The notes beneath the pieces are model-generated. The model was given only the letters and a program-made list of their open reading frames with translations. It searched no databases and was not told where the DNA came from. A DNA stretch of 64,000 nt from positions 27,443 to 91,442 of the forward strand of contig NZ_JBLWWR010000009.1 in NCBI RefSeq assembly GCF_048267825.1. The letters are read 5' to 3'. Shown one piece after another: positions 1-64,000 of this stretch; position 1 is the stretch's first letter, and each line of letters begins with the position of its first letter. Origin of the DNA: Pseudidiomarina sp. Lineage in GTDB: Bacteria; Pseudomonadota; Gammaproteobacteria; Enterobacterales; Alteromonadaceae. The translations under genes were made by a program, and so were the position numbers.

Positions 1-444
1 TTGGCGGGCAACGTAAGAGCGCGCCATAGGAATCACTTCTACAGGGACAGGGAAGTTACCCAAGCGACCAACCACCTTACTTTCGTCCGCAATGCAGATG
101 AATTTATCGGCTACGGCAGCGATGATTTTCTCGCGCGTCAGGGCGCCGCCGCCACCTTTCACCATGCGCAGGTGTTCATCAATTTCGTCGGCACCATCAA
201 CGTAAACAGGTAGGCTGCCGACATTGTTGAGCTCAACCACTTCAATACCATGGGCTTTTAAACGTTTGGTGGACTCTTCCGAGCTTGAAACCGCAGCTTC
301 AATGTCATTCTTCATGGTGGCGAGTGCGTCAATGAAAAAATTAACAGTTGAGCCGGTGCCAACGCCTACAATGGTATTGGGTTCTATGTATTTTAATGCG
401 GCTTCAGCGGCTTGCTTTTTGAGTTGGTCTTGAGAGGTCGTCAT
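1..444 (-). CDS. rpiA: Ribose-5-phosphate isomerase A, N-terminal ~148 aa (3' end runs off the window)
   Basis: Reverse translation from the ATG at 444..442 reads [41 protein letters not shown]...[26 protein letters not shown], which are typical RpiA motifs. The + strand track ORFs 1..213 and 224..433 are its antisense. Confidence 0.9.
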
Positions 445-489
445 ACGGATTCCCACAGTCAGTTGTCTATGGCCTTTGAGTATACAGTC

Positions 490-1140
490 TTAGCTGCGAA
501 AGTCCCATATTTTCGCGGGCGTAATCACCATCGGTAGCGGCACATCCCAAGGGTTTTTGGGCAGTTCATCCACCAGCTGACAATCAAGCGCCAAACCAAC
601 AGGCAGCAGGTTTTTGATATGCCCCTTATGCCAAGCGCTTAGGGTACGGTCATAAAAACCGCCGCCCATACCCATGCGGTTGCCACTGCGGTCGAACCCC
701 ACCAGCGGCACCAGCAGCACCTGCATGTGTTGCAACGGCACAATGTGCTGCGCGTTTAATTCCGGCTCAGGAATACCGTATTTGTTGTGGGTCCAGTGGG
801 TGGTTTCGCTGAGCCTCAGGAACAACAAATGCCCCGCAAGAATAGGGTGTAAAATGGGTAAAGCAAGTTGATGCTGCGCATCCATAAGTTGTTGGTTTAT
901 GGCATGGGTGGGTAACTCAGCGCGTACGCTAAAGTAACTGCCCAGTGTACAAGGTTGGCGCAGCTCAGGCAGGCTAAGTAAGTGTTCACCCACCTGTCGC
1001 GCCGCATCATCGCGCTCTGCGGCAGATAGGCTAGCGCGTGCGTTGAGAAGGTGGCTGCGTAATTGCTGTTGCGACACGGCGCTGATATCCTTAGTTGCAT
1101 AATAAATCGAATAACAGTGAGTTATACCATGATACGCCAA
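490..1140 (-). CDS. ygfA: 5-formyltetrahydrofolate cyclo-ligase (start uncertain; in-frame GTG at 1077 is an alternative)
   Basis: Has the family motifs LLVPLVGFDRSGNRMGMGGGFYDRTL. Its position next to ssrS/zapA matches enterobacteria. Confidence 0.85.
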   Translation of the reverse strand: MAYHGITHCYSIYYATKDISAVSQQQLRSHLLNARASLSAAERDDAARQVGEHLLSLPELRQPCTLGSYFSVRAELPTHAINQQLMDAQHQLALPILHPILAGHLLFLRLSETTHWTHNKYGIPEPELNAQHIVPLQHMQVLLVPLVGFDRSGNRMGMGGGFYDRTLSAWHKGHIKNLLPVGLALDCQLVDELPKNPWDVPLPMVITPAKIWDFRS

Positions 1141-2700
1141 TTACTGACCACGTTAACCCTGACCTTTGTGATAGCCAGTACAGCTGTCGCTGCACCGCCA
1201 AAAGCTCCAGCCAGGGGTGACCAAGGTGACGGCCCCTACACACGTTTAATTTTGCGTGGGGCAACCTTGATAAACGGTGAGGGTGCACCGGCACAAGGGC
1301 CGGTGGATATCGTTATCGAAAACGACCGTATTGTGAATGTGGTGAGTGTTGGTAACCCTGGGGTGCCAATTAAAGCGGAAGGGCGGCCGGAAGCTGGACC
1401 TAACGACACCGAACTTGATGTAACCGGTAAATATGTTCTGCCGGGCTTCATTGATATGCACGGCCACATTGGTGGCTCTGCTGAAGGCATTCCAGCTGAA
1501 TACGTGCTGAAGCTCATGCTGGCACACGGCATTACCACAGTGCGTGAACCGGGCAGCTTTAACGGTCTGGACTGGACCAAGTGGCATCAGCAACAGGCCG
1601 AGAAGAATTCAATTGTTTCACCGCGACTTATTCCGTACGCAGGTTTTGGAATGGGCGCTGACGCTCCTATTTTTAACGGCGAACAAGCCCGTGATTGGGT
1701 ACGCGGTATCAAAAAACAGGGCGCAGCGGGGATAAAATTCTTTGGCGCAACCCCGAAAGTGATGGCTGCTGCGCTTGATGAAGCTAACCAGCAAAAGCTT
1801 GGCACCATGATGCACCATGCGCAGTTGAACGTGGTACGTACCAGCGTTATTGACTCAGCCCGTTTAGGCTTGGGTAGCATGGAGCACTGGTATGGGTTGC
1901 CTGAGGCGTTGTTTACCGGCCAGCAAATTCAGAACTATCCGGCCGATTACAACTACAACAACGAACAAGATCGCTTCCGTGAAGCAGGTAAGCTCTGGGC
2001 ACAAGCTGCAAAACCGGGTTCAGAAAAATGGAATCAAGTACGTGATGAGTTGATTGCGCTCGACTTTACCATTAACCCCACGCTTACTATTTATGAAGCG
2101 AGCCGTGACTTGATGCGCGAGCGCCAGGCCATTTGGCACGACGAATACACCTTACCGCAACTGTGGGACTTCTTTACGCCCAGCCGCTATGCGCACGGTT
2201 CATATTGGTTTGACTGGACCACTGATGAAGAGGTTGCATGGCGCAAGAACTACCAATTGTGGATGACCTTCTTAAACGACTTTAAAAACCATGGTGGTCG
2301 CATCACCACAGGTTCAGATGCAGGTTACATTTACAAAATATACGGCTTTGGTTACATCCGCGAATTGGAATTATTACGTGAAGCAGGCTTCAATGCGCTT
2401 GAAGTGATTCAAGCTGCAACGCTTAACGGCGCCGAAGCGCTTGGCCTTGAAGATGAAATTGGCAGTGTGGTGCCGGGTAAAAAAGCCGACTTAATTGTGG
2501 TCGACGAAAACCCGCTAGCAAACTTTAAGGTGCTGTACGGTACAGGCCACTACAAGCTCGATGAAAACAATGAGCCAATGCGCACCAAAGGCATTCGCTA
2601 CACCATCAAAGATGGCATCATCTTTGATGCACAAGAACTGCTATCCGACGTCCGCCGACTCGTAGACGAGGAAAAGCAAAAGCGCACCAATAACGAATAA
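1129..2700 (+). CDS. Secreted metal-dependent amidohydrolase family protein
   Basis: The internal ATG at 1129 gives the signal peptide MIRQLLTTLTLTFVIASTAVAAPP. Motifs are LPGFIDMHGHIGG near the N-terminus and GKKADLIVVDENPL near the C-terminus. Confidence 0.8.
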   Translation: MIRQLLTTLTLTFVIASTAVAAPPKAPARGDQGDGPYTRLILRGATLINGEGAPAQGPVDIVIENDRIVNVVSVGNPGVPIKAEGRPEAGPNDTELDVTGKYVLPGFIDMHGHIGGSAEGIPAEYVLKLMLAHGITTVREPGSFNGLDWTKWHQQQAEKNSIVSPRLIPYAGFGMGADAPIFNGEQARDWVRGIKKQGAAGIKFFGATPKVMAAALDEANQQKLGTMMHHAQLNVVRTSVIDSARLGLGSMEHWYGLPEALFTGQQIQNYPADYNYNNEQDRFREAGKLWAQAAKPGSEKWNQVRDELIALDFTINPTLTIYEASRDLMRERQAIWHDEYTLPQLWDFFTPSRYAHGSYWFDWTTDEEVAWRKNYQLWMTFLNDFKNHGGRITTGSDAGYIYKIYGFGYIRELELLREAGFNALEVIQAATLNGAEALGLEDEIGSVVPGKKADLIVVDENPLANFKVLYGTGHYKLDENNEPMRTKGIRYTIKDGIIFDAQELLSDVRRLVDEEKQKRTNNE

Positions 2701-2725
2701 CGATTAACGAATAACGGTTTTTGAA

Positions 2726-2916
2726 GGGGTGACCACCCAGAATGCCGCTGCGTGCCTTGGCCCTTGAACCCACTGGTTCAAGGCGGGGCGCAATTGGAAC
2801 GACCGCAGGCTTCTCGATACATGTCGAGCTTGCACAATAGTCGCCCAGTGAGCCCCTTTACTGCTAGCATCGGCTCAGGGACATCGGCGTGCTGGCGCAC
2901 ATCCCAGGCAGTCATA
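2726..2916 (-). ncRNA. ssrS: 6S RNA
   Basis: The reverse strand contains ..UCCCUGAGCCGAUG.., ..CGAGAAGCCUGCGG.. and ..CCUUGAACCAGUGGGUUCAAGGGCC..GCGGCAUUCUGGG... These match the conserved blocks of E. coli 6S RNA (CCCUGAGCCGAU, GAGAAGCCU, CCUUGAACCAAGGGUUCAAGGG). It lies immediately downstream of zapA as in E. coli. Ends are approximate. Confidence 0.8.
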
Positions 2917-2926
2917 ATTCTTTGTA

Positions 2927-3232
2927 CTAACGTCCGGGGCGTTGCTCGGCCATTACTTGCTCAAGCGTTTCTTGCAACAACTTCAGCTTTTCTTCTAAAT
3001 CAACAATGTACTGTTGTTTACGTTGTTCATCTTGCGCAAATTCATGGCATAAATTCAACGCCGCCATAACCGCAATTTGTTCAGGGTTTGATAACTTCGT
3101 TGCCCCGCGAATAGTTTCGAGCTTTTTATTTAAGCGGTCGGCGGCCTGTTGCAACGCCACTTCTTGCCCAGCAGGACAATTCACCTTGTAGTGACGTTCC
3201 ATCAATCTTATGTCCATGGTGCGTTGACTCAT
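2927..3232 (-). CDS. zapA: Cell division protein ZapA
   Basis: 101 aa. MDIRLMERHYKVNCPAGQEVALQQAADRLNKKL...IAVMAALNLCHEF is ZapA-like. The gene is divergent from ygfB as in E. coli. Confidence 0.9.
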   Translation of the reverse strand: MSQRTMDIRLMERHYKVNCPAGQEVALQQAADRLNKKLETIRGATKLSNPEQIAVMAALNLCHEFAQDEQRKQQYIVDLEEKLKLLQETLEQVMAEQRPGR

Positions 3233-3369
3233 GCCGCTTCCTCTGTGCTTGAACTATTCTTATTAATTACACTGCTAATATTATGACACGTCCTACCGGC
3301 CTTTGTCAGCTAGCCTGAATAGCTTTGCAATGGTAGGATGTGCGTAAAGAACGTAAAGAGAATATAGCT

Positions 3370-3957
3370 ATGTCTGAAACGGGTAGCAGTAATGCTAAAC
3401 CACTTAATTACGACCAGTTAAACGAATTCTTCGAGCAGCAAGGAATATTATCCAGCGCGGCCGAAGTTCACGGCATTTTAACCGGAATGGTTGCGAGCGG
3501 CGCCAGCCTGAAAGGCGAAGATTGGTTGACGCTACTGAGCGACTTAATCCATGAAGGTCAATCGTTTAAGCATGCCGTCAAAAAGCAGCTTATCGAAATG
3601 GCTGCAGACGTTTGCGCCAGCATGCGTGACCCAGACTTAGGTTTTAACCTGTTACTGCCAAGTGACCACGAATCTTTGGTTGAACGCCTTGGCTGCATGA
3701 TCGGTTGGGTACAGTCTTATCTGGTTGGTTTTGGTGTGAATCAAACCAACTTAGCTGGGCTATCTGACGATGTTCGCGAAGTTATCGATGACATGGTCGA
3801 AATTGCAAAACTTGATTTTGCCGTTGACGACGACGAAGAAGGCGAGCGTGCCTACTATGAAGTGGTGGAATATTTACGTATATCGGCCATGTTGTGCTTT
3901 AACGAGTTAGGCCAGCGCGCTGGCACCGATTGTGTCACCAATAAGGTGTTACATTAA
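3370..3957 (+). CDS. ygfB: UPF0149 family protein YgfB
   Basis: Collinear with E. coli YgfB: ..AAEVHGILTGMV.., ..GWVQSYLVGFGV.., and an acidic stretch followed by VVEYLRISAMLC. The ATG at 3370 is preferred over the GTG at 3340. Confidence 0.8.
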   Translation: MSETGSSNAKPLNYDQLNEFFEQQGILSSAAEVHGILTGMVASGASLKGEDWLTLLSDLIHEGQSFKHAVKKQLIEMAADVCASMRDPDLGFNLLLPSDHESLVERLGCMIGWVQSYLVGFGVNQTNLAGLSDDVREVIDDMVEIAKLDFAVDDDEEGERAYYEVVEYLRISAMLCFNELGQRAGTDCVTNKVLH

Positions 3958-3987
3958 TTTACTGACCCGTTTCTGATGTAGGTTCAC

Positions 3988-5310
3988 ATGTTACATACCC
4001 AAGTTTCTGCCGAATTCAAAAAGCGACGCGCCCACGTATTAAAACTTTTAAAAAAGTCGTCGCCGGCGGCTGTGGCCGTTATCCCAAGTGCACAACTGCA
4101 AACGCGTAGCCGCGACACGGAATTTCCGTTTCGTCAGGACAGCGACTTCTTCTACCTTACGGGCTTTAATGAACCCAACGCATTGTTGGTTCTTGCGCCA
4201 CATAGCGAAACCCCAGTGCAGCTATTCTGTCAGCCGAGCAGCCCAGTTGATGAAGTGTGGCACGGCCGACGCCTTGGTGTTGAGCGCGCGTTGGAAAGTC
4301 TGGGTGTCGATTTCACCGGCAGCATTGACGATGTGGACGATCATTTATTTGCCATTCTTGATGGCGCGGAACAAGTTTATTACCCGCATGACAAGCCAGA
4401 ACTCGCCGCGCAATTGCATGCGCTGGCCGACGAGCTTCGTGCGACACCTAAAAAAGGGCATCAAGCGCCGCATGCATGGGTTGATATTAACCCGTGGTTA
4501 GCCGATATGCGCATTGTAAAAAGTGCCGCAGAGCTTGAGCTGATGCGCCACGCTGCGCGTATAAGTGTTGATGCACATAAGCGCGCGATGAAGTTCGTGA
4601 AACCGGGTAAATTTGAATATCAGGTTGCAGCAGAAATTCACCATGAATTTGCCATGCAAAACGCGCTTTCGCCTGCCTACGGAACCATTTGTGGCAGCGG
4701 AGAAAATGCCTGTATTTTGCATTACACCGAAAACGAAAGTGAGCTGCACGACGGTGATCTACTATTAATTGACGCTGGCGCTGAATATCAAGGCTATGCC
4801 GGTGATATTACGCGAACATTCCCCGTCAACGGTCGCTTTAGCGCCGATCAAAAGGCGCTGTATAACGTGGTGCTAGCCGCCCAGCAGGCAGCGCTTGATA
4901 CGTTAAAACCAGGCAGCGATATGCAAAAAGCCATGGTTGCGGCGGGCAAGGCGTTAACTGAAGGCTTGCATGAACTTGGCATTCTTAAAGGCAATCTCAA
5001 AAAGCTAATCGCGAATGACGCTTTCCGGCCGTTTATGATTCATGGGTTAGGCCATTGGTTAGGGCTTGATGTGCATGACGTAGGCACCTACACCCAAGCC
5101 GGTAAAAAGCGCAAGTTTGAACCGGGTATGGTGTTAACCATCGAGCCGGGTATCTACATTCCGAACGGCACAGCCGATGTTGATGAAAAATGGCATGGTA
5201 TAGGTATTCGCATCGAAGACGATGTCATTATTACCGAACAAGGTTATGAAAATATGACACAAGGCGTACCTAAAACTGTTGAAGAGATTGAGCAATGGAT
5301 GGCTCAGTAG
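3988..5310 (+). CDS. pepP: Xaa-Pro aminopeptidase
   Basis: M24B motifs are present: DGDLLLIDAGAEYQGYAGDITRTFP, HGLGHWLGLDVHD and GMVLTIEPGIY. Confidence 0.9.
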   Translation: MLHTQVSAEFKKRRAHVLKLLKKSSPAAVAVIPSAQLQTRSRDTEFPFRQDSDFFYLTGFNEPNALLVLAPHSETPVQLFCQPSSPVDEVWHGRRLGVERALESLGVDFTGSIDDVDDHLFAILDGAEQVYYPHDKPELAAQLHALADELRATPKKGHQAPHAWVDINPWLADMRIVKSAAELELMRHAARISVDAHKRAMKFVKPGKFEYQVAAEIHHEFAMQNALSPAYGTICGSGENACILHYTENESELHDGDLLLIDAGAEYQGYAGDITRTFPVNGRFSADQKALYNVVLAAQQAALDTLKPGSDMQKAMVAAGKALTEGLHELGILKGNLKKLIANDAFRPFMIHGLGHWLGLDVHDVGTYTQAGKKRKFEPGMVLTIEPGIYIPNGTADVDEKWHGIGIRIEDDVIITEQGYENMTQGVPKTVEEIEQWMAQ

Positions 5311-6476
5311 CACAGCAGCCGGTAATCATTGCTGGCGGCGGTCTGGTTGGCGCCTTAACCGCATTGCTGCTGGCTCGTGGCCGACCGGATTGGCGCATTC
5401 GTGTGCTTGAACCGCAACAACAGGGCCCCGCCCAAGACAAGCGCACCATTGCGCTGGCAGCTGCCACCGTATCGCTATTGCAACGCCAAGGCATTTGGCA
5501 ATCTATCGCGGATAAAGCGAGCCCGATTGAACACATTCATGTGAGCGATCGTGGGCATTTAGGGATGACACGACTGCACGCGCACCAGCATGGTGTGCCA
5601 GCAATGGGGCAAGTGATTGCCGCAGCAACGCTGAACAAGGCGTTGTACGAAGCGTGTCAGGTGCAGGACAATATCGATTGGGTTGGCGGTGCGTGGTTTG
5701 TGCGTGCGGAACGCCAATCTGCCGCAATTCAAGTGACCTACACGGTGAATGACACCGAGCACACAAGCTCAGCGCTGTTGCTGGTTGGTGCCGACGGGCA
5801 GCGTTCTCAAGTACGCACCGACGCCGGTATTACCATGCAGCACACCGACTACCAACAAGCCGGTATTATCGCCACACTGACGTTATCTGAATCGCTACAA
5901 GGCTGGGCCTACGAACGCTTCACGGAAACCGGCCCCATTGCGTTATTGCCTTTACCGAATAACCAAGCCTCACTGGTTTGGAGCTTAAGCCCTGAAGAGT
6001 CTCAACGGACATTAGCAAGTGCCGATGATGACTTTCTGGCAGCTTGCCAGCAGGCCTTTGGCTACCGTGCCGGTCGCTTTTTAGCCGTTACCGACAGGGT
6101 ACAATACCCACTGCAATTGCACCTGGCCGACACCAGCATTGCGCATCGTACGGTCATTATCGGGAATGCCTCGCACACCTTGCATCCAATTGCCGGGCAA
6201 GGGTTTAATCTCGGGGTGCGTGACGCCATTGAGTTGAGTGCAAAACTCATCCATGCCAAAGACCCCGGCAGCTATTCAATATTAAGTGGTTACAACCAAG
6301 CACGCCAAGCCGACTACAAACATATTATTGGATTAACGGACAGTTTAGTGCGTGGCTTTTCCAACCACTACGCGCCATTGATTATGGGGCGTAATTTAGC
6401 CTTGTTTGGGTTAGATAACTTACCGCCGTTGCGCCATGTTTTTGCGCGACAAACGATGGGGTTCCGTGACCTATGA
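5295..6476 (+). CDS. ubiH: FAD-dependent ubiquinone-biosynthesis hydroxylase (UbiH-type)
   Basis: Has the GxGxxG motif IIAGGGLVGALTA and GNASHTLHPIAGQGFNLGVRD. Position after pepP matches E. coli. Overlaps the pepP 3' end by 16 nt. Confidence 0.8.
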   Translation: MDGSVAQQPVIIAGGGLVGALTALLLARGRPDWRIRVLEPQQQGPAQDKRTIALAAATVSLLQRQGIWQSIADKASPIEHIHVSDRGHLGMTRLHAHQHGVPAMGQVIAAATLNKALYEACQVQDNIDWVGGAWFVRAERQSAAIQVTYTVNDTEHTSSALLLVGADGQRSQVRTDAGITMQHTDYQQAGIIATLTLSESLQGWAYERFTETGPIALLPLPNNQASLVWSLSPEESQRTLASADDDFLAACQQAFGYRAGRFLAVTDRVQYPLQLHLADTSIAHRTVIIGNASHTLHPIAGQGFNLGVRDAIELSAKLIHAKDPGSYSILSGYNQARQADYKHIIGLTDSLVRGFSNHYAPLIMGRNLALFGLDNLPPLRHVFARQTMGFRDL

Positions 6477-7633
6477 AAGCTCAAACGAATGCTCTGACAG
6501 TCATTATTGTCGGCGGCGGCATGATTGGTTTAAGCGCCGCGTTAGGCTTACGTCAGCAGGGCCACCGCGTACACATGGTTGAGCGCTCTGGCCGACCGAC
6601 CTATAGCGAACAAACCGAGCTGCGCGTAAGTGCACTGGCGCATCACAGCCGGGCATTACTGCAAAACCTTGGCGTGTGGCAGAAGCTTCCGGCCGAACGT
6701 TTGGGCCCTTACACCGGTATGCAGGTGTGGGACCACGACAGTTTTGGTGAGATTTGCTTTGCCGCGGCAGAAGTTGATGCGGATGACCTTGGCGCAATTG
6801 TTGAAAACCGCGTGTTAGAGCAAGCATTATGGGATGCCGCTGAAGCAAGCGGTGTGGTCATGCACGCCGAAGAAGAAGTGACCGCGCATCAGGTTGATGC
6901 CGAACATGCGCACGTAACCTTAAACTCAGGCCAGCAGCTGCATGGTGACTATTTAATCGCCGCAGACGGCGCGCGTTCAGCCATTCGCGAACGTGCCAAG
7001 TTACCCATTAGCTTTTGGGATTACGAACAAACCGGCATTGTCGCCGTCATTGAAACCGAGCAGCCGCATCAAGGCGTGGCTCGGCAGGTATTTTTGCCTA
7101 CAGGGCCAGTGGCGTGGCTGCCGTTGCATGATCCACACCATGTGTCATTGGTATGGTCGGCCGACTCGGATTATGCACAGCAGTTGCTTGCCGATGACGA
7201 CAAAACATTTATACACCAGTTGCAAGCCGCAAGTGATCAGTGCCTTGGCACACTGCAATTAGCGTCACAGCGGGTTGGCTTTCCATTGCGTATGCAATAT
7301 GCGCAGCGGTGGCTGCAAGACCGCTTGCTGATTATCGGCGACGCCGCGCACAGCATTCACCCGTTAGCGGGGCAGGGGGCTAACCTGGGTTTTGGTGATG
7401 TTATTGATTTACTCGCGGTATTTGAGCAATCGCCGTCCCAGCGCAGCTTGCGAGGCTGGGAGCGCAAGCGCAAAGCTGCCGCGCTTACCATGATCACCGC
7501 AATGGAAGCCTTCAAACGTGGTTTCGGCAGTGCCAATCCGTTACTTAAATTGGTGCGCGGTGTGGGCTTTAAAGTGGCCAATAGCACGGCGCCTATCAAA
7601 CGTATGCTGGTAAAAGCAGCGCTGGGCGAATAG
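6473..7633 (+). CDS. ubiI: FAD-dependent ubiquinone-biosynthesis hydroxylase (UbiI/VisC-type)
   Basis: Motifs IIVGGGMIGLSAA and GDAAHSIHPLAGQGANLGFGD. The ATGA overlap with ubiH and the synteny with E. coli ubiH-visC support the call. Confidence 0.75.
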   Translation: MKAQTNALTVIIVGGGMIGLSAALGLRQQGHRVHMVERSGRPTYSEQTELRVSALAHHSRALLQNLGVWQKLPAERLGPYTGMQVWDHDSFGEICFAAAEVDADDLGAIVENRVLEQALWDAAEASGVVMHAEEEVTAHQVDAEHAHVTLNSGQQLHGDYLIAADGARSAIRERAKLPISFWDYEQTGIVAVIETEQPHQGVARQVFLPTGPVAWLPLHDPHHVSLVWSADSDYAQQLLADDDKTFIHQLQAASDQCLGTLQLASQRVGFPLRMQYAQRWLQDRLLIIGDAAHSIHPLAGQGANLGFGDVIDLLAVFEQSPSQRSLRGWERKRKAAALTMITAMEAFKRGFGSANPLLKLVRGVGFKVANSTAPIKRMLVKAALGE

Positions 7634-7636
7634 CCG

Positions 7637-8494
7637 CTAGATGCGTTCTTGAATAAACTGGGCAAGCTGCGTGGCGGCTTGATTGTCGGCATCGGCTTGC
7701 CACATCGCAACGCTTACCTCGCCAAGTTCAGGCAGCGCATGGTAGTGGCTACGTTGCAATCGCGCTAAGTTGTCCGGCACCGTACTTTGCGCCAATACCG
7801 TTAACCCCAAACCGCTTTCAATGGCGGCCGTGAGGCCCGAGAAATCCGCGTTGGTGTAACTGATGCGAACCGGCGTGTTGGCTTGTCGCAGCACAGCCAA
7901 GGCGCGGCGCCGATAAATGCAGCCTTCGGGCGCTACAACCAAAGACAGGGCTTCAGTGCTGCCACCAATTTCGCTGTGGCTGCCCACCCAAACCAAAGGT
8001 TCTTGCTTTAAAATAATCAAACCCGGGCGGGTAACGCGTTTATCGGGCTCTTTTAAGGCAATCACCAAGTCAAAATGCGCCTGTTCGTCTTTGAGTAAGT
8101 CTTTGCTAAGCGCCGATGTGACCGACAGCGAAACATTCGGATAGGCCTGCGCAAACTGACCAAGCACCTGCGGCAAGAGTTTACTGGCGAACTCGCTTGG
8201 AATACCTAAGCGCACTTGCCCCGACACACTGGGCTCGGTAAAGCGCGCAAAAATTTGGTCATTCAGGCCGAGCAACAGCCGCGCCTGCTCAAGCAGCTCT
8301 GCGCCGGAAGGGGTCAGATGAATACGGCCACCGCTGCGACTTAATAGCGACACGCCAAGTAAGTCTTCAAGCCGCTGCAATTGCAAGCTTATTGCAGGTT
8401 GCGAACGGTTTAATTGTTGGGCGGCAGCGGTATAACTCTGCAATTCATAAATACTTATAAACGCACGTAGCGCTTCTAACGGGAGATGTTGCAT
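7637..8494 (-). CDS. LysR-family transcriptional regulator (divergent from gcvT)
   Basis: From the internal ATG at 8494 the protein reads MQHLPLEALRAFISIYELQSYTAAAQQLNRSQPAISLQLQRLEDLLGV, a LysR HTH. The longer track ORF (to 8683) runs through the AT-rich promoter region and is rejected. Confidence 0.85.
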   Translation of the reverse strand: MQHLPLEALRAFISIYELQSYTAAAQQLNRSQPAISLQLQRLEDLLGVSLLSRSGGRIHLTPSGAELLEQARLLLGLNDQIFARFTEPSVSGQVRLGIPSEFASKLLPQVLGQFAQAYPNVSLSVTSALSKDLLKDEQAHFDLVIALKEPDKRVTRPGLIILKQEPLVWVGSHSEIGGSTEALSLVVAPEGCIYRRRALAVLRQANTPVRISYTNADFSGLTAAIESGLGLTVLAQSTVPDNLARLQRSHYHALPELGEVSVAMWQADADNQAATQLAQFIQERI

Positions 8495-8536
8495 GCTGCA
8501 GGCCCTATTCTCATGGGTTTCATTACTGAATCTTAT

Positions 8537-8587
8537 ATGAATATTAAATATATTTAAAATATTTATGAATGTATAAGTAATATTCAT
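8537..8587. promoter_or_regulatory. Perfect 10-bp inverted repeat ATGAATATTA / TAATATTCAT in the LysR-gcvT divergent region (candidate operator)
   Basis: The arms at 8537..8546 and 8578..8587 are exact reverse complements and sit in a very AT-rich block. A third half-site-like ATGAATGTA lies at 8565..8573. Confidence 0.35.
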
Positions 8588-8616
8588 TTGTTGCGGGGGC
8601 CTTAGAGTTCTATAAT
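8588..8616 (+). promoter_or_regulatory. Putative sigma70 promoter of gcvTHP
   Basis: TTGTTG (8588..8593), a 17-nt spacer, then TATAAT (8611..8616), about 75 nt upstream of the gcvT ATG. Confidence 0.4.
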
Positions 8617-8690
8617 TCGCCCTAATTTTTTGAATGCGCAAGCACTGTGAAAACTTCGGCGCATCGACACCAAAAAAGGACAACTAGCTC

Positions 8691-9773
8691 ATGGCAAATC
8701 GCACTCCTTTATATGACGCGCATGTGAAAGCTGGCGCGAAAATGGTCGACTTCCACGGCTGGGACATGCCGCTGAATTACGGCTCGCAAATAGAAGAACA
8801 CAATGCGGTGCGCAACGACTCAGGCGTATTCGATGTGTCGCACATGACAATTGTTGATGTGGCCGGTATTGATGCGAAACCTTTCCTGCGCTACCTGTTA
8901 GCCAATGACGTTGCAAAACTCAGCATTCCGGGTAAAGCCCTTTACAGCGGCATGCTGAACGAACAAGGCGGCGTAATTGACGACCTTATCGTTTATTTCT
9001 TCAGTGACGAGTCGTATCGCCTGGTTGTGAACTCCGCAACCCGTGAGCGCGACATGGACTGGATTCACAGCGTTGCGGCAAGCTTTAAAGTAACCATCAC
9101 AGAACAACCAAGTTTCGGTATGGTGGCGTTGCAAGGGCCAAAAGCTGCAGAAAAACTTAAGTTAGTACTGGGCGACGAAGCATTTGCGCCAGTCGCAGAC
9201 ATGAAGCCGTTTATGTCCGTACAAGCGGGAGACTACTTTATCGCGACCACCGGCTACACCGGTGAAAAAGGCTATGAAATTGTTGTGCCTGGCGACAAAG
9301 TTGAGAAGCTGTGGGACGACCTGTTAAATGTTGGCGTACAACCATGTGGGCTCGGCGCCCGTGATACACTGCGTTTAGAAGCAGGCATGAACTTGTACGG
9401 TCAAGATATGGACGAAAGCGTTACACCACTTGAATCAAATATGGGGTGGAGCGTTGCCTTTGAACCGGCTGACCGCGATTTTATTGGGCGTGCCGTGCTT
9501 GAACAGCAAAAAGCTGCAGGCCACGATAAGTTGGTTGGCTTGGTCATGAAAGAAAAAGGCGTGCTACGCCACGGTCAAAAAGTAGTGGTTGATGGCGCTG
9601 AAGGCGTGATCACATCAGGTACCTTTTCACCAACCTTAGGCTTCTCGATTGCTATGGCCCGTGTGCCGGCCACAGTCGGTGACAGCGTTGAGGTGGAAAT
9701 TCGCAAAAAATTAGTTACAGTAAGCGTGGTCAAACCAAGCTTCGTCCGTAACGGTAAGTCAGTACTTGCCTAA
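8691..9773 (+). CDS. gcvT: Glycine cleavage system aminomethyltransferase T protein
   Basis: [41 protein letters not shown]... is canonical GcvT. It is followed by gcvH and gcvP. Confidence 0.95.
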
Positions 9774-9816
9774 GCATTTATTACCTTTCTGAAGAACAGA
9801 AAATGAGGAACAGAAC

Positions 9817-10206
9817 ATGAGCAACATCCCAAAGGAACTTAAGTACGCATCAACGCACGAATGGGTGCGTAACGACGGCGACGGCATTTTTACTGTCGGC
9901 ATCACTGAGCACGCGCAAGATTTGTTAGGCGATATGGTGTTTGTTGAGTTGCCAGATGTTGGTGCCAATGTTGCTGCCGGTGATGATGTTGCCGTTGCAG
10001 AATCAGTAAAAGCAGCTTCTGACATTTATGCACCAATTGCTGGTGAAATTGTCGAAGTAAACGAAGACTTAGAAGACGCACCAGAAACAGTAAATAATGA
10101 CCCATTTGGTGACGGCTGGTTGTTCAAAATCAAAGCCGAAGACCCAACTGAAGTTGAAGGCTTGCTTGATGCCGAAGGTTATCAAGCAGTTATCGACGAA
10201 GAATAA
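9817..10206 (+). CDS. gcvH: Glycine cleavage system H protein
   Basis: 129 aa with the lipoyl-lysine motif [14 protein letters not shown]. Confidence 0.95.
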
Positions 10207-10226
10207 CAGCTCGTTTTGTTGCTAAG

Positions 10227-10256
10227 CCCCGGTCATTTGCACCGGGGTTTTGTGTT
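10227..10256 (+). terminator. Hairpin plus T-tract between gcvH and gcvP (possible partial terminator)
   Basis: CCCCGGT-cattgc-ACCGGGG followed by TTTTGTGTTT. Confidence 0.5.
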
Positions 10257-10300
10257 TCAAATGTCTTGTATCAACCCGAAAGCTAGGGGATCTGAAGTAA

Positions 10301-13186
10301 ATGACTACGACCACGCTGAAGCAGTTAGAAAATCACGGTGAATTTATTGCGCGTCACATTGGCCCAAGTGCTGATGAAACCGCAGCAATGTTAGCAGAGC
10401 TGGGTGTTCATTCACTCGAAGAGCTCACGCAAGACACCGTTCCTGGTGCGATTCGTCGCGACCCATTCTTGTCAGTTGGCGAACCAATGACCGAGCGCGA
10501 TGCGCTGGCCAGATTGAAAGCCATTGCGAGCAAGAATAAAGTCTACAAGTCATTTATTGGTATGGGGTATTACGACACCCTAGTGCCCAACGTTATTCTG
10601 CGTAACGTGTTAGAAAACCCAGGTTGGTACACCGCTTATACGCCTTATCAGCCAGAAATTGCGCAAGGTCGTTTAGAAGCTATTTTGAACTTCCAACAAA
10701 TGACCATGGACTTAACCGGCCTTGAATTGGCCAGCGCCTCGTTGCTTGATGAAGCAACCGCTGCTGCCGAAGCCATGGCAATGTCCAAGCGCGTAAGCAA
10801 AAGCAAATCGAACACCTATTACGTTGCGGACAACGTTTACCCGCAAACCATCGACGTGGTGAAAACCCGCGCCGAACAGTTTGGCTTTGAAGTTTTAGTT
10901 GGCCCAGCACGTGACGCCGACAGCCAAGACGTATTTGGTGCATTGCTGCAATATCCAGATCGCAACGGTGAAATTCATAACATCGAAAAACTGATTGCCG
11001 ACATTCAAGCGAACAAAGGCGTGGTTGCCGTTGCTGCCGATATCATGAGCTTGGTGCTGTTGAAGTCACCAGGTGAAATGGGCGCAGACATGGTGTTGGG
11101 TTCAGCCCAACGTTTCGGCGTACCTATGGGCTATGGCGGCCCACACGCTGCATTCTTCGCAACCCGCGACAAGTACAAGCGTTCGTTGCCAGGCCGTATC
11201 ATTGGTGTGTCAAAAGACACCCGTGACAACCAGGCACTGCGTATGGCCATGCAAACGCGTGAGCAACACATTCGCCGTGAAAAAGCCAACTCAAACATCT
11301 GTACCGCACAAGTACTGTTAGCCAACATGGCTTCGTTTTACGCGGTATACCATGGCCCGCAAGGCCTGAAAACAATCGCTTCACGCATTCATCGCTTAAC
11401 TGACATTGTGGCGCTGGGTTTGAAAGAAAAGGGCGTGAAACTGGTTAATAACCATTGGTTCGACACGCTAACCTTCAAACTGGAAGGCGATACCGATGCC
11501 GTGTTAGCACGCGCGGACCAAGCAGAAATTAACTTACGTGTTGATGGCAACGGCCAGTTTGGCGTAAGCCTTGATGAAGCCAAAACCCGTCACGACGTAG
11601 CCGCATTGTTTGCGGTGTTATTCGGTGATGACCACGGCTTAGAAGTTGACGTACTGGATTCACGTGTTGCCTCAGGCGACGTTGAGTCAATTCCAGCAGC
11701 ATTGCGCCGCGAAAGTGCAATTCTGGAACACCCAGTGTTCAACAGCTACCATTCAGAAACCGAAATGCTGCGTTACATCAAGCAGCTTGAAAACAAAGAC
11801 TTGTCGTTGAACCACAGCATGATCTCGCTTGGTTCATGCACCATGAAGCTGAATGCGACCGCAGAAATGATTCCGGTTACCTGGCCTGAATTCGGTCAGT
11901 TGCACCCGTTCTGCCCAGCAGACCAAGCACAAGGCTACGCAGAATTGCTGAGCACCTTGTCAACGTGGTTAGTGGATATTACTGGCTATGACGTGATGTC
12001 TATGCAGCCAAACTCGGGTGCTCAAGGTGAATATGCTGGCTTGCTGGCTATTCAAAAGTATCACCAGAGCCGCGGCGACGCGCACCGTAACATCTGCTTG
12101 ATTCCAAGCTCTGCGCACGGCACCAACCCAGCTTCTGCACAAATGATGAGCATGAACGTGGTAGTGGTGGATTGCGACAAGAACGGTAATGTTGACTTGA
12201 ACGACCTGAAAGCGAAAGCCGCTGAAGCAGGCGATAACTTGTCGTGCATCATGGTTACGTATCCATCAACGCATGGTGTGTACGAAGAAGGCATTAAAGA
12301 CATTTGTGAAATTGTGCACGCGCACGGTGGCCAAGTGTACCTTGACGGCGCCAACATGAACGCACAAGTAGGCGTTACGTCGCCGGGCTATATTGGTGCT
12401 GACGTTTCGCATTTGAACTTGCACAAAACCTTCTGCATTCCACACGGTGGCGGCGGTCCAGGTATGGGCCCAATTGGTGTTAAACAGCACTTAGCACCGT
12501 TTTTGCCGAATCACAGCGTGATTACCATTGAAGGTACCGACAAAGCGAACGGCGCAGTTTCTGCAGCACCATTCGGCAGCGCAAGCATTCTGCCAATCTC
12601 GTGGATGTACATTGTCATGATGGGCAGCCGTGGCTTACGCGAAGCAACTGAAGTGGCAATCATGAACGCCAACTACATTGCCAAGCACTTAAGCAAGCAT
12701 TACCCAATTCTGTACAAAGGCCGTAACGACCGCGTTGCGCACGAGTGCATCATTGACTTACGCCCATTGAAAGACGCCAGCGGCGTAACCGAAATGGACG
12801 TGGCAAAACGCCTGCAAGACTATGGCTTCCACAGCCCAACCATGAGCTTCCCAGTAGCGGGCACCTTAATGGTTGAGCCGACTGAGTCAGAATCAAAAGC
12901 TGAGCTAGACCGCTTCATTGAAGCCATGATCAGCATTCGCGAAGAAGCAAAACGTGTTGAAGCAGGTGAGTGGGCGCAAGACAATAACCCACTACACAAT
13001 GCACCACACACGTTAGCAGACATCGTTGACGCCAACTGGGAACGTCCATACAGCCGTGAAGTGGCTGCATACCCAGTAGCTGCGGTTAAAATCAACAAGT
13101 TCTGGCCAAGCGTGAACCGTATTGATGACGTATACGGCGACCGGAATTTGATGTGTAGCTGCCCGGCGGTTGATAGTTATCGTTAA
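10301..13186 (+). CDS. gcvP: Glycine dehydrogenase (decarboxylating), P protein
   Basis: 961 aa. The PLP site [16 protein letters not shown] and the overall length are typical of single-chain GcvP. Confidence 0.95.
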
Positions 13187-13203
13187 TTGGTTTTGATGTG
13201 ATG

Positions 13204-13236
13204 AAAAAGGCGAGCTTTTTAGCTCGCCTTTTTTGT
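13204..13236 (+). terminator. Rho-independent terminator of gcvP
   Basis: AAAAAGGCGAGC-ttttt-AGCTCGCCTTTTTTG. Confidence 0.8.
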
Positions 13237-13297
13237 GCGTGTCGGAAAATCTTCTTTTTGTAATTGTAAAAACGTATGGAGCGGGGCGTATTTCTAG

Positions 13298-13438
13298 TTT
13301 TTAGCCAATGCACTCAAATCTGATGCTGATGTTTTCATCTTAGCAAACAGGGAGAGTTGCATGGTGAGTAATAAAGGTATACTTTTAACTCGGAATCCGA
13401 ATTATTTCAGTGCGTCGCTCACGAATAAAAGAGGTTGA
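13298..13438 (+). pseudogene. Possible 5'-truncated BrnT-like (DUF497) toxin remnant
   Basis: This open frame ends in ..NKGILLTRNPNYFSASLTNKRG*. Its stop (13436..13438) sits in the typical toxin-stop/antitoxin-start junction upstream of the brnA-like ATG. The tail is only loosely reminiscent of the BrnT C-terminus (..RIISARKA..), so the evidence is weak. Confidence 0.25.
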
Positions 13439-13443
13439 GCTTT

Positions 13444-13695
13444 ATGAAAACCAAGAAATTTGAAGAAAAGTTCGATGCCAATAAAGAGGATATTATTGAC
13501 GATCTGGATCTGTCTACCGCACGGCGAGTAAATCAGGACTCTAAACGAATCAATGTCGATTTTCCGCTCTGGATTGTTGAGTCTCTAGATCAAGAGGCTG
13601 CCCGTATTGGTGTCACGCGACAATCGCTGATTAAAGTTTGGTTGGCAGAAAGGTTAAGTCTTGAGCAAAAAAATCAGCGCAGTGTGGATTGTTGA
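13444..13695 (+). CDS. BrnA-like antitoxin (CopG/RHH-type)
   Basis: 83 aa. KFEEKFDANKEDIIDDLDLSTARRVNQDSKRINVDFPLWIVESLDQEAARIGVTRQSLIKVWLAERL matches the BrnA pattern (..rvnvdfP.wml..ld.eA.r.GvsRqalIK.wl...l). Confidence 0.7.
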   Translation: MKTKKFEEKFDANKEDIIDDLDLSTARRVNQDSKRINVDFPLWIVESLDQEAARIGVTRQSLIKVWLAERLSLEQKNQRSVDC

Positions 13696-13840
13696 TAAGT
13701 ACTCAAATCTAAATTGTGGTCTTGGGGTAGCTGTTAAATCAATTCTGAGCTAGTACAAGTTAAGCTTGCAGTTTTCGCAACTATTCCAGTGAATTGCGAC
13801 TAGTTCGCCAAACATCAAGGAATCACTATTTTCACTTGCA

Positions 13841-13903
13841 TTTCATACTTTACTGGTGAAAGCTGATCATTGAAACCTAAATTTCTTTGAAAATATGGTG
13901 TTA
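13841..13903 (+). repeat. Upstream module Y, copy A (TTTCATA..GGTGAAAGCTGATCATTGAAAC..TGGTGTTA)
   Basis: Shares a near-identical ~35-nt core and a downstream TGGTGTTA box with 16093..16150. Confidence 0.7.
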
Positions 13904-13998
13904 CTCTAAGAGGAAGCTTACTAGAAAAAGCGTTTAGGAATGAGCCTACAATTGCCCCTCCCTGATAGACACTCCCAAGTTTGTTTAAGATAACTCTA

Positions 13999-14017
13999 TT
14001 GAACTAGTGGTGATTCA
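13999..14017 (+). repeat. Module X, copy 1 (TTGAACTAGTGGTGATTCA)
   Basis: 16 of 18 nt are identical to the corresponding part of X3 (24285..24308). It lies 86 nt upstream of the shosT-like ATG. Confidence 0.6.
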
Positions 14018-14103
14018 GTTACCCCCAAAGCATGTGAAATGGTTGCTGAACTTATATTTTACGTTTAACGTAACAAAACTTTTATGCAAAAGGATTTGTT
14101 GTA

Positions 14104-14669
14104 TGCCGTTTCAACAACCCAAAATATTTTGTTTTGATGAGTACCACCCTTATCGCATTGCAGGAGTACAAAACCTTAAATGTGATAGTAAATCCAAACT
14201 CATGATGGATTTCAAAGACCCGACTAATTGTAACCACGAAAAGGCAGTGAAATACTTTACTAAATCATTGATATTAAACCTTCAAACGTTAACATATCAA
14301 CGCCGACCGATTACGGCTCATGAATTTATCGTAACAGTCGTGCCATCTCACACTGCTGGTCGCATATCACCTGCGCTTTGTACTGTTGCTCGGAAAGTAT
14401 GCCAACACTTTCCACTTTGGTCATTCTCACAGATATTGACAAGGCATGTTACGGTGCCAAGCTCCCACAAAGACGGAGGGAAAAGAAGCATAGCGACCCA
14501 CCTGAATAGTATTAATGTGGTTTCTCCTATAGATGTTCATGGGAAGCGCGTATTAATTTTAGATGACGTAAAAACCACAGGAAGTACAATTACCGCATGC
14601 CATAATCTAATTCAAGACGCAAAGGCAGTACTCATAGTACCCGTCGCTTTAATGGAAACAACATACTAG
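14104..14669 (+). CDS. shosT: Phosphoribosyltransferase-domain protein, ShosT-like toxin
   Basis: Has the PRPP-binding loop KRVLILDDVKTTGSTITA near the C-terminus. The ATG at 14104 has the RBS AAGGA 8 nt upstream. The gene is followed 2 nt later by a DprA-like gene. Confidence 0.7.
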
Positions 14670-14671
14670 TT

Positions 14672-15634
14672 ATGAATCAGAATGGATTGTTAAATATAGT
14701 AGCCCTAGGCACCGCGATGCAGACATACAAGCTGTGTAGTGAAGCGATGCTACTTCGATTATTCCGACTTGCCGGAGTCGGCGACTTTGAAGATCGAGCG
14801 GCAATAGTAGATAGGTTAAATGGGTTAAAATTTTTAAATGAAAAAATTTATATGGAAATTTTCGATAAAGGGTTCGAATTAGTGCGTAAGCATACGCTTG
14901 ATTCTATTGATATTATTTCGATTTTTGATCCAAGATACCCGAGCTCGCTGCTAATTACGTCACGCCCTCCGGCTTTATTGTATGTAAAAGGGAACTCGAA
15001 TTTACTTGGTGAAAGTCCGGGCGTTGCTGTTGTTGGTTCAAGGGAAGTATCTAGTGCGGGTGCTGAGATTACTAGGCGGATAGTGAGCCGCCTTGTAAAA
15101 GAGGATTATTGTATAGTCAGCGGTTTAGCAATAGGCGTCGACTGTGCAGCGCATCGCGCTGCTATATCGGCAAAGGGGAAGACTATTGCTGTTCTTGCTC
15201 ATGGGCTGGAGGAAGCAAAACCAAAGCAAAATTCACGCCTTGGGGAAGAAATCCTTGATTCAGGTGGCGCTTGGGTGTCCGAATTTCCAATTGGCAGAGC
15301 GCCAAGCAAACCAACATTTGTACAAAGAAATCGAATTCAAGTGGGGTTGTCTGCTGGATCCGTAATTGTTGAAGCTGCGCTAAATAGTGGCAGTATGACT
15401 CAAGCTGAATTCTGTAACCAAGAAAAGAGACCTTTGTTTTGTGTCGTTCCAGAAGACGCGACTAATAGATTAAATTTGAATTGCGAAGGTACGCAAAGTT
15501 TAGTCAACAAGAATGCTGCACATCCTTTAAGAACAAAAGAAGATTACGAGCATTTAGTTTGCACCTTGAATAAAGGGCGGGAAGTGATTGCCAATCATGT
15601 ACATGATTACTCGAACGTTAAAAGTTTTCTGTAA
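14672..15634 (+). CDS. shosA: DprA/Smf-like (SLOG Rossmann) protein, ShosA-like antitoxin
   Basis: GVAVVGSREVSSAGAEITRRIV...IVSGLAIGVDCAAHRAAISAKGKTIAVLAHGLEE..P..N..L...GAWVSEFPIGRAPSKPTFVQRNRIQVGLS..VIVEAALNSGS is the DprA core. Confidence 0.75.
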   Translation: MNQNGLLNIVALGTAMQTYKLCSEAMLLRLFRLAGVGDFEDRAAIVDRLNGLKFLNEKIYMEIFDKGFELVRKHTLDSIDIISIFDPRYPSSLLITSRPPALLYVKGNSNLLGESPGVAVVGSREVSSAGAEITRRIVSRLVKEDYCIVSGLAIGVDCAAHRAAISAKGKTIAVLAHGLEEAKPKQNSRLGEEILDSGGAWVSEFPIGRAPSKPTFVQRNRIQVGLSAGSVIVEAALNSGSMTQAEFCNQEKRPLFCVVPEDATNRLNLNCEGTQSLVNKNAAHPLRTKEDYEHLVCTLNKGREVIANHVHDYSNVKSFL

Positions 15635-16040
15635 CACTACCAATCTGTAAAATAGAGTTACTTGGTCTGGTTCAAGATATCTATTAGCTCAAACCTTATC
15701 TGGCAGTCATCTTTTTTCTGGTCACGATATTTCTAGCCTTGTTATACTTAACGCCTGCGGGCTAGAAGCGAATCGACACGGTTTTAGCGTTCGAACGGAG
15801 AACGAAACTAGTCTCAAATCTAAGCCCGTCCGAAATTGCTCGAAGTAAACCTTTCGTTTCATAGTAAGACAAACCGTTCAGTAAAAGCTGGGGAATCCAT
15901 TTATTCCTCGTTTGGCCGTTTTAGGTGGCACTGGTTGTCTAACTCTCTAAATCTATCGATTGCAGAAATGTAGCTGTCTATATAAGCATCTGACTGCCCC
16001 AGCTTATTGAGAAAATTAGCTATAGGGTGAGTTTCTATTA

Positions 16041-16064
16041 TTGAATCGCCATTAGTTCACTAGA
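16041..16064 (-). repeat. Module X, copy 2 (inverted orientation)
   Basis: The reverse complement TCTAGTGAACTAATGGCGATTCAA matches X3 TCTAGTGAGCTAGTGGCGATTCAA at 22 of 24 positions. Confidence 0.7.
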
Positions 16065-16092
16065 CACTCAGCATCCGCTTTCTTAAATTTAT

Positions 16093-16150
16093 TTTCATAA
16101 CCTACTAGGTGAAAGCTGATCATTAAAACTGTGTTATAAATGTGGTGTTA
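16093..16150 (+). repeat. Upstream module Y, copy B
   Basis: TTTCATAACCTACTAGGTGAAAGCTGATCATTAAAAC...TGTGGTGTTA, compared with copy A TTTCATACTTTACTGGTGAAAGCTGATCATTGAAAC...TATGGTGTTA. Confidence 0.7.
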
Positions 16151-16248
16151 TATCTTTAATGCACATTCAATATCTAAGAGATGCTTAGATACTGCAGTTG
16201 TGCTCTAACATGTTCTGCGTCAGTAATATAAACAGGGATACAGCAAAA

Positions 16249-17055
16249 ATGGGCAACGACATTGCACTTAATGACCTACTAAATCTCAGTAAGTTAGCAG
16301 ATATCAAGTTCCGCTTCATGACCCCGCACTATAGTGGCGACCCTCTCGATATTTTTAAGCGTGAACCAGATAAAATCGATGAATGGTTGCTTTGGAATTA
16401 TGCAAAGCTTCGCTCATTTAAGATCGGAGACACGGTATTTGGATTTATCCGTTTGCATGGTGATAAGTGGTTACTTGTTCGAGCTGTGCGAATTACTGAA
16501 GATTTGAATGCTTTTAACGGTGTCGGATATCAAGCTATCAATATTGGTGAATATCAAAAATATTTGGGGCGTGTGATTATTTCATATAAAAACCGTGCGC
16601 AAAAACTAATAAGAAACGCAGCGACGTTAATTGATGAATGCAAAGTAAGCCGCATATTGGAAAATGTCTACAGCAATGATGACTTTCCAGGTTATGACAA
16701 CGTTAGAATTTCATGGCAAGAGCTCAATCATGTCATTGACACTATTGCGTGGAAAACGGCATTGGAAAATCAACAGGCTGTATATCTGATAACGGATCGC
16801 TCCAACGGTAAAATGTATGTGGGTTCAGCAACCGGTGATCAGATGTTATATAACCGCTGGAAGGACTATATGAGCTCAGGACACGGCGGGAATGCCGATC
16901 TTAAAAAGCTGGCCTCTGAACACATAAAGAATAATTTTTACTTTTCGATATTAGATATTTACAAATCGAAAGTCAGTAAGGATGTTGTAATAAATCGTGA
17001 GCAGTGGTGGAAGAAGACACTGCGAACCAACATTTTTGGATATAACAAAAATTGA
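16249..17055 (+). CDS. GIY-YIG nuclease-domain protein with an uncharacterised ~170-aa N-terminal domain
   Basis: The C-terminus AVYLITDRSNGKMYVGSATGDQMLYNRWKDYMSSGHGGNADL...REQWWKKTL fits the GIY-YIG pattern (GxYxI..GKxYVGSA..RW..Y). The start is assigned to the ATG at 16249, which has AGGGA upstream. Confidence 0.7.
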   Translation: MGNDIALNDLLNLSKLADIKFRFMTPHYSGDPLDIFKREPDKIDEWLLWNYAKLRSFKIGDTVFGFIRLHGDKWLLVRAVRITEDLNAFNGVGYQAINIGEYQKYLGRVIISYKNRAQKLIRNAATLIDECKVSRILENVYSNDDFPGYDNVRISWQELNHVIDTIAWKTALENQQAVYLITDRSNGKMYVGSATGDQMLYNRWKDYMSSGHGGNADLKKLASEHIKNNFYFSILDIYKSKVSKDVVINREQWWKKTLRTNIFGYNKN

Positions 17056-17299
17056 TTAAGTAATCTTTCGTTTCCACATAGTCTATTACAATTGAATCGA
17101 TAATAGACCGAACTAAAAGTTCGCTCTACGTTTGAACTAAATCCCATGTGTCAGTCACTTTTGGAGTTTTTTCCGTCAGCTTGGATGTGGATTTTGAATG
17201 AGAAACGGACGTTCGCCGAGCTTGAAAACTTTGTGATAATCTGAAGTCATGTTAAAACTATGTAACGATTATTTGATATATGTTTAAGGGACTAACGAT

Positions 17300-18388
17300 A
17301 TGAAGCATGCTTTTCTAATGACAACGTCGCCGAGCTTTGATGGATATGAAGTTGAAAAATATTTAGGCGTCGTCACCAGTAACGTTGTGACCGGGACGGG
17401 GATATTTTCAGATATTGCAGCTTCGTTCTCTGATTTTTTCGGAGGTCGATCTATTGCATATAAGAAGCAGCTTGAATCTATCCGCGAAGAAGCAATTAAT
17501 GAACTAGAAAATAAAGCTCGAGCACTCGGCGCGAATGCCGTCGTAGGACTATCCGTAGACAATGACCAAATCTCTGGTAAGAATACACAAATGCTAATGA
17601 TTACGGTGACAGCAACGGCAGTAGTATTAAAACAAGCTGATATTTCAGGAATTGGAAGTCAGCTGTCTGATGTTGTCACCACTCTGCTTAGCTCTGAAGA
17701 TGTTAAGCAGAGAGTTCGATTAAAAGAGTTGCAATCGGCAGATGAAGAACTCTCGTTGGAGCAATTATTTAAAGCATACAAAGATGTTTTTGCATTATTG
17801 CCAAAGCTTGACGTCGCTAGATTACTAGTAAAACGCTTTTTACGCTCCAAGTACGAGATGGATTCTAGTGACCAAGGAAGAAATCAAATGCTCTCCTATC
17901 TGATGCTGTTTTCAGCAGATGAATTGCAGAGCTTGATTTATGAGGAAATTCAAAATTTAGAAAATCCTCTAAGTTCACTTAGCTATCTTGGTGTGCTAGC
18001 GCAACATTTCGACATTTACGACGATGAGCACATCTCAAAACTACTTCAAATGAACAATGACGAGTTGGCAATTGCGGGATTAGTTGCGTGCTTTTCAAAA
18101 CAACCATATTACGAAGCCCAGGACATTTTTAGAATCAGGGCGATGCTAAAAAATATTGAGAATCGATTTCCAATTAAACGCGAGATTACTGATAAGAAGA
18201 AATCTCTTGGTCGTGTTGCGCGAGTATGGGTATGTGCAAACGGGCATGAAAATGACGAGGAACGCAAGATTTGTCTTCATTGTCAGTTGTCGCTTCGTGA
18301 TGTACCAAAATATCTATTTGAAGACACAGTCACCAAATTAAAATTACGGGCTGAATCTCTTGAAATTGCGTTCTCAGACACGAATTGA
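17300..18388 (+). CDS. YbjQ/UPF0145-domain protein fused to a ~250-aa helical region and a C-terminal zinc-ribbon
   Basis: Residues 1-110 align along their whole length with E. coli YbjQ (..YLGVVTSNVVTGTGIFSD....FFGGRS.AY...L...REEAI.EL...A.ALGANAVVGL..D......). The C-terminus has WVCANGHEN..ERKICLHCQ. Confidence 0.7.
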   Translation: MKHAFLMTTSPSFDGYEVEKYLGVVTSNVVTGTGIFSDIAASFSDFFGGRSIAYKKQLESIREEAINELENKARALGANAVVGLSVDNDQISGKNTQMLMITVTATAVVLKQADISGIGSQLSDVVTTLLSSEDVKQRVRLKELQSADEELSLEQLFKAYKDVFALLPKLDVARLLVKRFLRSKYEMDSSDQGRNQMLSYLMLFSADELQSLIYEEIQNLENPLSSLSYLGVLAQHFDIYDDEHISKLLQMNNDELAIAGLVACFSKQPYYEAQDIFRIRAMLKNIENRFPIKREITDKKKSLGRVARVWVCANGHENDEERKICLHCQLSLRDVPKYLFEDTVTKLKLRAESLEIAFSDTN

Positions 18389-18582
18389 TTGATGAGTGTG
18401 AGTTCAAGTCGAATTTCCTTTAGAGTGCGATTTATGGTGGTTGAAGTTCGGCTGTATATAGGTATCACAGGTAAAATGCATATAGAAAGCTAGCTCCACT
18501 GACCACTAAAAAATATTTAAGCAGTCCTAGAAAGTAAAATTTTTTTGAGCGAAGAGCTAATAGGCAAAAGGGAGTTCCATAG

Positions 18583-19659
18583 ATGGGGTTTTACATTCGG
18601 AAAGCTATTAGCGTCGGACCTTTCAGGTTCAACTTATCAAAATCGAGTGTGGGCGTATCAGCAGGAGTTAAAGGTCTTCGTTTCGGGACTGGGCCTCGGG
18701 GCAATTACGTCCACATGGGAAGGGGTGGTCTATATTATAGAAGAACTTTACCCTCCGGTTCGACCGAAATAAATCAGCAATCGCATACGCCTACATTACA
18801 GCAAAGCGATACCGAAATTGAACATGATCCATTAAAGGAAATAGAAAGTGCTCATATCACGCAAATGGTAGATTCATCTTCGGCTGCTCTTGTTGCGGAA
18901 ATGAATGACAAAATAAAAAAAATCAGGATATGGCCTTTTATCGGCACAATTGGAACTTTTTTAACGTTTGTCGCCTTCCAAAATTCAGAAACTCCAATCG
19001 TTGCATTCATCATAGCTGTCATTACTATCGCTCTCACTATTTTTGCATCGGTCAAGGATAGCTTAAGAAAAACAACTGTTCTATTTTTCGAGCTTGAACC
19101 AGAAATCGAAGCGCTTTACCAGAAGCTTCACGATTCTTTCGGTCAGCTTTCATCATCATCGAGCAAATGGCATGTCGAAGCAGAGGGCTCTGTCAAAGAC
19201 AGAAAGCGTAATGCGGGCGCCACGAGCGTAATCAAAAGAACTTCAATATCTCTGGGCTTAGGAAATCCACCGTATGTGAAATCCAATGTTTCAGTTCCAT
19301 TTATCCCCGTCGGAAAGCAAACGCTGTATTTTTTCCCGGATAAGGTTCTTATATTTGAACCAAATGGTGTTGGTGCTGTGAGCTATCAAAATCTTAGAGT
19401 ATTTGTGGAAAATACGAGATTCATCGAACATGGCAGTTTACCAAGAGATGCAAAGGTTGTTGATAGAACCTGGAAGTACGTCAATAAACGGGGCGGTCCA
19501 GATAAACGATTTAAAGACAACCTAGAACTACCAATAGTCTTGTACGAAGACCTAAGCTTTACAAGTGACACAGGATTAAATGAACGAATTGAAATATCAA
19601 AGGTAGGCTTTGGTGGTGACTTCTCACGCGCTATCAACATGTTGTCAAAAGGGATCTAA
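18583..19659 (+). CDS. DUF4236-domain membrane protein
   Basis: The N-terminus MGFYIRKAISVGPFRFNLSKSSVGVSAGVKGLRFGTGPRGNYVHMGRGGLYYR is the DUF4236 signature. Two hydrophobic helices follow (IWPFIGTIGTFLTFVAF, IVAFIIAVITIALTIFASV), then a ~200-aa C-terminal domain. Confidence 0.7.
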   Translation: MGFYIRKAISVGPFRFNLSKSSVGVSAGVKGLRFGTGPRGNYVHMGRGGLYYRRTLPSGSTEINQQSHTPTLQQSDTEIEHDPLKEIESAHITQMVDSSSAALVAEMNDKIKKIRIWPFIGTIGTFLTFVAFQNSETPIVAFIIAVITIALTIFASVKDSLRKTTVLFFELEPEIEALYQKLHDSFGQLSSSSSKWHVEAEGSVKDRKRNAGATSVIKRTSISLGLGNPPYVKSNVSVPFIPVGKQTLYFFPDKVLIFEPNGVGAVSYQNLRVFVENTRFIEHGSLPRDAKVVDRTWKYVNKRGGPDKRFKDNLELPIVLYEDLSFTSDTGLNERIEISKVGFGGDFSRAINMLSKGI

Positions 19660-19674
19660 CGACCGCAGCGAGAG

Positions 19675-19713
19675 ACCAGATAAGTAGTAACCAGGTAGCT
19701 AATTATCTGGTCA
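19675..19713. terminator. 10-bp perfect inverted repeat between convergent genes (possible bidirectional terminator)
   Basis: GACCAGATAA - 19 nt - TTATCTGGTC. The loop is long and there is no clear T-tract. Confidence 0.35.
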
Positions 19714-19762
19714 AATATCTGACCTGAAACGGCATTAAAGTTCTAGTTTTTGACAGGCGTTG

Positions 19763-20683
19763 CTAGTTTCGTCGCCGTCCCAGTTTTTTCGTATAATCAA
19801 AACTAAATGTATGCTCATTTGGGTTTACGGTACAAGCTCCATAAACCCGATTGTCTTTGTCGGCGCGTAGCACAATTGTACCACCGCAAACCGGACATTT
19901 TGCAGTCGCTGCAATTACATTTAATCTGGGAAGTCGTTCATCGTCTTGATGATGTAATACCAGAGCGGTAGGTGTGAGCCTGCCAGCTAGTAAGTCTGGC
20001 ATCAAGACTACTCGGCGTTCCGGTAATTCATAAAAGCGTCGCCAGTGTTTATAAAATTTGGCACTGACAATAATCAGCAAAGTTGTTAATAGCCAATTAT
20101 ATATACTGGGCTGGTACACGGCACTGTAAAGTGAACCTATTATCAATAGAATCATGAAGCCAGCAAAACCAAATAGTAATACGACCATCAGAATTGCTGG
20201 GATAAGACCAAGCTGCGCACCATACAGCCATCGCAGCCACATATTTAACTCACGGCGTGTTTCGAAAGTGTAGCGTATAGCTCCTTCAGGGATATCGTTC
20301 TTGGAGGGGGTAAAACGAAGATCTATATCTCGTGCTGAAAAAGTAAAAACAAGAACTCGATCACCTTTAGTGACTTGACCTGTTGGATAAACTTTAAAAT
20401 TATTGTCCACCGCCGATTCTGCCAATACATCCGCACGTTCCGACAACCACTCTCCCAGCTCTTTGAATTTTTTCCGAACTTGACTACCTGATTCGCTCTC
20501 GTGTTCCGACTCTAATATGTCTTTAATCACAAAACTCGTTTTAGCGCCTGCTGCTGCGATGACCTGTTCGCATATTTGCTGAAATAACCGGTGAATCCTT
20601 GTGCGATTACCGGCAACCTTTTGTTGCTCCTCAAGCCACTTCAACCCAACCCTAGCGGCTAACACATTGTCTTGATTACTCAC
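19763..20683 (-). CDS. Hypothetical 2-TM protein with C-terminal zinc-ribbon
   Basis: 306 aa with a GTG start preceded by GGGAG. It has two long hydrophobic helices (LGLIPAILMVVLLFGFAGFMILLIIGSL, WLLTTLLIIVSAKF) and the C-terminal motif CPVCGGTIVL......GAC. No family was recognised. Confidence 0.6.
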   Translation of the reverse strand: MSNQDNVLAARVGLKWLEEQQKVAGNRTRIHRLFQQICEQVIAAAGAKTSFVIKDILESEHESESGSQVRKKFKELGEWLSERADVLAESAVDNNFKVYPTGQVTKGDRVLVFTFSARDIDLRFTPSKNDIPEGAIRYTFETRRELNMWLRWLYGAQLGLIPAILMVVLLFGFAGFMILLIIGSLYSAVYQPSIYNWLLTTLLIIVSAKFYKHWRRFYELPERRVVLMPDLLAGRLTPTALVLHHQDDERLPRLNVIAATAKCPVCGGTIVLRADKDNRVYGACTVNPNEHTFSFDYTKKLGRRRN

Positions 20684-20690
20684 TTTGTGT

Positions 20691-20720
20691 GACTCCCTAT
20701 GACTCCCTTCGACACCCTAC
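20691..20720. repeat. Three tandem 10-bp repeats (GACTCCCTAT GACTCCCTTC GACACCCTAC) in a divergent intergenic region
   Basis: Read directly from the sequence. The repeats lie 8-37 nt upstream of the GTG of the minus-strand gene. Confidence 0.8.
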
Positions 20721-20777
20721 TGCCTCCTGACAGCGTAAGTCAATATGCCTCGAGATTAGGAACAAGAGGAACATGAC

Positions 20778-21452
20778 GTGGAAGCATTTGCGACTGATAT
20801 CGAGACAGGTCGAACCATACACATCAGTAACGCCTTAAATAGTAAGAATTATATTTGTAAAGTGTGCGGTACTCAGTTATTTCCCATAATGGGTACTGTT
20901 AAAAAGCGGCACTTTCGACACAAATCACTAAAAAAACATCAGCACCGTATCAATGGTGAGACAAGGTTGCACCGAGAAGCTAAGCGGATCCTTGAATTCT
21001 TCAAACTAGTCGAGCTTCCTGATCAGCTTGGTCCTGCAGAACTGGAGTATGTTCAACTAGAAAAGAGTCATATACGTGGACCTCACGTGATCCGTCCGGA
21101 TGTTACTGCGCGTGTTGGCAGTCAGGAAATATTTATAGAAATTAAGGTCACTCATGCCGTATCTGAGTATAAGCGCGAGCGGCTCCTCGCATTCAACATT
21201 GATACCATTGAAATTGATCTATCGATGTATGTTGGGCGCACCACACTTAGCGCGCACGACCTGCAAATGGCGGTAATTTTTGATGCTCGGCGCACATTTG
21301 TGCATAGGCGCGGAATTCACCTATTCCCGCGTTTGATTAGTCGCTGGTATCACTTCTGGAATAAGTTGCGGGGTCTACTGAAACGTCGTCGACCGATGAA
21401 AATTCATGATCGAGACCCGGATAGCGGACAGAGTTATTGGAATTTTGGGTAG
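20778..21452 (+). CDS. CoiA-like / PD-(D/E)xK nuclease family protein
   Basis: Has the N-terminal zinc motif YICKVCGTQL......RHFRHKS, then GETRLHREAK, then RPDVTARVGSQEIFIEIKVTHAVS (D..ExK). This layout is typical of competence-protein-CoiA-like nucleases. The start is GTG. Confidence 0.55.
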   Translation: MEAFATDIETGRTIHISNALNSKNYICKVCGTQLFPIMGTVKKRHFRHKSLKKHQHRINGETRLHREAKRILEFFKLVELPDQLGPAELEYVQLEKSHIRGPHVIRPDVTARVGSQEIFIEIKVTHAVSEYKRERLLAFNIDTIEIDLSMYVGRTTLSAHDLQMAVIFDARRTFVHRRGIHLFPRLISRWYHFWNKLRGLLKRRRPMKIHDRDPDSGQSYWNFG

Positions 21453-21631
21453 CTTTGTAGTCGCTAAGTATTTGAAGTTTAGACATTATGGTCGGCCTTG
21501 AGTGAAAAGCAGACATTTATCAATGAGTCTGGTAGTTTATCTAAAAGATATGGAATAGCTAAGGTCATTAGCTAAAAAGCCCTCTTTGACTGTAAACAAG
21601 TATTGGTAGGCCCGAATTTCAAGGAACGATT

Positions 21632-23608
21632 ATGAGCAAAAAAATTCAAGTAGAGGTCCAGAGCGATCATCTAGACAAGGTATCAAAATCGAGTCCATTA
21701 ACTGCTGTCACTGAGCTCGTTTGGAATGCCTTGGACGCAGATGCAAATACCGTTGAAGTTATTGTTGACAGTGGTGATATGGGTATATCTGCAATTCACG
21801 TCAAAGATGATGGGCATGGAGTGGATTACGATAAGGCTTCTGCATATTTCAAAGGCTTGGGAGGCTCTTGGAAAAATGATAAAGGTCAGTCTCCAAATGG
21901 AAGATTTCTTCATGGAAGAGAAGGGCAGGGGCGTTTTAAGTCATTTTCTGTTGGCAGAGTTGTAGAGTGGACCACAAGGTATCAGTCTCATGACAGCCAG
22001 TATTTCGAATATCAAATAAAAGGTTTTTCCGACGATAAAAAAAGCTTTTCGTTAAGTGATAAGAAAACAAGTGAAGTTGCAAAATCAGGTACGAGAGTGT
22101 CTATTTTAGAGCCAATTAAAGAATTTACTTCGTTGACCGATGGAAGACTAATTGAACACCTCACCTCTACCTTTGCTACCTATTTGGCTGCATATAAAGA
22201 AGTCAAGCTATATGTTAATGGGAAACGAGTTGATCCAAGCTCAGTTATAAACAACTCCGAAACTGTTGAACTTTCCAAAGTTTTATACGAAGGAAGGGTG
22301 TATGACTATGAACTGGAGATTATTGAGTGGAATACCACAGCGAAAAATCAAATTCAGTTGTGTAATCATGCGGGATTCCCATTGCTTCCGTTGGATAAAA
22401 AAATTAAAGGGAGTGCTGAGTTTTCTTTCACTGCATATTTGAAATCTGAGCACATAAGTGAACTGAATAGAGTTGGTGCACTCGGTTTAGGGGATTTAGA
22501 AAGATCTTTACGGGCTCCTATTGATGACGCAGTAAACCGAATTAAAGATTACCTAGTTAGAAGAAAAATAACTCGCTCTTCTAACCAAATAGAAAAATGG
22601 AAAAGTGAGAACGTTTATCCGTATTCGGGTGAAGTTATAGGGCATGTTGAGCGTGCTGAAAAACAAATGTTTGATTTCCTTGCACTCAATATCAACGATC
22701 TTATGCCTGAGTTTGATAAATCTGCTCTGCAATTGAAAAAGTTTCAACTAAGCCTGTTGAAGCAAATTGTCGCGAGCCAGCCGAGTGACCTCCATACCAT
22801 ATTGACAGAGGTATTGAGCTTAAGCGAAGAAAAGCAGAAAGAATTTGCAGAGTTGCTTAAGGACGCGTCTTTATCTGCAATTATCAGCGCTACCAAGATG
22901 GTGGCTGATAGGTTGCGTTTTCTCTCTGGGTTGGAGGAAATTATATTCAACCCAAACCTTAAAAAGGTACTGAAAGAGCGTAGCCAACTTCACAAACTCC
23001 TCGAAGAAAACACATGGGTATTTGGTGAACAATTTTCATTGTCAGTTAGTGACAAATCACTGACAAAAGTGCTAAGTAAGCATCTAGAAAGCAAAGGGAT
23101 CGCTATTCTTCCAGATGAACCTGTAAAGCGTTTGGATGAATCCAATGGTATTGTAGACTTGATGCTAACTCGGAGTATTGCGCGCAACCATCCAACTGAA
23201 CGTGAGCACCTTATTGTTGAGTTAAAGGCACCTAAAGTGAAAATTGGTCAAGCCGAGCTCGGGCAAATAAAGTCTTATGCTTTTGCGGTCTCGGATGATG
23301 AGCGGTTTACTGCATTGGATACTAAGTGGCACTTTTGGATCATATCGAATGAAATCGACGCCTATACTAAACGAGAATTAGCAGACGATAAACAAGAACG
23401 CGGTATTTTATACAATGCTGATGGAGTTACGATTTGGGTGAAAACATGGTCAGAACTAATCAATGAGTGTAAACACAGACACGAGTTTATCCGTAAACAA
23501 CTGGATATAAACGTCGATAGTTCAGACGGATTGGAGTATCTCCGAAAACACTACTCTGCCTACACCCAAGGATTAGATGAATTTGATGAGAAGTCTATTG
23601 CAGTATGA
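21632..23608 (+). CDS. GHKL (HATPase_c_3-type) ATPase fused to a C-terminal DUF4263/Shedu-like PD-(D/E)xK nuclease domain
   Basis: The N-terminus carries the Bergerat-fold boxes TELVWNALDADA (N box), VKDDGHGV (G1) and GREGQGRFKSF (G2). The C-terminus LLEENTWVFGEQF...GIVDLMLTR...EHLIVELKAPKVKIGQAELGQIKSYA fits the DUF4263 pattern (pWlfG..y...D....ElK.P......Q...Y). Confidence 0.65.
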   Translation: MSKKIQVEVQSDHLDKVSKSSPLTAVTELVWNALDADANTVEVIVDSGDMGISAIHVKDDGHGVDYDKASAYFKGLGGSWKNDKGQSPNGRFLHGREGQGRFKSFSVGRVVEWTTRYQSHDSQYFEYQIKGFSDDKKSFSLSDKKTSEVAKSGTRVSILEPIKEFTSLTDGRLIEHLTSTFATYLAAYKEVKLYVNGKRVDPSSVINNSETVELSKVLYEGRVYDYELEIIEWNTTAKNQIQLCNHAGFPLLPLDKKIKGSAEFSFTAYLKSEHISELNRVGALGLGDLERSLRAPIDDAVNRIKDYLVRRKITRSSNQIEKWKSENVYPYSGEVIGHVERAEKQMFDFLALNINDLMPEFDKSALQLKKFQLSLLKQIVASQPSDLHTILTEVLSLSEEKQKEFAELLKDASLSAIISATKMVADRLRFLSGLEEIIFNPNLKKVLKERSQLHKLLEENTWVFGEQFSLSVSDKSLTKVLSKHLESKGIAILPDEPVKRLDESNGIVDLMLTRSIARNHPTEREHLIVELKAPKVKIGQAELGQIKSYAFAVSDDERFTALDTKWHFWIISNEIDAYTKRELADDKQERGILYNADGVTIWVKTWSELINECKHRHEFIRKQLDINVDSSDGLEYLRKHYSAYTQGLDEFDEKSIAV

Positions 23609-23698
23609 CGCAGCCCAATGGCTGAAAATCTAACGAATCGCTGCTGTTGGACAAATTTTCACAAAGCGCGGGGTTATGCATAAATCGGGAATTGCCAA

Positions 23699-24121
23699 AT
23701 GACGTTTGAAAAAGATTGGATTGATGTTACCTCGGCACTATTAACTCCAGTAGTAGCTGTATTAGGTATAGGGATTGCCGTACTGCAATGGAAACTAAAT
23801 AGATCAAGATTTAGACACGAAGTATTTGAGAAACGATATGCAATTTATGAAGCCGCATTGCTTTATTTAAGCCAACTTATCAGAACAGCAAAGATGGATG
23901 ATTACGAGCGGGTTACCTTCTTGCAGAATACCAAAGGAGCGTTCGTCTTGTTTGACGAAAAAATTGTTACTTATCTGAAGGAACTACATTCAAAATCTTT
24001 AGAATTACACTTGTACCATAGTCAAAAACGTCACAAAGAAGAAGCTGAGGTACTGAAGTGGTTAACTGCTCAGCTTAATGAAATTGATGTGGTCTTCAAA
24101 GGTCATCTCAAGATCGAGTAA
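23699..24121 (+). CDS. Hypothetical single-TM protein
   Basis: 140 aa with the N-terminal helix ALLTPVVAVLGIGIAVLQW. It lies 90 nt downstream of the GHKL-nuclease gene on the same strand. Confidence 0.5.
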   Translation: MTFEKDWIDVTSALLTPVVAVLGIGIAVLQWKLNRSRFRHEVFEKRYAIYEAALLYLSQLIRTAKMDDYERVTFLQNTKGAFVLFDEKIVTYLKELHSKSLELHLYHSQKRHKEEAEVLKWLTAQLNEIDVVFKGHLKIE

Positions 24122-24284
24122 ATGTATAACAATCATATTAAAAATCGCTCCACTTCGTTGCGCGGGATCTAACTATCTGTCGGCCTTTTATGTGAGTGTT
24201 ATGGTAAGGCCTGATAATATTATTTAATACACTTAAAGGGCTTGGCGATGGAGATAATCTCGATAGAAATGACGTAACCAACGT

Positions 24285-24308
24285 TCTAGTGAGCTAGTGG
24301 CGATTCAA
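24285..24308 (+). repeat. Module X, copy 3 (TCTAGTGAGCTAGTGGCGATTCAA)
   Basis: See copies 1 and 2. This copy lies 67 nt upstream of the ATG at 24376. Confidence 0.7.
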
Positions 24309-24375
24309 AGTGGGTACTCGCATATACAAATGTTTTACCAACAGAACCTGAGCTAATCGGAGGGAATCAGGAAAA

Positions 24376-24768
24376 ATGCATTCAATTCTAATCTACGGAT
24401 TTCCCATTATACTTGTTTCATTTGAGGCTTTGCTAAGAAATTTAATAGACGTCGATACCTTCGGGTTCGTTGGGCCTACTTTGGCAGCAACAGGAATTTC
24501 ATTTATGGTTCCCCTTACAAGGCTGAAAGTTTCTGAGGTTAAGTCATCGCTTGGTGAAAAATGGGTTCAGGTTTCAAAGCGGGACCAGAATTATGTAAGT
24601 TTAGTATGGTTACTGCTTTTCATCTCTTTGTTCTTGTGGTTTTGGGTTTGCACACTTTCGATTCAAAGCGATACTTCCAAGTTATTTGATTTTCCAACAC
24701 ATGTGGTTATTGGTGCAACAATGTATGTGATTGGTATTGTTTTAAGCAGTATCAAGGAGGTGATGTGA
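24376..24768 (+). CDS. Hypothetical ~4-TM membrane protein
   Basis: 130 aa and strongly hydrophobic. An RBS GGAGGGA lies upstream. The stop overlaps the next start (ATGA at 24765). Confidence 0.6.
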   Translation: MHSILIYGFPIILVSFEALLRNLIDVDTFGFVGPTLAATGISFMVPLTRLKVSEVKSSLGEKWVQVSKRDQNYVSLVWLLLFISLFLWFWVCTLSIQSDTSKLFDFPTHVVIGATMYVIGIVLSSIKEVM

Positions 24769-25355
24769 TGGCTTTTGAACTAGTTGCAATCTTGATAAGT
24801 GCAGTGGCATCTGCTGTCGCTTTTTTGTCAGCCAGAATGATTAAGCGCCTCGATTCTAAGTTTAATAAAACTATTTTCTTAAAAAATAGCAGCGGCGAAG
24901 TTAAAGAAATTTCCATAGAAGCAGGCGATAATGAAAGAAATATCCAAGAATACCTTGATTCTGCAATTGAATATGAAAATGAAGTTGGAGAAATACTGAA
25001 ACGATACCGTTCTCAGTTAATACATAATTATATTGCTGAGTTTAATAATCGTAAGTACCAGATAGATTATTTTCTGAGTGATTATGATAAGAGCTATTTC
25101 TTTGAAGTTAAGTCTCATAAAAAACCGCTGAGCGCTAGTTTAGTGTCCAAGATAATTGAAGATCTTCCATACAATTCCGATGGAAATGTAATAGTCTCAA
25201 AGAATGGTTTCACTGAGAGTGCTTTGGAATTAATCAAAAAAGCAAATAAAAAAATCATGCCAGTAAGTGGTGCTAGTCGTGAAGAGTTAACATCACAGCT
25301 TGATGAGTTCGCGGCAAGCAAGGGTATAACAAGTCAAGCAAGTGGGACGTCCTAG
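24765..25355 (+). CDS. Membrane-anchored Mrr_cat-type restriction-endonuclease-domain protein
   Basis: The N-terminal TM helix is FELVAILISAVASAVAFLSA. The C-terminus YQIDYFLSD..KSYFFEVKSHKKPLSASLVSKII......GNVIVSKNGFTESALELIKKAN fits the Mrr_cat pattern (D...ExK...v....v..l......g.ivt..gFt..A...a). Confidence 0.6.
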   Translation: MMAFELVAILISAVASAVAFLSARMIKRLDSKFNKTIFLKNSSGEVKEISIEAGDNERNIQEYLDSAIEYENEVGEILKRYRSQLIHNYIAEFNNRKYQIDYFLSDYDKSYFFEVKSHKKPLSASLVSKIIEDLPYNSDGNVIVSKNGFTESALELIKKANKKIMPVSGASREELTSQLDEFAASKGITSQASGTS

Positions 25356-25505
25356 TGCCCCCTTTGTTGAAGTGTTAGTATTTAAGGGAAATATGAGCGA
25401 GAATTCTTTCAAATCAATAAGAAATGGAATTATTGCTTCAGTAATTTCCGGAGTGATTCTCTTGGATTTTCCGGTTCTGAGAGGATATCTAATTAGCTTT
25501 TTGTC

Positions 25506-25910
25506 ATGGCATGGTCTGGATTTGTGTGGTGTTGGGAAGTTCTAGTTGCTTCATATTATCTTCCGGGCTGGGGTTGGTTGTTACTCCTTATTCTGGCATG
25601 TGTTGGTTTGGTTAATATTTATCGGGCTCTAAAAGGTGAGTCGGAAGAACCTGAATTTAAATCATACATTGAAGATTTCATTCATGGTGCCAAATGGCGA
25701 TGGGTTTGGGTGGAAAATCGAATTTCCAAGGTATGGTGCTTTTGTCCTCGTTGCGATGCAACGCTGGTTGATGATGACAGCTCATGCCGTAGCCTTTATG
25801 CGGGCGTAAATAAAACTGACTTTATTTGTGAAAACTGTGGTCGTAGTACTGTGGCATCTATAGCAGGTGGAAGCAAAGGTTATGCAATTGGCGCAATACG
25901 GGCGAGATAG
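25506..25910 (+). CDS. Hypothetical membrane protein with zinc-ribbon (possibly the 3' part of a frameshifted 25393..25910 gene)
   Basis: Has the TM helix YYLPGWGWLLLLILACVGLVNIY, then CFCPRCDATL....FICENCG. The upstream ORF (MSENSFKS.. from 25393) joins this frame if one copy of the tandem CATGGCATGG (25505..25514) is removed. Confidence 0.5.
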   Translation: MAWSGFVWCWEVLVASYYLPGWGWLLLLILACVGLVNIYRALKGESEEPEFKSYIEDFIHGAKWRWVWVENRISKVWCFCPRCDATLVDDDSSCRSLYAGVNKTDFICENCGRSTVASIAGGSKGYAIGAIRAR

Positions 25911-26114
25911 AGCGAAGAATAAGGACCGGTGAGTACAGAAAGGACGAACAAGTCATTTCTGCTGGAAAAGTTTTCCGCTGTACTCCAAATTTGCCGCAGA
26001 GCGCATCGGCAACGTCCGCATCTGGCACAATGCGAAAGTTAGGACCACGGAGTCTACCAATGTCACCGCTGCTTCTTCAGCGAGTTAACATCTAGCTAAA
26101 AACAGCCAAAAAAC

Positions 26115-27038
26115 CTACTGCATCCCCTTCAAAAACGCCACGACACTGCGCCCCAGCGAGCTATGGTCATAGCCACCTTCTAGCATCGCAACAATACGCC
26201 CTTCGCAATGTCGTTCAGCAAGCGCTTTCAGTTCCTGAGCTATCCAATGGTAGTCGGTTTCGGTTAGATTGAACTGCGCCATGTCGTCTTCCATATGTCC
26301 GTCGAAGCCCGCTGAAACCATAATCAGTTGCGGTTCAAAGGCATCAAGGGCGGGGAACCAGCGTTCGCGCACAGCGGCTTGCCAGGTGGGGCCATCACAG
26401 CCTGCGGGTAATGGAATATTGATCACCTCATGGCTAATGGTTTCCGTACCCGAATTCGGATACAAAGGGTGTTGAAACGAGCTGCAAAACAATACCCGCT
26501 CGTCGTTTAAAAAGATGTCTTCAGTGCCGTTACCGTGGTGCACATCGAAATCCACAATCGCCACGCGCTCAAGGCCATATTTATGCATGGCGTATGCGGT
26601 GGCCACCGCTACGTTATTGAAAATGCAAAACCCCATAGCGGCATCCCACGTGGCGTGGTGGCCGGGTGGCCGAACTGAGCAAAACGCGCGGCGGTTCTCG
26701 GCGGTAAACACTTCGTCGACCGCGCAGATGCCGCTGCCAGCAGCGTACAACGCAGCGCGCAGTGTGCCAGCTGTCATCATGGTGTCGGGGTCTAGCCAAA
26801 TGTGCTGATCGGGTTCGGTTGGTGCGCGATCAAACACGTCGTCTACGTAATTGGCGGCGTGCACGCGGAGTAAGTCTTCACGGTCGGCTGGCTCGGCATC
26901 TTTCTGGGTTAGCGCAAACTCCATGCCAGAGCGAATAATCTGATCATTAATGGCTGCAATACGTGCCGGCTCTTCTGGGTGTACTTCTGAAACGCGATGC
27001 AAACTGCAATATTGGTGACTAAATACGGTTATCGACAT
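26115..27038 (-). CDS. Histone deacetylase-family (class II HDAC / acetylpolyamine amidohydrolase-like) protein
   Basis: Contains the zinc-deacetylase motifs RPPGHHA, DFDVHHGNGTEDIF and GFDGH. Confidence 0.85.
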   Translation of the reverse strand: MSITVFSHQYCSLHRVSEVHPEEPARIAAINDQIIRSGMEFALTQKDAEPADREDLLRVHAANYVDDVFDRAPTEPDQHIWLDPDTMMTAGTLRAALYAAGSGICAVDEVFTAENRRAFCSVRPPGHHATWDAAMGFCIFNNVAVATAYAMHKYGLERVAIVDFDVHHGNGTEDIFLNDERVLFCSSFQHPLYPNSGTETISHEVINIPLPAGCDGPTWQAAVRERWFPALDAFEPQLIMVSAGFDGHMEDDMAQFNLTETDYHWIAQELKALAERHCEGRIVAMLEGGYDHSSLGRSVVAFLKGMQ

Positions 27039-27041
27039 ACT

Positions 27042-28913
27042 TCACTCGCTGTCTTTAGAAACGTCATTTAAATTGAGTTGTAAATACACCTCACCCGGTT
27101 CTTCTGAAGGTTTACGAACAAACCCCGCACGCTCAAACACCGCCAGCATTTTGCCATTTTCAGAACGCACATAAGCCATCATGCGTTCAAGGCCACGCTC
27201 GCGCGCAATGCGCTTCATTTCTTCCAATAAGCGGGTTGCCATACCTTTACCATGCTGAGTTTCGCGCGTAACGAAGGCAACTTCACAGCTTTTTTCGTCG
27301 TGTAGCAGGTAATAGCGACCAACGGCTTGAATCTGTGCCATCGAGCCCTTTTGCCGCACAATACACAGCGCTAAATCGCGCGACTGGTCAACACTCACCA
27401 AGGTGCATGATTTCTCACGGCTCATCTGGGTTGGCACTGTGTTGTAGCGCATTTGCAGGGTTTCTTTGGTGTGCGAGTAGAAAAACTCTTGCAGACGCCG
27501 CTCGTCACTTGGGTTGAGTGGGCGCAAGTCAAAAAACTCGCCATTAATCACAATTTCTTTAAACCCAACAGGGCCAAGCTCGGGCACTTCAACGGAATGC
27601 AAAACTTGGTAGTGGGGCACGTAGTAGTGTTTACGCACTTCTTCGAGCAATTGCTGACGGAATTTGGGGTGGGCAACACGAATGAGCTCAAGGGCGCGCT
27701 CGCGAATGCTTTTGCCGCGCAGCGACGCCACGCCAAATTCAGTCACCACGTAATACACATGGGCGCGTGATGTGGCCACACCGGCGCCTTCGGTAATAAA
27801 CGGCACAATACGCGATACGGTGCCGTCTTTCGCGGTAGAAGGCAGCGCAATGACAGGTTTACCGCCAGGGCTCATGCTGGCGCCGCGGGTAAAATCAACA
27901 TGCCCGCCGATACCGCTATATAAGTGGTGCCCAATGGAATCAGAAACCACTTGCCCGGTTAAATCGACTTCTATGGCGCTGTTTATCGAAACCATTTTTT
28001 CATTGCGGGCAATGTTCGCCGGCGAGTTCACATACTCCGAAGGGTAGAAGCCAATGTGCGGGTTATTGTTCACAAAGTCATAAAGCTTCTTGGTGCCGAT
28101 GCAAAAGCTGGTCACGGCTTTATGCTGGTGATAGGTTTTTTTACGGTTATTAATCACGCCACTCAGCATCAGTTCCATAATGCCGTCGGTAATGAGCTCG
28201 CTGTGCAGGCCTAAGTCTTTGTGGTTACTTAAATACCGTAAAACCGCGTCACAGATTTTACCAAAGCCAATTTGAATGGTGGCACCATCTTCCACCAGCA
28301 ATGAAACGTACTGGCCGATGCGCTCGGTCACAGCGTCAAGCTCCGGCGCTGAAATTTCGGGCAGCTCTTGCTCGGCCTCAAAAAACGCATCTATTTGGCC
28401 TTTATGAATAAAGGCTTGGCCGAAGGTTACCGGCATTTTCGGGTTCACTTGCGCGATAACTTTTTTCGCTGAGCGCAGCGCCGACGAAACAATATCCACC
28501 GACACGCCCAGCGAATGGTAGCCGTACTGATCGGCAGGGCTGACCATAATAAGCGCCGCGTCTAAGGGTAAAATATCTTCACTAAATAACGACGGAATAT
28601 CAGACATAAAGGCTGGCGTATAATCGGCACGGCCTTCGGCGACGGCTTTTCGCACTTTTTCGCCGCCGATAAACAGGGAATTCACTTTAAAGTTTTGGCT
28701 GTACTCGGGGTTCACCCAGTGGTTGTCACCCAGTGCGTAAATTTGAATGATTTCAATATCATGAAAGTGCTGACAATGGTCAGTCAGATCATGTAGCAGG
28801 GCGTGGGGCACCGCGGCGTGTGTGCCAATAAATATTCGGTCGCCCGACTTGAGTAAATTTTCCCATTGTACCTGTTGGCCATTAACGATTAACTGGCGCT
28901 CAGTGCCACTCAT
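27042..28913 (-). CDS. Acetyl-CoA hydrolase/transferase-family domain fused to a C-terminal GNAT acetyltransferase
   Basis: 623 aa. The N-terminal ~430 aa resemble acetyl-CoA hydrolase/transferase (..INSAIEVDLTGQV.SDS.G....SGIGG..DF.RGA). The C-terminus VAFVTRETQHGKGMATRLLEEM..IARERGLERM is a GNAT acetyl-CoA-binding motif. Confidence 0.75.
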   Translation of the reverse strand: MSGTERQLIVNGQQVQWENLLKSGDRIFIGTHAAVPHALLHDLTDHCQHFHDIEIIQIYALGDNHWVNPEYSQNFKVNSLFIGGEKVRKAVAEGRADYTPAFMSDIPSLFSEDILPLDAALIMVSPADQYGYHSLGVSVDIVSSALRSAKKVIAQVNPKMPVTFGQAFIHKGQIDAFFEAEQELPEISAPELDAVTERIGQYVSLLVEDGATIQIGFGKICDAVLRYLSNHKDLGLHSELITDGIMELMLSGVINNRKKTYHQHKAVTSFCIGTKKLYDFVNNNPHIGFYPSEYVNSPANIARNEKMVSINSAIEVDLTGQVVSDSIGHHLYSGIGGHVDFTRGASMSPGGKPVIALPSTAKDGTVSRIVPFITEGAGVATSRAHVYYVVTEFGVASLRGKSIRERALELIRVAHPKFRQQLLEEVRKHYYVPHYQVLHSVEVPELGPVGFKEIVINGEFFDLRPLNPSDERRLQEFFYSHTKETLQMRYNTVPTQMSREKSCTLVSVDQSRDLALCIVRQKGSMAQIQAVGRYYLLHDEKSCEVAFVTRETQHGKGMATRLLEEMKRIARERGLERMMAYVRSENGKMLAVFERAGFVRKPSEEPGEVYLQLNLNDVSKDSE

Positions 28914-29026
28914 GTCTGTGTCCTTATGTCACAACGGCGATTAAGCCAGTATAAACATAATTTTGGCTTCCGCGAAATTGGCGCTATGCTGTAGCTCGTC
29001 ATATCAAAAACTATAAGAACAAAAGC

Positions 29027-30262
29027 ATGACAGATATCACACAATCTTCCCGGTTACGTGCTATTGGCCCTGGTGTCATTCTGGCGGCTGCGGCTGTTGG
29101 CGCGTCTCATTTAGTTGCTTCCACACAAGCCGGTGCGCTATTCGGCTGGCAGCTGTGGTGGGTCATTTTGCTGGTTAACGTACTCAAATACCCATTCTTC
29201 CGTTTTGCGGTTTCGTACACCTTGCAGCACAACGAGAGTTTAATTGCCGGGTACCATCGCAAAGGGCGCTTTTACCTGTGGGCATTTACCGCACTCAACT
29301 TGGTTGCGGCGGTGGTCAATACCGCCGGCGTGCTGCTGCTAACGGCAAGCCTATTGCAGCTATTTATTCCGCAATTATCGACCACCGTGCTGAGTTGGTT
29401 AATTCTAGTGAGCTGTTGGTTGATTCTACTGGGCGGGCAATATCGCACCTTGGATAAACTGTCGAAGTGGATCATGGCAAGTTTAAGTATCGCGACGGTT
29501 ATTGCCGTTGGCATTGCTTGGTGGAACGCGGTGCCGCCGCCCGCAGACTTTGTTGCGCCTTCGCCATGGAAGTTGTCCGCATTGGCGTTTCTGGTCGCCA
29601 TGGTGGGCTGGATGCCCGTACCCATTGAGCTCTCTGCCATTAGTTCACTGTGGCTGCGCAGCAAACAAAAGCTCACCCAAGTAACGCTGGCCCATGGTTT
29701 GTTTGATTTCAATTTAGGTTATTGGGTTACCGCCGCATTGGCATTGTTGTTCTTAGCACTGGGCGCCTTGGTGCAATTTGGCAGTGACCAACCCATTGCC
29801 ATGGCGGGTAGCCAATTCGCCAGCCAGTTTGTCAGCATGTACGGCAGTACAATAGGGCAGTGGTCGGAATATTTAGTGGGTGCGATAGCCTTTCTCTGTA
29901 TGTTTGGTACAACCTTGGCGGTGCTGGATGGCTACGCAAGAACCTTGCGCGAGAGTCAGCGCTTGCTGCTACCCAAATCCACCACCCGTAAGCCCAACCG
30001 ACCTTTTCCGCTCAATATTTGGATAATCGGGCAGTCTATTGCGGGCATGTTGGTGATTATGTATTTCAAAAGTGCGCTGGGGCCTATGCTGACATTCGCC
30101 ATGACCCTGGCCTTTTTAACCACGCCATTTTTTGCGTGGTTGAACTTTCAATTGGCAAAACGCCGGCCCATGTCGCGGCTTCTTAACGTCTATGCGTGGG
30201 TAGGTTTAGTCTATCTTGCAGGCTTTGCCTTGGGTTATTTGTATTATCTTTTGATGTCGTAA
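29027..30262 (+). CDS. Nramp-family-like divalent metal cation transporter
   Basis: 411 aa and polytopic. The N-terminus LRAIGPGVILAAAAVGASHLVASTQAGALFG is typical of the Nramp/MntH superfamily. Confidence 0.65.
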   Translation: MTDITQSSRLRAIGPGVILAAAAVGASHLVASTQAGALFGWQLWWVILLVNVLKYPFFRFAVSYTLQHNESLIAGYHRKGRFYLWAFTALNLVAAVVNTAGVLLLTASLLQLFIPQLSTTVLSWLILVSCWLILLGGQYRTLDKLSKWIMASLSIATVIAVGIAWWNAVPPPADFVAPSPWKLSALAFLVAMVGWMPVPIELSAISSLWLRSKQKLTQVTLAHGLFDFNLGYWVTAALALLFLALGALVQFGSDQPIAMAGSQFASQFVSMYGSTIGQWSEYLVGAIAFLCMFGTTLAVLDGYARTLRESQRLLLPKSTTRKPNRPFPLNIWIIGQSIAGMLVIMYFKSALGPMLTFAMTLAFLTTPFFAWLNFQLAKRRPMSRLLNVYAWVGLVYLAGFALGYLYYLLMS

Positions 30263-30394
30263 CGATGTCGCATTGACGTCGCAACGAATGTCACCGTCGT
30301 GACCATCTTGAAAATCGGTGCGTTTGGCTCACTGACCTTGAGCTTTGCACCCGTATTGCATTAAATGGAAGCACGATAAAAACGAGAGGAAGTA

Positions 30395-31918
30395 ATGATG
30401 AAGGGCATGAAGCATCTAATTTTAGCTGCGATGATGAGTTCAAGCTTGGTTGCTACCGCAACTGAATTTGAATTACCTGAAGCAAAAATGAAAGCCGATG
30501 ATGTTGTGGTGACTGAGCACAGCACCAATATCAATGGGCAACGATTCAAATACACCGCCACCACCGGAACACAACCGGTGTTCAATGAAAACGGCGAAGC
30601 GACAGCCGCATTATTCTTTACCTATTATGAGCGTCAAGACGTTAAAAACCGCGAAGATCGTCCGCTGCTGATTTCATTTAATGGCGGACCAGGTTCAGCG
30701 TCTGTATGGATGCACATTGCTTACACGGGCCCGAAGTCATTGCGCGTAGATGATGAAGGTTTCCCAATCATGCCATACGGCGTAAAAGATAACCCACACT
30801 CAGTACTTGATGTTGCGGATATCGTGTTTGTAAACCCAGTGAACACCGGCTACTCGCGTCCGTTGCCAAAGAAAGACGGCACCGAGTACTCACGTGACGA
30901 ACTGCAAAAAATGTTCTTTGGCGTTAATGCTGACGTGAAATACCTGGCTGACTGGGTAAACACCTTTGTAACGCGTCATGAACGCTGGCGCTCACCGAAG
31001 TACCTGATTGGCGAAAGTTACGGCACCACGCGGGTTTCTGGCCTGGCACTTGAGCTGCAAAACCGCCAGTGGATGTACCTTAACGGCGTCGTATTAGTGT
31101 CACCAACGGATATCGGCATTGAGCGCGATGGTCCGGTAAAAGCGGCGAACCGCTTGCCTTACTTTGCTGCCGCAGCTTGGTACCACAATGCGCTAAACAG
31201 CGACTTGCTGAAAAAAGACTTACTTGAATTACTTCCTGAAGTTGAGCAATACACGTTAAATGTGTACCTGCCAGCGTTGGCTAAAGGCGCGTTACTGCCT
31301 GCAGCTGAAAAAGAAGAAGTTGCTGAGCAAGTTGCCAAATATTCAGGTTTGGATAAGCAAACCGTGATGCGCGCAAACTTGGATATCAGCACCTCATTTT
31401 TCTGGAAAGAATTATTGCGTGATCGCAGCCAAACCATCGGTCGCCTCGATTCGCGTTACTTAGGTATTGATAAAGACGATGTGGGTTCACGCCCAGATTA
31501 CAACTCTGAGTTAACCTCGTGGTTGCATTCGTTCACGCCGGCTATCAACTATTACTTGCGTGAAGAGCTGAAGTTTAAAACCGACGTGAAATACAACATG
31601 TTTGGTCCGGTGCACCCGTGGGATCGCAGCAATAACAATACCGGTGAAAACCTACGTCAAGCTATGGCGCAAAACCCATACCTGAACGTACTAATTCAGT
31701 CGGGCTACTACGACGGCGCAACCAACTACTTTGATGCCAAATATAATATGTGGCACATCGACCCAAGCGGCAAAATGGCTGATCGTATTGGTTTTAAAGG
31801 CTATCGCAGCGGTCACATGATGTATTTGCGTGCAGAAGATTTGAAGCTTTCAAATGACGACTTGCGCGAATTCATCAAAGCGACTATTCCTGCAAAGGAC
31901 GAAGCCGCGAAATATTAA
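30395..31918 (+). CDS. Secreted peptidase S10 (serine carboxypeptidase) family protein
   Basis: Has a signal peptide, then FNGGPGSAS and the catalytic-serine motif IGESYGT. Confidence 0.8.
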   Translation: MMKGMKHLILAAMMSSSLVATATEFELPEAKMKADDVVVTEHSTNINGQRFKYTATTGTQPVFNENGEATAALFFTYYERQDVKNREDRPLLISFNGGPGSASVWMHIAYTGPKSLRVDDEGFPIMPYGVKDNPHSVLDVADIVFVNPVNTGYSRPLPKKDGTEYSRDELQKMFFGVNADVKYLADWVNTFVTRHERWRSPKYLIGESYGTTRVSGLALELQNRQWMYLNGVVLVSPTDIGIERDGPVKAANRLPYFAAAAWYHNALNSDLLKKDLLELLPEVEQYTLNVYLPALAKGALLPAAEKEEVAEQVAKYSGLDKQTVMRANLDISTSFFWKELLRDRSQTIGRLDSRYLGIDKDDVGSRPDYNSELTSWLHSFTPAINYYLREELKFKTDVKYNMFGPVHPWDRSNNNTGENLRQAMAQNPYLNVLIQSGYYDGATNYFDAKYNMWHIDPSGKMADRIGFKGYRSGHMMYLRAEDLKLSNDDLREFIKATIPAKDEAAKY

Positions 31919-31936
31919 TGAATGAGGAGATGACCC

Positions 31937-32098
31937 ATGGCCGATTTTATTCGAATTATCATTGCCATTTTACTGCCACCTCTTGGGGTGTTCTTGCAAG
32001 TAGGTATTGGTAAGCACTTCTGGATTAATATCCTGCTTACTTTGTTGGGCTATATTCCAGGCATCGTGCATGCCGTGTGGGTCATCGCTAAAAAATAA
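31937..32098 (+). CDS. Pmp3/YqaE-family small membrane proteolipid (53 aa, absent from the ORF track)
   Basis: MADFIRIIIAILLPPLGVFLQVGIGKHFWINILLTLLGYIPGIVHAVWVIAKK carries the family signature LPPLGV....G....F.IN..LT.LG.IPG..HA. An RBS GAGGAG lies upstream. Confidence 0.85.
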   Translation: MADFIRIIIAILLPPLGVFLQVGIGKHFWINILLTLLGYIPGIVHAVWVIAKK

Positions 32099-32117
32099 TT
32101 AAATTAAAGGTTTTGTC

Positions 32118-35100
32118 ATGAAAAAATTATCTACGCTGGCCGTTGCGGTCAGCGTTGCACTTTCATTTTCACATTCAGCACAAGCTCAAACCGAAACGGA
32201 TTGGGATGTGAACAACCCTCAGGGCGAGTTCAAGGACATTCAGATTAAAACCTCTGAAGGTACTTGGATGAATGTCGACATGAGCCCGGATGGCAAACAT
32301 ATTGTGTTTGATATGCTTGGCGACATATATCGCATTTCATCAACCGGCGGCGATGCTGAGTTACTGGTCGGTGGTATTGCGTGGAATATGCAGCCTGTGT
32401 ACTCGCCAGACGGCAAATACATTGCCTACACCTCTGATGCTGACGGTGGCGATAACATCTGGGTCATGGATGCTGATGGCAGCAATCCGCGCCAAGTAAC
32501 CGATGAAACGTTTCGCTTGTTAAACAGCCCTGCGTGGAGCCCGGATAGCGAATTTATCGTGGCCCGTAAGCACTTTACCGCGCGTCGTTCACTGGGTGCG
32601 GGTGAAGTTTGGATGTATCACCGCTCAGGTGGTTCAGGCGTTATGCTAACCGAACGCGCGAATGACCAGAAAGATTTGGGCGAGCCGGCATTTTCGCCAG
32701 ATGGCCGTTATATCTATTTCTCACAAGACGACACGCCAGGCAAAACATTCCATTACAGCAAAGATTCGCTTGAAGGCATTTATGAAATTAAACGCTTTGA
32801 CCGCGAAACTGGCGACATTGATGTCATTTTAAGTGGCGCGGGCGGTGCAATTCGTCCAACACCGTCACCTGATGGTAAGCATTTGGCGTACATCAAGCGC
32901 GAAGACTTTAATAGCGTACTTTATTTGTACAATTTAGAGTCGGGCGAAAAAACGCGGCTGTATAGCCAGCTTGATCGCGACATGCAAGAAACATGGGCCA
33001 TACATGGTGTATACCCAACCATGGACTGGACGCCAGACAGCAAAAAAATGGTGTTCTGGGCTGACGGTAAAATCATGCAAATTGATGTGGAAAGCCGCAG
33101 CACCCGCGTGATTCCGTTTAGCGTTGAAACCACCAAAAAAGTACAGCATGCACTGCATTTTGAAACCAATCTTGATCAAGATAAGTTCAAAGTGAAAATG
33201 CTACGCATGGTGCAAGTTGCGCCAAACGCGAAACAAGCTGTATTTGAAGCCTTGGGCAAGCTCTATGTGCGTAGCCTGCCGAATGGCGAGCCGAAGCGTT
33301 TAACTAACCGTGACGGCGCTTGGGAGCTTTATCCGAGCTACTCGCGTGACGGTAGCAAATTAATTTACACCACCTGGGATGATCAAGAGCAAGGACAACT
33401 AATTGTTCGTGATTTGAAATCAGGTAAAGAAACAGTACTGCCAACAGGCAAAGGCAAATTTGTTGAGCCGGTATTTAGCCCTGATGGCAAATCTGTGGTG
33501 TATCGCAAATTGCGTGGTGGTTATATCACGGCCGAAACCTACGGTTTGAACCCGGGTGTTTACCACTTGAGTTTGGATAAAAACGCCGAGCCACGTTTAA
33601 TCAATGAAAATGGCAGCTCGCCGCAGTTCGGTGCGCGCAATGATCGTGTTTATCTGATGGCGTTTGACGGTTCACCGTCATTGATTAGCGTGGATTTAAC
33701 CACCAAAGAATCGCGCACGTTATACAGCGCCGAACATGCAACGGAATTCCGCGTGTCACCAGACGGCCAACATCTGGCTTTTGCAGAGCGGTTTAAAGTG
33801 TTCGTAACGCCGTTTGTTGAGCGTGGTGCACCAATTAAAATTAGCCCAACGGATAAGCAGTTCCCAGTGGAGCAGCTGTCCGTTCGTGCCGGTGAAAATA
33901 TTTCCTGGAGTGGCGATGGTCAGGCCTTGTATTGGTCACTTGGCCCTGAGTTGTACCATGCGTCTGTAAACGGCCTGTTCGGAATTGATGGCGATTCAGA
34001 ATTCGAACAAGTGGCGAATGGTCTTGATATTAGCTTTGATGCCGATGCTGGCATTCACGACGAAACGGTCGCGTTTGTTGGCGGGCAAGTCATTACCATG
34101 GAAGGCGACCAAGTGATTGAGCGTGGCGCTGTTGTGGTTAAAGGTAACAAGATTGTGGCTGTCGGTAGCGTTGACGATGTGAACGTACCAAGTGGCGCAA
34201 CGGTTATCGATACCACCGGTAAAACGGTCATGCCTGGTTTGTTCGATGGCCATGCGCATGGTCCGCAGGGTGACAACGAGATTATTCCAGAGCAAAACTG
34301 GAAAACTTACGCCACCTTAGCGTTCGGTGTTACGTCAATTCATGACCCGTCAAATGATACCACTGAAATTTTTGCAGCCAGTGAGCTACAAAAAGCAGGC
34401 TTGATTGCTGCACCGCGAACCTTCTCCACCGGTACGATTTTGTACGGTGCCAATGGTCCGGGCTACACCGCGCATGTTGATGATTTGGAAGACGCCAAGT
34501 TCCACCTTGAACGCTTGCAAAAAGTTGGTGCGTTCTCAGTGAAAAGCTACAACCAACCGCGCCGTAATCAACGTCAGCAAATCATTCAGGCTGGTCGTGA
34601 ATTGGGCATGATGGTTGTGCCAGAAGGCGGTTCATTGCTGCAACATAACTTAAGCATGATTGCTGATGGCCACACCACGGTTGAGCATTCGATTCCAGTT
34701 GCGAAAATCTATGACGATATTGAGCAGTTCTGGAGCCAAACGGACGTCAATTACACGCCAACGCTTGGCGTTGCCTATGGCGGCATTTGGGGTGAGAACT
34801 ACTGGTACGCTGAAACCGATGTATGGGCGCATCCAAAACTGTCTAAGTTTGTTCCGCAGGACGCTTTGGTGAATTCTGTGCGCCGTGAAAAAGCGCCACA
34901 CAATCACTACAACCACTTTAATAACGCCGACGTTGCCAAACAGTTGCAAGACCTTGGCGTGGATGTGGTTGCTGGCGCGCACGGTCAACGTGAAGGCCTG
35001 GCGCAACATTGGGAAATTTGGATGATGGCGCAAGGTGGCATGACGCCACTGCAAGCACTGGCAACATCAACCATTAACCCAGCCAAAGAGTTCGGTATGG

Positions 35101-35291
35101 ATAAATACATTGGCTCGCTGAAAGAAGGGAAGCTTGCGGATATTATCGTGATTGACGGTAATCCGTTGGCAGACATTTCAGTGACTGATCGTGTTACCCA
35201 CACCATGGTAAACGGCCGTTTATTTGATGCCGAAACCATGAACCAGTTGGTGCCAAAAGCTGAGCCACGTAAAGCGTTTTTCTGGGAATAG
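32118..35291 (+). CDS. Secreted TolB-like beta-propeller repeats fused to a C-terminal amidohydrolase domain
   Basis: 1057 aa with a signal peptide. It has repeated SPDGK/SPDG..(I/L)A(Y/F) propeller blades, then MPGLFDGHAHG and GKLADIIVIDGNPL of the amidohydrolase fold. Confidence 0.8.
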   Translation: MKKLSTLAVAVSVALSFSHSAQAQTETDWDVNNPQGEFKDIQIKTSEGTWMNVDMSPDGKHIVFDMLGDIYRISSTGGDAELLVGGIAWNMQPVYSPDGKYIAYTSDADGGDNIWVMDADGSNPRQVTDETFRLLNSPAWSPDSEFIVARKHFTARRSLGAGEVWMYHRSGGSGVMLTERANDQKDLGEPAFSPDGRYIYFSQDDTPGKTFHYSKDSLEGIYEIKRFDRETGDIDVILSGAGGAIRPTPSPDGKHLAYIKREDFNSVLYLYNLESGEKTRLYSQLDRDMQETWAIHGVYPTMDWTPDSKKMVFWADGKIMQIDVESRSTRVIPFSVETTKKVQHALHFETNLDQDKFKVKMLRMVQVAPNAKQAVFEALGKLYVRSLPNGEPKRLTNRDGAWELYPSYSRDGSKLIYTTWDDQEQGQLIVRDLKSGKETVLPTGKGKFVEPVFSPDGKSVVYRKLRGGYITAETYGLNPGVYHLSLDKNAEPRLINENGSSPQFGARNDRVYLMAFDGSPSLISVDLTTKESRTLYSAEHATEFRVSPDGQHLAFAERFKVFVTPFVERGAPIKISPTDKQFPVEQLSVRAGENISWSGDGQALYWSLGPELYHASVNGLFGIDGDSEFEQVANGLDISFDADAGIHDETVAFVGGQVITMEGDQVIERGAVVVKGNKIVAVGSVDDVNVPSGATVIDTTGKTVMPGLFDGHAHGPQGDNEIIPEQNWKTYATLAFGVTSIHDPSNDTTEIFAASELQKAGLIAAPRTFSTGTILYGANGPGYTAHVDDLEDAKFHLERLQKVGAFSVKSYNQPRRNQRQQIIQAGRELGMMVVPEGGSLLQHNLSMIADGHTTVEHSIPVAKIYDDIEQFWSQTDVNYTPTLGVAYGGIWGENYWYAETDVWAHPKLSKFVPQDALVNSVRREKAPHNHYNHFNNADVAKQLQDLGVDVVAGAHGQREGLAQHWEIWMMAQGGMTPLQALATSTINPAKEFGMDKYIGSLKEGKLADIIVIDGNPLADISVTDRVTHTMVNGRLFDAETMNQLVPKAEPRKAFFWE

Positions 35292-35340
35292 ACCATAGTC
35301 GCATCACGCAATTGATGTATCTCAGAAAAATTATGTCTAT

Positions 35341-35378
35341 AATCCCGCTATATTCTTATAGCGGGATTTATTTTTTTT
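35341..35378 (+). terminator. Rho-independent terminator
   Basis: AATCCCGCTAT-attctt-ATAGCGGGATT followed by TATTTTTTTT. It abuts the next ATG. Confidence 0.75.
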
Positions 35379-36314
35379 ATGAATAACATTAAAGACATTG
35401 ATCTTAACTTACTGGTCTATCTTGATGTGCTGCTACGCGAGCGCAATGTCACCAAAGCCGCCGCGCAGTTAAATATCACGCAACCCGCCATGAGTAATGG
35501 CTTGAAACGCCTACGCACACTACTTAATGACCCTATTTTGGTGCGCACCAGCGAGGGCATGCTGCCCACAGAAACAGCGCTGCGCATGCAAGAACCGGTA
35601 CGCCAAATTCTCTATTCTGTGGAGGAAATGGTGCAGCCAGCACGCGATTTTGATGCGGCCACCAGTGACCGCGTATTTCGTATTATGGCGTCAGACTACG
35701 CCGCTTCCACCCTGATGCCGCGCTTGCTGGAAAAGTTAAAGCAGCAGGCCCCGCATGTGGCACTGGATATCATGACACCCAGCGACATTAGTTTTCATGA
35801 CGTTGAAAACGGTAAAGTTGACCTCGCGATAAACCGCTTTGAAAAGCTACCGCAGTCGTTTCACCAGAAAAATCTGTGGGAAGATGACTTCAGTTGCTTG
35901 GTGCGTAAAGACCATCCGTTGGTTGCCAGCGCTACGTTAGAAAGCTATTTAAAGGGCGAGCATGTGTGGGTGAGTAAAACTGGCTTTGGCGTTGGTGTGG
36001 GAATGGATCCGCACGATGTACAAAAGCTGGGTTGGGTTGATGAAGCGCTGGGTAAGTTGGGCCACAAGCGAGAAATTCGTGTATTTACCCGTAACTACCA
36101 TGTGGCGATGCACTTAGCGCGACAGGGGTTAATAGCTACCTTGCCAACGCAAGCGGCAACACTCTATAAAGACGACGATGAATTGGTCATGATCAAGCCG
36201 CCGTTTGCCATTCCGGCGCTAGAGCTAACCATGATTTGGAGCCCTTTATTGCAACACGATGCGGGGCATCGTTGGTTCCGCCAGCTGATTACTGACACTG
36301 CGGCCTATCAGTAG
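35379..36314 (+). CDS. LysR-family transcriptional regulator
   Basis: DLNLLVYLDVLLRERNVTKAAAQLNITQPAMSNGLKRLR is a LysR HTH. The gene lies 13 nt upstream of aceK. Confidence 0.85.
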   Translation: MNNIKDIDLNLLVYLDVLLRERNVTKAAAQLNITQPAMSNGLKRLRTLLNDPILVRTSEGMLPTETALRMQEPVRQILYSVEEMVQPARDFDAATSDRVFRIMASDYAASTLMPRLLEKLKQQAPHVALDIMTPSDISFHDVENGKVDLAINRFEKLPQSFHQKNLWEDDFSCLVRKDHPLVASATLESYLKGEHVWVSKTGFGVGVGMDPHDVQKLGWVDEALGKLGHKREIRVFTRNYHVAMHLARQGLIATLPTQAATLYKDDDELVMIKPPFAIPALELTMIWSPLLQHDAGHRWFRQLITDTAAYQ

Positions 36315-36327
36315 CGCGCACGATACC

Positions 36328-38070
36328 ATGAGCAACGACGAGCTAGCCGGGCTATTTGCGCGCAAAATACTGCAGGGTTTTCATAAGCACTATGCGGTTT
36401 TCCAAGAGGTGACGCGTAATGCGAAGCAGCGTTTTGCCGAAGGCGATTGGCACGCAGGGCAGTATGCAGCAACAGTGCGGATTAGCTTCTATGATCAACG
36501 CGTGCACGAAACCACCACGGCACTGCGTAAGCTAACCGACGATAAACTCAACGAGCAGGCGTGGCTAGCCACGCGACAGCTCTACCAAGAGTTTTTGCAG
36601 TTCCACCCACAAGCGGAATTGGCAGAAACCTTTTATAACTCGGTATTTTGTAATCTGTTTCACCGACGTTACTTTAACAACGCCTACATATTTGTTGAAA
36701 CCACGCTAAGTAATAGCATTCCGTTGGCGCTCGAAACCGAATTCCGTTCCTATTTCCCAGTGGTGCAGGGCATGCGTCGCACCTTGGCGAGAATCATGGG
36801 CGACGTTGATTTCGGTGCGGATTACGATGACCTTTCCGAAGACATCCGCCTGTTACGCAAAGCATTTCGTGATCAAACCGAAGCGGGCAAGCTGTCGGCT
36901 TACCAATTACGCATTGATGTGCTCAAAGAGCCATTTTTTCGTAACAAAGCGGCGTATGTAGTCGGGCGCATTGTCAGTGCGAATCGCATTTTCCCGTTTA
37001 TTGTGCCGGTACTTCGAACGCCGCAAGGCAAGTTGTATTTAGACGCACTGATTACCAACACCGATGAAATGGCCATCATCTTTGGTTTTGCGCGCTCGTA
37101 CTTTATGGTGCACACCCGCGCGCCATCGGCATTGGTGCGATTTTTAAAAGACTTAATGCCGAATAAAACGCTGGCGGAACTGTATTCTGCCATAGGCTTA
37201 CACAAACAAAGTAAAACTGAGTTCTATCGTGATTTTCTGCATCATTTAGAAGCCAGTGATGATCAGCTGGTGGCTGCAGCGGGTATTAAGGGCATGGTCA
37301 TGACCGTGTTCACGCTGCCTTCGTATCCGTATGTTTTTAAGGTCATTAAAGATGAGTTTGGCGGCGGCAAGCAGATGAGCCGGCAAACCGTTATTGATCG
37401 TTACCGCATGGTTAAACGCCACGACCGCGCGGGCCGAATGGCGGACACCTATGAATTTGCGAATGTGGCGATACCGCTTGACCGCATAGCCCCGGATTTA
37501 CTCGAAGAATTACAAACCACCGTAGCGGGAAGCTTAAAAATTGAAGACGGTCAGCTGATTATTAGCCAACTGTTTGTAGAGCGCCGCATGGTGCCGCTGA
37601 ATATCTTCCTTGAGTACGGCACGCCCGCGGAAATTGAAAAGGTCATGAAAGACTACGGCCAAGCCATAAAAGACATGATGGCGGCCAATATATTTCCCGG
37701 CGACATGCTCTTGAAAAACTTTGGACTAACGCGCCACAAACGCGTGGTGTTTTATGATTACGATGAAGTTCAGTACTTAACCGAAATGAACTTTCGTACG
37801 TTACCGAAAGCTGAAACCTACGAACAAATGATTGCCCCTGAGCCGTGGTACACGGTTGCGCCAAATGATGTGTTTCCGGAACAACTGGCGACCTTTGCGG
37901 TGCCACAACCTGAACTGCGTGACTTACTGTTGAAGTTTCATCCGGAGCTTATTGATGCTAAGTTTTGGCAGCAACAGCAAGAACATTTGCGCCAAGGGGT
38001 GATTACCGATGTGTTTCCGTATCCAGAAGCGGTGCGCTTTATGCGTTGTGTACGCACCGCTTCGGAATGA
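36328..38070 (+). CDS. aceK: Isocitrate dehydrogenase kinase/phosphatase
   Basis: 580 aa. The N-terminus ILQGFHKHYAVFQEVTRNAKQRFAEGDW parallels E. coli AceK [28 protein letters not shown]. The length matches. Confidence 0.85.
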   Translation: MSNDELAGLFARKILQGFHKHYAVFQEVTRNAKQRFAEGDWHAGQYAATVRISFYDQRVHETTTALRKLTDDKLNEQAWLATRQLYQEFLQFHPQAELAETFYNSVFCNLFHRRYFNNAYIFVETTLSNSIPLALETEFRSYFPVVQGMRRTLARIMGDVDFGADYDDLSEDIRLLRKAFRDQTEAGKLSAYQLRIDVLKEPFFRNKAAYVVGRIVSANRIFPFIVPVLRTPQGKLYLDALITNTDEMAIIFGFARSYFMVHTRAPSALVRFLKDLMPNKTLAELYSAIGLHKQSKTEFYRDFLHHLEASDDQLVAAAGIKGMVMTVFTLPSYPYVFKVIKDEFGGGKQMSRQTVIDRYRMVKRHDRAGRMADTYEFANVAIPLDRIAPDLLEELQTTVAGSLKIEDGQLIISQLFVERRMVPLNIFLEYGTPAEIEKVMKDYGQAIKDMMAANIFPGDMLLKNFGLTRHKRVVFYDYDEVQYLTEMNFRTLPKAETYEQMIAPEPWYTVAPNDVFPEQLATFAVPQPELRDLLLKFHPELIDAKFWQQQQEHLRQGVITDVFPYPEAVRFMRCVRTASE

Positions 38071-38080
38071 ACGTTAGTGG

Positions 38081-39520
38081 TTAGTGGTTAAAGACGGTAA
38101 ATAAGCTCTCGTTCAGCCACATGTGGGCCAGAATACTGACCGTGTAACCGAGTGCGATAACCGGGGTCCATTTTAGGTGGCTGGCGAAGGTGTAATAGCC
38201 ACGTGCTTGACCCATCAGCGCCACACCTGCGGCGGAACCAATCGACAACAAGCTACCACCGGTACCCGCTGTTAACGTAACCAGCAACCATTGGCCATGC
38301 GACATTTCGGGCTGCATAGAAAGCACTGCGAACATAACCGGAATGTTATCAATAATCGCCGACATCAGGCCCAACGCAACGTTTGCGAATGTCGGGTTCC
38401 AGCCCAGATACAGCGTGTTTGATAGCAGTGACAGGTAGCCCATAAAGCCAAGCCCGCCAACACAAATAACAATGCCGTAGAAGAATAACAGGGTATCCCA
38501 CTCCGCGCGTTGCACCCGGTTAAATACGTCAAACGGTACCACACTACCAAGGCGTTCAAGCCGGGCCATGTCGCCCGCGCGTTCAGCCATGGCACGCTTA
38601 CGAGCGAGTGAGCCCGGCAGTGTCATACGCAAGAAATACCCGAAGAATTGGAGGTAACCTAACCCCATCATCATGCCCAGTACGGGCGGCAGGTGCAGCC
38701 ACATGTGGCACGCCACAGCAGTTGCTATGGTTAGCAAAAACAAGGTGGTGATTCGTAGTGCGCCACGCTTGAGTTCAACTTCTTCGTAGATGGATGACGG
38801 CTTACGGTCTTCGATAAAGAAGCTCATAATCACCGCTGGCACCAAGTAGTTCAGCAGTGACGGAATAAATAGTACAAAGAATTCCTGGAATTGCACCATG
38901 CCGGCTTGCCATACCATTAGCGTGGTAATGTCGCCGAAGGGGCTAAAGGCGCCGCCAGCGTTCGCCGCAATAACAATGCTCACGCATGAAACACTGATGA
39001 ACTTTTTATCGCCGTCAGCAACTTTCATGACTACGGCACACATCAGCAAGGCGGTTGTTAAGTTGTCGGCAACTGGCGAGATAAAAAAGGCGAGAAAGCC
39101 CGTCAGCCAAAACAGTTGTTTATAGGTAAACCCTTTCTTGATCATCCATGCGCGCAAGCCATCAAATAAACGGCGTTCTTCCATGGCGTTGATGTAAGTC
39201 ATAGCGACCAGCAAGAACAGCATTAATTCGGCAAACTCAAGCAGGTTATGCCGAAACGCAACTTCAGCAACGCCTGGCATGTCGTTTTGCATATACACAA
39301 AACCAATCATCATCCAGATTAAGCCAGCAGCAACCAACACCGGCTTAGACTTGCGCATATGCAAACGTTCTTCGCCCATAACCAGTATGTAAGCGACGGT
39401 GAAAATGATAATCGCGGCGATGCCGACATTAGCTGTCGTCAAATCAAGTTGACCAGCGGCAGCAAAGGCAGCAGGAGAAAAGAGGCTTGCGCCCAATAGC
39501 AACAACAGTAGTTTCCACAT
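38081..39520 (-). CDS. nhaD: NhaD-type Na+/H+ antiporter
   Basis: 479 aa and polytopic, with a signal-like N-terminus. The overall sequence resembles Vibrio NhaD (ArsB/NhaD permease superfamily). Confidence 0.7.
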   Translation of the reverse strand: MWKLLLLLLGASLFSPAAFAAAGQLDLTTANVGIAAIIIFTVAYILVMGEERLHMRKSKPVLVAAGLIWMMIGFVYMQNDMPGVAEVAFRHNLLEFAELMLFLLVAMTYINAMEERRLFDGLRAWMIKKGFTYKQLFWLTGFLAFFISPVADNLTTALLMCAVVMKVADGDKKFISVSCVSIVIAANAGGAFSPFGDITTLMVWQAGMVQFQEFFVLFIPSLLNYLVPAVIMSFFIEDRKPSSIYEEVELKRGALRITTLFLLTIATAVACHMWLHLPPVLGMMMGLGYLQFFGYFLRMTLPGSLARKRAMAERAGDMARLERLGSVVPFDVFNRVQRAEWDTLLFFYGIVICVGGLGFMGYLSLLSNTLYLGWNPTFANVALGLMSAIIDNIPVMFAVLSMQPEMSHGQWLLVTLTAGTGGSLLSIGSAAGVALMGQARGYYTFASHLKWTPVIALGYTVSILAHMWLNESLFTVFNH

Positions 39521-39608
39521 GAGTCGTTATTCCTTCAACATGGGAGGCCGTAAGGGTTGAACAGCTTGATTTTTGGGGTGAGCTGCTCAGGCGGGCGAAT
39601 ACTACCAC

Positions 39609-39642
39609 AAAAAAGCCGCCAAACACCTGTGTTCAGCGGCTT
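39609..39642 (-). terminator. Rho-independent terminator after aceA
   Basis: The minus strand reads AAGCCGC-tgaacacaggtgtttg-GCGGCTTTTTTGTGG. Confidence 0.7.
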
Positions 39643-39693
39643 ATGCAGAGAATTTTCAGAGGTAATTCTTAAGGGGTATTTGTAAACCAATAA

Positions 39694-41040
<1,347 letters not shown>

Positions 41041-41064
41041 CCTGTTTCGTTTAAGTTGTTGTTA

Positions 41065-42675
41065 TTAATTGAGCAGCGCGTAGCCGGGCAGGGTCAGAAA
41101 CTCAACCAAGTCGTCTGCTGTTGTTATCTGTTCAAGAAGTTGTGTTGCTTGTTCAAAGTGTTCTTGGTTCCAGCGCTGGTCGCCAACTTCTTTGCGCACA
41201 ACCTTGGCTTCGTCGGCTAAGTAATCGCGAAATAGTTGCTTGGTGACAACTTCGCCGTTATCGAGCGTCATTTGGTGTTTTATCCACTGCCAGATGCTGG
41301 TGCGGGAAATTTCTGCCGTGGCCGCGTCTTCCATTAAGCCGTAAATGGGCACGCAGCCTTTGCCGGAAATCCAGGCAGCGATGTACTGCAAGGCAACCCG
41401 GATATTGGTGCGCATACCAAGCTCGGTGCGAGGGCCGGAGCAGGGGGCAAGCAAGTGTTCGGCTGTAACAGGTTGGTCGTGCTCACGTAACACATGCAAC
41501 TGATTGTTACCGTTTAGGCCGTCGACAAATACTTCACGCACGGTTGCGGCTAACCCTGGGTGCGCTATCCATGTGCCGTCATGGCCATTGGTACGTTCGA
41601 GTTCTTTGTCAGCTTTTACCTTGGCGAGTATTTTCGCGTTCTCGTCCGGGTCTTTGCTTGGAATAAACGCCGCCATGCCGCCCATTGCTAATGCGCCACG
41701 GCGATGACAGGTTTTAACCAGCAACCGCGAGTAAGCATTAAGAAATGGCTGATCCATCGTCACCACTTGGCGGTCAGGCAGAACGCGGTCGGGATGATTC
41801 TTCAGGGTTTTGATGTAGCTAAAAATATAATCCCAGCGGCCGCAGTTTAGCGCCACGATGTGGTCTTTCATGGCCTGCAGTATTTCGTCCATCTGAAAAA
41901 CCGCGGGAAGGGTTTCAATTAAAATAGTGGCGCGAATGGTGCCTCGGGGTTGCTTAAAGTAGTCTTCGGTAAACCGAAACACATCCGCCCACCACTGTGC
42001 TTCGTCGCTGTGTTCTAACTTCGGAATGTAGTAATAAACGCCGGTGTTGTTCTTTAGACGTTGTTGAAAATTCAGACAAAAATACAATGCGAAGTCGACC
42101 AAGCCGCCCGGTGCCGCTTCGTTATCAACCAGCACGTGTTTTTCGGGAAGGTGAAGGCCCCGAACCCGGGCAATCAATAACGCAGGGTTGTCGTTAAGTT
42201 GGTAGTACTTGCCTGAAGCGGGGTCGGTATAATCAAGTTGGCCGCGGTTGGCATCGTACAAATTCACTTGCCCCTGCAACAAGCCTTCCCAGGTTGGCGA
42301 CTGCGAATCTTCAAAGTCTGCCATGTAGCAATCAACGTTCGCGTTGAGCGCGTTAATCACCATTTTGCGGTCAACCGGGCCGGTAATTTCCACACGGCGT
42401 TTGGTAAGGTCTTCAGGGAGTTGGGCAACACGCCAGTCGCTGTCACGAATGGTCTTCGTAGCGGGGTCAAAATCGGGCAACCTGCCATCGTCAATGTATT
42501 GCTGACGTTTAGCTCTTGCCCCCAGCACCGCGTGCAATTGCGGGCGAAACTTACGTGTGAGTGCAACTAAGAATTCTTGCGTGGTTTTATTGATTAATGC
42601 TGCGCTGGCATCGTTTAACGGCGGCAGTTGCAGGCCATCAATGGCTGTTGCGCTTGGCTTATTTGAGTCGGTCAT
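41065..42675 (-). CDS. aceB: Malate synthase A
   Basis: 536 aa with ADFEDSQSPTW and the GALAMGGMAAFIPSKD motif. It is directly upstream of aceA. Confidence 0.95.
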   Translation of the reverse strand: MTDSNKPSATAIDGLQLPPLNDASAALINKTTQEFLVALTRKFRPQLHAVLGARAKRQQYIDDGRLPDFDPATKTIRDSDWRVAQLPEDLTKRRVEITGPVDRKMVINALNANVDCYMADFEDSQSPTWEGLLQGQVNLYDANRGQLDYTDPASGKYYQLNDNPALLIARVRGLHLPEKHVLVDNEAAPGGLVDFALYFCLNFQQRLKNNTGVYYYIPKLEHSDEAQWWADVFRFTEDYFKQPRGTIRATILIETLPAVFQMDEILQAMKDHIVALNCGRWDYIFSYIKTLKNHPDRVLPDRQVVTMDQPFLNAYSRLLVKTCHRRGALAMGGMAAFIPSKDPDENAKILAKVKADKELERTNGHDGTWIAHPGLAATVREVFVDGLNGNNQLHVLREHDQPVTAEHLLAPCSGPRTELGMRTNIRVALQYIAAWISGKGCVPIYGLMEDAATAEISRTSIWQWIKHQMTLDNGEVVTKQLFRDYLADEAKVVRKEVGDQRWNQEHFEQATQLLEQITTADDLVEFLTLPGYALLN

Positions 42676-42842
42676 AATCTGTCCACTTGTTGTTCATGTG
42701 TTAACGATTACAGGCTAGACCCAAACAGGCGTATTCTACAAATGAATGAATAAAATTATGACCATTCACGGTGATTATGTGTGTATTTTTGAAACGAGGC
42801 GATCATGCAGGCGCGTTTATAAAGAGGGAGTAAGCGGAAGGT

Positions 42843-42874
42843 TTAAAACGAAAACGCCCTTATAGAAGGGCGTT
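42843..42874 (-). terminator. Rho-independent terminator of the SDR gene
   Basis: The minus strand reads AACGCCCTT-ctat-AAGGGCGTTTTCGTTTT. Confidence 0.7.
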
Positions 42875-42895
42875 ATTGATGGAAGCGACTGTCGA

Positions 42896-43687
42896 CTATT
42901 TCATTCGTGAATAGAGCAGTTTTTGATACCAGCTACGCGGCAACCAGCGTTTCATGTACCAAGCTAAGCGACCTTGACGATGCGGCAGCACATGGCTTTT
43001 CTTTTTATCCACGGCCTTCATGATCAAACGCGCAATATCAACCGCATTGAGTTTACTTGAGCTCATCAGTTTATCCACCTTCTGCTCAATGCCATCAATG
43101 GTGGAGCGCATGCCCTGATTCAAATTGGTTTTAAAGAAACTTGGGCACACCACGGTGACATGAATATTATCGTTCACCAATTCGTTTTGCAGCGTTTCTG
43201 ACAGGCTAACTACTGCTGCTTTGGTCGCGTTGTAAGCGCTCATGTTTGGCACATCTAACAGGCCGGCCATAGAAGCAATGTTCACAAAGTGCCCCGAGCC
43301 TTGCTGTTTAAATAGCGGTGTGAAAACCTTGCAACCGCGCACCACACCAAGCAAGTTAATATCGATAATCCACTGCCAGTCAGTGAGTGTGGTATCGGAA
43401 ATCTTACCCACTTGTGCCACGCCAGCATTGTTGACCACAACATCAATACCACCCCATTTTTCAGTGAGGGTTTTCGCCACCTGTTCTAGGTCACTCATAC
43501 GGGTTACGTCGCAGGGCAGAAACATGGCCTTTGGTTGCCATTTCTGCAGGCTACCGATTACGGCTTCACCGCGCTCAATATCACGATCGCCAATGCACAC
43601 CTGCCAGCCACCTTTTGCACATATTTGTGCAAGCGCAAAGCCCAAGCCACTGGCGCCGCCAGTGATGAATATTCGTTGTGGTTTCAT
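42896..43687 (-). CDS. Short-chain dehydrogenase/reductase (SDR) family oxidoreductase
   Basis: ITGGASGLGFALA (TGxxxGxG), NNAG, and YNATKAAV (YxxxK). Confidence 0.85.
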   Translation of the reverse strand: MKPQRIFITGGASGLGFALAQICAKGGWQVCIGDRDIERGEAVIGSLQKWQPKAMFLPCDVTRMSDLEQVAKTLTEKWGGIDVVVNNAGVAQVGKISDTTLTDWQWIIDINLLGVVRGCKVFTPLFKQQGSGHFVNIASMAGLLDVPNMSAYNATKAAVVSLSETLQNELVNDNIHVTVVCPSFFKTNLNQGMRSTIDGIEQKVDKLMSSSKLNAVDIARLIMKAVDKKKSHVLPHRQGRLAWYMKRWLPRSWYQKLLYSRMK

Positions 43688-43722
43688 TTATTATCCTTGT
43701 TGTCGCGCCGTTTAACGTTTAA

Positions 43723-45006
43723 TTAGGGTGCCAGAGAAGCAGACACTGGGCGATCAATAAGCTGCCGTAATGACATTGAAGCATAACCCGTTAATTGCTT
43801 AAATGCAGCAAAATAGGTTTCAGAATCAGCGGGTTCACCATCGTTCACTAACTGTGAATAGGCCGCCCACAAGGTATAGATACCATCTTCAACGCCATTA
43901 GCTTTCAGTTGCACGTGCAGCTCGGCGTTCGCCACTAAACCGCAGGTGTAATGGGCTCTAAAGTTTACACGGCCGACGTCGACAAACTCCTCGCTGACCG
44001 GCCAGGTGGATGTGCACTCAAGTTGGGCGCCTTCTATGGCGCGTTGCAGCAACGCACTGCCTTGTTTCAGTTTACTGTCGGCATACAAATAGGCCATTAA
44101 TTCGGCTGCGCCTTCATGTATCCAGGCCTCCTCAGGGCTTGAATAGCGCAGTCCCACACCTTGAAACAGGTGCGCTATTTCATGGGCAAAAAACCACAAG
44201 GTGTTCTGCTCATCGAGGTTGTCGAGTGCGCCCTTGCCATACCAATGCATGAATACCTGATCAGGTAAAACGCCACCTTGGTGGCCATAGAAATCACCTT
44301 CATAGGGACTATACGATGCGAATAGTGTGGGTGTTTGTGACAAACCACCAAGCTGCTTGGTGAAGTAGCTCATGATCATGGGCAGCTCAGTGATCAACTC
44401 ATTCTGCAACGAGTTGGGTAATATCGGGTCAATAACGGCCACCAGTGCGGAGAAGGTTTCAGGAGGCTGGGTGCCGACATAAATTGCCCGGCCACTATCT
44501 CGGTCAAGCCACTCATGAGTTTGCAAATATTGTTGCCCGTCAATCAACAGGTAATCACCGGTGCTTATGGTAATCGCCATGGGCCATTCGTGATGGGCTT
44601 TCGAGCAATCGTTGGCACAGGCAAAAAAGCGCGCGGTGTGAACCAACATGCCACCATTACTGAACGGCGAAAATGGCGCGTAGTCTTTTGGCAGCGGGGT
44701 ATAGGTTGCATCAAGAACAAAAGAAACCTCACTGAACGGTTGCCCATCAATGCTGGTAATTACTTCAGAACCGTTTTGCAGGCGTATCTGTGTATTTGAG
44801 TCAAGTGGCCGCCAGCGCTCGCTGCGGCTGTTATCGGGCGAGCGAACAAACTCCAGTTGAGTCACAGGTTCATTGAGACTGTAGGTAACGGTCCAGCCCA
44901 GATCAGATTTATTGAGGGTGATTAAGCGGATACCAGAGGCTGGCGGCGCTATCAATAACAGCACAAGCAAAATAACAGCAGCAATTGCAATAAAATAGCG
45001 CATCAT
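43723..45006 (-). CDS. Membrane-anchored or secreted gluzincin-type metallopeptidase-like protein
   Basis: Has an N-terminal hydrophobic helix. The HEIAH motif is followed 19 aa later by WIHEGAAE (HExxH...E). Confidence 0.55.
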   Translation of the reverse strand: MMRYFIAIAAVILLVLLLIAPPASGIRLITLNKSDLGWTVTYSLNEPVTQLEFVRSPDNSRSERWRPLDSNTQIRLQNGSEVITSIDGQPFSEVSFVLDATYTPLPKDYAPFSPFSNGGMLVHTARFFACANDCSKAHHEWPMAITISTGDYLLIDGQQYLQTHEWLDRDSGRAIYVGTQPPETFSALVAVIDPILPNSLQNELITELPMIMSYFTKQLGGLSQTPTLFASYSPYEGDFYGHQGGVLPDQVFMHWYGKGALDNLDEQNTLWFFAHEIAHLFQGVGLRYSSPEEAWIHEGAAELMAYLYADSKLKQGSALLQRAIEGAQLECTSTWPVSEEFVDVGRVNFRAHYTCGLVANAELHVQLKANGVEDGIYTLWAAYSQLVNDGEPADSETYFAAFKQLTGYASMSLRQLIDRPVSASLAP

Positions 45007-45235
45007 ATTTTTCCTTTAACCACGTTTCATCTTTCAATGTAGCACCACGATGGGTCTCGCTCCACGAGAAAGTGTAAGCAGTCGTGAGCCTTTCACGACT
45101 TTTACGATGACAGTTCTGTTGCGGTTCAGTGAATCTTTCATGACATCAAGAATTTGTCACAAATTTGTCATGGCTTATCACTAATCTGCCTGCGTCGTTT
45201 AATTACTTACATACGTTCCTATCCGGGAGAACACA

Positions 45236-46834
45236 ATGAACTTGCAAACCCTTTTCAAAATTACAGCAATCGCTTCTGCTTTGGCCCTTGCTGGTTGTGG
45301 CGGTGATATTGAAGTAAACCCAACTGTTAATGACAACAGTGTGAATAACTCAAACAACACTTCAGGCGGCGGTGACACGCCAACTGACCCGACTGGTGAT
45401 AACTTATGCGCTAGCTACAATGGTTTGCAGGGCGCTTTTGATGGTCGCGACTGTGAATACAATTTAGAATTCGCAAGCCGTAACGTTCAAATCACCGAAG
45501 ACTTAACTTTTGCCGAACTGCCTGACGGCGGCGTACACGTATTTGATGGCGCGTTATTGATTGGTGAAGATTGTGATACCACCACAACTTGTACTATCAA
45601 TGAAACTGGCCCTGTGGTTACGGTTGAGCCAGGCGCAACGTTAGCTTTCACCAGTGGTGAAGCGATTGTTCGTGTTGCTCGCGGCGCTAAGCTTAATGCG
45701 ATTGGTACCTTCGCTAAACCAGTTACCTTCACTTCAGCAAACGCATTCACGCGTTTTGACGTAGTTGGTAATGGCCCGCGTTTTGCGGATTGGGGTGGCA
45801 TTATCGTAAACGGCCAAGGTATTACCAACCAATGTACCGATGCGCAACGTGACGCAAACACCTGTAACGTTTCTTCAGAAGGTATCGTGAGCTACTACGG
45901 CGGTAACGATAACGCTGATGATAGCGGCTCAATGAAATACGCAAAAATCTGGTACGCAGGTTCAGGCCCACGTGCTGGCGGTGACGGCGATGACTTGAAC
46001 TCACTGACCTTAAACGCAGTTGGTTCTGGCTCTTCATACGAATACGTTCACATTCATCAAGGTTACGATGACGGCATTGAGTTTTTCGGCGGCGCCGCTA
46101 ACGTGAAACGTGTTGTATTTACTGATACGCAAGACGATTCAATGGATATCGATGCAGGTTGGCAAGGTAATGCCCAGTTCTTGTACATCAAACACGGCAC
46201 TGTAAACGTAGACGGTACTGACGTATTTATGGGTAACGGCGGCTTTGAAGCTGACGGCGAGAAAAACTCAGGCCCTGAATACTCACAAGCGCCAACGTCA
46301 CGTCCAACTATCGCGAACGTAACTGTTGTAACGACCGATGGTTTATCAACCCGTGACAACGACCCATCAACTGCAATGAAGTTTGATGATAACTTCCAGG
46401 GTCAACTCTACAACTTCCTGTTAGTAAAAGACGATGTTGCGACCAACGACACCCGTTGCATCTTGTTCACCGGTGACGGCGAGTTAGGTGTAGTAGCTGA
46501 CGGCTTGAACTTCTTCAGCTCAGCAATGGCTTGTGTTGCAGAAAACGAGTTTACTTCAGCTGCATTGTTACCTGATGGTTCAACCCGTCAAGAATGGTTT
46601 GACAACGGTGGTTTGAACGCACGTTTAGGTGGTAACGCTACAGTATTTGCTGCAGACGGTTTTGCGACTGACATGACTTCTGCTGACATTACTGTTACTG
46701 CCGATGACTTAAGTGCTTTAGGTAACGACTACTTCGAAACCGTTGATTACATTGGTGCGGTATCTAGCGATGACACATCATCTGAATGGTATCAGTGGGT
46801 TGAAGCTGCGTTAGCTGCTGCAGAACAAGACTAA
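45236..46834 (+). CDS. Lipoprotein of unknown function, paired with a TonB-dependent receptor
   Basis: Lipobox ALALAGC. The protein is rich in G/D/N/T and lies 72 nt upstream of the receptor gene. Confidence 0.7.
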   Translation: MNLQTLFKITAIASALALAGCGGDIEVNPTVNDNSVNNSNNTSGGGDTPTDPTGDNLCASYNGLQGAFDGRDCEYNLEFASRNVQITEDLTFAELPDGGVHVFDGALLIGEDCDTTTTCTINETGPVVTVEPGATLAFTSGEAIVRVARGAKLNAIGTFAKPVTFTSANAFTRFDVVGNGPRFADWGGIIVNGQGITNQCTDAQRDANTCNVSSEGIVSYYGGNDNADDSGSMKYAKIWYAGSGPRAGGDGDDLNSLTLNAVGSGSSYEYVHIHQGYDDGIEFFGGAANVKRVVFTDTQDDSMDIDAGWQGNAQFLYIKHGTVNVDGTDVFMGNGGFEADGEKNSGPEYSQAPTSRPTIANVTVVTTDGLSTRDNDPSTAMKFDDNFQGQLYNFLLVKDDVATNDTRCILFTGDGELGVVADGLNFFSSAMACVAENEFTSAALLPDGSTRQEWFDNGGLNARLGGNATVFAADGFATDMTSADITVTADDLSALGNDYFETVDYIGAVSSDDTSSEWYQWVEAALAAAEQD

Positions 46835-46912
46835 TAGAACTTGTTGTAAAGCAACGTATGGCGGGCATGTTCACTAACATGCCCGCTGTTCAACATAACG
46901 CAGGAGTTGATT

Positions 46913-49630
46913 ATGAGCACGAATTACAAACTCAAGCCGCTGGTTTTAGCGGTTAGCCTTGCACTTGCTGCAAGTGGCCAAGCGTATGCCCAACAGCAAG
47001 CTGCTGATGAAAGTGAAGCCGAAACAACAACGGACACTAGCATTGAAGAAGTTGTCACCACCGGCACGCGTTTGCAAGGAAGTGCAGCTGCGGTTGTTGA
47101 TGAGCGCAAAAATCAGGCCTTCGTTGCCGATATTCTTGGTTCAGAACAACTGGCACGCACCGGTGATAGCGATGCTGCTTCAGCGCTCCGCCGTGTGACG
47201 GGATTAACTCTGGTAGATGGCAAATATGTTTACGTGCGCGGTTTAGGCGAACGTTATTCAAGCGCGCGATTAAATGGCGCAAGCATTCCAAGCCCAGACT
47301 TAACCCGTAACGTTATTCCACTGGATATCATTCCTTCAACCATTATTGAAAGCCTAGCGGTACAGAAGGTGTTCTCGCCGAGCATGCCTGCAGCCTTCGG
47401 TGGCGGTAATATCGATATTCGTACCAAATCGCTGCCAAGCGACTTTCAGGTGAATCTTGAGGTTGGTATCGGTCAAAATAGCAATGCCACGGATGGGTAT
47501 ACCTATAACCGCAATGAAGCCGGTATTCCGCAGAATATTCGCAACGCGATTGTTAAATACCGCGGTGATTTTAGCTTGCGTAATATTGTTGGCAAAGACG
47601 GACTCGTTGACAACGAACAGGGCTCAGCAAGTGAGCAAGCGCGTATGATCAACGCGGGGCTTTCTAAATCATTGCCACGCGACATTGCGCTAAAAGAAGA
47701 TTCGCTTAACCCGAACTACAGCATTAAAGCCAGTATCGGCAATAGCTTTGACGAAGACTATTTTGGTGGCAGCATTGGCTTCTTGTTAGCTGGCGCCTAT
47801 GACACCAAATGGAATGTTTCAGAGCGTTCTAGTGCTGTATTGAGCGAAAACGCCACAGAAGGTTGTGCCACAACATTAAACAGCGCAGAAGAAGTTGCTA
47901 ACTCGTGCTACAACACCTTAAGCGAAACCACACTGACCACCGAAACTGAGCGTTTAAACGGTGTATTCAGCGTAGGTTATGAGCTTGATACGCACAGCGT
48001 AAGTTATACCAAGTTGTACTTAACTGATGCTGAAGACGAATCTGAGTTTGGTATTTTACAAAGCCCAAATGGCAGTAACTTGAAAACCATTTACGGTTCA
48101 GGTTTAGCCAATCGTGAGCATGAGTTTAAATACGAAGAGCGTACCTTGGATATTGACCAAGTGCGTGGCCAGCACACATTCTTAGATTATTGGGGTATTG
48201 GCTTTGACTGGCAATACACGGAGTCTACAGCTGAAACTGACATACCTACGGACATGTCGTTCCGGTTTGATGACTTGTATGACGACCAAGGCAATTATCT
48301 GAGCACCGTCGTTACGGGCGATGATAACCGTGCTGTGTACCAATACGTGGATATGGAAGACCACGTGAAATCGTATAGCGGCAACTTGTCATTACCCACC
48401 AACTTAGCGGGTATGGATATTGAGTTTAAAGCGGGCTATGACTTCACCGACAAAGCACGTTATTACACCACTGACCGTTTTGCGATGGATAATGGCTCAG
48501 GTTTACGGATTTCGGTAAACGACGATTTGGCGAACATTCTGGGCGTAACGGATTACCTAACTGATGAGCGCATTGATGAAAGCAACTTTTTGTTGTCGTA
48601 TCGTGAGCCAACAGCGCCTGACGCCGATGATTACATTGCCACGCAAAAAACCGATGCGTTTTATGGCTCGTTTGACGCGTTTCTTACCAACAGCTGGCGC
48701 TTAGCCGGTGGTGTGCGTTGGGAAGAGTTCAAGCAAGTGTCTTTAGCTACTTCAAGTTTGATTTTTACACGTGAAGATTTAGACACCTACTACTCGGTTG
48801 AACGCATTCTTAACGGCACTACCGTTGAAGATGACTTCTATCCTGCGTTGTCCTTAACGTATATTGGCGATGAGAGTTATCAAATTCGTTTTGGTTTTTC
48901 GGAAACGGTGGTTCGCCCAGACATTCGTGAAACAGTTCCGGTTGCGTACTTTGACCCGATTACCGACATTCGCACCATTGGTCGTGCAGGCCTTGAAAGC
49001 AGCCCAATGACCAACCTCGATGCGCGCTTTGAATACTTTGCAGATAACGGCGACAACTACACAGTGTCGGCGTTCTATAAAGATATTGAGAAGCCAATTG
49101 AGTCAGTGTTAAGCGTAGGGGACGAGGAATACACGTTAAACTACGTGAACGGTATTTCGGCTGAAGTTTACGGTGTCGAATTTGAATGGCTACATGATCT
49201 GACGTATCTAGCGGATGGCTTCTTTACCAGCGGTAACCTGACCTGGAGTGATTCAGAGGCGGTTATTGACCCAGCGTTAGCCGGTAACTTAACCAACCCA
49301 ACGAAGCGCATGACAGGCCACTCTGAATATGTTGCCAACTTCCAGTTGAGCTACGATTCACTCAACGGCAATCACTCAAGCTCGTTAATCTACAATGTGT
49401 TTGGTGAGCGTATTCTGGCAGCTGGTATCGGCGGTCGTGGTGATGCGTATGAGCAACCATTCCATTCACTCGACTTAGTGTACAACTACTACCCAGACTT
49501 TAATTCTAAAATCAGTTTTAAAGTGCAGAACTTACTTGATGAAGAGCAAGACGTAACCCAATCAGGCGTTACCGTGCAGTCACGTGAAGTAGGGCGGGTA
49601 ATCAGTTTGAGCTACAGCTACGAGTTCTAA
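46913..49630 (+). CDS. TonB-dependent receptor
   Basis: Has a signal peptide and a plug region (..EEVVTTGTR.. TonB-box-like, RVTGLTLVDGKYVYVRGLGERYS). The C-terminal beta-barrel ends in ..SLSYSYEF, with a terminal aromatic residue. Confidence 0.9.
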   Translation: MSTNYKLKPLVLAVSLALAASGQAYAQQQAADESEAETTTDTSIEEVVTTGTRLQGSAAAVVDERKNQAFVADILGSEQLARTGDSDAASALRRVTGLTLVDGKYVYVRGLGERYSSARLNGASIPSPDLTRNVIPLDIIPSTIIESLAVQKVFSPSMPAAFGGGNIDIRTKSLPSDFQVNLEVGIGQNSNATDGYTYNRNEAGIPQNIRNAIVKYRGDFSLRNIVGKDGLVDNEQGSASEQARMINAGLSKSLPRDIALKEDSLNPNYSIKASIGNSFDEDYFGGSIGFLLAGAYDTKWNVSERSSAVLSENATEGCATTLNSAEEVANSCYNTLSETTLTTETERLNGVFSVGYELDTHSVSYTKLYLTDAEDESEFGILQSPNGSNLKTIYGSGLANREHEFKYEERTLDIDQVRGQHTFLDYWGIGFDWQYTESTAETDIPTDMSFRFDDLYDDQGNYLSTVVTGDDNRAVYQYVDMEDHVKSYSGNLSLPTNLAGMDIEFKAGYDFTDKARYYTTDRFAMDNGSGLRISVNDDLANILGVTDYLTDERIDESNFLLSYREPTAPDADDYIATQKTDAFYGSFDAFLTNSWRLAGGVRWEEFKQVSLATSSLIFTREDLDTYYSVERILNGTTVEDDFYPALSLTYIGDESYQIRFGFSETVVRPDIRETVPVAYFDPITDIRTIGRAGLESSPMTNLDARFEYFADNGDNYTVSAFYKDIEKPIESVLSVGDEEYTLNYVNGISAEVYGVEFEWLHDLTYLADGFFTSGNLTWSDSEAVIDPALAGNLTNPTKRMTGHSEYVANFQLSYDSLNGNHSSSLIYNVFGERILAAGIGGRGDAYEQPFHSLDLVYNYYPDFNSKISFKVQNLLDEEQDVTQSGVTVQSREVGRVISLSYSYEF

Positions 49631-49656
49631 TTTTCAGCACTGAATGACGAAAGGAG

Positions 49657-49682
49657 AGGGCGCAGGATGCGCCCTTTTTTTA
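49657..49682 (+). terminator. Rho-independent terminator of the TonB-dependent receptor gene
   Basis: AGGGCGC-aggat-GCGCCCT followed by TTTTTTTAT. Confidence 0.8.
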
Positions 49683-49852
49683 TTAGCGTAATCGGTTCTT
49701 AAATAAGTTGACGTAAGAGCAAGCACAAGTTAAATGTGAATTAAAAATTTAGGGGGCGTTGTGACGTATTCAATTAGTTCTGTTTGGATTTTCGCTTTTT
49801 GTTGTCGCTTTTGTGCTCCCAATTTATATAGGGAAATACAGTTGAGTGCGGT

Positions 49853-50236
49853 ATGCCAATTAAAAACCAGAATAATTTAAGCTTTTATACCGAAACCCCT
49901 GCGAGATTAGTGATTTTCTCGTTCTTTTCGGCTGGGGTTTATAATATGTACTACTTTTACAGAAATTTCTTGAAGCACAATGACACCTCCTCGCGATTAG
50001 TACTAATCACAAAATCAATTTTGTATCCGTTTTTCTGTTTTGGGTTGTTAAAAAAAGCGAGCGCAAACTCTAGCAAGGATTCGAGAACTAGCGTAACAAT
50101 TATGCTTTTGTGGGGTACGCTGTTTATATTTGTATATGCGGCTGGATTGTTGCAAGGGGATTGGAAGTATCTAGCATTCGCTACTTTCCTTCCTTTACTG
50201 GGCATCAATTACCTATTCAAGCAAGCAAGCGCCTAG
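49853..50236 (+). CDS. Hypothetical multi-TM membrane protein
   Basis: 127 aa with three or four hydrophobic helices, in AT-rich DNA. Confidence 0.5.
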   Translation: MPIKNQNNLSFYTETPARLVIFSFFSAGVYNMYYFYRNFLKHNDTSSRLVLITKSILYPFFCFGLLKKASANSSKDSRTSVTIMLLWGTLFIFVYAAGLLQGDWKYLAFATFLPLLGINYLFKQASA

Positions 50237-50274
50237 AATATTCTGTACGGTTTTATTTCAATATTCTTTACCAA

Positions 50275-50313
50275 CGGGCCAAGAGGCGGAATCAAGCCAC
50301 GACACGGTGATTT
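50275..50313 (-). repeat. Degenerate third copy of the tRNA-Phe 3' end (old att remnant)
   Basis: GGCCAAGAGGCGGAATCAAGCCAC-GACACGGTGATTT compared with the tRNA segment GTGCCCAGAGGCGGAATCGAACCACCGACACGGGGATTT. Roughly 31 of 38 positions match, with one 1-nt gap. Confidence 0.55.
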
Positions 50314-50416
50314 AGTTGTTAGATGTTTACTATAAATAGGCTCGTTTGCGCCTGTTTTGGCGCAAATCTGGTACGGCTTTAATTTAAACCTTTAGCACAA
50401 AACGTGGTTCGTTAAA

Positions 50417-50668
50417 TCAGCTATTCAAACCTCTAAGGAATCCTATTTGATAGCCATGCTCGAAATCAGATTCTGGATCGCCGAAGCCTTTCATTGGCTG
50501 CATAGGACACATGGGTATTAAGGGTGTTAGCGAGGTATTATTGGACTTTTGGTAACCAGCAACATATCCCGATTCGAAGCCGTTACAGAACTGCGCTGGT
50601 GTAGAGGCAATAGGTAAGGATAGAGTTAATAAAAGAACTGCAATGATACTAACAATGACTGTTTTCAT
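50417..50668 (-). CDS. Small secreted protein with GY-rich motifs
   Basis: 83 aa with a signal peptide and the motifs ..GFESGYVAGY.. and ..EHGYQIGF... It follows the upstream gene at 2-nt spacing. Confidence 0.5.
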   Translation of the reverse strand: MKTVIVSIIAVLLLTLSLPIASTPAQFCNGFESGYVAGYQKSNNTSLTPLIPMCPMQPMKGFGDPESDFEHGYQIGFLRGLNS

Positions 50669-50670
50669 TA

Positions 50671-50892
50671 TTACTCTCCTGATTTACAGGCTTCTTCACC
50701 CGCTTTATAGCCATCATAGTATCCACTTGAATATGATTCATTCTCAAAGTCTCCCTCGATCATAGTAGAACGAATCTCGCACTTCGTGTTGTAACCTGAC
50801 GCGTAACCATCATCGTATCCCACGTCGTATTTGTTCTCACTACTGCAACCAACGAGCATGGATAAAGCTAAAATTATGATTATTATTTTCAT
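50671..50892 (-). CDS. Small lipoprotein with GY-rich motifs
   Basis: 73 aa with lipobox MLVGC and the repeated motifs DVGYDDGYASGY and SSGYYDGYKAG. Confidence 0.55.
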   Translation of the reverse strand: MKIIIIILALSMLVGCSSENKYDVGYDDGYASGYNTKCEIRSTMIEGDFENESYSSGYYDGYKAGEEACKSGE

Positions 50893-51149
50893 CGATATTT
50901 ATCCATTTTCGAGGTAGTAATTAGTTGACTCTAGTTCCAATAGGAAATTATATGCGCTTTATCGTTTATAACAAATAATTAAAAAATAGACGATCTGTAA
51001 ATTCCCCATTTATAAGTAACCGTAACAGCAACCACACCTAGGCATTGTAATCCCCCGCGAGTCGGAGCAGCTATAAGTAGAACACTCCGTAAACTAAAAA
51101 CAAAGAAGTTTTCGATGCACCAACCTGTTACAGCACCGAAACGAAAAAA

Positions 51150-51224
51150 GCCCCTCTATTTCTAGCGAGGCATTTCGAATAATGGTGCCCAGGGGCGGAA
51201 TCGAACCACCGACACGGGGATTTT
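51150..51224 (-). repeat. Direct-repeat copy of the tRNA-Phe 3' 42 nt plus its downstream terminator hairpin (att site of a tandem islet)
   Basis: 51183..51224, TGGTGCCCAGGGGCGGAATCGAACCACCGACACGGGGATTTT, matches 54095..54136 with one mismatch. The preceding GCCCCTCTATTTCTAGCGAGGC matches 54062..54083 with one mismatch. Confidence 0.85.
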
Positions 51225-51561
51225 AAATTAGTTATGACATGACAGTAACTTATTAAAACTCATTACTAAACAACTAGTTGCGGTAATCCATGGTTTTCAT
51301 GTTTACGGTCAAATTGGTACATTTACGGGTGTTTTGGTACAAAATTGGCACATCAATAAGCTGTCAAAAAAGTAGATAGACGATATTCGACAATTAAACT
51401 AAACATTTAACAAGTTATAGAGCCGTACCAAACTCTAAATAATTTAGTGGTGTAGCATCGCTCAAAGGATCCATAAAAGGAGTTGTGCAAATATTCATCT
51501 TACGTTGATGTTGTGTTATAAGCGTATTTGAGTTTAAAAATTGTAATAAAAGGGACTTCCT

Positions 51562-52104
51562 ATGTTTTATAAGTTAAATATATATCTTTTAGTAGCAGTC
51601 TTGTTTGCAGTATCAGCAACTTCCGCAAAGTCACAAGAAAAATCTATATCAGCGAGCAATGGTGTAACTGTATCAGTGACGGAGGACAGTTTTGCTGAAC
51701 GTTTTGAATTCACTGCACCGACTTTAGAGTGGGAGCTAGAAAATGGAGATAAGATTGTCGCAATTGTTGCTGCCATAAAAGAGCCTAAGAAGCGAGTTCC
51801 GCCATTTATTACTGGTTTCATCGCATATGAAGACGACTGGAGAAGGTATTCTAAAGCTATTTTTAGGGGGGGAGACGAAGTTAATTTTGAATCTGTTTCG
51901 CGAGATGTACTGACCTGCTCGAGCCGCCCATGTACTTTAGTGGAGAGCTTCAATATTAATCTTACTCCAGCCCAGATAGAACGCCATAAAAAAAATAATG
52001 AACTTGTAATGCAGGTTCGTGGTGGAGCATCAAGTAACTTTCTAATATCAATTCCGGTTGACTATTTGGAGGCGGTTCAGGAGTTTTATGATGATAAAAA
52101 ATGA
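51562..52104 (+). CDS. Hypothetical secreted protein
   Basis: 180 aa with the signal peptide MFYKLNIYLLVAVLFAVSATSA. Confidence 0.55.
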   Translation: MFYKLNIYLLVAVLFAVSATSAKSQEKSISASNGVTVSVTEDSFAERFEFTAPTLEWELENGDKIVAIVAAIKEPKKRVPPFITGFIAYEDDWRRYSKAIFRGGDEVNFESVSRDVLTCSSRPCTLVESFNINLTPAQIERHKKNNELVMQVRGGASSNFLISIPVDYLEAVQEFYDDKK

Positions 52105-52298
52105 AGCGGGTCAAAAATATTCAGTTTTTTAGCCAGTCGTAGTTGTTGAAATTCATACAAAGAGCCTCGGATTTATTGTCTCGAGGTTCTTCGTTTGATT
52201 ATGTAGAAAGTTATTATCTGAATTCAGCTTTAACAAGTCAAAAGCAGTAACATACCCCAGATGAACTAGCAGCGTAGCTCCGCTTCAAGGAAAATAAA

Positions 52299-52586
52299 AT
52301 GAAATGGAAGCACTATCTTGTATTAATAATTTTCCTACCTCTATTTGCGTCTTGTGGTGAGAAACACAAAGAGAAAATTAGTGCTTGTCATGATCGTGTT
52401 CACCAACGAGCTAAGAATACAGCGGAAATCATTACAACCGAAGTGAAAGAAGATAAATGGAAAGTTGTAGTTCGCGGAAGAGTCAAATATCAGAATGGGT
52501 TCGGGGCGTGGACTAATTACAGATATGTTTGCTCAGTCTTTAGTGACAATAGCGTTCCATTTTTTGAAGTTACCGAAGGCTGGTGA
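52299..52586 (+). CDS. Hypothetical small lipoprotein
   Basis: 95 aa with lipobox LFASC. Confidence 0.5.
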   Translation: MKWKHYLVLIIFLPLFASCGEKHKEKISACHDRVHQRAKNTAEIITTEVKEDKWKVVVRGRVKYQNGFGAWTNYRYVCSVFSDNSVPFFEVTEGW

Positions 52587-52617
52587 TATTTACTGGTATC
52601 GAATTAAAGAGTGCTAA

Positions 52618-52989
52618 ATGAAAAGAAACTGGGAAATAATTAGAACAATACTTTTTCGTGTCGAAGAACGTACGTTACCTGCAGACATTCTTCGCTTATC
52701 AGATTTTCAAGAATTTAAGGCCGAAGAAATCTCTTATCATATGAGGTTGCTGTTGGAAGCAGGGTTAGTTCGGGGGGAGATGAACCGAACAATAGGGCCT
52801 AATGTGAAAAACTTTACGGTTTGCGGCCTAACTTGGGATGGACATGAGTTTCTAGACAGTATCAGAAGCAGCAAAGTTTGGGAAAAAACTAAAGACACAT
52901 TTATAGCAGAGGGAATATCAATGACTTTTGAGTTAGTTCAAAAGTTAGCGCACAAAGTTGCCGCTGCTGTGTTAGGTAATACACTTTAG
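52618..52989 (+). CDS. DUF2513-like winged-helix protein
   Basis: MKRNWEIIRTILFRVEE........F......EISYHMRLLLEAGLV.G.........GLTWDGHEFLD is the DUF2513 pattern, which is common in prophages and islands. Confidence 0.55.
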   Translation: MKRNWEIIRTILFRVEERTLPADILRLSDFQEFKAEEISYHMRLLLEAGLVRGEMNRTIGPNVKNFTVCGLTWDGHEFLDSIRSSKVWEKTKDTFIAEGISMTFELVQKLAHKVAAAVLGNTL

Positions 52990-53052
52990 CCACATCTGTT
53001 TAACCATAGAAGTTGTCGGTAAATATCGGATCTTGCCATAGAGAACAGTGTC

Positions 53053-53334
53053 ATGAACAAAAAATGTGTTGCAGTTACACTTAGTGTTTTAGCGATTGCT
53101 TTGGCCTTTCCTCCTGTCGGGAAAAGTATTGTTTTCCAAGGATTTTCGATTGATAACATTCAAGTTTTTGATTTTACCGGGTTTAGGTTTTTCCTATCCG
53201 CTATTAACGATGATTGGAACAACAACGCTGATTCTTTTCTCATCAGATACGATCTACTTTCGCTCGAAGTTTTAGTTATATCCTTCATTGGAACAGCGTT
53301 ATCGCTTCTATTGGCAAAGCCTATTCGGCAATAA
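53053..53334 (+). CDS. Hypothetical small membrane or secreted protein
   Basis: 93 aa with an N-terminal signal and a C-terminal hydrophobic helix. No family was recognised. Confidence 0.4.
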   Translation: MNKKCVAVTLSVLAIALAFPPVGKSIVFQGFSIDNIQVFDFTGFRFFLSAINDDWNNNADSFLIRYDLLSLEVLVISFIGTALSLLLAKPIRQ

Positions 53335-53487
53335 ATTAAGTTGTAACGCCCCCACATAATAACAAGTAGATTTATTTGACTAAATTTTAACCTTATGTAA
53401 TTAATTTGTTTCAAGCTTGGTTGGGATTTTAAATTACAACAGAGAAGAACTGTATGTTATCTGCCGATAATCTATAAGGAAATTTCA

Positions 53488-53745
53488 ATGAAATATCTTA
53501 TTACAGCGATTTTAGCCATTGTAATCCTTTCAATTAACAGTGATGTAGAAGCTCACAGTGGACGTACTAACGCAGCTGGATGCCACACCAACAGTAAAAC
53601 AGGCGACTATCACTGTCATAATGCGAAGACACCCACTACTGCAACATATTGCCACGTGATTAATGGCTCCTCTCGATGTGGTTACGCTTATTCAAGTTGT
53701 CAGGCTTTAGTGCGTCAGCATGGTGGATACTGCGCGAAGTCGTAG
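53488..53745 (+). CDS. YHYH-motif secreted protein
   Basis: Has a signal peptide, then HSGRTNAAGCHTNSKTGDYHCH, the signature of the YHYH family. Confidence 0.6.
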   Translation: MKYLITAILAIVILSINSDVEAHSGRTNAAGCHTNSKTGDYHCHNAKTPTTATYCHVINGSSRCGYAYSSCQALVRQHGGYCAKS

Positions 53746-53857
53746 TTTAGTAGATTTAAGGTTGCGGTATGAGCAATTCCAACGATTGAATGATAATGGG
53801 CTTCTTATTTAAATATGGACCGTAAACACACCAAATTGAGCGGGTATTGAAAATTTT

Positions 53858-54060
53858 CGTTGGCACGATTTACGCCATACGTGGGCGAGTTGGCATGCTC
53901 AAGAGGAACAAGTCTTCAAGAGCTGCAAGAACTCGGCGGTTGGGCATCTTATGAAATGGTTTTGCGCTACGCTCATTTGGCAGGACAGCATTTGAAAGCG
54001 GTTGCATCAAATGTCGATGGCACAATTGGCACAAATTTGGTACAAAGCCAGAAAAAGAAA
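53858..54060 (+). pseudogene. Tyrosine recombinase (P4-type integrase) C-terminal stub, 5'-truncated and frameshifted
   Basis: One frame reads RWHDLRHTWASWHAQE. After a 1-nt shift it continues GTSLQELQELGGWASYEMVLRYAHLAGQHL. Together these form the HDLRHT...LGH/GW...RYAH catalytic C-terminus. The upstream ~330 codons are absent. Confidence 0.8.
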
Positions 54061-54083
54061 AGCCCCGCTATTTCTAGCGAGGC
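54049..54083 (-). terminator. Rho-independent terminator downstream of tRNA-Phe
   Basis: The minus strand reads GCCTCGCTA-gaaa-TAGCGGGGC followed by TTTTCTTTTTCT. Confidence 0.7.
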
Positions 54084-54094
54084 CTTATCAATAA

Positions 54095-54170
54095 TGGTGC
54101 CCAGAGGCGGAATCGAACCACCGACACGGGGATTTTCAATCCCCTGCTCTACCGACTGAGCTATCTGGGC
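54095..54170 (-). tRNA. tRNA-Phe (anticodon GAA)
   Basis: The reverse complement is GCCCAGATAGCTCAGTCGGTAGAGCAGGGGATTGAAAATCCCCGTGTCGGTGGTTCGATTCCGCCTCTGGGCACCA. It is near-identical to E. coli tRNA-Phe, forms a cloverleaf, and has an encoded CCA. Confidence 0.95.
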
Positions 54171-54275
54171 GTCGGGGCGTATTAAACGAGTTTTTCGGGT
54201 CTGAGTCAACCGCTTTTTTGATGAAATTCGGTGAATTCAGACCGTTTGCTCAGGAAATACCCAATTTGTTGATTT

Positions 54276-56183
54276 TTACACCTTCAAGTAAGTTGTACCC
54301 GCTAAACACTTCTCGTAATAGTCAGTCCAGCGTACGCCTTCACGCGGAGCAATGTGTCCCTTACGTACTTCGCGGTCAATCGACTTCTTGACTGTTTTGG
54401 CCATGTAATCGGTGTTGTACTGCATGGTTTCAAGCACTTTCTCTGCTGCTGTGCCCGGAACCACTTCTTCAATGTAAAAGTCACCTGGTTCGTCGTCATG
54501 GCAGTAAATATGAACTTCGGTTAACCGACCAAACAGATTGTGCATGTCGCCCATTACGTCTTGATACGCGCCGGTAAGGAACATACCTACGTGGTAGTTT
54601 TCGCCTTTGCGTAGTGCGTGCATGGGGATGTTGTCGCTGATTTCGGTGCCCTCAATATATTTGCTGAGTTTGCCGTCGCTATCACAGGTGATATCCACTA
54701 TTGAACAACGCACTTCAGGCTTCTCGTCCAGGCGGCTAATTGGCACAATCGGCAATACTTGACCAATCGCCCACGTGTCGGCGGCAGACTGGAAAATAGA
54801 GAAATTACACAAGTATTGGCTGGCGAGCATATCTTCTAATTCTTCCAGCTCCTGAAAGACGAAGCTTTCGCGATCAAGCGATTGATGGATTTCCGTCAAA
54901 ATGCGCCAATACATGGTGTCGAGCTTGGCCATTTCGTCTAAAGACAAAATACCCAGTTTGAAGGCTTCATACGCGCTCTGCTTGAAACTTGCAGCGTCGT
55001 TATAGCGTTCTTGCGGGTGCATTTCGGTTGAGTTAACCAGCTCACGCATGTTGCTGACAAGAATGTGCTCGTCGGCTATTGGGCTGATGTCGAATTGGGC
55101 ACCGGTATTTTTAATTTCACCAACAATATTGGTCACCACACAACTGTGGTGTGCGGTAATGGCGCGGCCACTTTCACTGACTAGGTTCGGGTGGGGGACT
55201 TCTTCGAGATCACAGATCTGCTTCACTCCGTAAACCACGTCAGCAACGTATTCTTCGGTTGAGTAATTGCGCGACGAATCGGTGGTTGAGCTGGTTCCGT
55301 CGTAATCGATACCTAAACCACCACCAATATCTAAATATTCTAATGGCACGCCAATTTGAATCAATTTTGCATAAAGCCGTGCGCCTTCTGAAACCGCTTC
55401 TTTTACTTTGCGGATATCAGACATTTGGCTGCCGATATGAAAGTGCAGTAATTTTGCACAGTGCAGCATGTCTTCTTTTTTCAAAAGCTCAACAATGTTT
55501 AAGATTTCGGTAATGCTTAAGCCAAATTTTGCGCGATCACCGCTTGAGCCTGCCCATTTGCCTGAGCTACGCACCATCATCTTGCTGCGCAGGCCAATCA
55601 TTGGCTCAACGCCAAGTTTTTTGGCTAACGGGATGAGCATTTCCAGCTCACTGAATTTCTCAATAACAATAATCATTTTACGGCGTAACTGACGACCAAG
55701 TAGGGCGAGCGTCAGGTAATCTTCGTCCTTGTAGCCGTTCAGAACGGTTAACGCATTTGGGTTTTCGTTATACGCAAGCACCGCCATAAGTTCTGGTTTG
55801 GAACCCGCTTCCAGGCCGTAGTCGTACGGTTCACCGGCGTCGATGATTTCCTCGACCACTTCGCGCATTTGATTCACTTTAATGGGGAATACGCCAACAT
55901 AACGTGCGTTGTAGCCCGCATCTTGAATAGTTTTGGCGAATGTCTCATTCAAGATTTCAACTTGTGAGCGCAAGATATCGTGAAAACGGATAACCGCAGG
56001 CAGTTGAATTCCTTCAGCAAGAATTTCATCAACCACTTCTTTCATATCGATGTTCACGTCAGGCAGGCGATGATTGGGAGCAATTTGGATGCTGCCATTG
56101 TTACCAATTGAAAAATAACCTGCGCCCCAACGCTTTACGCCATAGAGTTCTTCGGCATCGTCGATTGTCCAGTTCTGAGCCAT
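54276..56183 (-). CDS. speA: Biosynthetic arginine decarboxylase
   Basis: 635 aa. The N-terminus WTIDDAEELYGVKRWGAGYFSI and the length are typical of SpeA. Confidence 0.9.
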   Translation of the reverse strand: MAQNWTIDDAEELYGVKRWGAGYFSIGNNGSIQIAPNHRLPDVNIDMKEVVDEILAEGIQLPAVIRFHDILRSQVEILNETFAKTIQDAGYNARYVGVFPIKVNQMREVVEEIIDAGEPYDYGLEAGSKPELMAVLAYNENPNALTVLNGYKDEDYLTLALLGRQLRRKMIIVIEKFSELEMLIPLAKKLGVEPMIGLRSKMMVRSSGKWAGSSGDRAKFGLSITEILNIVELLKKEDMLHCAKLLHFHIGSQMSDIRKVKEAVSEGARLYAKLIQIGVPLEYLDIGGGLGIDYDGTSSTTDSSRNYSTEEYVADVVYGVKQICDLEEVPHPNLVSESGRAITAHHSCVVTNIVGEIKNTGAQFDISPIADEHILVSNMRELVNSTEMHPQERYNDAASFKQSAYEAFKLGILSLDEMAKLDTMYWRILTEIHQSLDRESFVFQELEELEDMLASQYLCNFSIFQSAADTWAIGQVLPIVPISRLDEKPEVRCSIVDITCDSDGKLSKYIEGTEISDNIPMHALRKGENYHVGMFLTGAYQDVMGDMHNLFGRLTEVHIYCHDDEPGDFYIEEVVPGTAAEKVLETMQYNTDYMAKTVKKSIDREVRKGHIAPREGVRWTDYYEKCLAGTTYLKV

Positions 56184-56184
56184 A

Positions 56185-57120
56185 TCAGCGAGCCCCTTTT
56201 TCGTTCAAAATAATAAGTAATTCGCGCACAATTTTTGCGGCAAACACGTCAGAATTTCCGGTTGGATCAATTTCTGGTGACAACTCAACAACATCAGCGC
56301 CAACAAGGTTCTTCTGTCGCAAAATTTTCATTAAGCTCACGTACGAATGAAAATCTTCACCACCGGGCTCTGGGGTACCGGTACCAGGCAAAAATGCCGG
56401 GTCAAAATAGTCAAGGTCGAGCGTCAGATAGATTGGACGGTCGGCTGGAATTGCCATCACGCTGTCCAGAAACTCTTTACGCGACTTACGCACGGTGCCG
56501 TGCTCATTCATAAACCGATATTCGTCACGGGTACCAGAGCGAATGCCGTATTGAATGAGTTCATGCCCCGGGCCAAAATGGTCTAGCGCACGACGAATAA
56601 TTGATGCATGTGAGTAGTGGTAACCGAGAAAGCCATCACGCAAGTCGGCGTGTGCATCAAGGTGAAGTAGCACTAACTCAGGGTATTGCTGCAAGTATTT
56701 GCGAATTGGCGCATAGGAAATTGAATGCTCGCCACCCAAGGTAAGCACCCGAATGTTGTCGGCTTCCAAGTTAATTGGGCCGAATACCTGATCAAATTGA
56801 TCGGTGGCATGTTGCCACTGCGCTTCCACATCATCACTTGAGCCAAGTGACAAGTTACCTAAATCATAAAACGGATGATCAAACAGATCGGCATCTAAGT
56901 AGGGCGAATAACTTTCGATGTCTTCTGACACGGAACGCAAGCCATCAGGCCCGTTACGGGTTCCTTTACGAAAGCATGCGGTGCCATCAAAACCAAACCC
57001 AATTATATGGGTGCCGTTGGCATATACAGCTGCATCGGTTTGTGCCCCAAAAAACTCGCGTACTGGGGTGTCCGTCTTCACTTCTAACGAAGCGATTTGT
57101 TTAGGTTGTTGCTGACTCAA
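56185..57120 (-). CDS. speB: Agmatinase
   Basis: Ureohydrolase motifs are present: LGGEHSISY, HLDAHADL and LTLDLDYFDP. The gene sits 1 nt upstream of speA. Confidence 0.9.
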   Translation of the reverse strand: MSQQQPKQIASLEVKTDTPVREFFGAQTDAAVYANGTHIIGFGFDGTACFRKGTRNGPDGLRSVSEDIESYSPYLDADLFDHPFYDLGNLSLGSSDDVEAQWQHATDQFDQVFGPINLEADNIRVLTLGGEHSISYAPIRKYLQQYPELVLLHLDAHADLRDGFLGYHYSHASIIRRALDHFGPGHELIQYGIRSGTRDEYRFMNEHGTVRKSRKEFLDSVMAIPADRPIYLTLDLDYFDPAFLPGTGTPEPGGEDFHSYVSLMKILRQKNLVGADVVELSPEIDPTGNSDVFAAKIVRELLIILNEKGAR

Positions 57121-57215
57121 GGTGATTCACCTCCGCTGGTTCAACAGTGATTTAACTGGCGTGCTTAAAAAGGGGGCTATTATCGTTGTAATTGCCCCAA
57201 ATTGCCACACTCTGA

Positions 57216-58241
57216 TTAACTACGAGAAGGCTTTTTTACTGGATTAAAAATCTCATGCTGAATGCGCAATAAATTCTCATCGAGTGGGTTCTTTTTCGTC
57301 CATGTGTCAATGAGTGGTACAGCAACCAGTTGACCGGCTTTTAGCCCTGTCATGACACCGGTTTCACCTTTTAGAATAAGCTCGACAGCATGCACGCCCA
57401 GTTCTGAGGCGAGCACTCGGTCGGATGCCGTTGGCGGGCCACCGCGTTGAATGTGGCCAAGTAAGCACGGCCGGCATGGCATGTCGTATTCGGCTTCCAG
57501 CTGTTCAGAGAGTGCAACAGCACCGCCAGGCCATTGGTGCTCGCTAAGTACCATGACGTAACTGCCAGGGCCACGCACGGCTTCAACACGCTTGATGTGT
57601 TTCACCAATGCGGCCACGGTCAGCGGCTTATCTTTTTGCAGTTCGGGTAAAATCATCCGCTCAGCACCGGAGGCCATTGCGCTCATCAAACCGATAAAGC
57701 CAGCATGACGGCCCATAACTTCAACAATAAAAACGCGGTCCATTGCATCGGCGGTATCGCGAATTTTATCGAGGGCGTCCATCGCAATGGCAACTGCGGT
57801 GGAATAGCCGATGGTTGCGTCAGTACCAAACAAGTCATTGTCGATGGTGCCGGGCACCCCAATAATTTGCCCAGACCAATAGTTACTTAAGTGGTGCGCA
57901 CCGCGAAATGAGCCGTCACCGCCAATTACAATTAATGCACTGATATTGAGGCTGTTTAGGTTATCAGCGGCAAGTTGTGCGCTTTCGTCTTCTTTAAAAC
58001 GCGGGCAGCGTGCACTTTTGATGATGGTGCCCGAATATTGCAGCACATGAGCCACATCAGCTGCGTGCAGGGGAATATGTTCGTTGTTTAACAGGCCTTC
58101 GTAACCGTGTCGAAACGCTATCACGTCCATGCCGTAATGTTCTGCAGCTAATACGACAGCGCGCAGCGCTGCATTCATTCCTGGTGCGTCACCACCGCTG
58201 GTGAGTACGCCAATCCGTTGTGCTGTTGAAGTTTCAGACAC
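57216..58241 (-). CDS. pfkA: ATP-dependent 6-phosphofructokinase
   Basis: IGVLTSGGDAPGMNAALRAVV, VIGGDGSFRGA and GVPGTIDND. Confidence 0.9.
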   Translation of the reverse strand: MSETSTAQRIGVLTSGGDAPGMNAALRAVVLAAEHYGMDVIAFRHGYEGLLNNEHIPLHAADVAHVLQYSGTIIKSARCPRFKEDESAQLAADNLNSLNISALIVIGGDGSFRGAHHLSNYWSGQIIGVPGTIDNDLFGTDATIGYSTAVAIAMDALDKIRDTADAMDRVFIVEVMGRHAGFIGLMSAMASGAERMILPELQKDKPLTVAALVKHIKRVEAVRGPGSYVMVLSEHQWPGGAVALSEQLEAEYDMPCRPCLLGHIQRGGPPTASDRVLASELGVHAVELILKGETGVMTGLKAGQLVAVPLIDTWTKKNPLDENLLRIQHEIFNPVKKPSRS

Positions 58242-58309
58242 CTCTATACTCCTCTTTACTATTGTCTGATAAGCTTATCGAACTTACCTTAATTTACAAC
58301 GTACACAAC

Positions 58310-59377
58310 ATGACCGTGCAGAAAAATATTCAAGTTGAAGCAAATTCGATGCGCCAGTGGGCTCAAGCCTGCTTGGAAAAAGCCGGTGCTGAGCCCAAAT
58401 TGGCACAGGCAATGGCGGAAAAACTTCTCGCAGCTGATCTCATGGGGTTTCGAACCCACGGCTTAATGCGGTTGCGTTATAACCTCAATTGTTTAGCCGA
58501 CGGCAGTTCACGTCGTACCGGTCAGTATCACGTGCTGAAACAACGTGCGGCAGTGCAATTATGGGACGCTGACTTGGTATCCGGTTTGTACGTGGTGCCA
58601 GAAGCGATAACTGCGGCAATTGCTATGGCGAAAGAATGCGGCACCGGTACTGTGGTTATTAAGCGTGCGCAGCATGTTGCGGCTCTGGCGGTTTACCTTG
58701 AACAGGCAACACGTGCGGGCATGCTGATTCAAATCATGTGCGCAACGCCAGGTCAGCAAGCCGTTGCGCCTTATGGCGCAAAATCGGCATGGTTTTCGCC
58801 GAATCCGTTCGCTATTGGTGCTCCCACTCAGCAATTACCGATATTGCTTGATATTAGTTTGTCGATGACAGCTGCAGGCAAAGTTCGAAAAGCTATTGCC
58901 GAGCAAAAGCCGTTGCCGTACCCGGCACTGATCACGGCTGCGGGAGACTATACGTCCGATGCCACAACATTTTTGGCCGACCCTGCCAGTGTGCTCGCCC
59001 CCTTGGGTGGCGAAGACCTCGGCTATAAAGGCTCGGGCTTATGTTTGTTCAGTGAATTATGGACCCTTGCGTTAAGTCAGTTAGGGCGTCACCAAGAGCA
59101 GCCGGGTTTAGATGCCAACACGGTGTGGATTCAGGTGGTCGATCCGAGTGCTTTTGGCGATGCGGAGGCATTCAAGGCGCAGGCGCAGGCGTTGGTTGAC
59201 GGCATGCATCAAGCCACACCTATTGATGCCAATAAACCTGTTCGGATACCGGGAGAAGGTGCGTTAGCTACGCGTGAGCGGCAGTTGCAATCCGGAGTGG
59301 ACTATACGCCAGAGCTTTGGCGGCAATTAAAAAAGGTTGCTGACAGTATGCAGCAACCTTTACCGGACGTTCTTTAG
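58310..59377 (+). CDS. Ldh_2-family (malate/L-lactate/ureidoglycolate) dehydrogenase
   Basis: Shows family-like features (..GFRTHGLMRL.., ..HVAALAVY.., ..GYKGSGLCLF.E). The start is set to the ATG at 58310, because the longer track ORF overlaps the pfkA start. Confidence 0.7.
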   Translation: MTVQKNIQVEANSMRQWAQACLEKAGAEPKLAQAMAEKLLAADLMGFRTHGLMRLRYNLNCLADGSSRRTGQYHVLKQRAAVQLWDADLVSGLYVVPEAITAAIAMAKECGTGTVVIKRAQHVAALAVYLEQATRAGMLIQIMCATPGQQAVAPYGAKSAWFSPNPFAIGAPTQQLPILLDISLSMTAAGKVRKAIAEQKPLPYPALITAAGDYTSDATTFLADPASVLAPLGGEDLGYKGSGLCLFSELWTLALSQLGRHQEQPGLDANTVWIQVVDPSAFGDAEAFKAQAQALVDGMHQATPIDANKPVRIPGEGALATRERQLQSGVDYTPELWRQLKKVADSMQQPLPDVL

Positions 59378-59395
59378 TACGGAAAGCACTTTAGA

Positions 59396-60034
59396 TTAAG
59401 GCTGTAAGCGTTCGACTAACCAGCTTTCATGCTGCTTGGTAAAGGTGAACCGGTCGTGTAGTCGATAGCGACCGCCTTGCCAAAATTCAAAACGCTCGGG
59501 CGCAACCAAGTAACCACCCCAAGTATCAGGCATGGGCACTTGTTGGTCTTTATAGTGTTCGGTGAGCGCATGATAACGCTGTTCCAATTCATCGCGAGAA
59601 GCAATGGTATGACTTTGCGCTGAAGCTAGCGCACCGAGCTGGCTTTCGCGAGGGCGGCTATAAAAATAAGCTTCGCTTTCGGCCCGTGCTATTTTTCGCG
59701 CAAAACCTTCAATACGAATCTGCTGTTCCAGTGCCAGCCACGCAAAATGCATAGCCACGCGGCTGTTTCCAGCAATGTCATGGCCTTTTTGGCTATCGTA
59801 ATTGGTGTAAAACACGAAACCATCAGCCTGAATATCTTTAAGCAGTACGGTACGTTGGTGCGGTTGTCCATCCGCACCAACGGTTGCCAAAGTGAACGCC
59901 GTAGGGTCCGTCTGTGACGGATGATCTTTCGCCGCTTGAAACCAACTCGCAAATTGTTGCATGGGTTCTTCAGCGAGCGATTCACGCGTTAGTTTGCCTT
60001 GGGCGTAATCACGACGAACACTTTTTAAGTCCAT
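59396..60034 (-). CDS. pdxH: Pyridoxamine 5'-phosphate oxidase
   Basis: MDLKSVRRDYAQGKL.., ..RTVLLK.....GFVFYTNY.S.KG.., and C-terminal FEFWQGGRYRLHDRF......W..ERLQP. Confidence 0.9.
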   Translation of the reverse strand: MDLKSVRRDYAQGKLTRESLAEEPMQQFASWFQAAKDHPSQTDPTAFTLATVGADGQPHQRTVLLKDIQADGFVFYTNYDSQKGHDIAGNSRVAMHFAWLALEQQIRIEGFARKIARAESEAYFYSRPRESQLGALASAQSHTIASRDELEQRYHALTEHYKDQQVPMPDTWGGYLVAPERFEFWQGGRYRLHDRFTFTKQHESWLVERLQP

Positions 60035-60055
60035 ACTGCGTCTACTTCCTTTCAA

Positions 60056-61735
60056 TTAATTAGCGCTGTACTCACGCTTACCTGCAACATAGGTCGCGTT
60101 AACGTGGTTCTGCCATAGTATAGCGGCATCACGCGCAAACGGATCATGATCTAACACAATGAAATCCGCCCACTTGCCTGGCTCAATGCTACCTAACACT
60201 TGTTCTTGGCCAGCAGCGTAGGCTGCATCAAGGGTGAATGCACGCAGTGCTTGCTCAAGCGTTAAGCTCTCGTGCGCATACCAGCCACCTTGTGGTTGAT
60301 TGTCACGGTCTTGACGGGTTACTGCAGCGTGTAAGCCAAAAAATGGGTCAGCAAGTTCAACCGGGAAGTCAGAGCCAGCCGCAATAATGGTGCCTTGTTC
60401 GGCAAATGTTTGCCAAGCATAGGCGCCTTTCATACGTGCCTTACCTAAACGGTCTTCTGCCATATTTTTATCGCTGGTTGCATGGGTTGGTTGCATGGAA
60501 GCAATAATATTTAAATCTTTAAAACGCGGAATATCTTCTGGGTGAACAATTTGCGCATGTTCAATACGATGGCGCAGGCTACGGCCACCGATGGTGTTAT
60601 ACGCACGCTCCATTTCGTCTAGCACAACGCGGTTCGCGCGGTCGCCAATTGCATGCGTATTGATTTGAAAGCCATGCGGAATAATCAATTCATAGAGTTC
60701 ACGAATGCGTTCTTGCGAAGTGACCATCAGCCCATGTTGATCAGGCGCATCATGGTAAGAAGCTAATAGCGCAGCGCCGCGGCTACCTAGGGCGCCGTCA
60801 CCGTAAATTTTAACGCTGCGTACTGCTAACTTGTCGTCATCTGACACATAGGGGCCGGCGGCTAACAATTCAGCCAGGGTTGGCTCGGTTGCCGACAGCA
60901 TTGCATAGATGCGAATAGGGAGGGCGTTGTCGTTCGCTAAGTCTTTGTAGACTTGCAAGTTGGTTGCATCAACCCCGGCGTCATGTACGCCGGTGATGCC
61001 GCGCGCTAACAGATGCTCAAATGCCACTTTTAAGGCTTGTTCTTGCTGCTCGGCAGTCGGTGTTGGAATAACCCGTTCAACTAAGCCCATGGCGTTATCA
61101 ATCAGTACGCCGGTAGGTTGGCCTTGCTGATCACGAATAATATCACCGCCATCAGGGCTTACTGTGTCTGCGGTGATGCCTGCAAGTTCCAGAGCTTTGC
61201 TATTTGCCCATGCAGCGTGGCCATCTACGCGCGTTAGGTAAATAGGGCGCTCAGCATCAACTTCGTCCAGTGTTTGTGCTTGTGGAAATTGGCGAACGTC
61301 CCAGTTTTCTTGATTCCAGCCGCGACCCAGTACCCAAGGCGCTGACGGATTTTTACGGGCGAAATCAGCCACTGTTGCTGCGGCGTTGCTTTCTGAGGTG
61401 GCGTCACGTAAATCAGCCAACATCAGGTTTTGGCCTAAGCCCAGCACGTGGCCGTGTGCATCGGTAATACCTGGCAACACAAACTTACCTTTCAAATCGA
61501 CACGTTGGTCAGCAAACTGCTTACCATAGGTTGCCTCAAGATCAGCAAGGGTGCCCACTGCGGCTATCTTGCCATCGCGAATTAGCATGGCATTAAACTT
61601 CACCAATACAGCCTCGGCACCTGGCTTTCCGGTTAGCGTGTAGCCGTTAAAATTATGGAATAACGTGGTTTGCGAAAACGCTGCACCCGTATATAACATT
61701 ATTAGAACAACTGTGATTAAACGTAAAATTCTCAT
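60056..61735 (-). CDS. Secreted amidohydrolase (YtcJ-like, Amidohydro_3) family protein
   Basis: Has a signal peptide, LPGITDAHGHV, NTHAIGDRAN and GKWADFIVLDHDPF. Confidence 0.8.
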   Translation of the reverse strand: MRILRLITVVLIMLYTGAAFSQTTLFHNFNGYTLTGKPGAEAVLVKFNAMLIRDGKIAAVGTLADLEATYGKQFADQRVDLKGKFVLPGITDAHGHVLGLGQNLMLADLRDATSESNAAATVADFARKNPSAPWVLGRGWNQENWDVRQFPQAQTLDEVDAERPIYLTRVDGHAAWANSKALELAGITADTVSPDGGDIIRDQQGQPTGVLIDNAMGLVERVIPTPTAEQQEQALKVAFEHLLARGITGVHDAGVDATNLQVYKDLANDNALPIRIYAMLSATEPTLAELLAAGPYVSDDDKLAVRSVKIYGDGALGSRGAALLASYHDAPDQHGLMVTSQERIRELYELIIPHGFQINTHAIGDRANRVVLDEMERAYNTIGGRSLRHRIEHAQIVHPEDIPRFKDLNIIASMQPTHATSDKNMAEDRLGKARMKGAYAWQTFAEQGTIIAAGSDFPVELADPFFGLHAAVTRQDRDNQPQGGWYAHESLTLEQALRAFTLDAAYAAGQEQVLGSIEPGKWADFIVLDHDPFARDAAILWQNHVNATYVAGKREYSAN

Positions 61736-61924
61736 AAATTTCTCTTTTTGACTGAATTTTATGCCCTGTAGAACGTTCCTAGTTTTACAAAGCGTTTAGA
61801 GTGCATCGCAAAAAATTCACTTTTTTACACTTTTTTACAATTTGGTAACACCAAACCTTCAAACATTCGTTAAAGCGTGTACAATACGCTAATTATTAGG
61901 GACATTTAAAGCGCGTGGACATTC

Positions 61925-62551
61925 ATGAAAATACTAATTATCGACTCGCAATTTTTCGTACGTGCTGGCCTCATTCAAGTGCTAACAAGTTTCTCAGATG
62001 AGCTGGCAATCTACGAAGCCCCAAGTTTTGACATCGCGCAAGAATACCTGCGCCACCAAAGCGACTATAACTTAATTTTCCTCGATATGGACATACCAGA
62101 TGCCGAGATTCGCCCAACCTTGCAAACATTGAAGAAAATGGCGCCAAGCTCGCACATTGTTTTGTTCAGCTGGCCACGGCCATTATCAGAAGTTCGCCAA
62201 GCCTTGAGCAATGGTGTTCGTAGTTATCTGCCCAAAGATGCGAGCGCTGAAGAAGCGAAGCAAGCTATTCGTATTCTGCTGCAAAACGATCGGTATTTAC
62301 CAGAGGAGTCGCGTTTAAACGACACGATAAATCGACAAGGGAGTGCTGAGCACTTTTTGTCGCCCCGCCAACTGGAAATTATGCAGCTGTTGGCGCAAGG
62401 TTTGTCGAACAAAGAGATTGCGACAATTCTCGGCATTACCGAAGGGACAATTCGGGTTCATTTGTCGGCAATTTTCAAAGCGATTAAAGTATCAAACCGT
62501 ACGGAAGCGACCTTATGGTACTTATTGCGTCAGAAACGTTTGGTGAGTTAA
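61925..62551 (+). CDS. LuxR/FixJ-type response regulator (receiver + HTH)
   Basis: The receiver region is KILIIDSQ...LIFLDMDIPD...YLPKD. The C-terminal LuxR HTH is LSPRQLEIMQLLAQGLSNKEIATILGITEGTIRVHLSAIFKAI. Confidence 0.8.
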   Translation: MKILIIDSQFFVRAGLIQVLTSFSDELAIYEAPSFDIAQEYLRHQSDYNLIFLDMDIPDAEIRPTLQTLKKMAPSSHIVLFSWPRPLSEVRQALSNGVRSYLPKDASAEEAKQAIRILLQNDRYLPEESRLNDTINRQGSAEHFLSPRQLEIMQLLAQGLSNKEIATILGITEGTIRVHLSAIFKAIKVSNRTEATLWYLLRQKRLVS

Positions 62552-63073
62552 ATGAAGTTGGAGCAATTGCTGGAATCGATAGAGCAAGGCCGGCATGCTC
62601 CTACGGAACGGTGGAATCCGCCTTATTGTGGCGAGCTGCCAATACACATTGACGCTGACGGTAATTGGTTTTATCAAGGTTCGCTGATTAAGCGCCAAGC
62701 CTTGGTTAAATTATTCGCCAGCGTTTTGGTGTGTGAAGACAATACCTTCTATCTAGTTACCCCCGCCGAAAAAGTTAAAATAACGGTTGCTGATGCGCCC
62801 TTTATTGTCACCACGTGGCAACATGTGCCCAATGCAGAGCCTCCGGTTATTCAACTGACAACCAATATTGAGCAGCAATTTGCGCTGTCAGAACAACACC
62901 CGTTAATCATTAAATCGGATCAACTCTACGTTGATTGCGGGCGTAACTTATGGGCAAAAGTGCATCGCAATGTGGTGTATCAATGGGCCGAAATAGCAAG
63001 GTCACGCACGCAACAGGGGCGTGAGATTTATTCCATTGAGAGTGCCGGAAAGCAATTTGATTTAAACGGGTAA
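62552..63073 (+). CDS. DUF1285-family protein
   Basis: ERWNPPYCGELPIHIDADGNWFYQGSLIKRQALVKLFASVL is the DUF1285 N-terminal signature. The start abuts the previous stop (TAAATG). Confidence 0.7.
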   Translation: MKLEQLLESIEQGRHAPTERWNPPYCGELPIHIDADGNWFYQGSLIKRQALVKLFASVLVCEDNTFYLVTPAEKVKITVADAPFIVTTWQHVPNAEPPVIQLTTNIEQQFALSEQHPLIIKSDQLYVDCGRNLWAKVHRNVVYQWAEIARSRTQQGREIYSIESAGKQFDLNG

Positions 63074-63152
63074 TGAGTCGCTTTATTTGCGCGAAACAAG
63101 GCGCTGCTCTATCATACGCAACCTAATATTCGTCAAGCTTGAGAGCCAATTC

Positions 63153-64000
63153 ATGAAGCCAATCACGGTAACGCTTGCCCAACTCGATTTCACGGTGGGT
63201 GCTATCAAACGTAATACAGATTTAATCGTAGCTACGTTGGCGCAGTATCAAGACAGTGACCTTGTCGTTTTTCCGGAACTTGCGATAACAGGCTATCCGC
63301 CTGAAGATTTGCTGTTTCGCGATGACTTGGAAGCGTTAGTTGACCAATCCCTGAATGAAATAGCCGCTGCAGCGGAGCACAACTTGGCCGTAGTTGGTCA
63401 TCCGCAGCGGGTGGGTAACGAGCTTTATAATAGTGTTTCGGTATTGCATCGTGGCCAATGTTTGGCGCGCTACCATAAGCAACGCTTACCACAATACGGC
63501 GTGTTCGATGAGCAGCGTTATTTTATTCCAGGCCATGATACAGGTGTATTTAGCTGGCAAGGGCATCGCATTGGCTTACTGATTTGTGAAGACCTATGGC
63601 ACGCAGAGCCGCTCAGCCAGTTGCGCACTGAAGGTGTTGATTTAATTTTAGCGCTGAACGCATCTCCTTATGAAGTTGATAAACATCAGCAACGCATGCA
63701 CATCATGCAACAGCGCATCAGCGAAGCGCACATTCCAATTATTTACGTGAACAATTGTGGTGGCCAAGACGAATTAGTATTCGATGGGCATTCGTTGGTG
63801 ATGAATGCAAACGGCGATTTAGTGGCTGAGTTACCTCATTGCCAACCAACATGCGCAAGCGTTCGCTGTGATAGCCATGGCATCACGTTACTCGACCAAG
63901 ATATTAAACCCCACCCACAAGATCGTCTTGCAGAAATCTATCAAGCACTGGTGTTGGCGGTTAAAGATTATGTCGGCAAAAATGGGTTTAAAGGCGTTAC
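63153..64000 (+). CDS. nadE: Glutamine-dependent NAD+ synthetase, N-terminal CN-hydrolase domain (runs off the window end; absent from the ORF track)
   Basis: Manual translation is open from the ATG at 63153 to the window end: MKPITVTLAQLDFTVGAIKRNTDLI...VVFPELAITGYPPEDLLF...YHKQRLPQYGVFDEQRYF..G......GHRIGLLICEDLWH... Confidence 0.85.
   Translation, partial: MKPITVTLAQLDFTVGAIKRNTDLIVATLAQYQDSDLVVFPELAITGYPPEDLLFRDDLEALVDQSLNEIAAAAEHNLAVVGHPQRVGNELYNSVSVLHRGQCLARYHKQRLPQYGVFDEQRYFIPGHDTGVFSWQGHRIGLLICEDLWHAEPLSQLRTEGVDLILALNASPYEVDKHQQRMHIMQQRISEAHIPIIYVNNCGGQDELVFDGHSLVMNANGDLVAELPHCQPTCASVRCDSHGITLLDQDIKPHPQDRLAEIYQALVLAVKDYVGKNGFKGV

Follow-up and report, generated by a model that had tools for sequence, protein, structure and literature searches.

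The DNA analyzed here (hereafter the window) is a stretch of 64,000 nucleotides from Pseudidiomarina sp., in which an AT-rich island of about 12.9 kb (13.24-26.11 kb) combines a GC of 0.38-0.44 with a GC3 of 0.31-0.43, compared with about 0.50 and 0.52-0.59 in both flanks. Its left edge is formed by the stop codon (13186) of the core gene gcvP (10301..13186, plus strand; Pfam GDC-P 1.4e-199) and the hairpin and T-run of the gcvP terminator (13209..13233, plus strand), which was read in the sequence as ggcgagc-ttttta-gctcgcc-tttttt and is recovered as a self-inverted match. The right edge is the stop codon, at 26115, of a core gene of the histone-deacetylase family (HDAC; 26115..27038, minus strand; Hist_deacetyl 6.9e-86; GC3 0.581). 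That the AT-richness runs from the gcvP terminator to about 26.1 kb, as stated in an earlier sequence-only reading, was borne out by two measures. Between 13001 and 26000, each of the thirteen windows of 1 kb has a GC of 0.378-0.440, versus 0.459-0.559 in the 12 preceding ones (at least 0.474 in 11 of them) and 0.455-0.545 between 26001 and 49000; gene by gene, GC3 is 0.305-0.427 in all island ORFs and 0.521-0.592 in the flank genes gcvT, gcvP, HDAC, acetyl-CoA hydrolase and Nramp-like gene, gcvH (0.385) being the sole low flank gene. The same reading had counted about 15 ORFs with none of housekeeping type, in agreement with all our scans, and had reported neither integrase, transposase, tRNA nor flanking repeat. 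Indeed, no island ORF matched integrase or transposase families in the family scans, a search for direct repeats flanking the island found none, and the tRNA scan of the window placed none in or beside the island, the sole tRNA being tRNA-Phe at 54095.

The left part of the island contains genes of recognized systems. An orphan type II antitoxin, which by its profile match can be identified as BrnA of a decayed BrnTA module, lies at 13435..13695 (plus strand, probable start ATG 13444; NCBIfam BrnA_antitoxin_add 7.8e-34, 115.7 bits vs a cut-off of 60), confirming the antitoxin recognized previously. Directly before brnA, the frame-2 translation of 13340..13437 (plus strand) ends in 'IRIISVRRSRIKEVE', with stop codons upstream; from its apparent likeness to the BrnT C-terminus we take this pseudogene stump to be the 3' remnant of the brnT toxin gene. 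BrnA is thus clearly present, but the module would not function as a toxin-antitoxin system because only about 30 codons, with stop codons among them, are left of its toxin gene. The pair of PRTase and DprA-like proteins described before is formed by shosT (14007..14669, plus strand; PADLOC ShosT 1.7e-18, Pfam Pribosyltran weak) and shosA (14672..15634, plus strand; PADLOC ShosA 5.4e-73, Pfam DNA_processg_A 1.9e-61), and on these matches can be assigned to Shosta (ShosTA), which was reportedly described by Millman and colleagues in 2022. After a non-coding spacer (15635..16197; 564 bp) with no ORF above 46 aa and no Rfam match, the GIY-YIG fold already noted is found in a single gene at 16198..17055 (plus strand; Pfam GIY-YIG 2.9e-7), which by its PADLOC match over the full model length (UzuA 3.7e-52) can be identified as uzuA of the Uzume system. 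Gene order and domains of Shosta, with the PRTase toxin preceding its DprA-like partner, and the single-gene organization of Uzume are as in the known systems, with strong PADLOC matches and nothing notable that differs; the ShosT match is moderate and its start codon uncertain.

A protein of 658 aa (21632..23608, plus strand) combines a GHKL ATPase (HATPase_c_3 1.5e-17), an S5-like middle domain and a PD-ExK/QxxxY nuclease. At a cut-off of E<=1e-30 its family comprises 763 clusters, almost all with lengths of 640-700 aa, in which E28/N32/D35/D59/G61 and D509/E530/K532/Q545/Y549 are invariant, and its AF2 model (pLDDT 87.4) is matched by the N+M domains of Hsp90, MutL and MORC2 in Foldseek. 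The nuclease had been called DUF4263-like: a PD-ExK nuclease with QxxxY is present, but Pfam SduA_C is matched by only 1 of 47 family members (E 1.3e-3) vs 20 of 47 for HSDR_N_2, we found no sequence tie of this domain to DUF4263, and PADLOC 2.0.0 returned no SduA match. Its features agree with paraMORC3, the class of GHKL-Shedu proteins for which VcSduA brought validation in 2025. Like VcSduA, paraMORC3 and type I-D Shedu (Adams et al. 2025, PMC12137116; Iyer et al. 2008, PMC2292703; Gu et al. 2023), it stands alone, has about 660 aa and comprises an N-terminal GHKL ATPase whose motifs are intact, the S5-like middle domain and, at the C-terminus, an E-D-ExK nuclease. The likeness to VcSduA is one of layout and motifs, its motif I Glu being E27 vs position 28 here; in contrast to VcSduA and Shedu, the nuclease scores as HSDR_N_2/RecB-like (QxxxY) and not as Pfam DUF4263. 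In VcSduA, defence depends both on hydrolysis of ATP and on the lysine of the nuclease (Adams et al. 2025, PMC12137116). With PRTase/DprA being Shosta, the GIY-YIG protein Uzume and the GHKL-nuclease a validated class, the unexplored part of the island is smaller than had been claimed.

Of the four unassigned modules proposed as candidates for a new system, that at 19763-21452 is truly a conserved pair, as guessed, its homologous loci staying paired. Gene 1 of this pair A (19763..20683, minus strand; 306 aa) encodes a protein whose N-domain is cytoplasmic and is followed by a TM segment and, at the C-terminus, by a CxxC...C...H zinc ribbon with invariant C263/C266/C284/H291, and has no family match in Pfam, PADLOC, NCBIfam and PHROG scans. 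Gene 2 (ORF8; 20778..21452, plus strand) encodes a CoiA-like zinc-finger and PD-(D/E)xK nuclease, with invariant C27/C30/H45/H48 and D108/E121/K123. The previous assignment to CoiA is supported by these catalytic residues and by distant paired homologues, which exceed the Pfam cut-off for CoiA_N (one also reaching CoiA_nuc 8.6e-4), even if the CoiA_N match of ORF8 itself is weak (3.3e-4). Pair A occurs on six or more replicons, its genes divergent in every locus seen, and its neighbours across six independent loci include Mokosh, type I R-M, McrBC, DRT5 and Shedu. In L096 and L097, with 92% and 86% aa identity, it is flanked by Mokosh MkoA/MkoB on one side and by a type I R-M system with AbiEi on the other; distant divergent pairs (26-33% aa) are found on an Acinetobacter plasmid beside McrBC, on a Sphingomonas plasmid and on the small 15.6-kb Psychrobacter plasmid pA18P2. 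On the latter, pair-A-like genes sit next to replication (rep) genes, a position that would suit a role in plasmid maintenance or exclusion just as well. A CoiA-type nuclease domain is also known in anti-phage defence from a gene obtained in an E. coli functional screen (Vassallo et al. 2022, PMC9519451); unlike that gene, the nuclease here is always paired, divergently, with a TM/zinc-ribbon protein of no known family, and ORF8 matches none of the PD-T4, PD-T7 and PD-Lambda models of PADLOC.

The module proposed at 24376-25910 holds in part: its first two genes (24376-25355) are conserved together, but the remainder is not. Gene 1 of this pair B (24376..24768, plus strand) encodes 130 aa with about four TM segments and is 80-85% identical in Aeromonas and Alcanivorax; it always overlaps the start of gene 2, and the overlapping order is kept in Aeromonas, Alcanivorax and the window. 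Gene 2 (ORF12; 24768..25355, plus strand; 195 aa counted from the second Met) encodes an N-terminal TM anchor and an Mrr_cat-like PD-(D/E)xK domain, for which only 14 clusters exist among 5.8 billion (5.8e9) proteins. The earlier label Mrr_cat-like is weak for ORF12 itself (E 0.005), but all 14 homologues keep E71/D101/E114/K116, and 6 of them have a precomputed Mrr_cat match. ORF12 shares the E...D...ExK core with Mrr-type (type IV restriction) nucleases, and several homologues match Pfam Mrr_cat weakly; it differs from Mrr in its length of only 195 aa, its TM anchor, its obligatory 4-TM partner and its lack of the N-terminal DNA-binding (winged-helix) domain. Three independent loci provide its context; in Aeromonas the neighbours are unannotated, apart from a weak LmuA-like match.

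Comparative context indicates that pairs A and B are conserved as units travelling among known defence systems. Pair A is rare and pair B very rare, and each appears a reasonable candidate for a new defence system, an anti-phage function being suggested by sequence and context. Each cassette of the island would act alone. In both pairs the nuclease-fold protein may cut or sense invading DNA at the inner membrane, the membrane partner localizing, gating or executing the response. In pair B, the 4-TM protein is translationally coupled to its membrane-anchored Mrr-like partner; specificity could reside in the fast-evolving nuclease-fold protein, with the highly conserved 4-TM protein as the constant part.

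The same comparative context shows the remaining genes, namely those for the DUF4236 protein, the YbjQ fusion and the small TM proteins, to be unlinked single genes. The stretch 17300-19659, like 24376-25910, had been wrongly delimited as one module: it holds two genes whose homologues never travel together. The first (17300..18388, plus strand) is a stand-alone accessory gene for a YbjQ-domain protein (YbjQ_1 1.4e-29, residues 6-109) extended at its C-terminus by 250 aa that end in a zinc ribbon; Salinibacter plasmids alone yielded full-length homologues (31-32%), none of them with a DUF4236 neighbour. The second (18583..19659, plus strand) is a stand-alone, widely transferred gene encoding DUF4236 (1e-13; phrog_17982 2.8e-42), a TM segment and a beta-rich C-terminal domain. 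The AF2 model of this protein (pLDDT 81.9) gave no fold match; the gene's 2299 homologues (53-88% identity) span bacterial classes and phyla, with varying neighbours that are often defence genes. The proposed module at 23699-24121 showed no evidence of a partner. This orphan (ORF10; 23699..24121, plus strand) encodes a 140-aa protein with an N-terminal TM segment and no family match in Pfam, PADLOC, NCBIfam and PHROG scans; its homologues (29-33% only) are on small plasmids, and the gene is absent beside a phage paraMORC3 homologue. Finally, a stand-alone gene for a 134-aa TM and zinc-ribbon protein (25506..25910, plus strand), preceded by a doubtful overlapping ORF of 67 aa (25342-25545), is not conserved with pair B at pair B loci; a 59% homologue stands alone on an Aliarcobacter faecis plasmid, adjoining DUF262 and DUF2971 genes and a Tn3 transposase.

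The claim of a defence hotspot is supported by the three recognized systems and by different defence cargo after gcvP elsewhere. As had been predicted for relatives, L098, with syntenic LysR-gcvT-gcvH-gcvP (76% nt over 5.4 kb; gcvP 86% aa), carries other genes at the site: YecR, DUF4238, pair A, Drt5 (5e-217) and SduA (3e-161), of which only pair A is shared with the island. In three Alcanivorax contigs (L093-L095), a gap of 250 bp separates the end of gcvPB from pair B, which belongs to a variable island and precedes genes for HEPN, SymE and DUF4062 proteins and, in just one contig, an Old nuclease (3e-245). We found no empty gcvP-HDAC site because this adjacency is specific to the lineage of the window. 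Core defence hotspots between conserved housekeeping genes are known, for instance the cDHS of Pseudomonas aeruginosa (Johnson et al. 2023, PMC10250203), which likewise are variable AT-rich defence clusters without integrase, with different cargo at the same anchor in related genomes. The present site differs in its gcvTHP anchor, which no paper in our literature search links to a hotspot, and in that only the gcv flank is shared with the other genomes seen.

We consider it likely that the island is a chromosomal defence hotspot without recombinase, directly downstream of the glycine-cleavage genes gcvT-gcvH-gcvP, and a mosaic of independently acquired cassettes. Its origin from one decayed integrative element (island, satellite or prophage fragment), whose genes arrived together and whose integrase and att sites were lost, appears improbable. 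The uniformly low GC, the brnT stump as a sign of deletion or decay at the left edge, and a second AT-rich patch next to tRNA-Phe (49.8-54.1 kb), where the C-terminal remnant of an integrase is found, would suit it, but neither an integrase fragment, an att-like direct repeat nor a tRNA was found in or beside the region, L098 has only pair A in common, and the closest relatives of the cassettes are in different hosts and contexts. Moreover, nucleotide homology to other hosts stops at gene boundaries, within 1-40 bp of ORF ends, for the DUF4236 gene (18568-19660), pair A (19753-21459) and pair B (24336-25364). Such boundaries hugging the ORFs, and small, mostly co-oriented cassettes, would also be expected of an integron-like array without integrase (CALIN) exchanging through attC sites, and defence cassettes have been reported in sedentary chromosomal integrons. 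We nevertheless give this very little credence: there are no repeated attC-like imperfect palindromes between genes, one gene is on the opposite strand, and the intergenic spacers (91 to 564 bp) have no common element, sharing only the 88-nt repeat in the 564-bp spacer before uzuA (16042-16129), which recurs at 13790-13876 (72%), and its 24-nt inverted copy at 24285-24308. For the mosaic hotspot, cargo turnover might instead proceed by recombination at gene boundaries and via the conserved gcv flank, without a site-specific integrase.

In our reading the anti-phage defence island is genuine but of an ordinary kind, with three described systems and two candidate pairs. That pairs A and B, the DUF4236 gene, the YbjQ fusion and the small TM genes are hitch-hikers of addiction (toxin-antitoxin-like), plasmid-exclusion or stress type, rather than anti-phage genes, is possible, if on the unlikely side. 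Shosta and BrnTA themselves are said to have been first described as toxin-antitoxin systems, by Sberro and colleagues in 2013. Neither the genes of pairs A and B nor the single genes have a match in PADLOC 2.0.0; besides the rep-associated relatives of pair A, ORF10-like genes are present on a 7-kb plasmid, and the DUF4236 homologue of I. piscisalsi sits among ordinary genes. However, other DUF4236 homologues have Septu (in Tn7 cargo) or the candidate system PDC-M34 as neighbours, the Alcanivorax island holds pair B together with Old, HEPN and SymE genes, and pair A adjoins validated defence or restriction systems in five of its six contexts, the nuclease catalytic residues being invariant in both pairs.

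The sequence between gcvP and the gene of a histone-deacetylase-family protein (HDAC) is genuinely a defence island, of a type well known, with three of its systems already named. Its shift in composition is genuine and abrupt: GC content is 0.378-0.440 in all 13 of the 1-kb windows from 13001 to 26000, against 0.459-0.559 in the twelve windows before 13001 (at least 0.474 in 11 of these) and 0.455-0.545 in those of the right flank (26001-49000). The AT-rich character ascribed to the island by the sequence-only reading is thus borne out (0.378-0.440 inside vs 0.455-0.559 in the flanks). GC3 lies between 0.305 and 0.427 for every island ORF and between 0.521 and 0.592 for the flanking gcvT, gcvP, HDAC, acetyl-CoA hydrolase/GNAT and Nramp-like genes, gcvH having the single low value among flank genes (0.385). 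On the left, the edge read from the sequence is marked by the gcvP stop codon (13186) and a hairpin with T-run at 13209-13233, and on the right by the stop of the convergent HDAC-family gene (26115). The reported lack of integrase, transposase, tRNA and flanking direct repeats also holds after family scans and searches for tRNAs and repeats: Pfam, NCBIfam, PHROGs and PADLOC gave no match to integrase or transposase families for any ORF of the island, the sole tRNA of the window is tRNA-Phe at 54095, and a search for direct repeats flanking the island returned none. The hallmarks of site-specific integration, namely an integrase gene, a tRNA or other att target and flanking direct repeats, are therefore missing from the island. 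The Rfam scan of the island gave zero matches, and the promoter/terminator scan gave counts not above those of shuffled sequences and was hence uninformative.

Part of the cargo belongs to systems already described. The product of 14007-14669 matches ShosT over residues 46-216 (PADLOC 1.7e-18; Pfam Pribosyltran 1.3e-4) and that of 14672-15634, encoded directly downstream in the same operon after a gap of 2 nt, is the DprA/SLOG-like ShosA (PADLOC 5.4e-73; Pfam DNA_processg_A 1.9e-61); together they are a predicted Shosta system. The gene at 16198-17055 encodes UzuA (PADLOC 3.7e-52; residues 22-285 vs profile positions 3-278 of 278) with a C-terminal GIY-YIG domain (Pfam GIY-YIG 2.9e-7), and is by these matches a putative single-gene Uzume system. 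Pfam agrees with all three domains that had been recognised as a PRTase/DprA pair and a GIY-YIG domain, to which PADLOC adds the names Shosta and Uzume. The antitoxin noted in the island is confirmed as BrnA (NCBIfam 7.8e-34, over the cut-off). No intact brnT toxin gene lies upstream of brnA, where the only ORF has 25 aa; just before brnA there is a BrnT-like C-terminal peptide, 'IRIISVRRSRIKEVE', the frame of which is broken by stop codons (window 13239-13439). Since brnT is reduced to a stump at the left junction of the island, the left edge appears to have truncated an older BrnTA module.

At 21632-23608, ORF9 encodes a protein of 658 aa that belongs to a large family whose members hardly vary in length: there are 2905 cluster representatives at E<=1e-3, and 763 remain at E<=1e-30, almost all of them having 640-700 aa. 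HATPase_c_3 is matched by 47/47 family members (Pfam), and the 47-sequence alignment shows invariant residues both in the Bergerat ATP site (E28, N32, D35, D59, G61, G95 and G100) and in the nuclease signature (D509, E530-x-K532 and Q545-xxx-Y549). The AlphaFold (AF2) model built on this alignment has a mean pLDDT of 87.4, and its N-terminal two-thirds superposes on the N+M domains of Hsp90/TRAP1, the 40-kDa fragment of MutL and the ATPase module of MORC2 (Foldseek, E 1e-12 to 1e-10 over 320-450 columns), the whole-chain search being dominated by the GHKL part; the C-terminal domain is matched by HSDR_N_2 in 20 of the 47 members (Pfam). paraMORC3 proteins combine GHKL and S5 domains with a C-terminal RecB-family nuclease of E-D-ExK type and are encoded stand-alone in proteobacteria (Iyer et al. 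2008, PMC2292703). ORF9 likewise has the GHKL motifs, an S5-fold middle domain and a C-terminal E-D-ExK nuclease, and is a stand-alone gene, with no conserved partner seen in phage or window contexts.

Shedu variants with an N-terminal GHKL domain have been listed by Gu et al. (2023), and the architecture of ORF9 has been assigned in the literature to Shedu type I-D. VcSduA, a GHKL-type Shedu protein, defends against T1-like phages and requires both E27 and the nuclease lysine (Adams et al. 2025, PMC12137116); it agrees with ORF9 only in architecture and in where the glutamate of motif I lies. The DUF4263-like character noted for the C-terminal domain could not be tied to Pfam DUF4263/SduA_C by sequence: SduA_C is matched by one of the 47 relatives of ORF9, at E 1.3e-3, and not by the window protein itself, which is also without match to the PADLOC profile of SduA; hhalign of ORF9 with bona fide SduA gives a probability of 0.5%, and its PDB profile search contained zero Shedu chains. 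We have filed ORF9 in the paraMORC3/GHKL-Shedu class by its architecture and motifs. A full-length homologue, 36% identical, is present in Pasteurella phage Pmp14 (5001-6959 of the locus compared), among hypothetical genes that separate the tail-assembly genes from the tape-measure gene; it is a moron, in a position typical of phage-borne defence morons. Single-protein scans of viral contigs with ORF9, as well as with ORF5 and ORF6 (see below), gave no matches. By analogy, Shosta, Uzume and the paraMORC3-class protein would each act like their described relatives.

Pairing ORF9 with ORF10 (23699-24121) was considered and rejected, the phage homologue being without an ORF10-like neighbour and the homologues of ORF10 occurring without ORF9. 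Nor does ORF10 represent a module by itself, as had been proposed: it is an orphan gene, its product having an N-terminal TM segment and only distant homologues, on small plasmids. The stretch 17300-19659, also proposed as one module, falls apart into the YbjQ fusion (ORF5, 17300-18388) and the DUF4236 protein (ORF6, 18583-19659), because each has homologues in places where the other is missing; in the contexts examined, no YbjQ fusion adjoins a DUF4236 gene. Full-length relatives of ORF5 are found only on Salinibacter plasmids, without DUF4236.

ORF6 itself has 2299 homologues, with identities of 70-88% in Gammaproteobacteria (Zobellella, Ectothiorhodospira, Idiomarina) and Campylobacterota (Aliarcobacter, Sulfurovum), and of 62% in a Phycisphaerales MAG. 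Its gene is surrounded by ordinary genes in I. piscisalsi, adjoins the candidate system PDC-M34 in Chromohalobacter, and in A. butzleri is Tn7-like cargo adjoining Septu (PtuA 1.3e-197). (Of note, the latter locus, Aliarcobacter butzleri JBMGPF010000004.1, 1-14000, is a Tn7-like element with TniB, TniQ ... TnsE_C, the defence cargo of which comprises a pair of nucleoside 2-deoxyribosyltransferase-like and QueC genes, the DUF4236 gene, 74% identical to that of the window, and the Septu PtuA/PtuB pair). The AlphaFold model of ORF6 is confident for residues 80-358, in which beta-rich domains follow a helical hairpin that includes a TM segment, and of low confidence for the N-terminal DUF4236 region (residues 1-78); Foldseek searches of the model against PDB and BFVD gave nothing below E 0.01, with weak PH-like resemblance only. 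The DUF4236 protein, with over 2000 homologues and 70-88% identity between members from different bacterial classes, is one more uncharacterised gene found in association with defence islands.

Two gene pairs of the island are absent from PADLOC 2.0.0. Pair A consists of ORF7 (19763-20683, minus strand), a TM/Zn-ribbon protein, and ORF8 (20778-21452, plus strand), a CoiA-like nuclease; the proposal that 19763-21452 is a module proved right, the divergent arrangement being kept in every context. A word-index search with ORF8 found three clusters only, each context having a 306-aa gene in divergent orientation about 95 bp upstream. Nucleotide homology of the pair is limited to 19753-21459. In the comparison loci L096/L097 the pair is 92% and 86% identical in amino acids and has Mokosh MkoA/MkoB on one side and a type I R-M system with AbiEi on the other, and in another locus, L098, it is 78% and 67% identical and lies at the gcvP hotspot discussed below. 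Distant versions, of 26-33% amino acid identity and still divergent, are found on an Acinetobacter plasmid (adjoining McrBC), on Psychrobacter pA18P2 and on a Sphingomonas plasmid. ORF8 scores 20.5 bits with CoiA_N vs a Pfam cut-off of 26.3, its paired distant homologues scoring 31.3-32.6 bits and thus over the cut-off; with CoiA_nuc (PF06054) ORF8 has no match, and the Sphingomonas partner scores 19.9 vs a cut-off of 20.3. The zinc-finger residues C27/C30/H45/H48 (CxxC...HxxH) and the PD...ExK residues D108/E121/K123 of ORF8 are invariant, as is the zinc ribbon C263/C266/C284/H291 of ORF7, which also has a TM segment at 152-191 and a conserved LPE(R/H)RV motif. No phage homologue of ORF8 was found, and alignment scans of viral and metagenome contigs with ORF7 gave no matches. 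Other CoiA-like plasmid genes (460-700 aa, long fusions) and a Treponema pair were set aside as being without an ORF7-like partner or having unrelated neighbours. The shared divergent promoter region of 95 bp suggests co-regulation of ORF7 and ORF8. In the proposed mechanism, the Zn-finger/PD-(D/E)xK nuclease (ORF8) would be the effector, and the membrane Zn-ribbon protein (ORF7) would localise or license it, possibly where DNA enters.

Pair B comprises ORF11 (24376-24768), a protein of 130 aa with about four TM segments, and the Mrr-like nuclease ORF12 (24768-25355), the start of which is overlapped by ORF11 (TGATG/TAATG) in Aeromonas, Alcanivorax and the window. The module previously delimited as 24376-25910 is thus conserved in its part 24376-25355 and does not include ORF13 (25342-25545) and ORF14 (25506-25910), which were rejected as members since the contexts of pair B elsewhere are without them. 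ORF12 has 14 clusters among 5.8 billion proteins, one TARA locus only in a metagenome scan, and no plasmid homologue that we could find. ORF11 is 80-85% identical in all comparisons, and ORF12 goes down to 51-53% in Alcanivorax. Residues 1-27 of ORF12 form a TM helix and E71/D101/E114/K116 are invariant; Mrr_cat gives 17.3 bits vs a Pfam cut-off of 21, with a precomputed PF04471 match in 6 of the 14 homologues. ORF12 differs from Mrr and type IV restriction enzymes by having this N-terminal TM helix instead of the Mrr_N winged helix, and scans of it showed no DNA-binding domain. Pair B may be a membrane complex that joins a variable nuclease-fold sensor/effector (ORF12) to a constant 4-TM subunit (ORF11). 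ORF13 (67 aa) and ORF14 (134 aa) are read in different frames and share 40 nt, and a homologue elsewhere is found for ORF14 only, standing alone on the Aliarcobacter faecis plasmid pAFAEC (59% identity); either ORF13 is possibly spurious or a frameshift may lie behind both.

Comparison of the gcvP-HDAC junction, which had been expected to reveal an empty site or different cargo, gave the latter in the relative L098 and not the former. gcvP was absent within 10 kb of HDAC in Aliidiomarina, the best relative (HDAC 73% identical in amino acids), and in all 80 loci among the matches listed; the exact-protein look-up of HDAC found no match elsewhere. In L098, gcvP is 86% identical in amino acids to that of the window and LysR-gcvT-gcvH-gcvP is 76% identical in nucleotides over 5.4 kb; after gcvP there follow YecR, a DUF4238 protein, the pair A genes, Drt5 (5e-217), SduA (3e-161) and more until the contig end. 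Sharing the gcv synteny and carrying other genes, L098 thus has different cargo in the same position. In three Alcanivorax contigs (L093-L095), pair B lies 250 bp past the gcvPB terminator and is followed by HEPN, SymE and DUF4062 genes. These contigs are near-identical and differ after gcvPB (7360-16600): L095 alone has a P2-Old-type nuclease (PADLOC Old 3e-245), and L094 alone has two small genes, which indicates that cargo turnover is ongoing at the Alcanivorax site. Together, L098 and the independent Alcanivorax contigs indicate that, in two orders or more, a defence locus of variable content lies on the 3' side of the gcv operon. Our literature search found no paper connecting gcvP with a hotspot. 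(A metagenome scaffold of 59.9 kb, CAOS20-1 scaffold_519, matches the window in gcvH (identical) and in the N-terminus of gcvP (99% identical) and ends about 1 kb into gcvP, which fits, without proving, an assembly break near strain-variable sequence).

How the island was assembled can be considered along the same lines. The homology of its cassettes to DNA of other hosts breaks off at 1-40 bp from the ORF ends and neither recombinase nor attC-like repeat is present, so that cargo is probably turned over by recombination, both where genes meet and by way of the gcv flank; each cassette would work on its own. An island derived from one decayed element, in favour of which the BrnT stump at the left edge speaks, appears improbable to us next to these breaks of homology at single genes. 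Far more improbable still is an integron/CALIN cassette array, which was rejected because searches of the island for repeats found neither recurrent imperfect palindromes of attC type between the cassettes nor a shared spacer element.

The observations on the candidate pairs comprise what their domains are, the conservation of catalytic residues and of gene order, and surroundings in which validated systems are frequent; functional claims on the pairs are drawn from association and motifs. We regard it as rather unlikely, if by no means far-fetched, that the unassigned genes of the island serve addiction or plasmid exclusion and not defence. It is a tentative proposal, which we rate as somewhat less likely than not, that at least one of pair A and pair B is an undescribed anti-phage or anti-plasmid system, in which a PD-(D/E)xK nuclease tethered to the inner membrane by a dedicated partner would act on entering DNA, and, with this, that the region downstream of gcvTHP is a recurrent recombinase-free hotspot common to different orders of marine Gammaproteobacteria. 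The earlier picture of an unexplored island stands in that two candidate systems remain, and with three systems known the island is less unexplored than was held; it is otherwise a further example of a well-known phenomenon. It yields these two candidates, one widespread gene without known fold match and the newly noted hotspot. The pairs are compact and delimited (1.7 kb for pair A and 1.0 kb for pair B) and directly clonable, and both combine conserved order and invariant catalytic residues with repeated co-location with validated systems. The hotspot on the 3' side of gcvTHP, now noted in Idiomarinaceae and Alcanivorax, could be mined across marine Gammaproteobacteria, following the example of the hotspots of P. 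aeruginosa and E. coli.

Two further observations concern the surrounding DNA. An 88-nt sequence is present in two copies, upstream of shosT (13790-13876) and uzuA (16042-16129), which are 72% identical overall and 95% over a core of 22 nt, and a 24-nt piece of it lies inverted upstream of ORF11 (24285-24308); the repeat may serve these genes as a common promoter/operator or be the scar of a MITE. A second AT-rich patch occurs at window 49800-54170 (GC 0.384-0.395), abutting tRNA-Phe (54095-54170, minus strand). It carries several small secreted or lipoprotein-like ORFs and, at 53860-54159, an ORF that is the C-terminal remnant of a tyrosine recombinase containing GGWASYEMVLRYAHL, and looks like a decayed tRNA-Phe genomic island.
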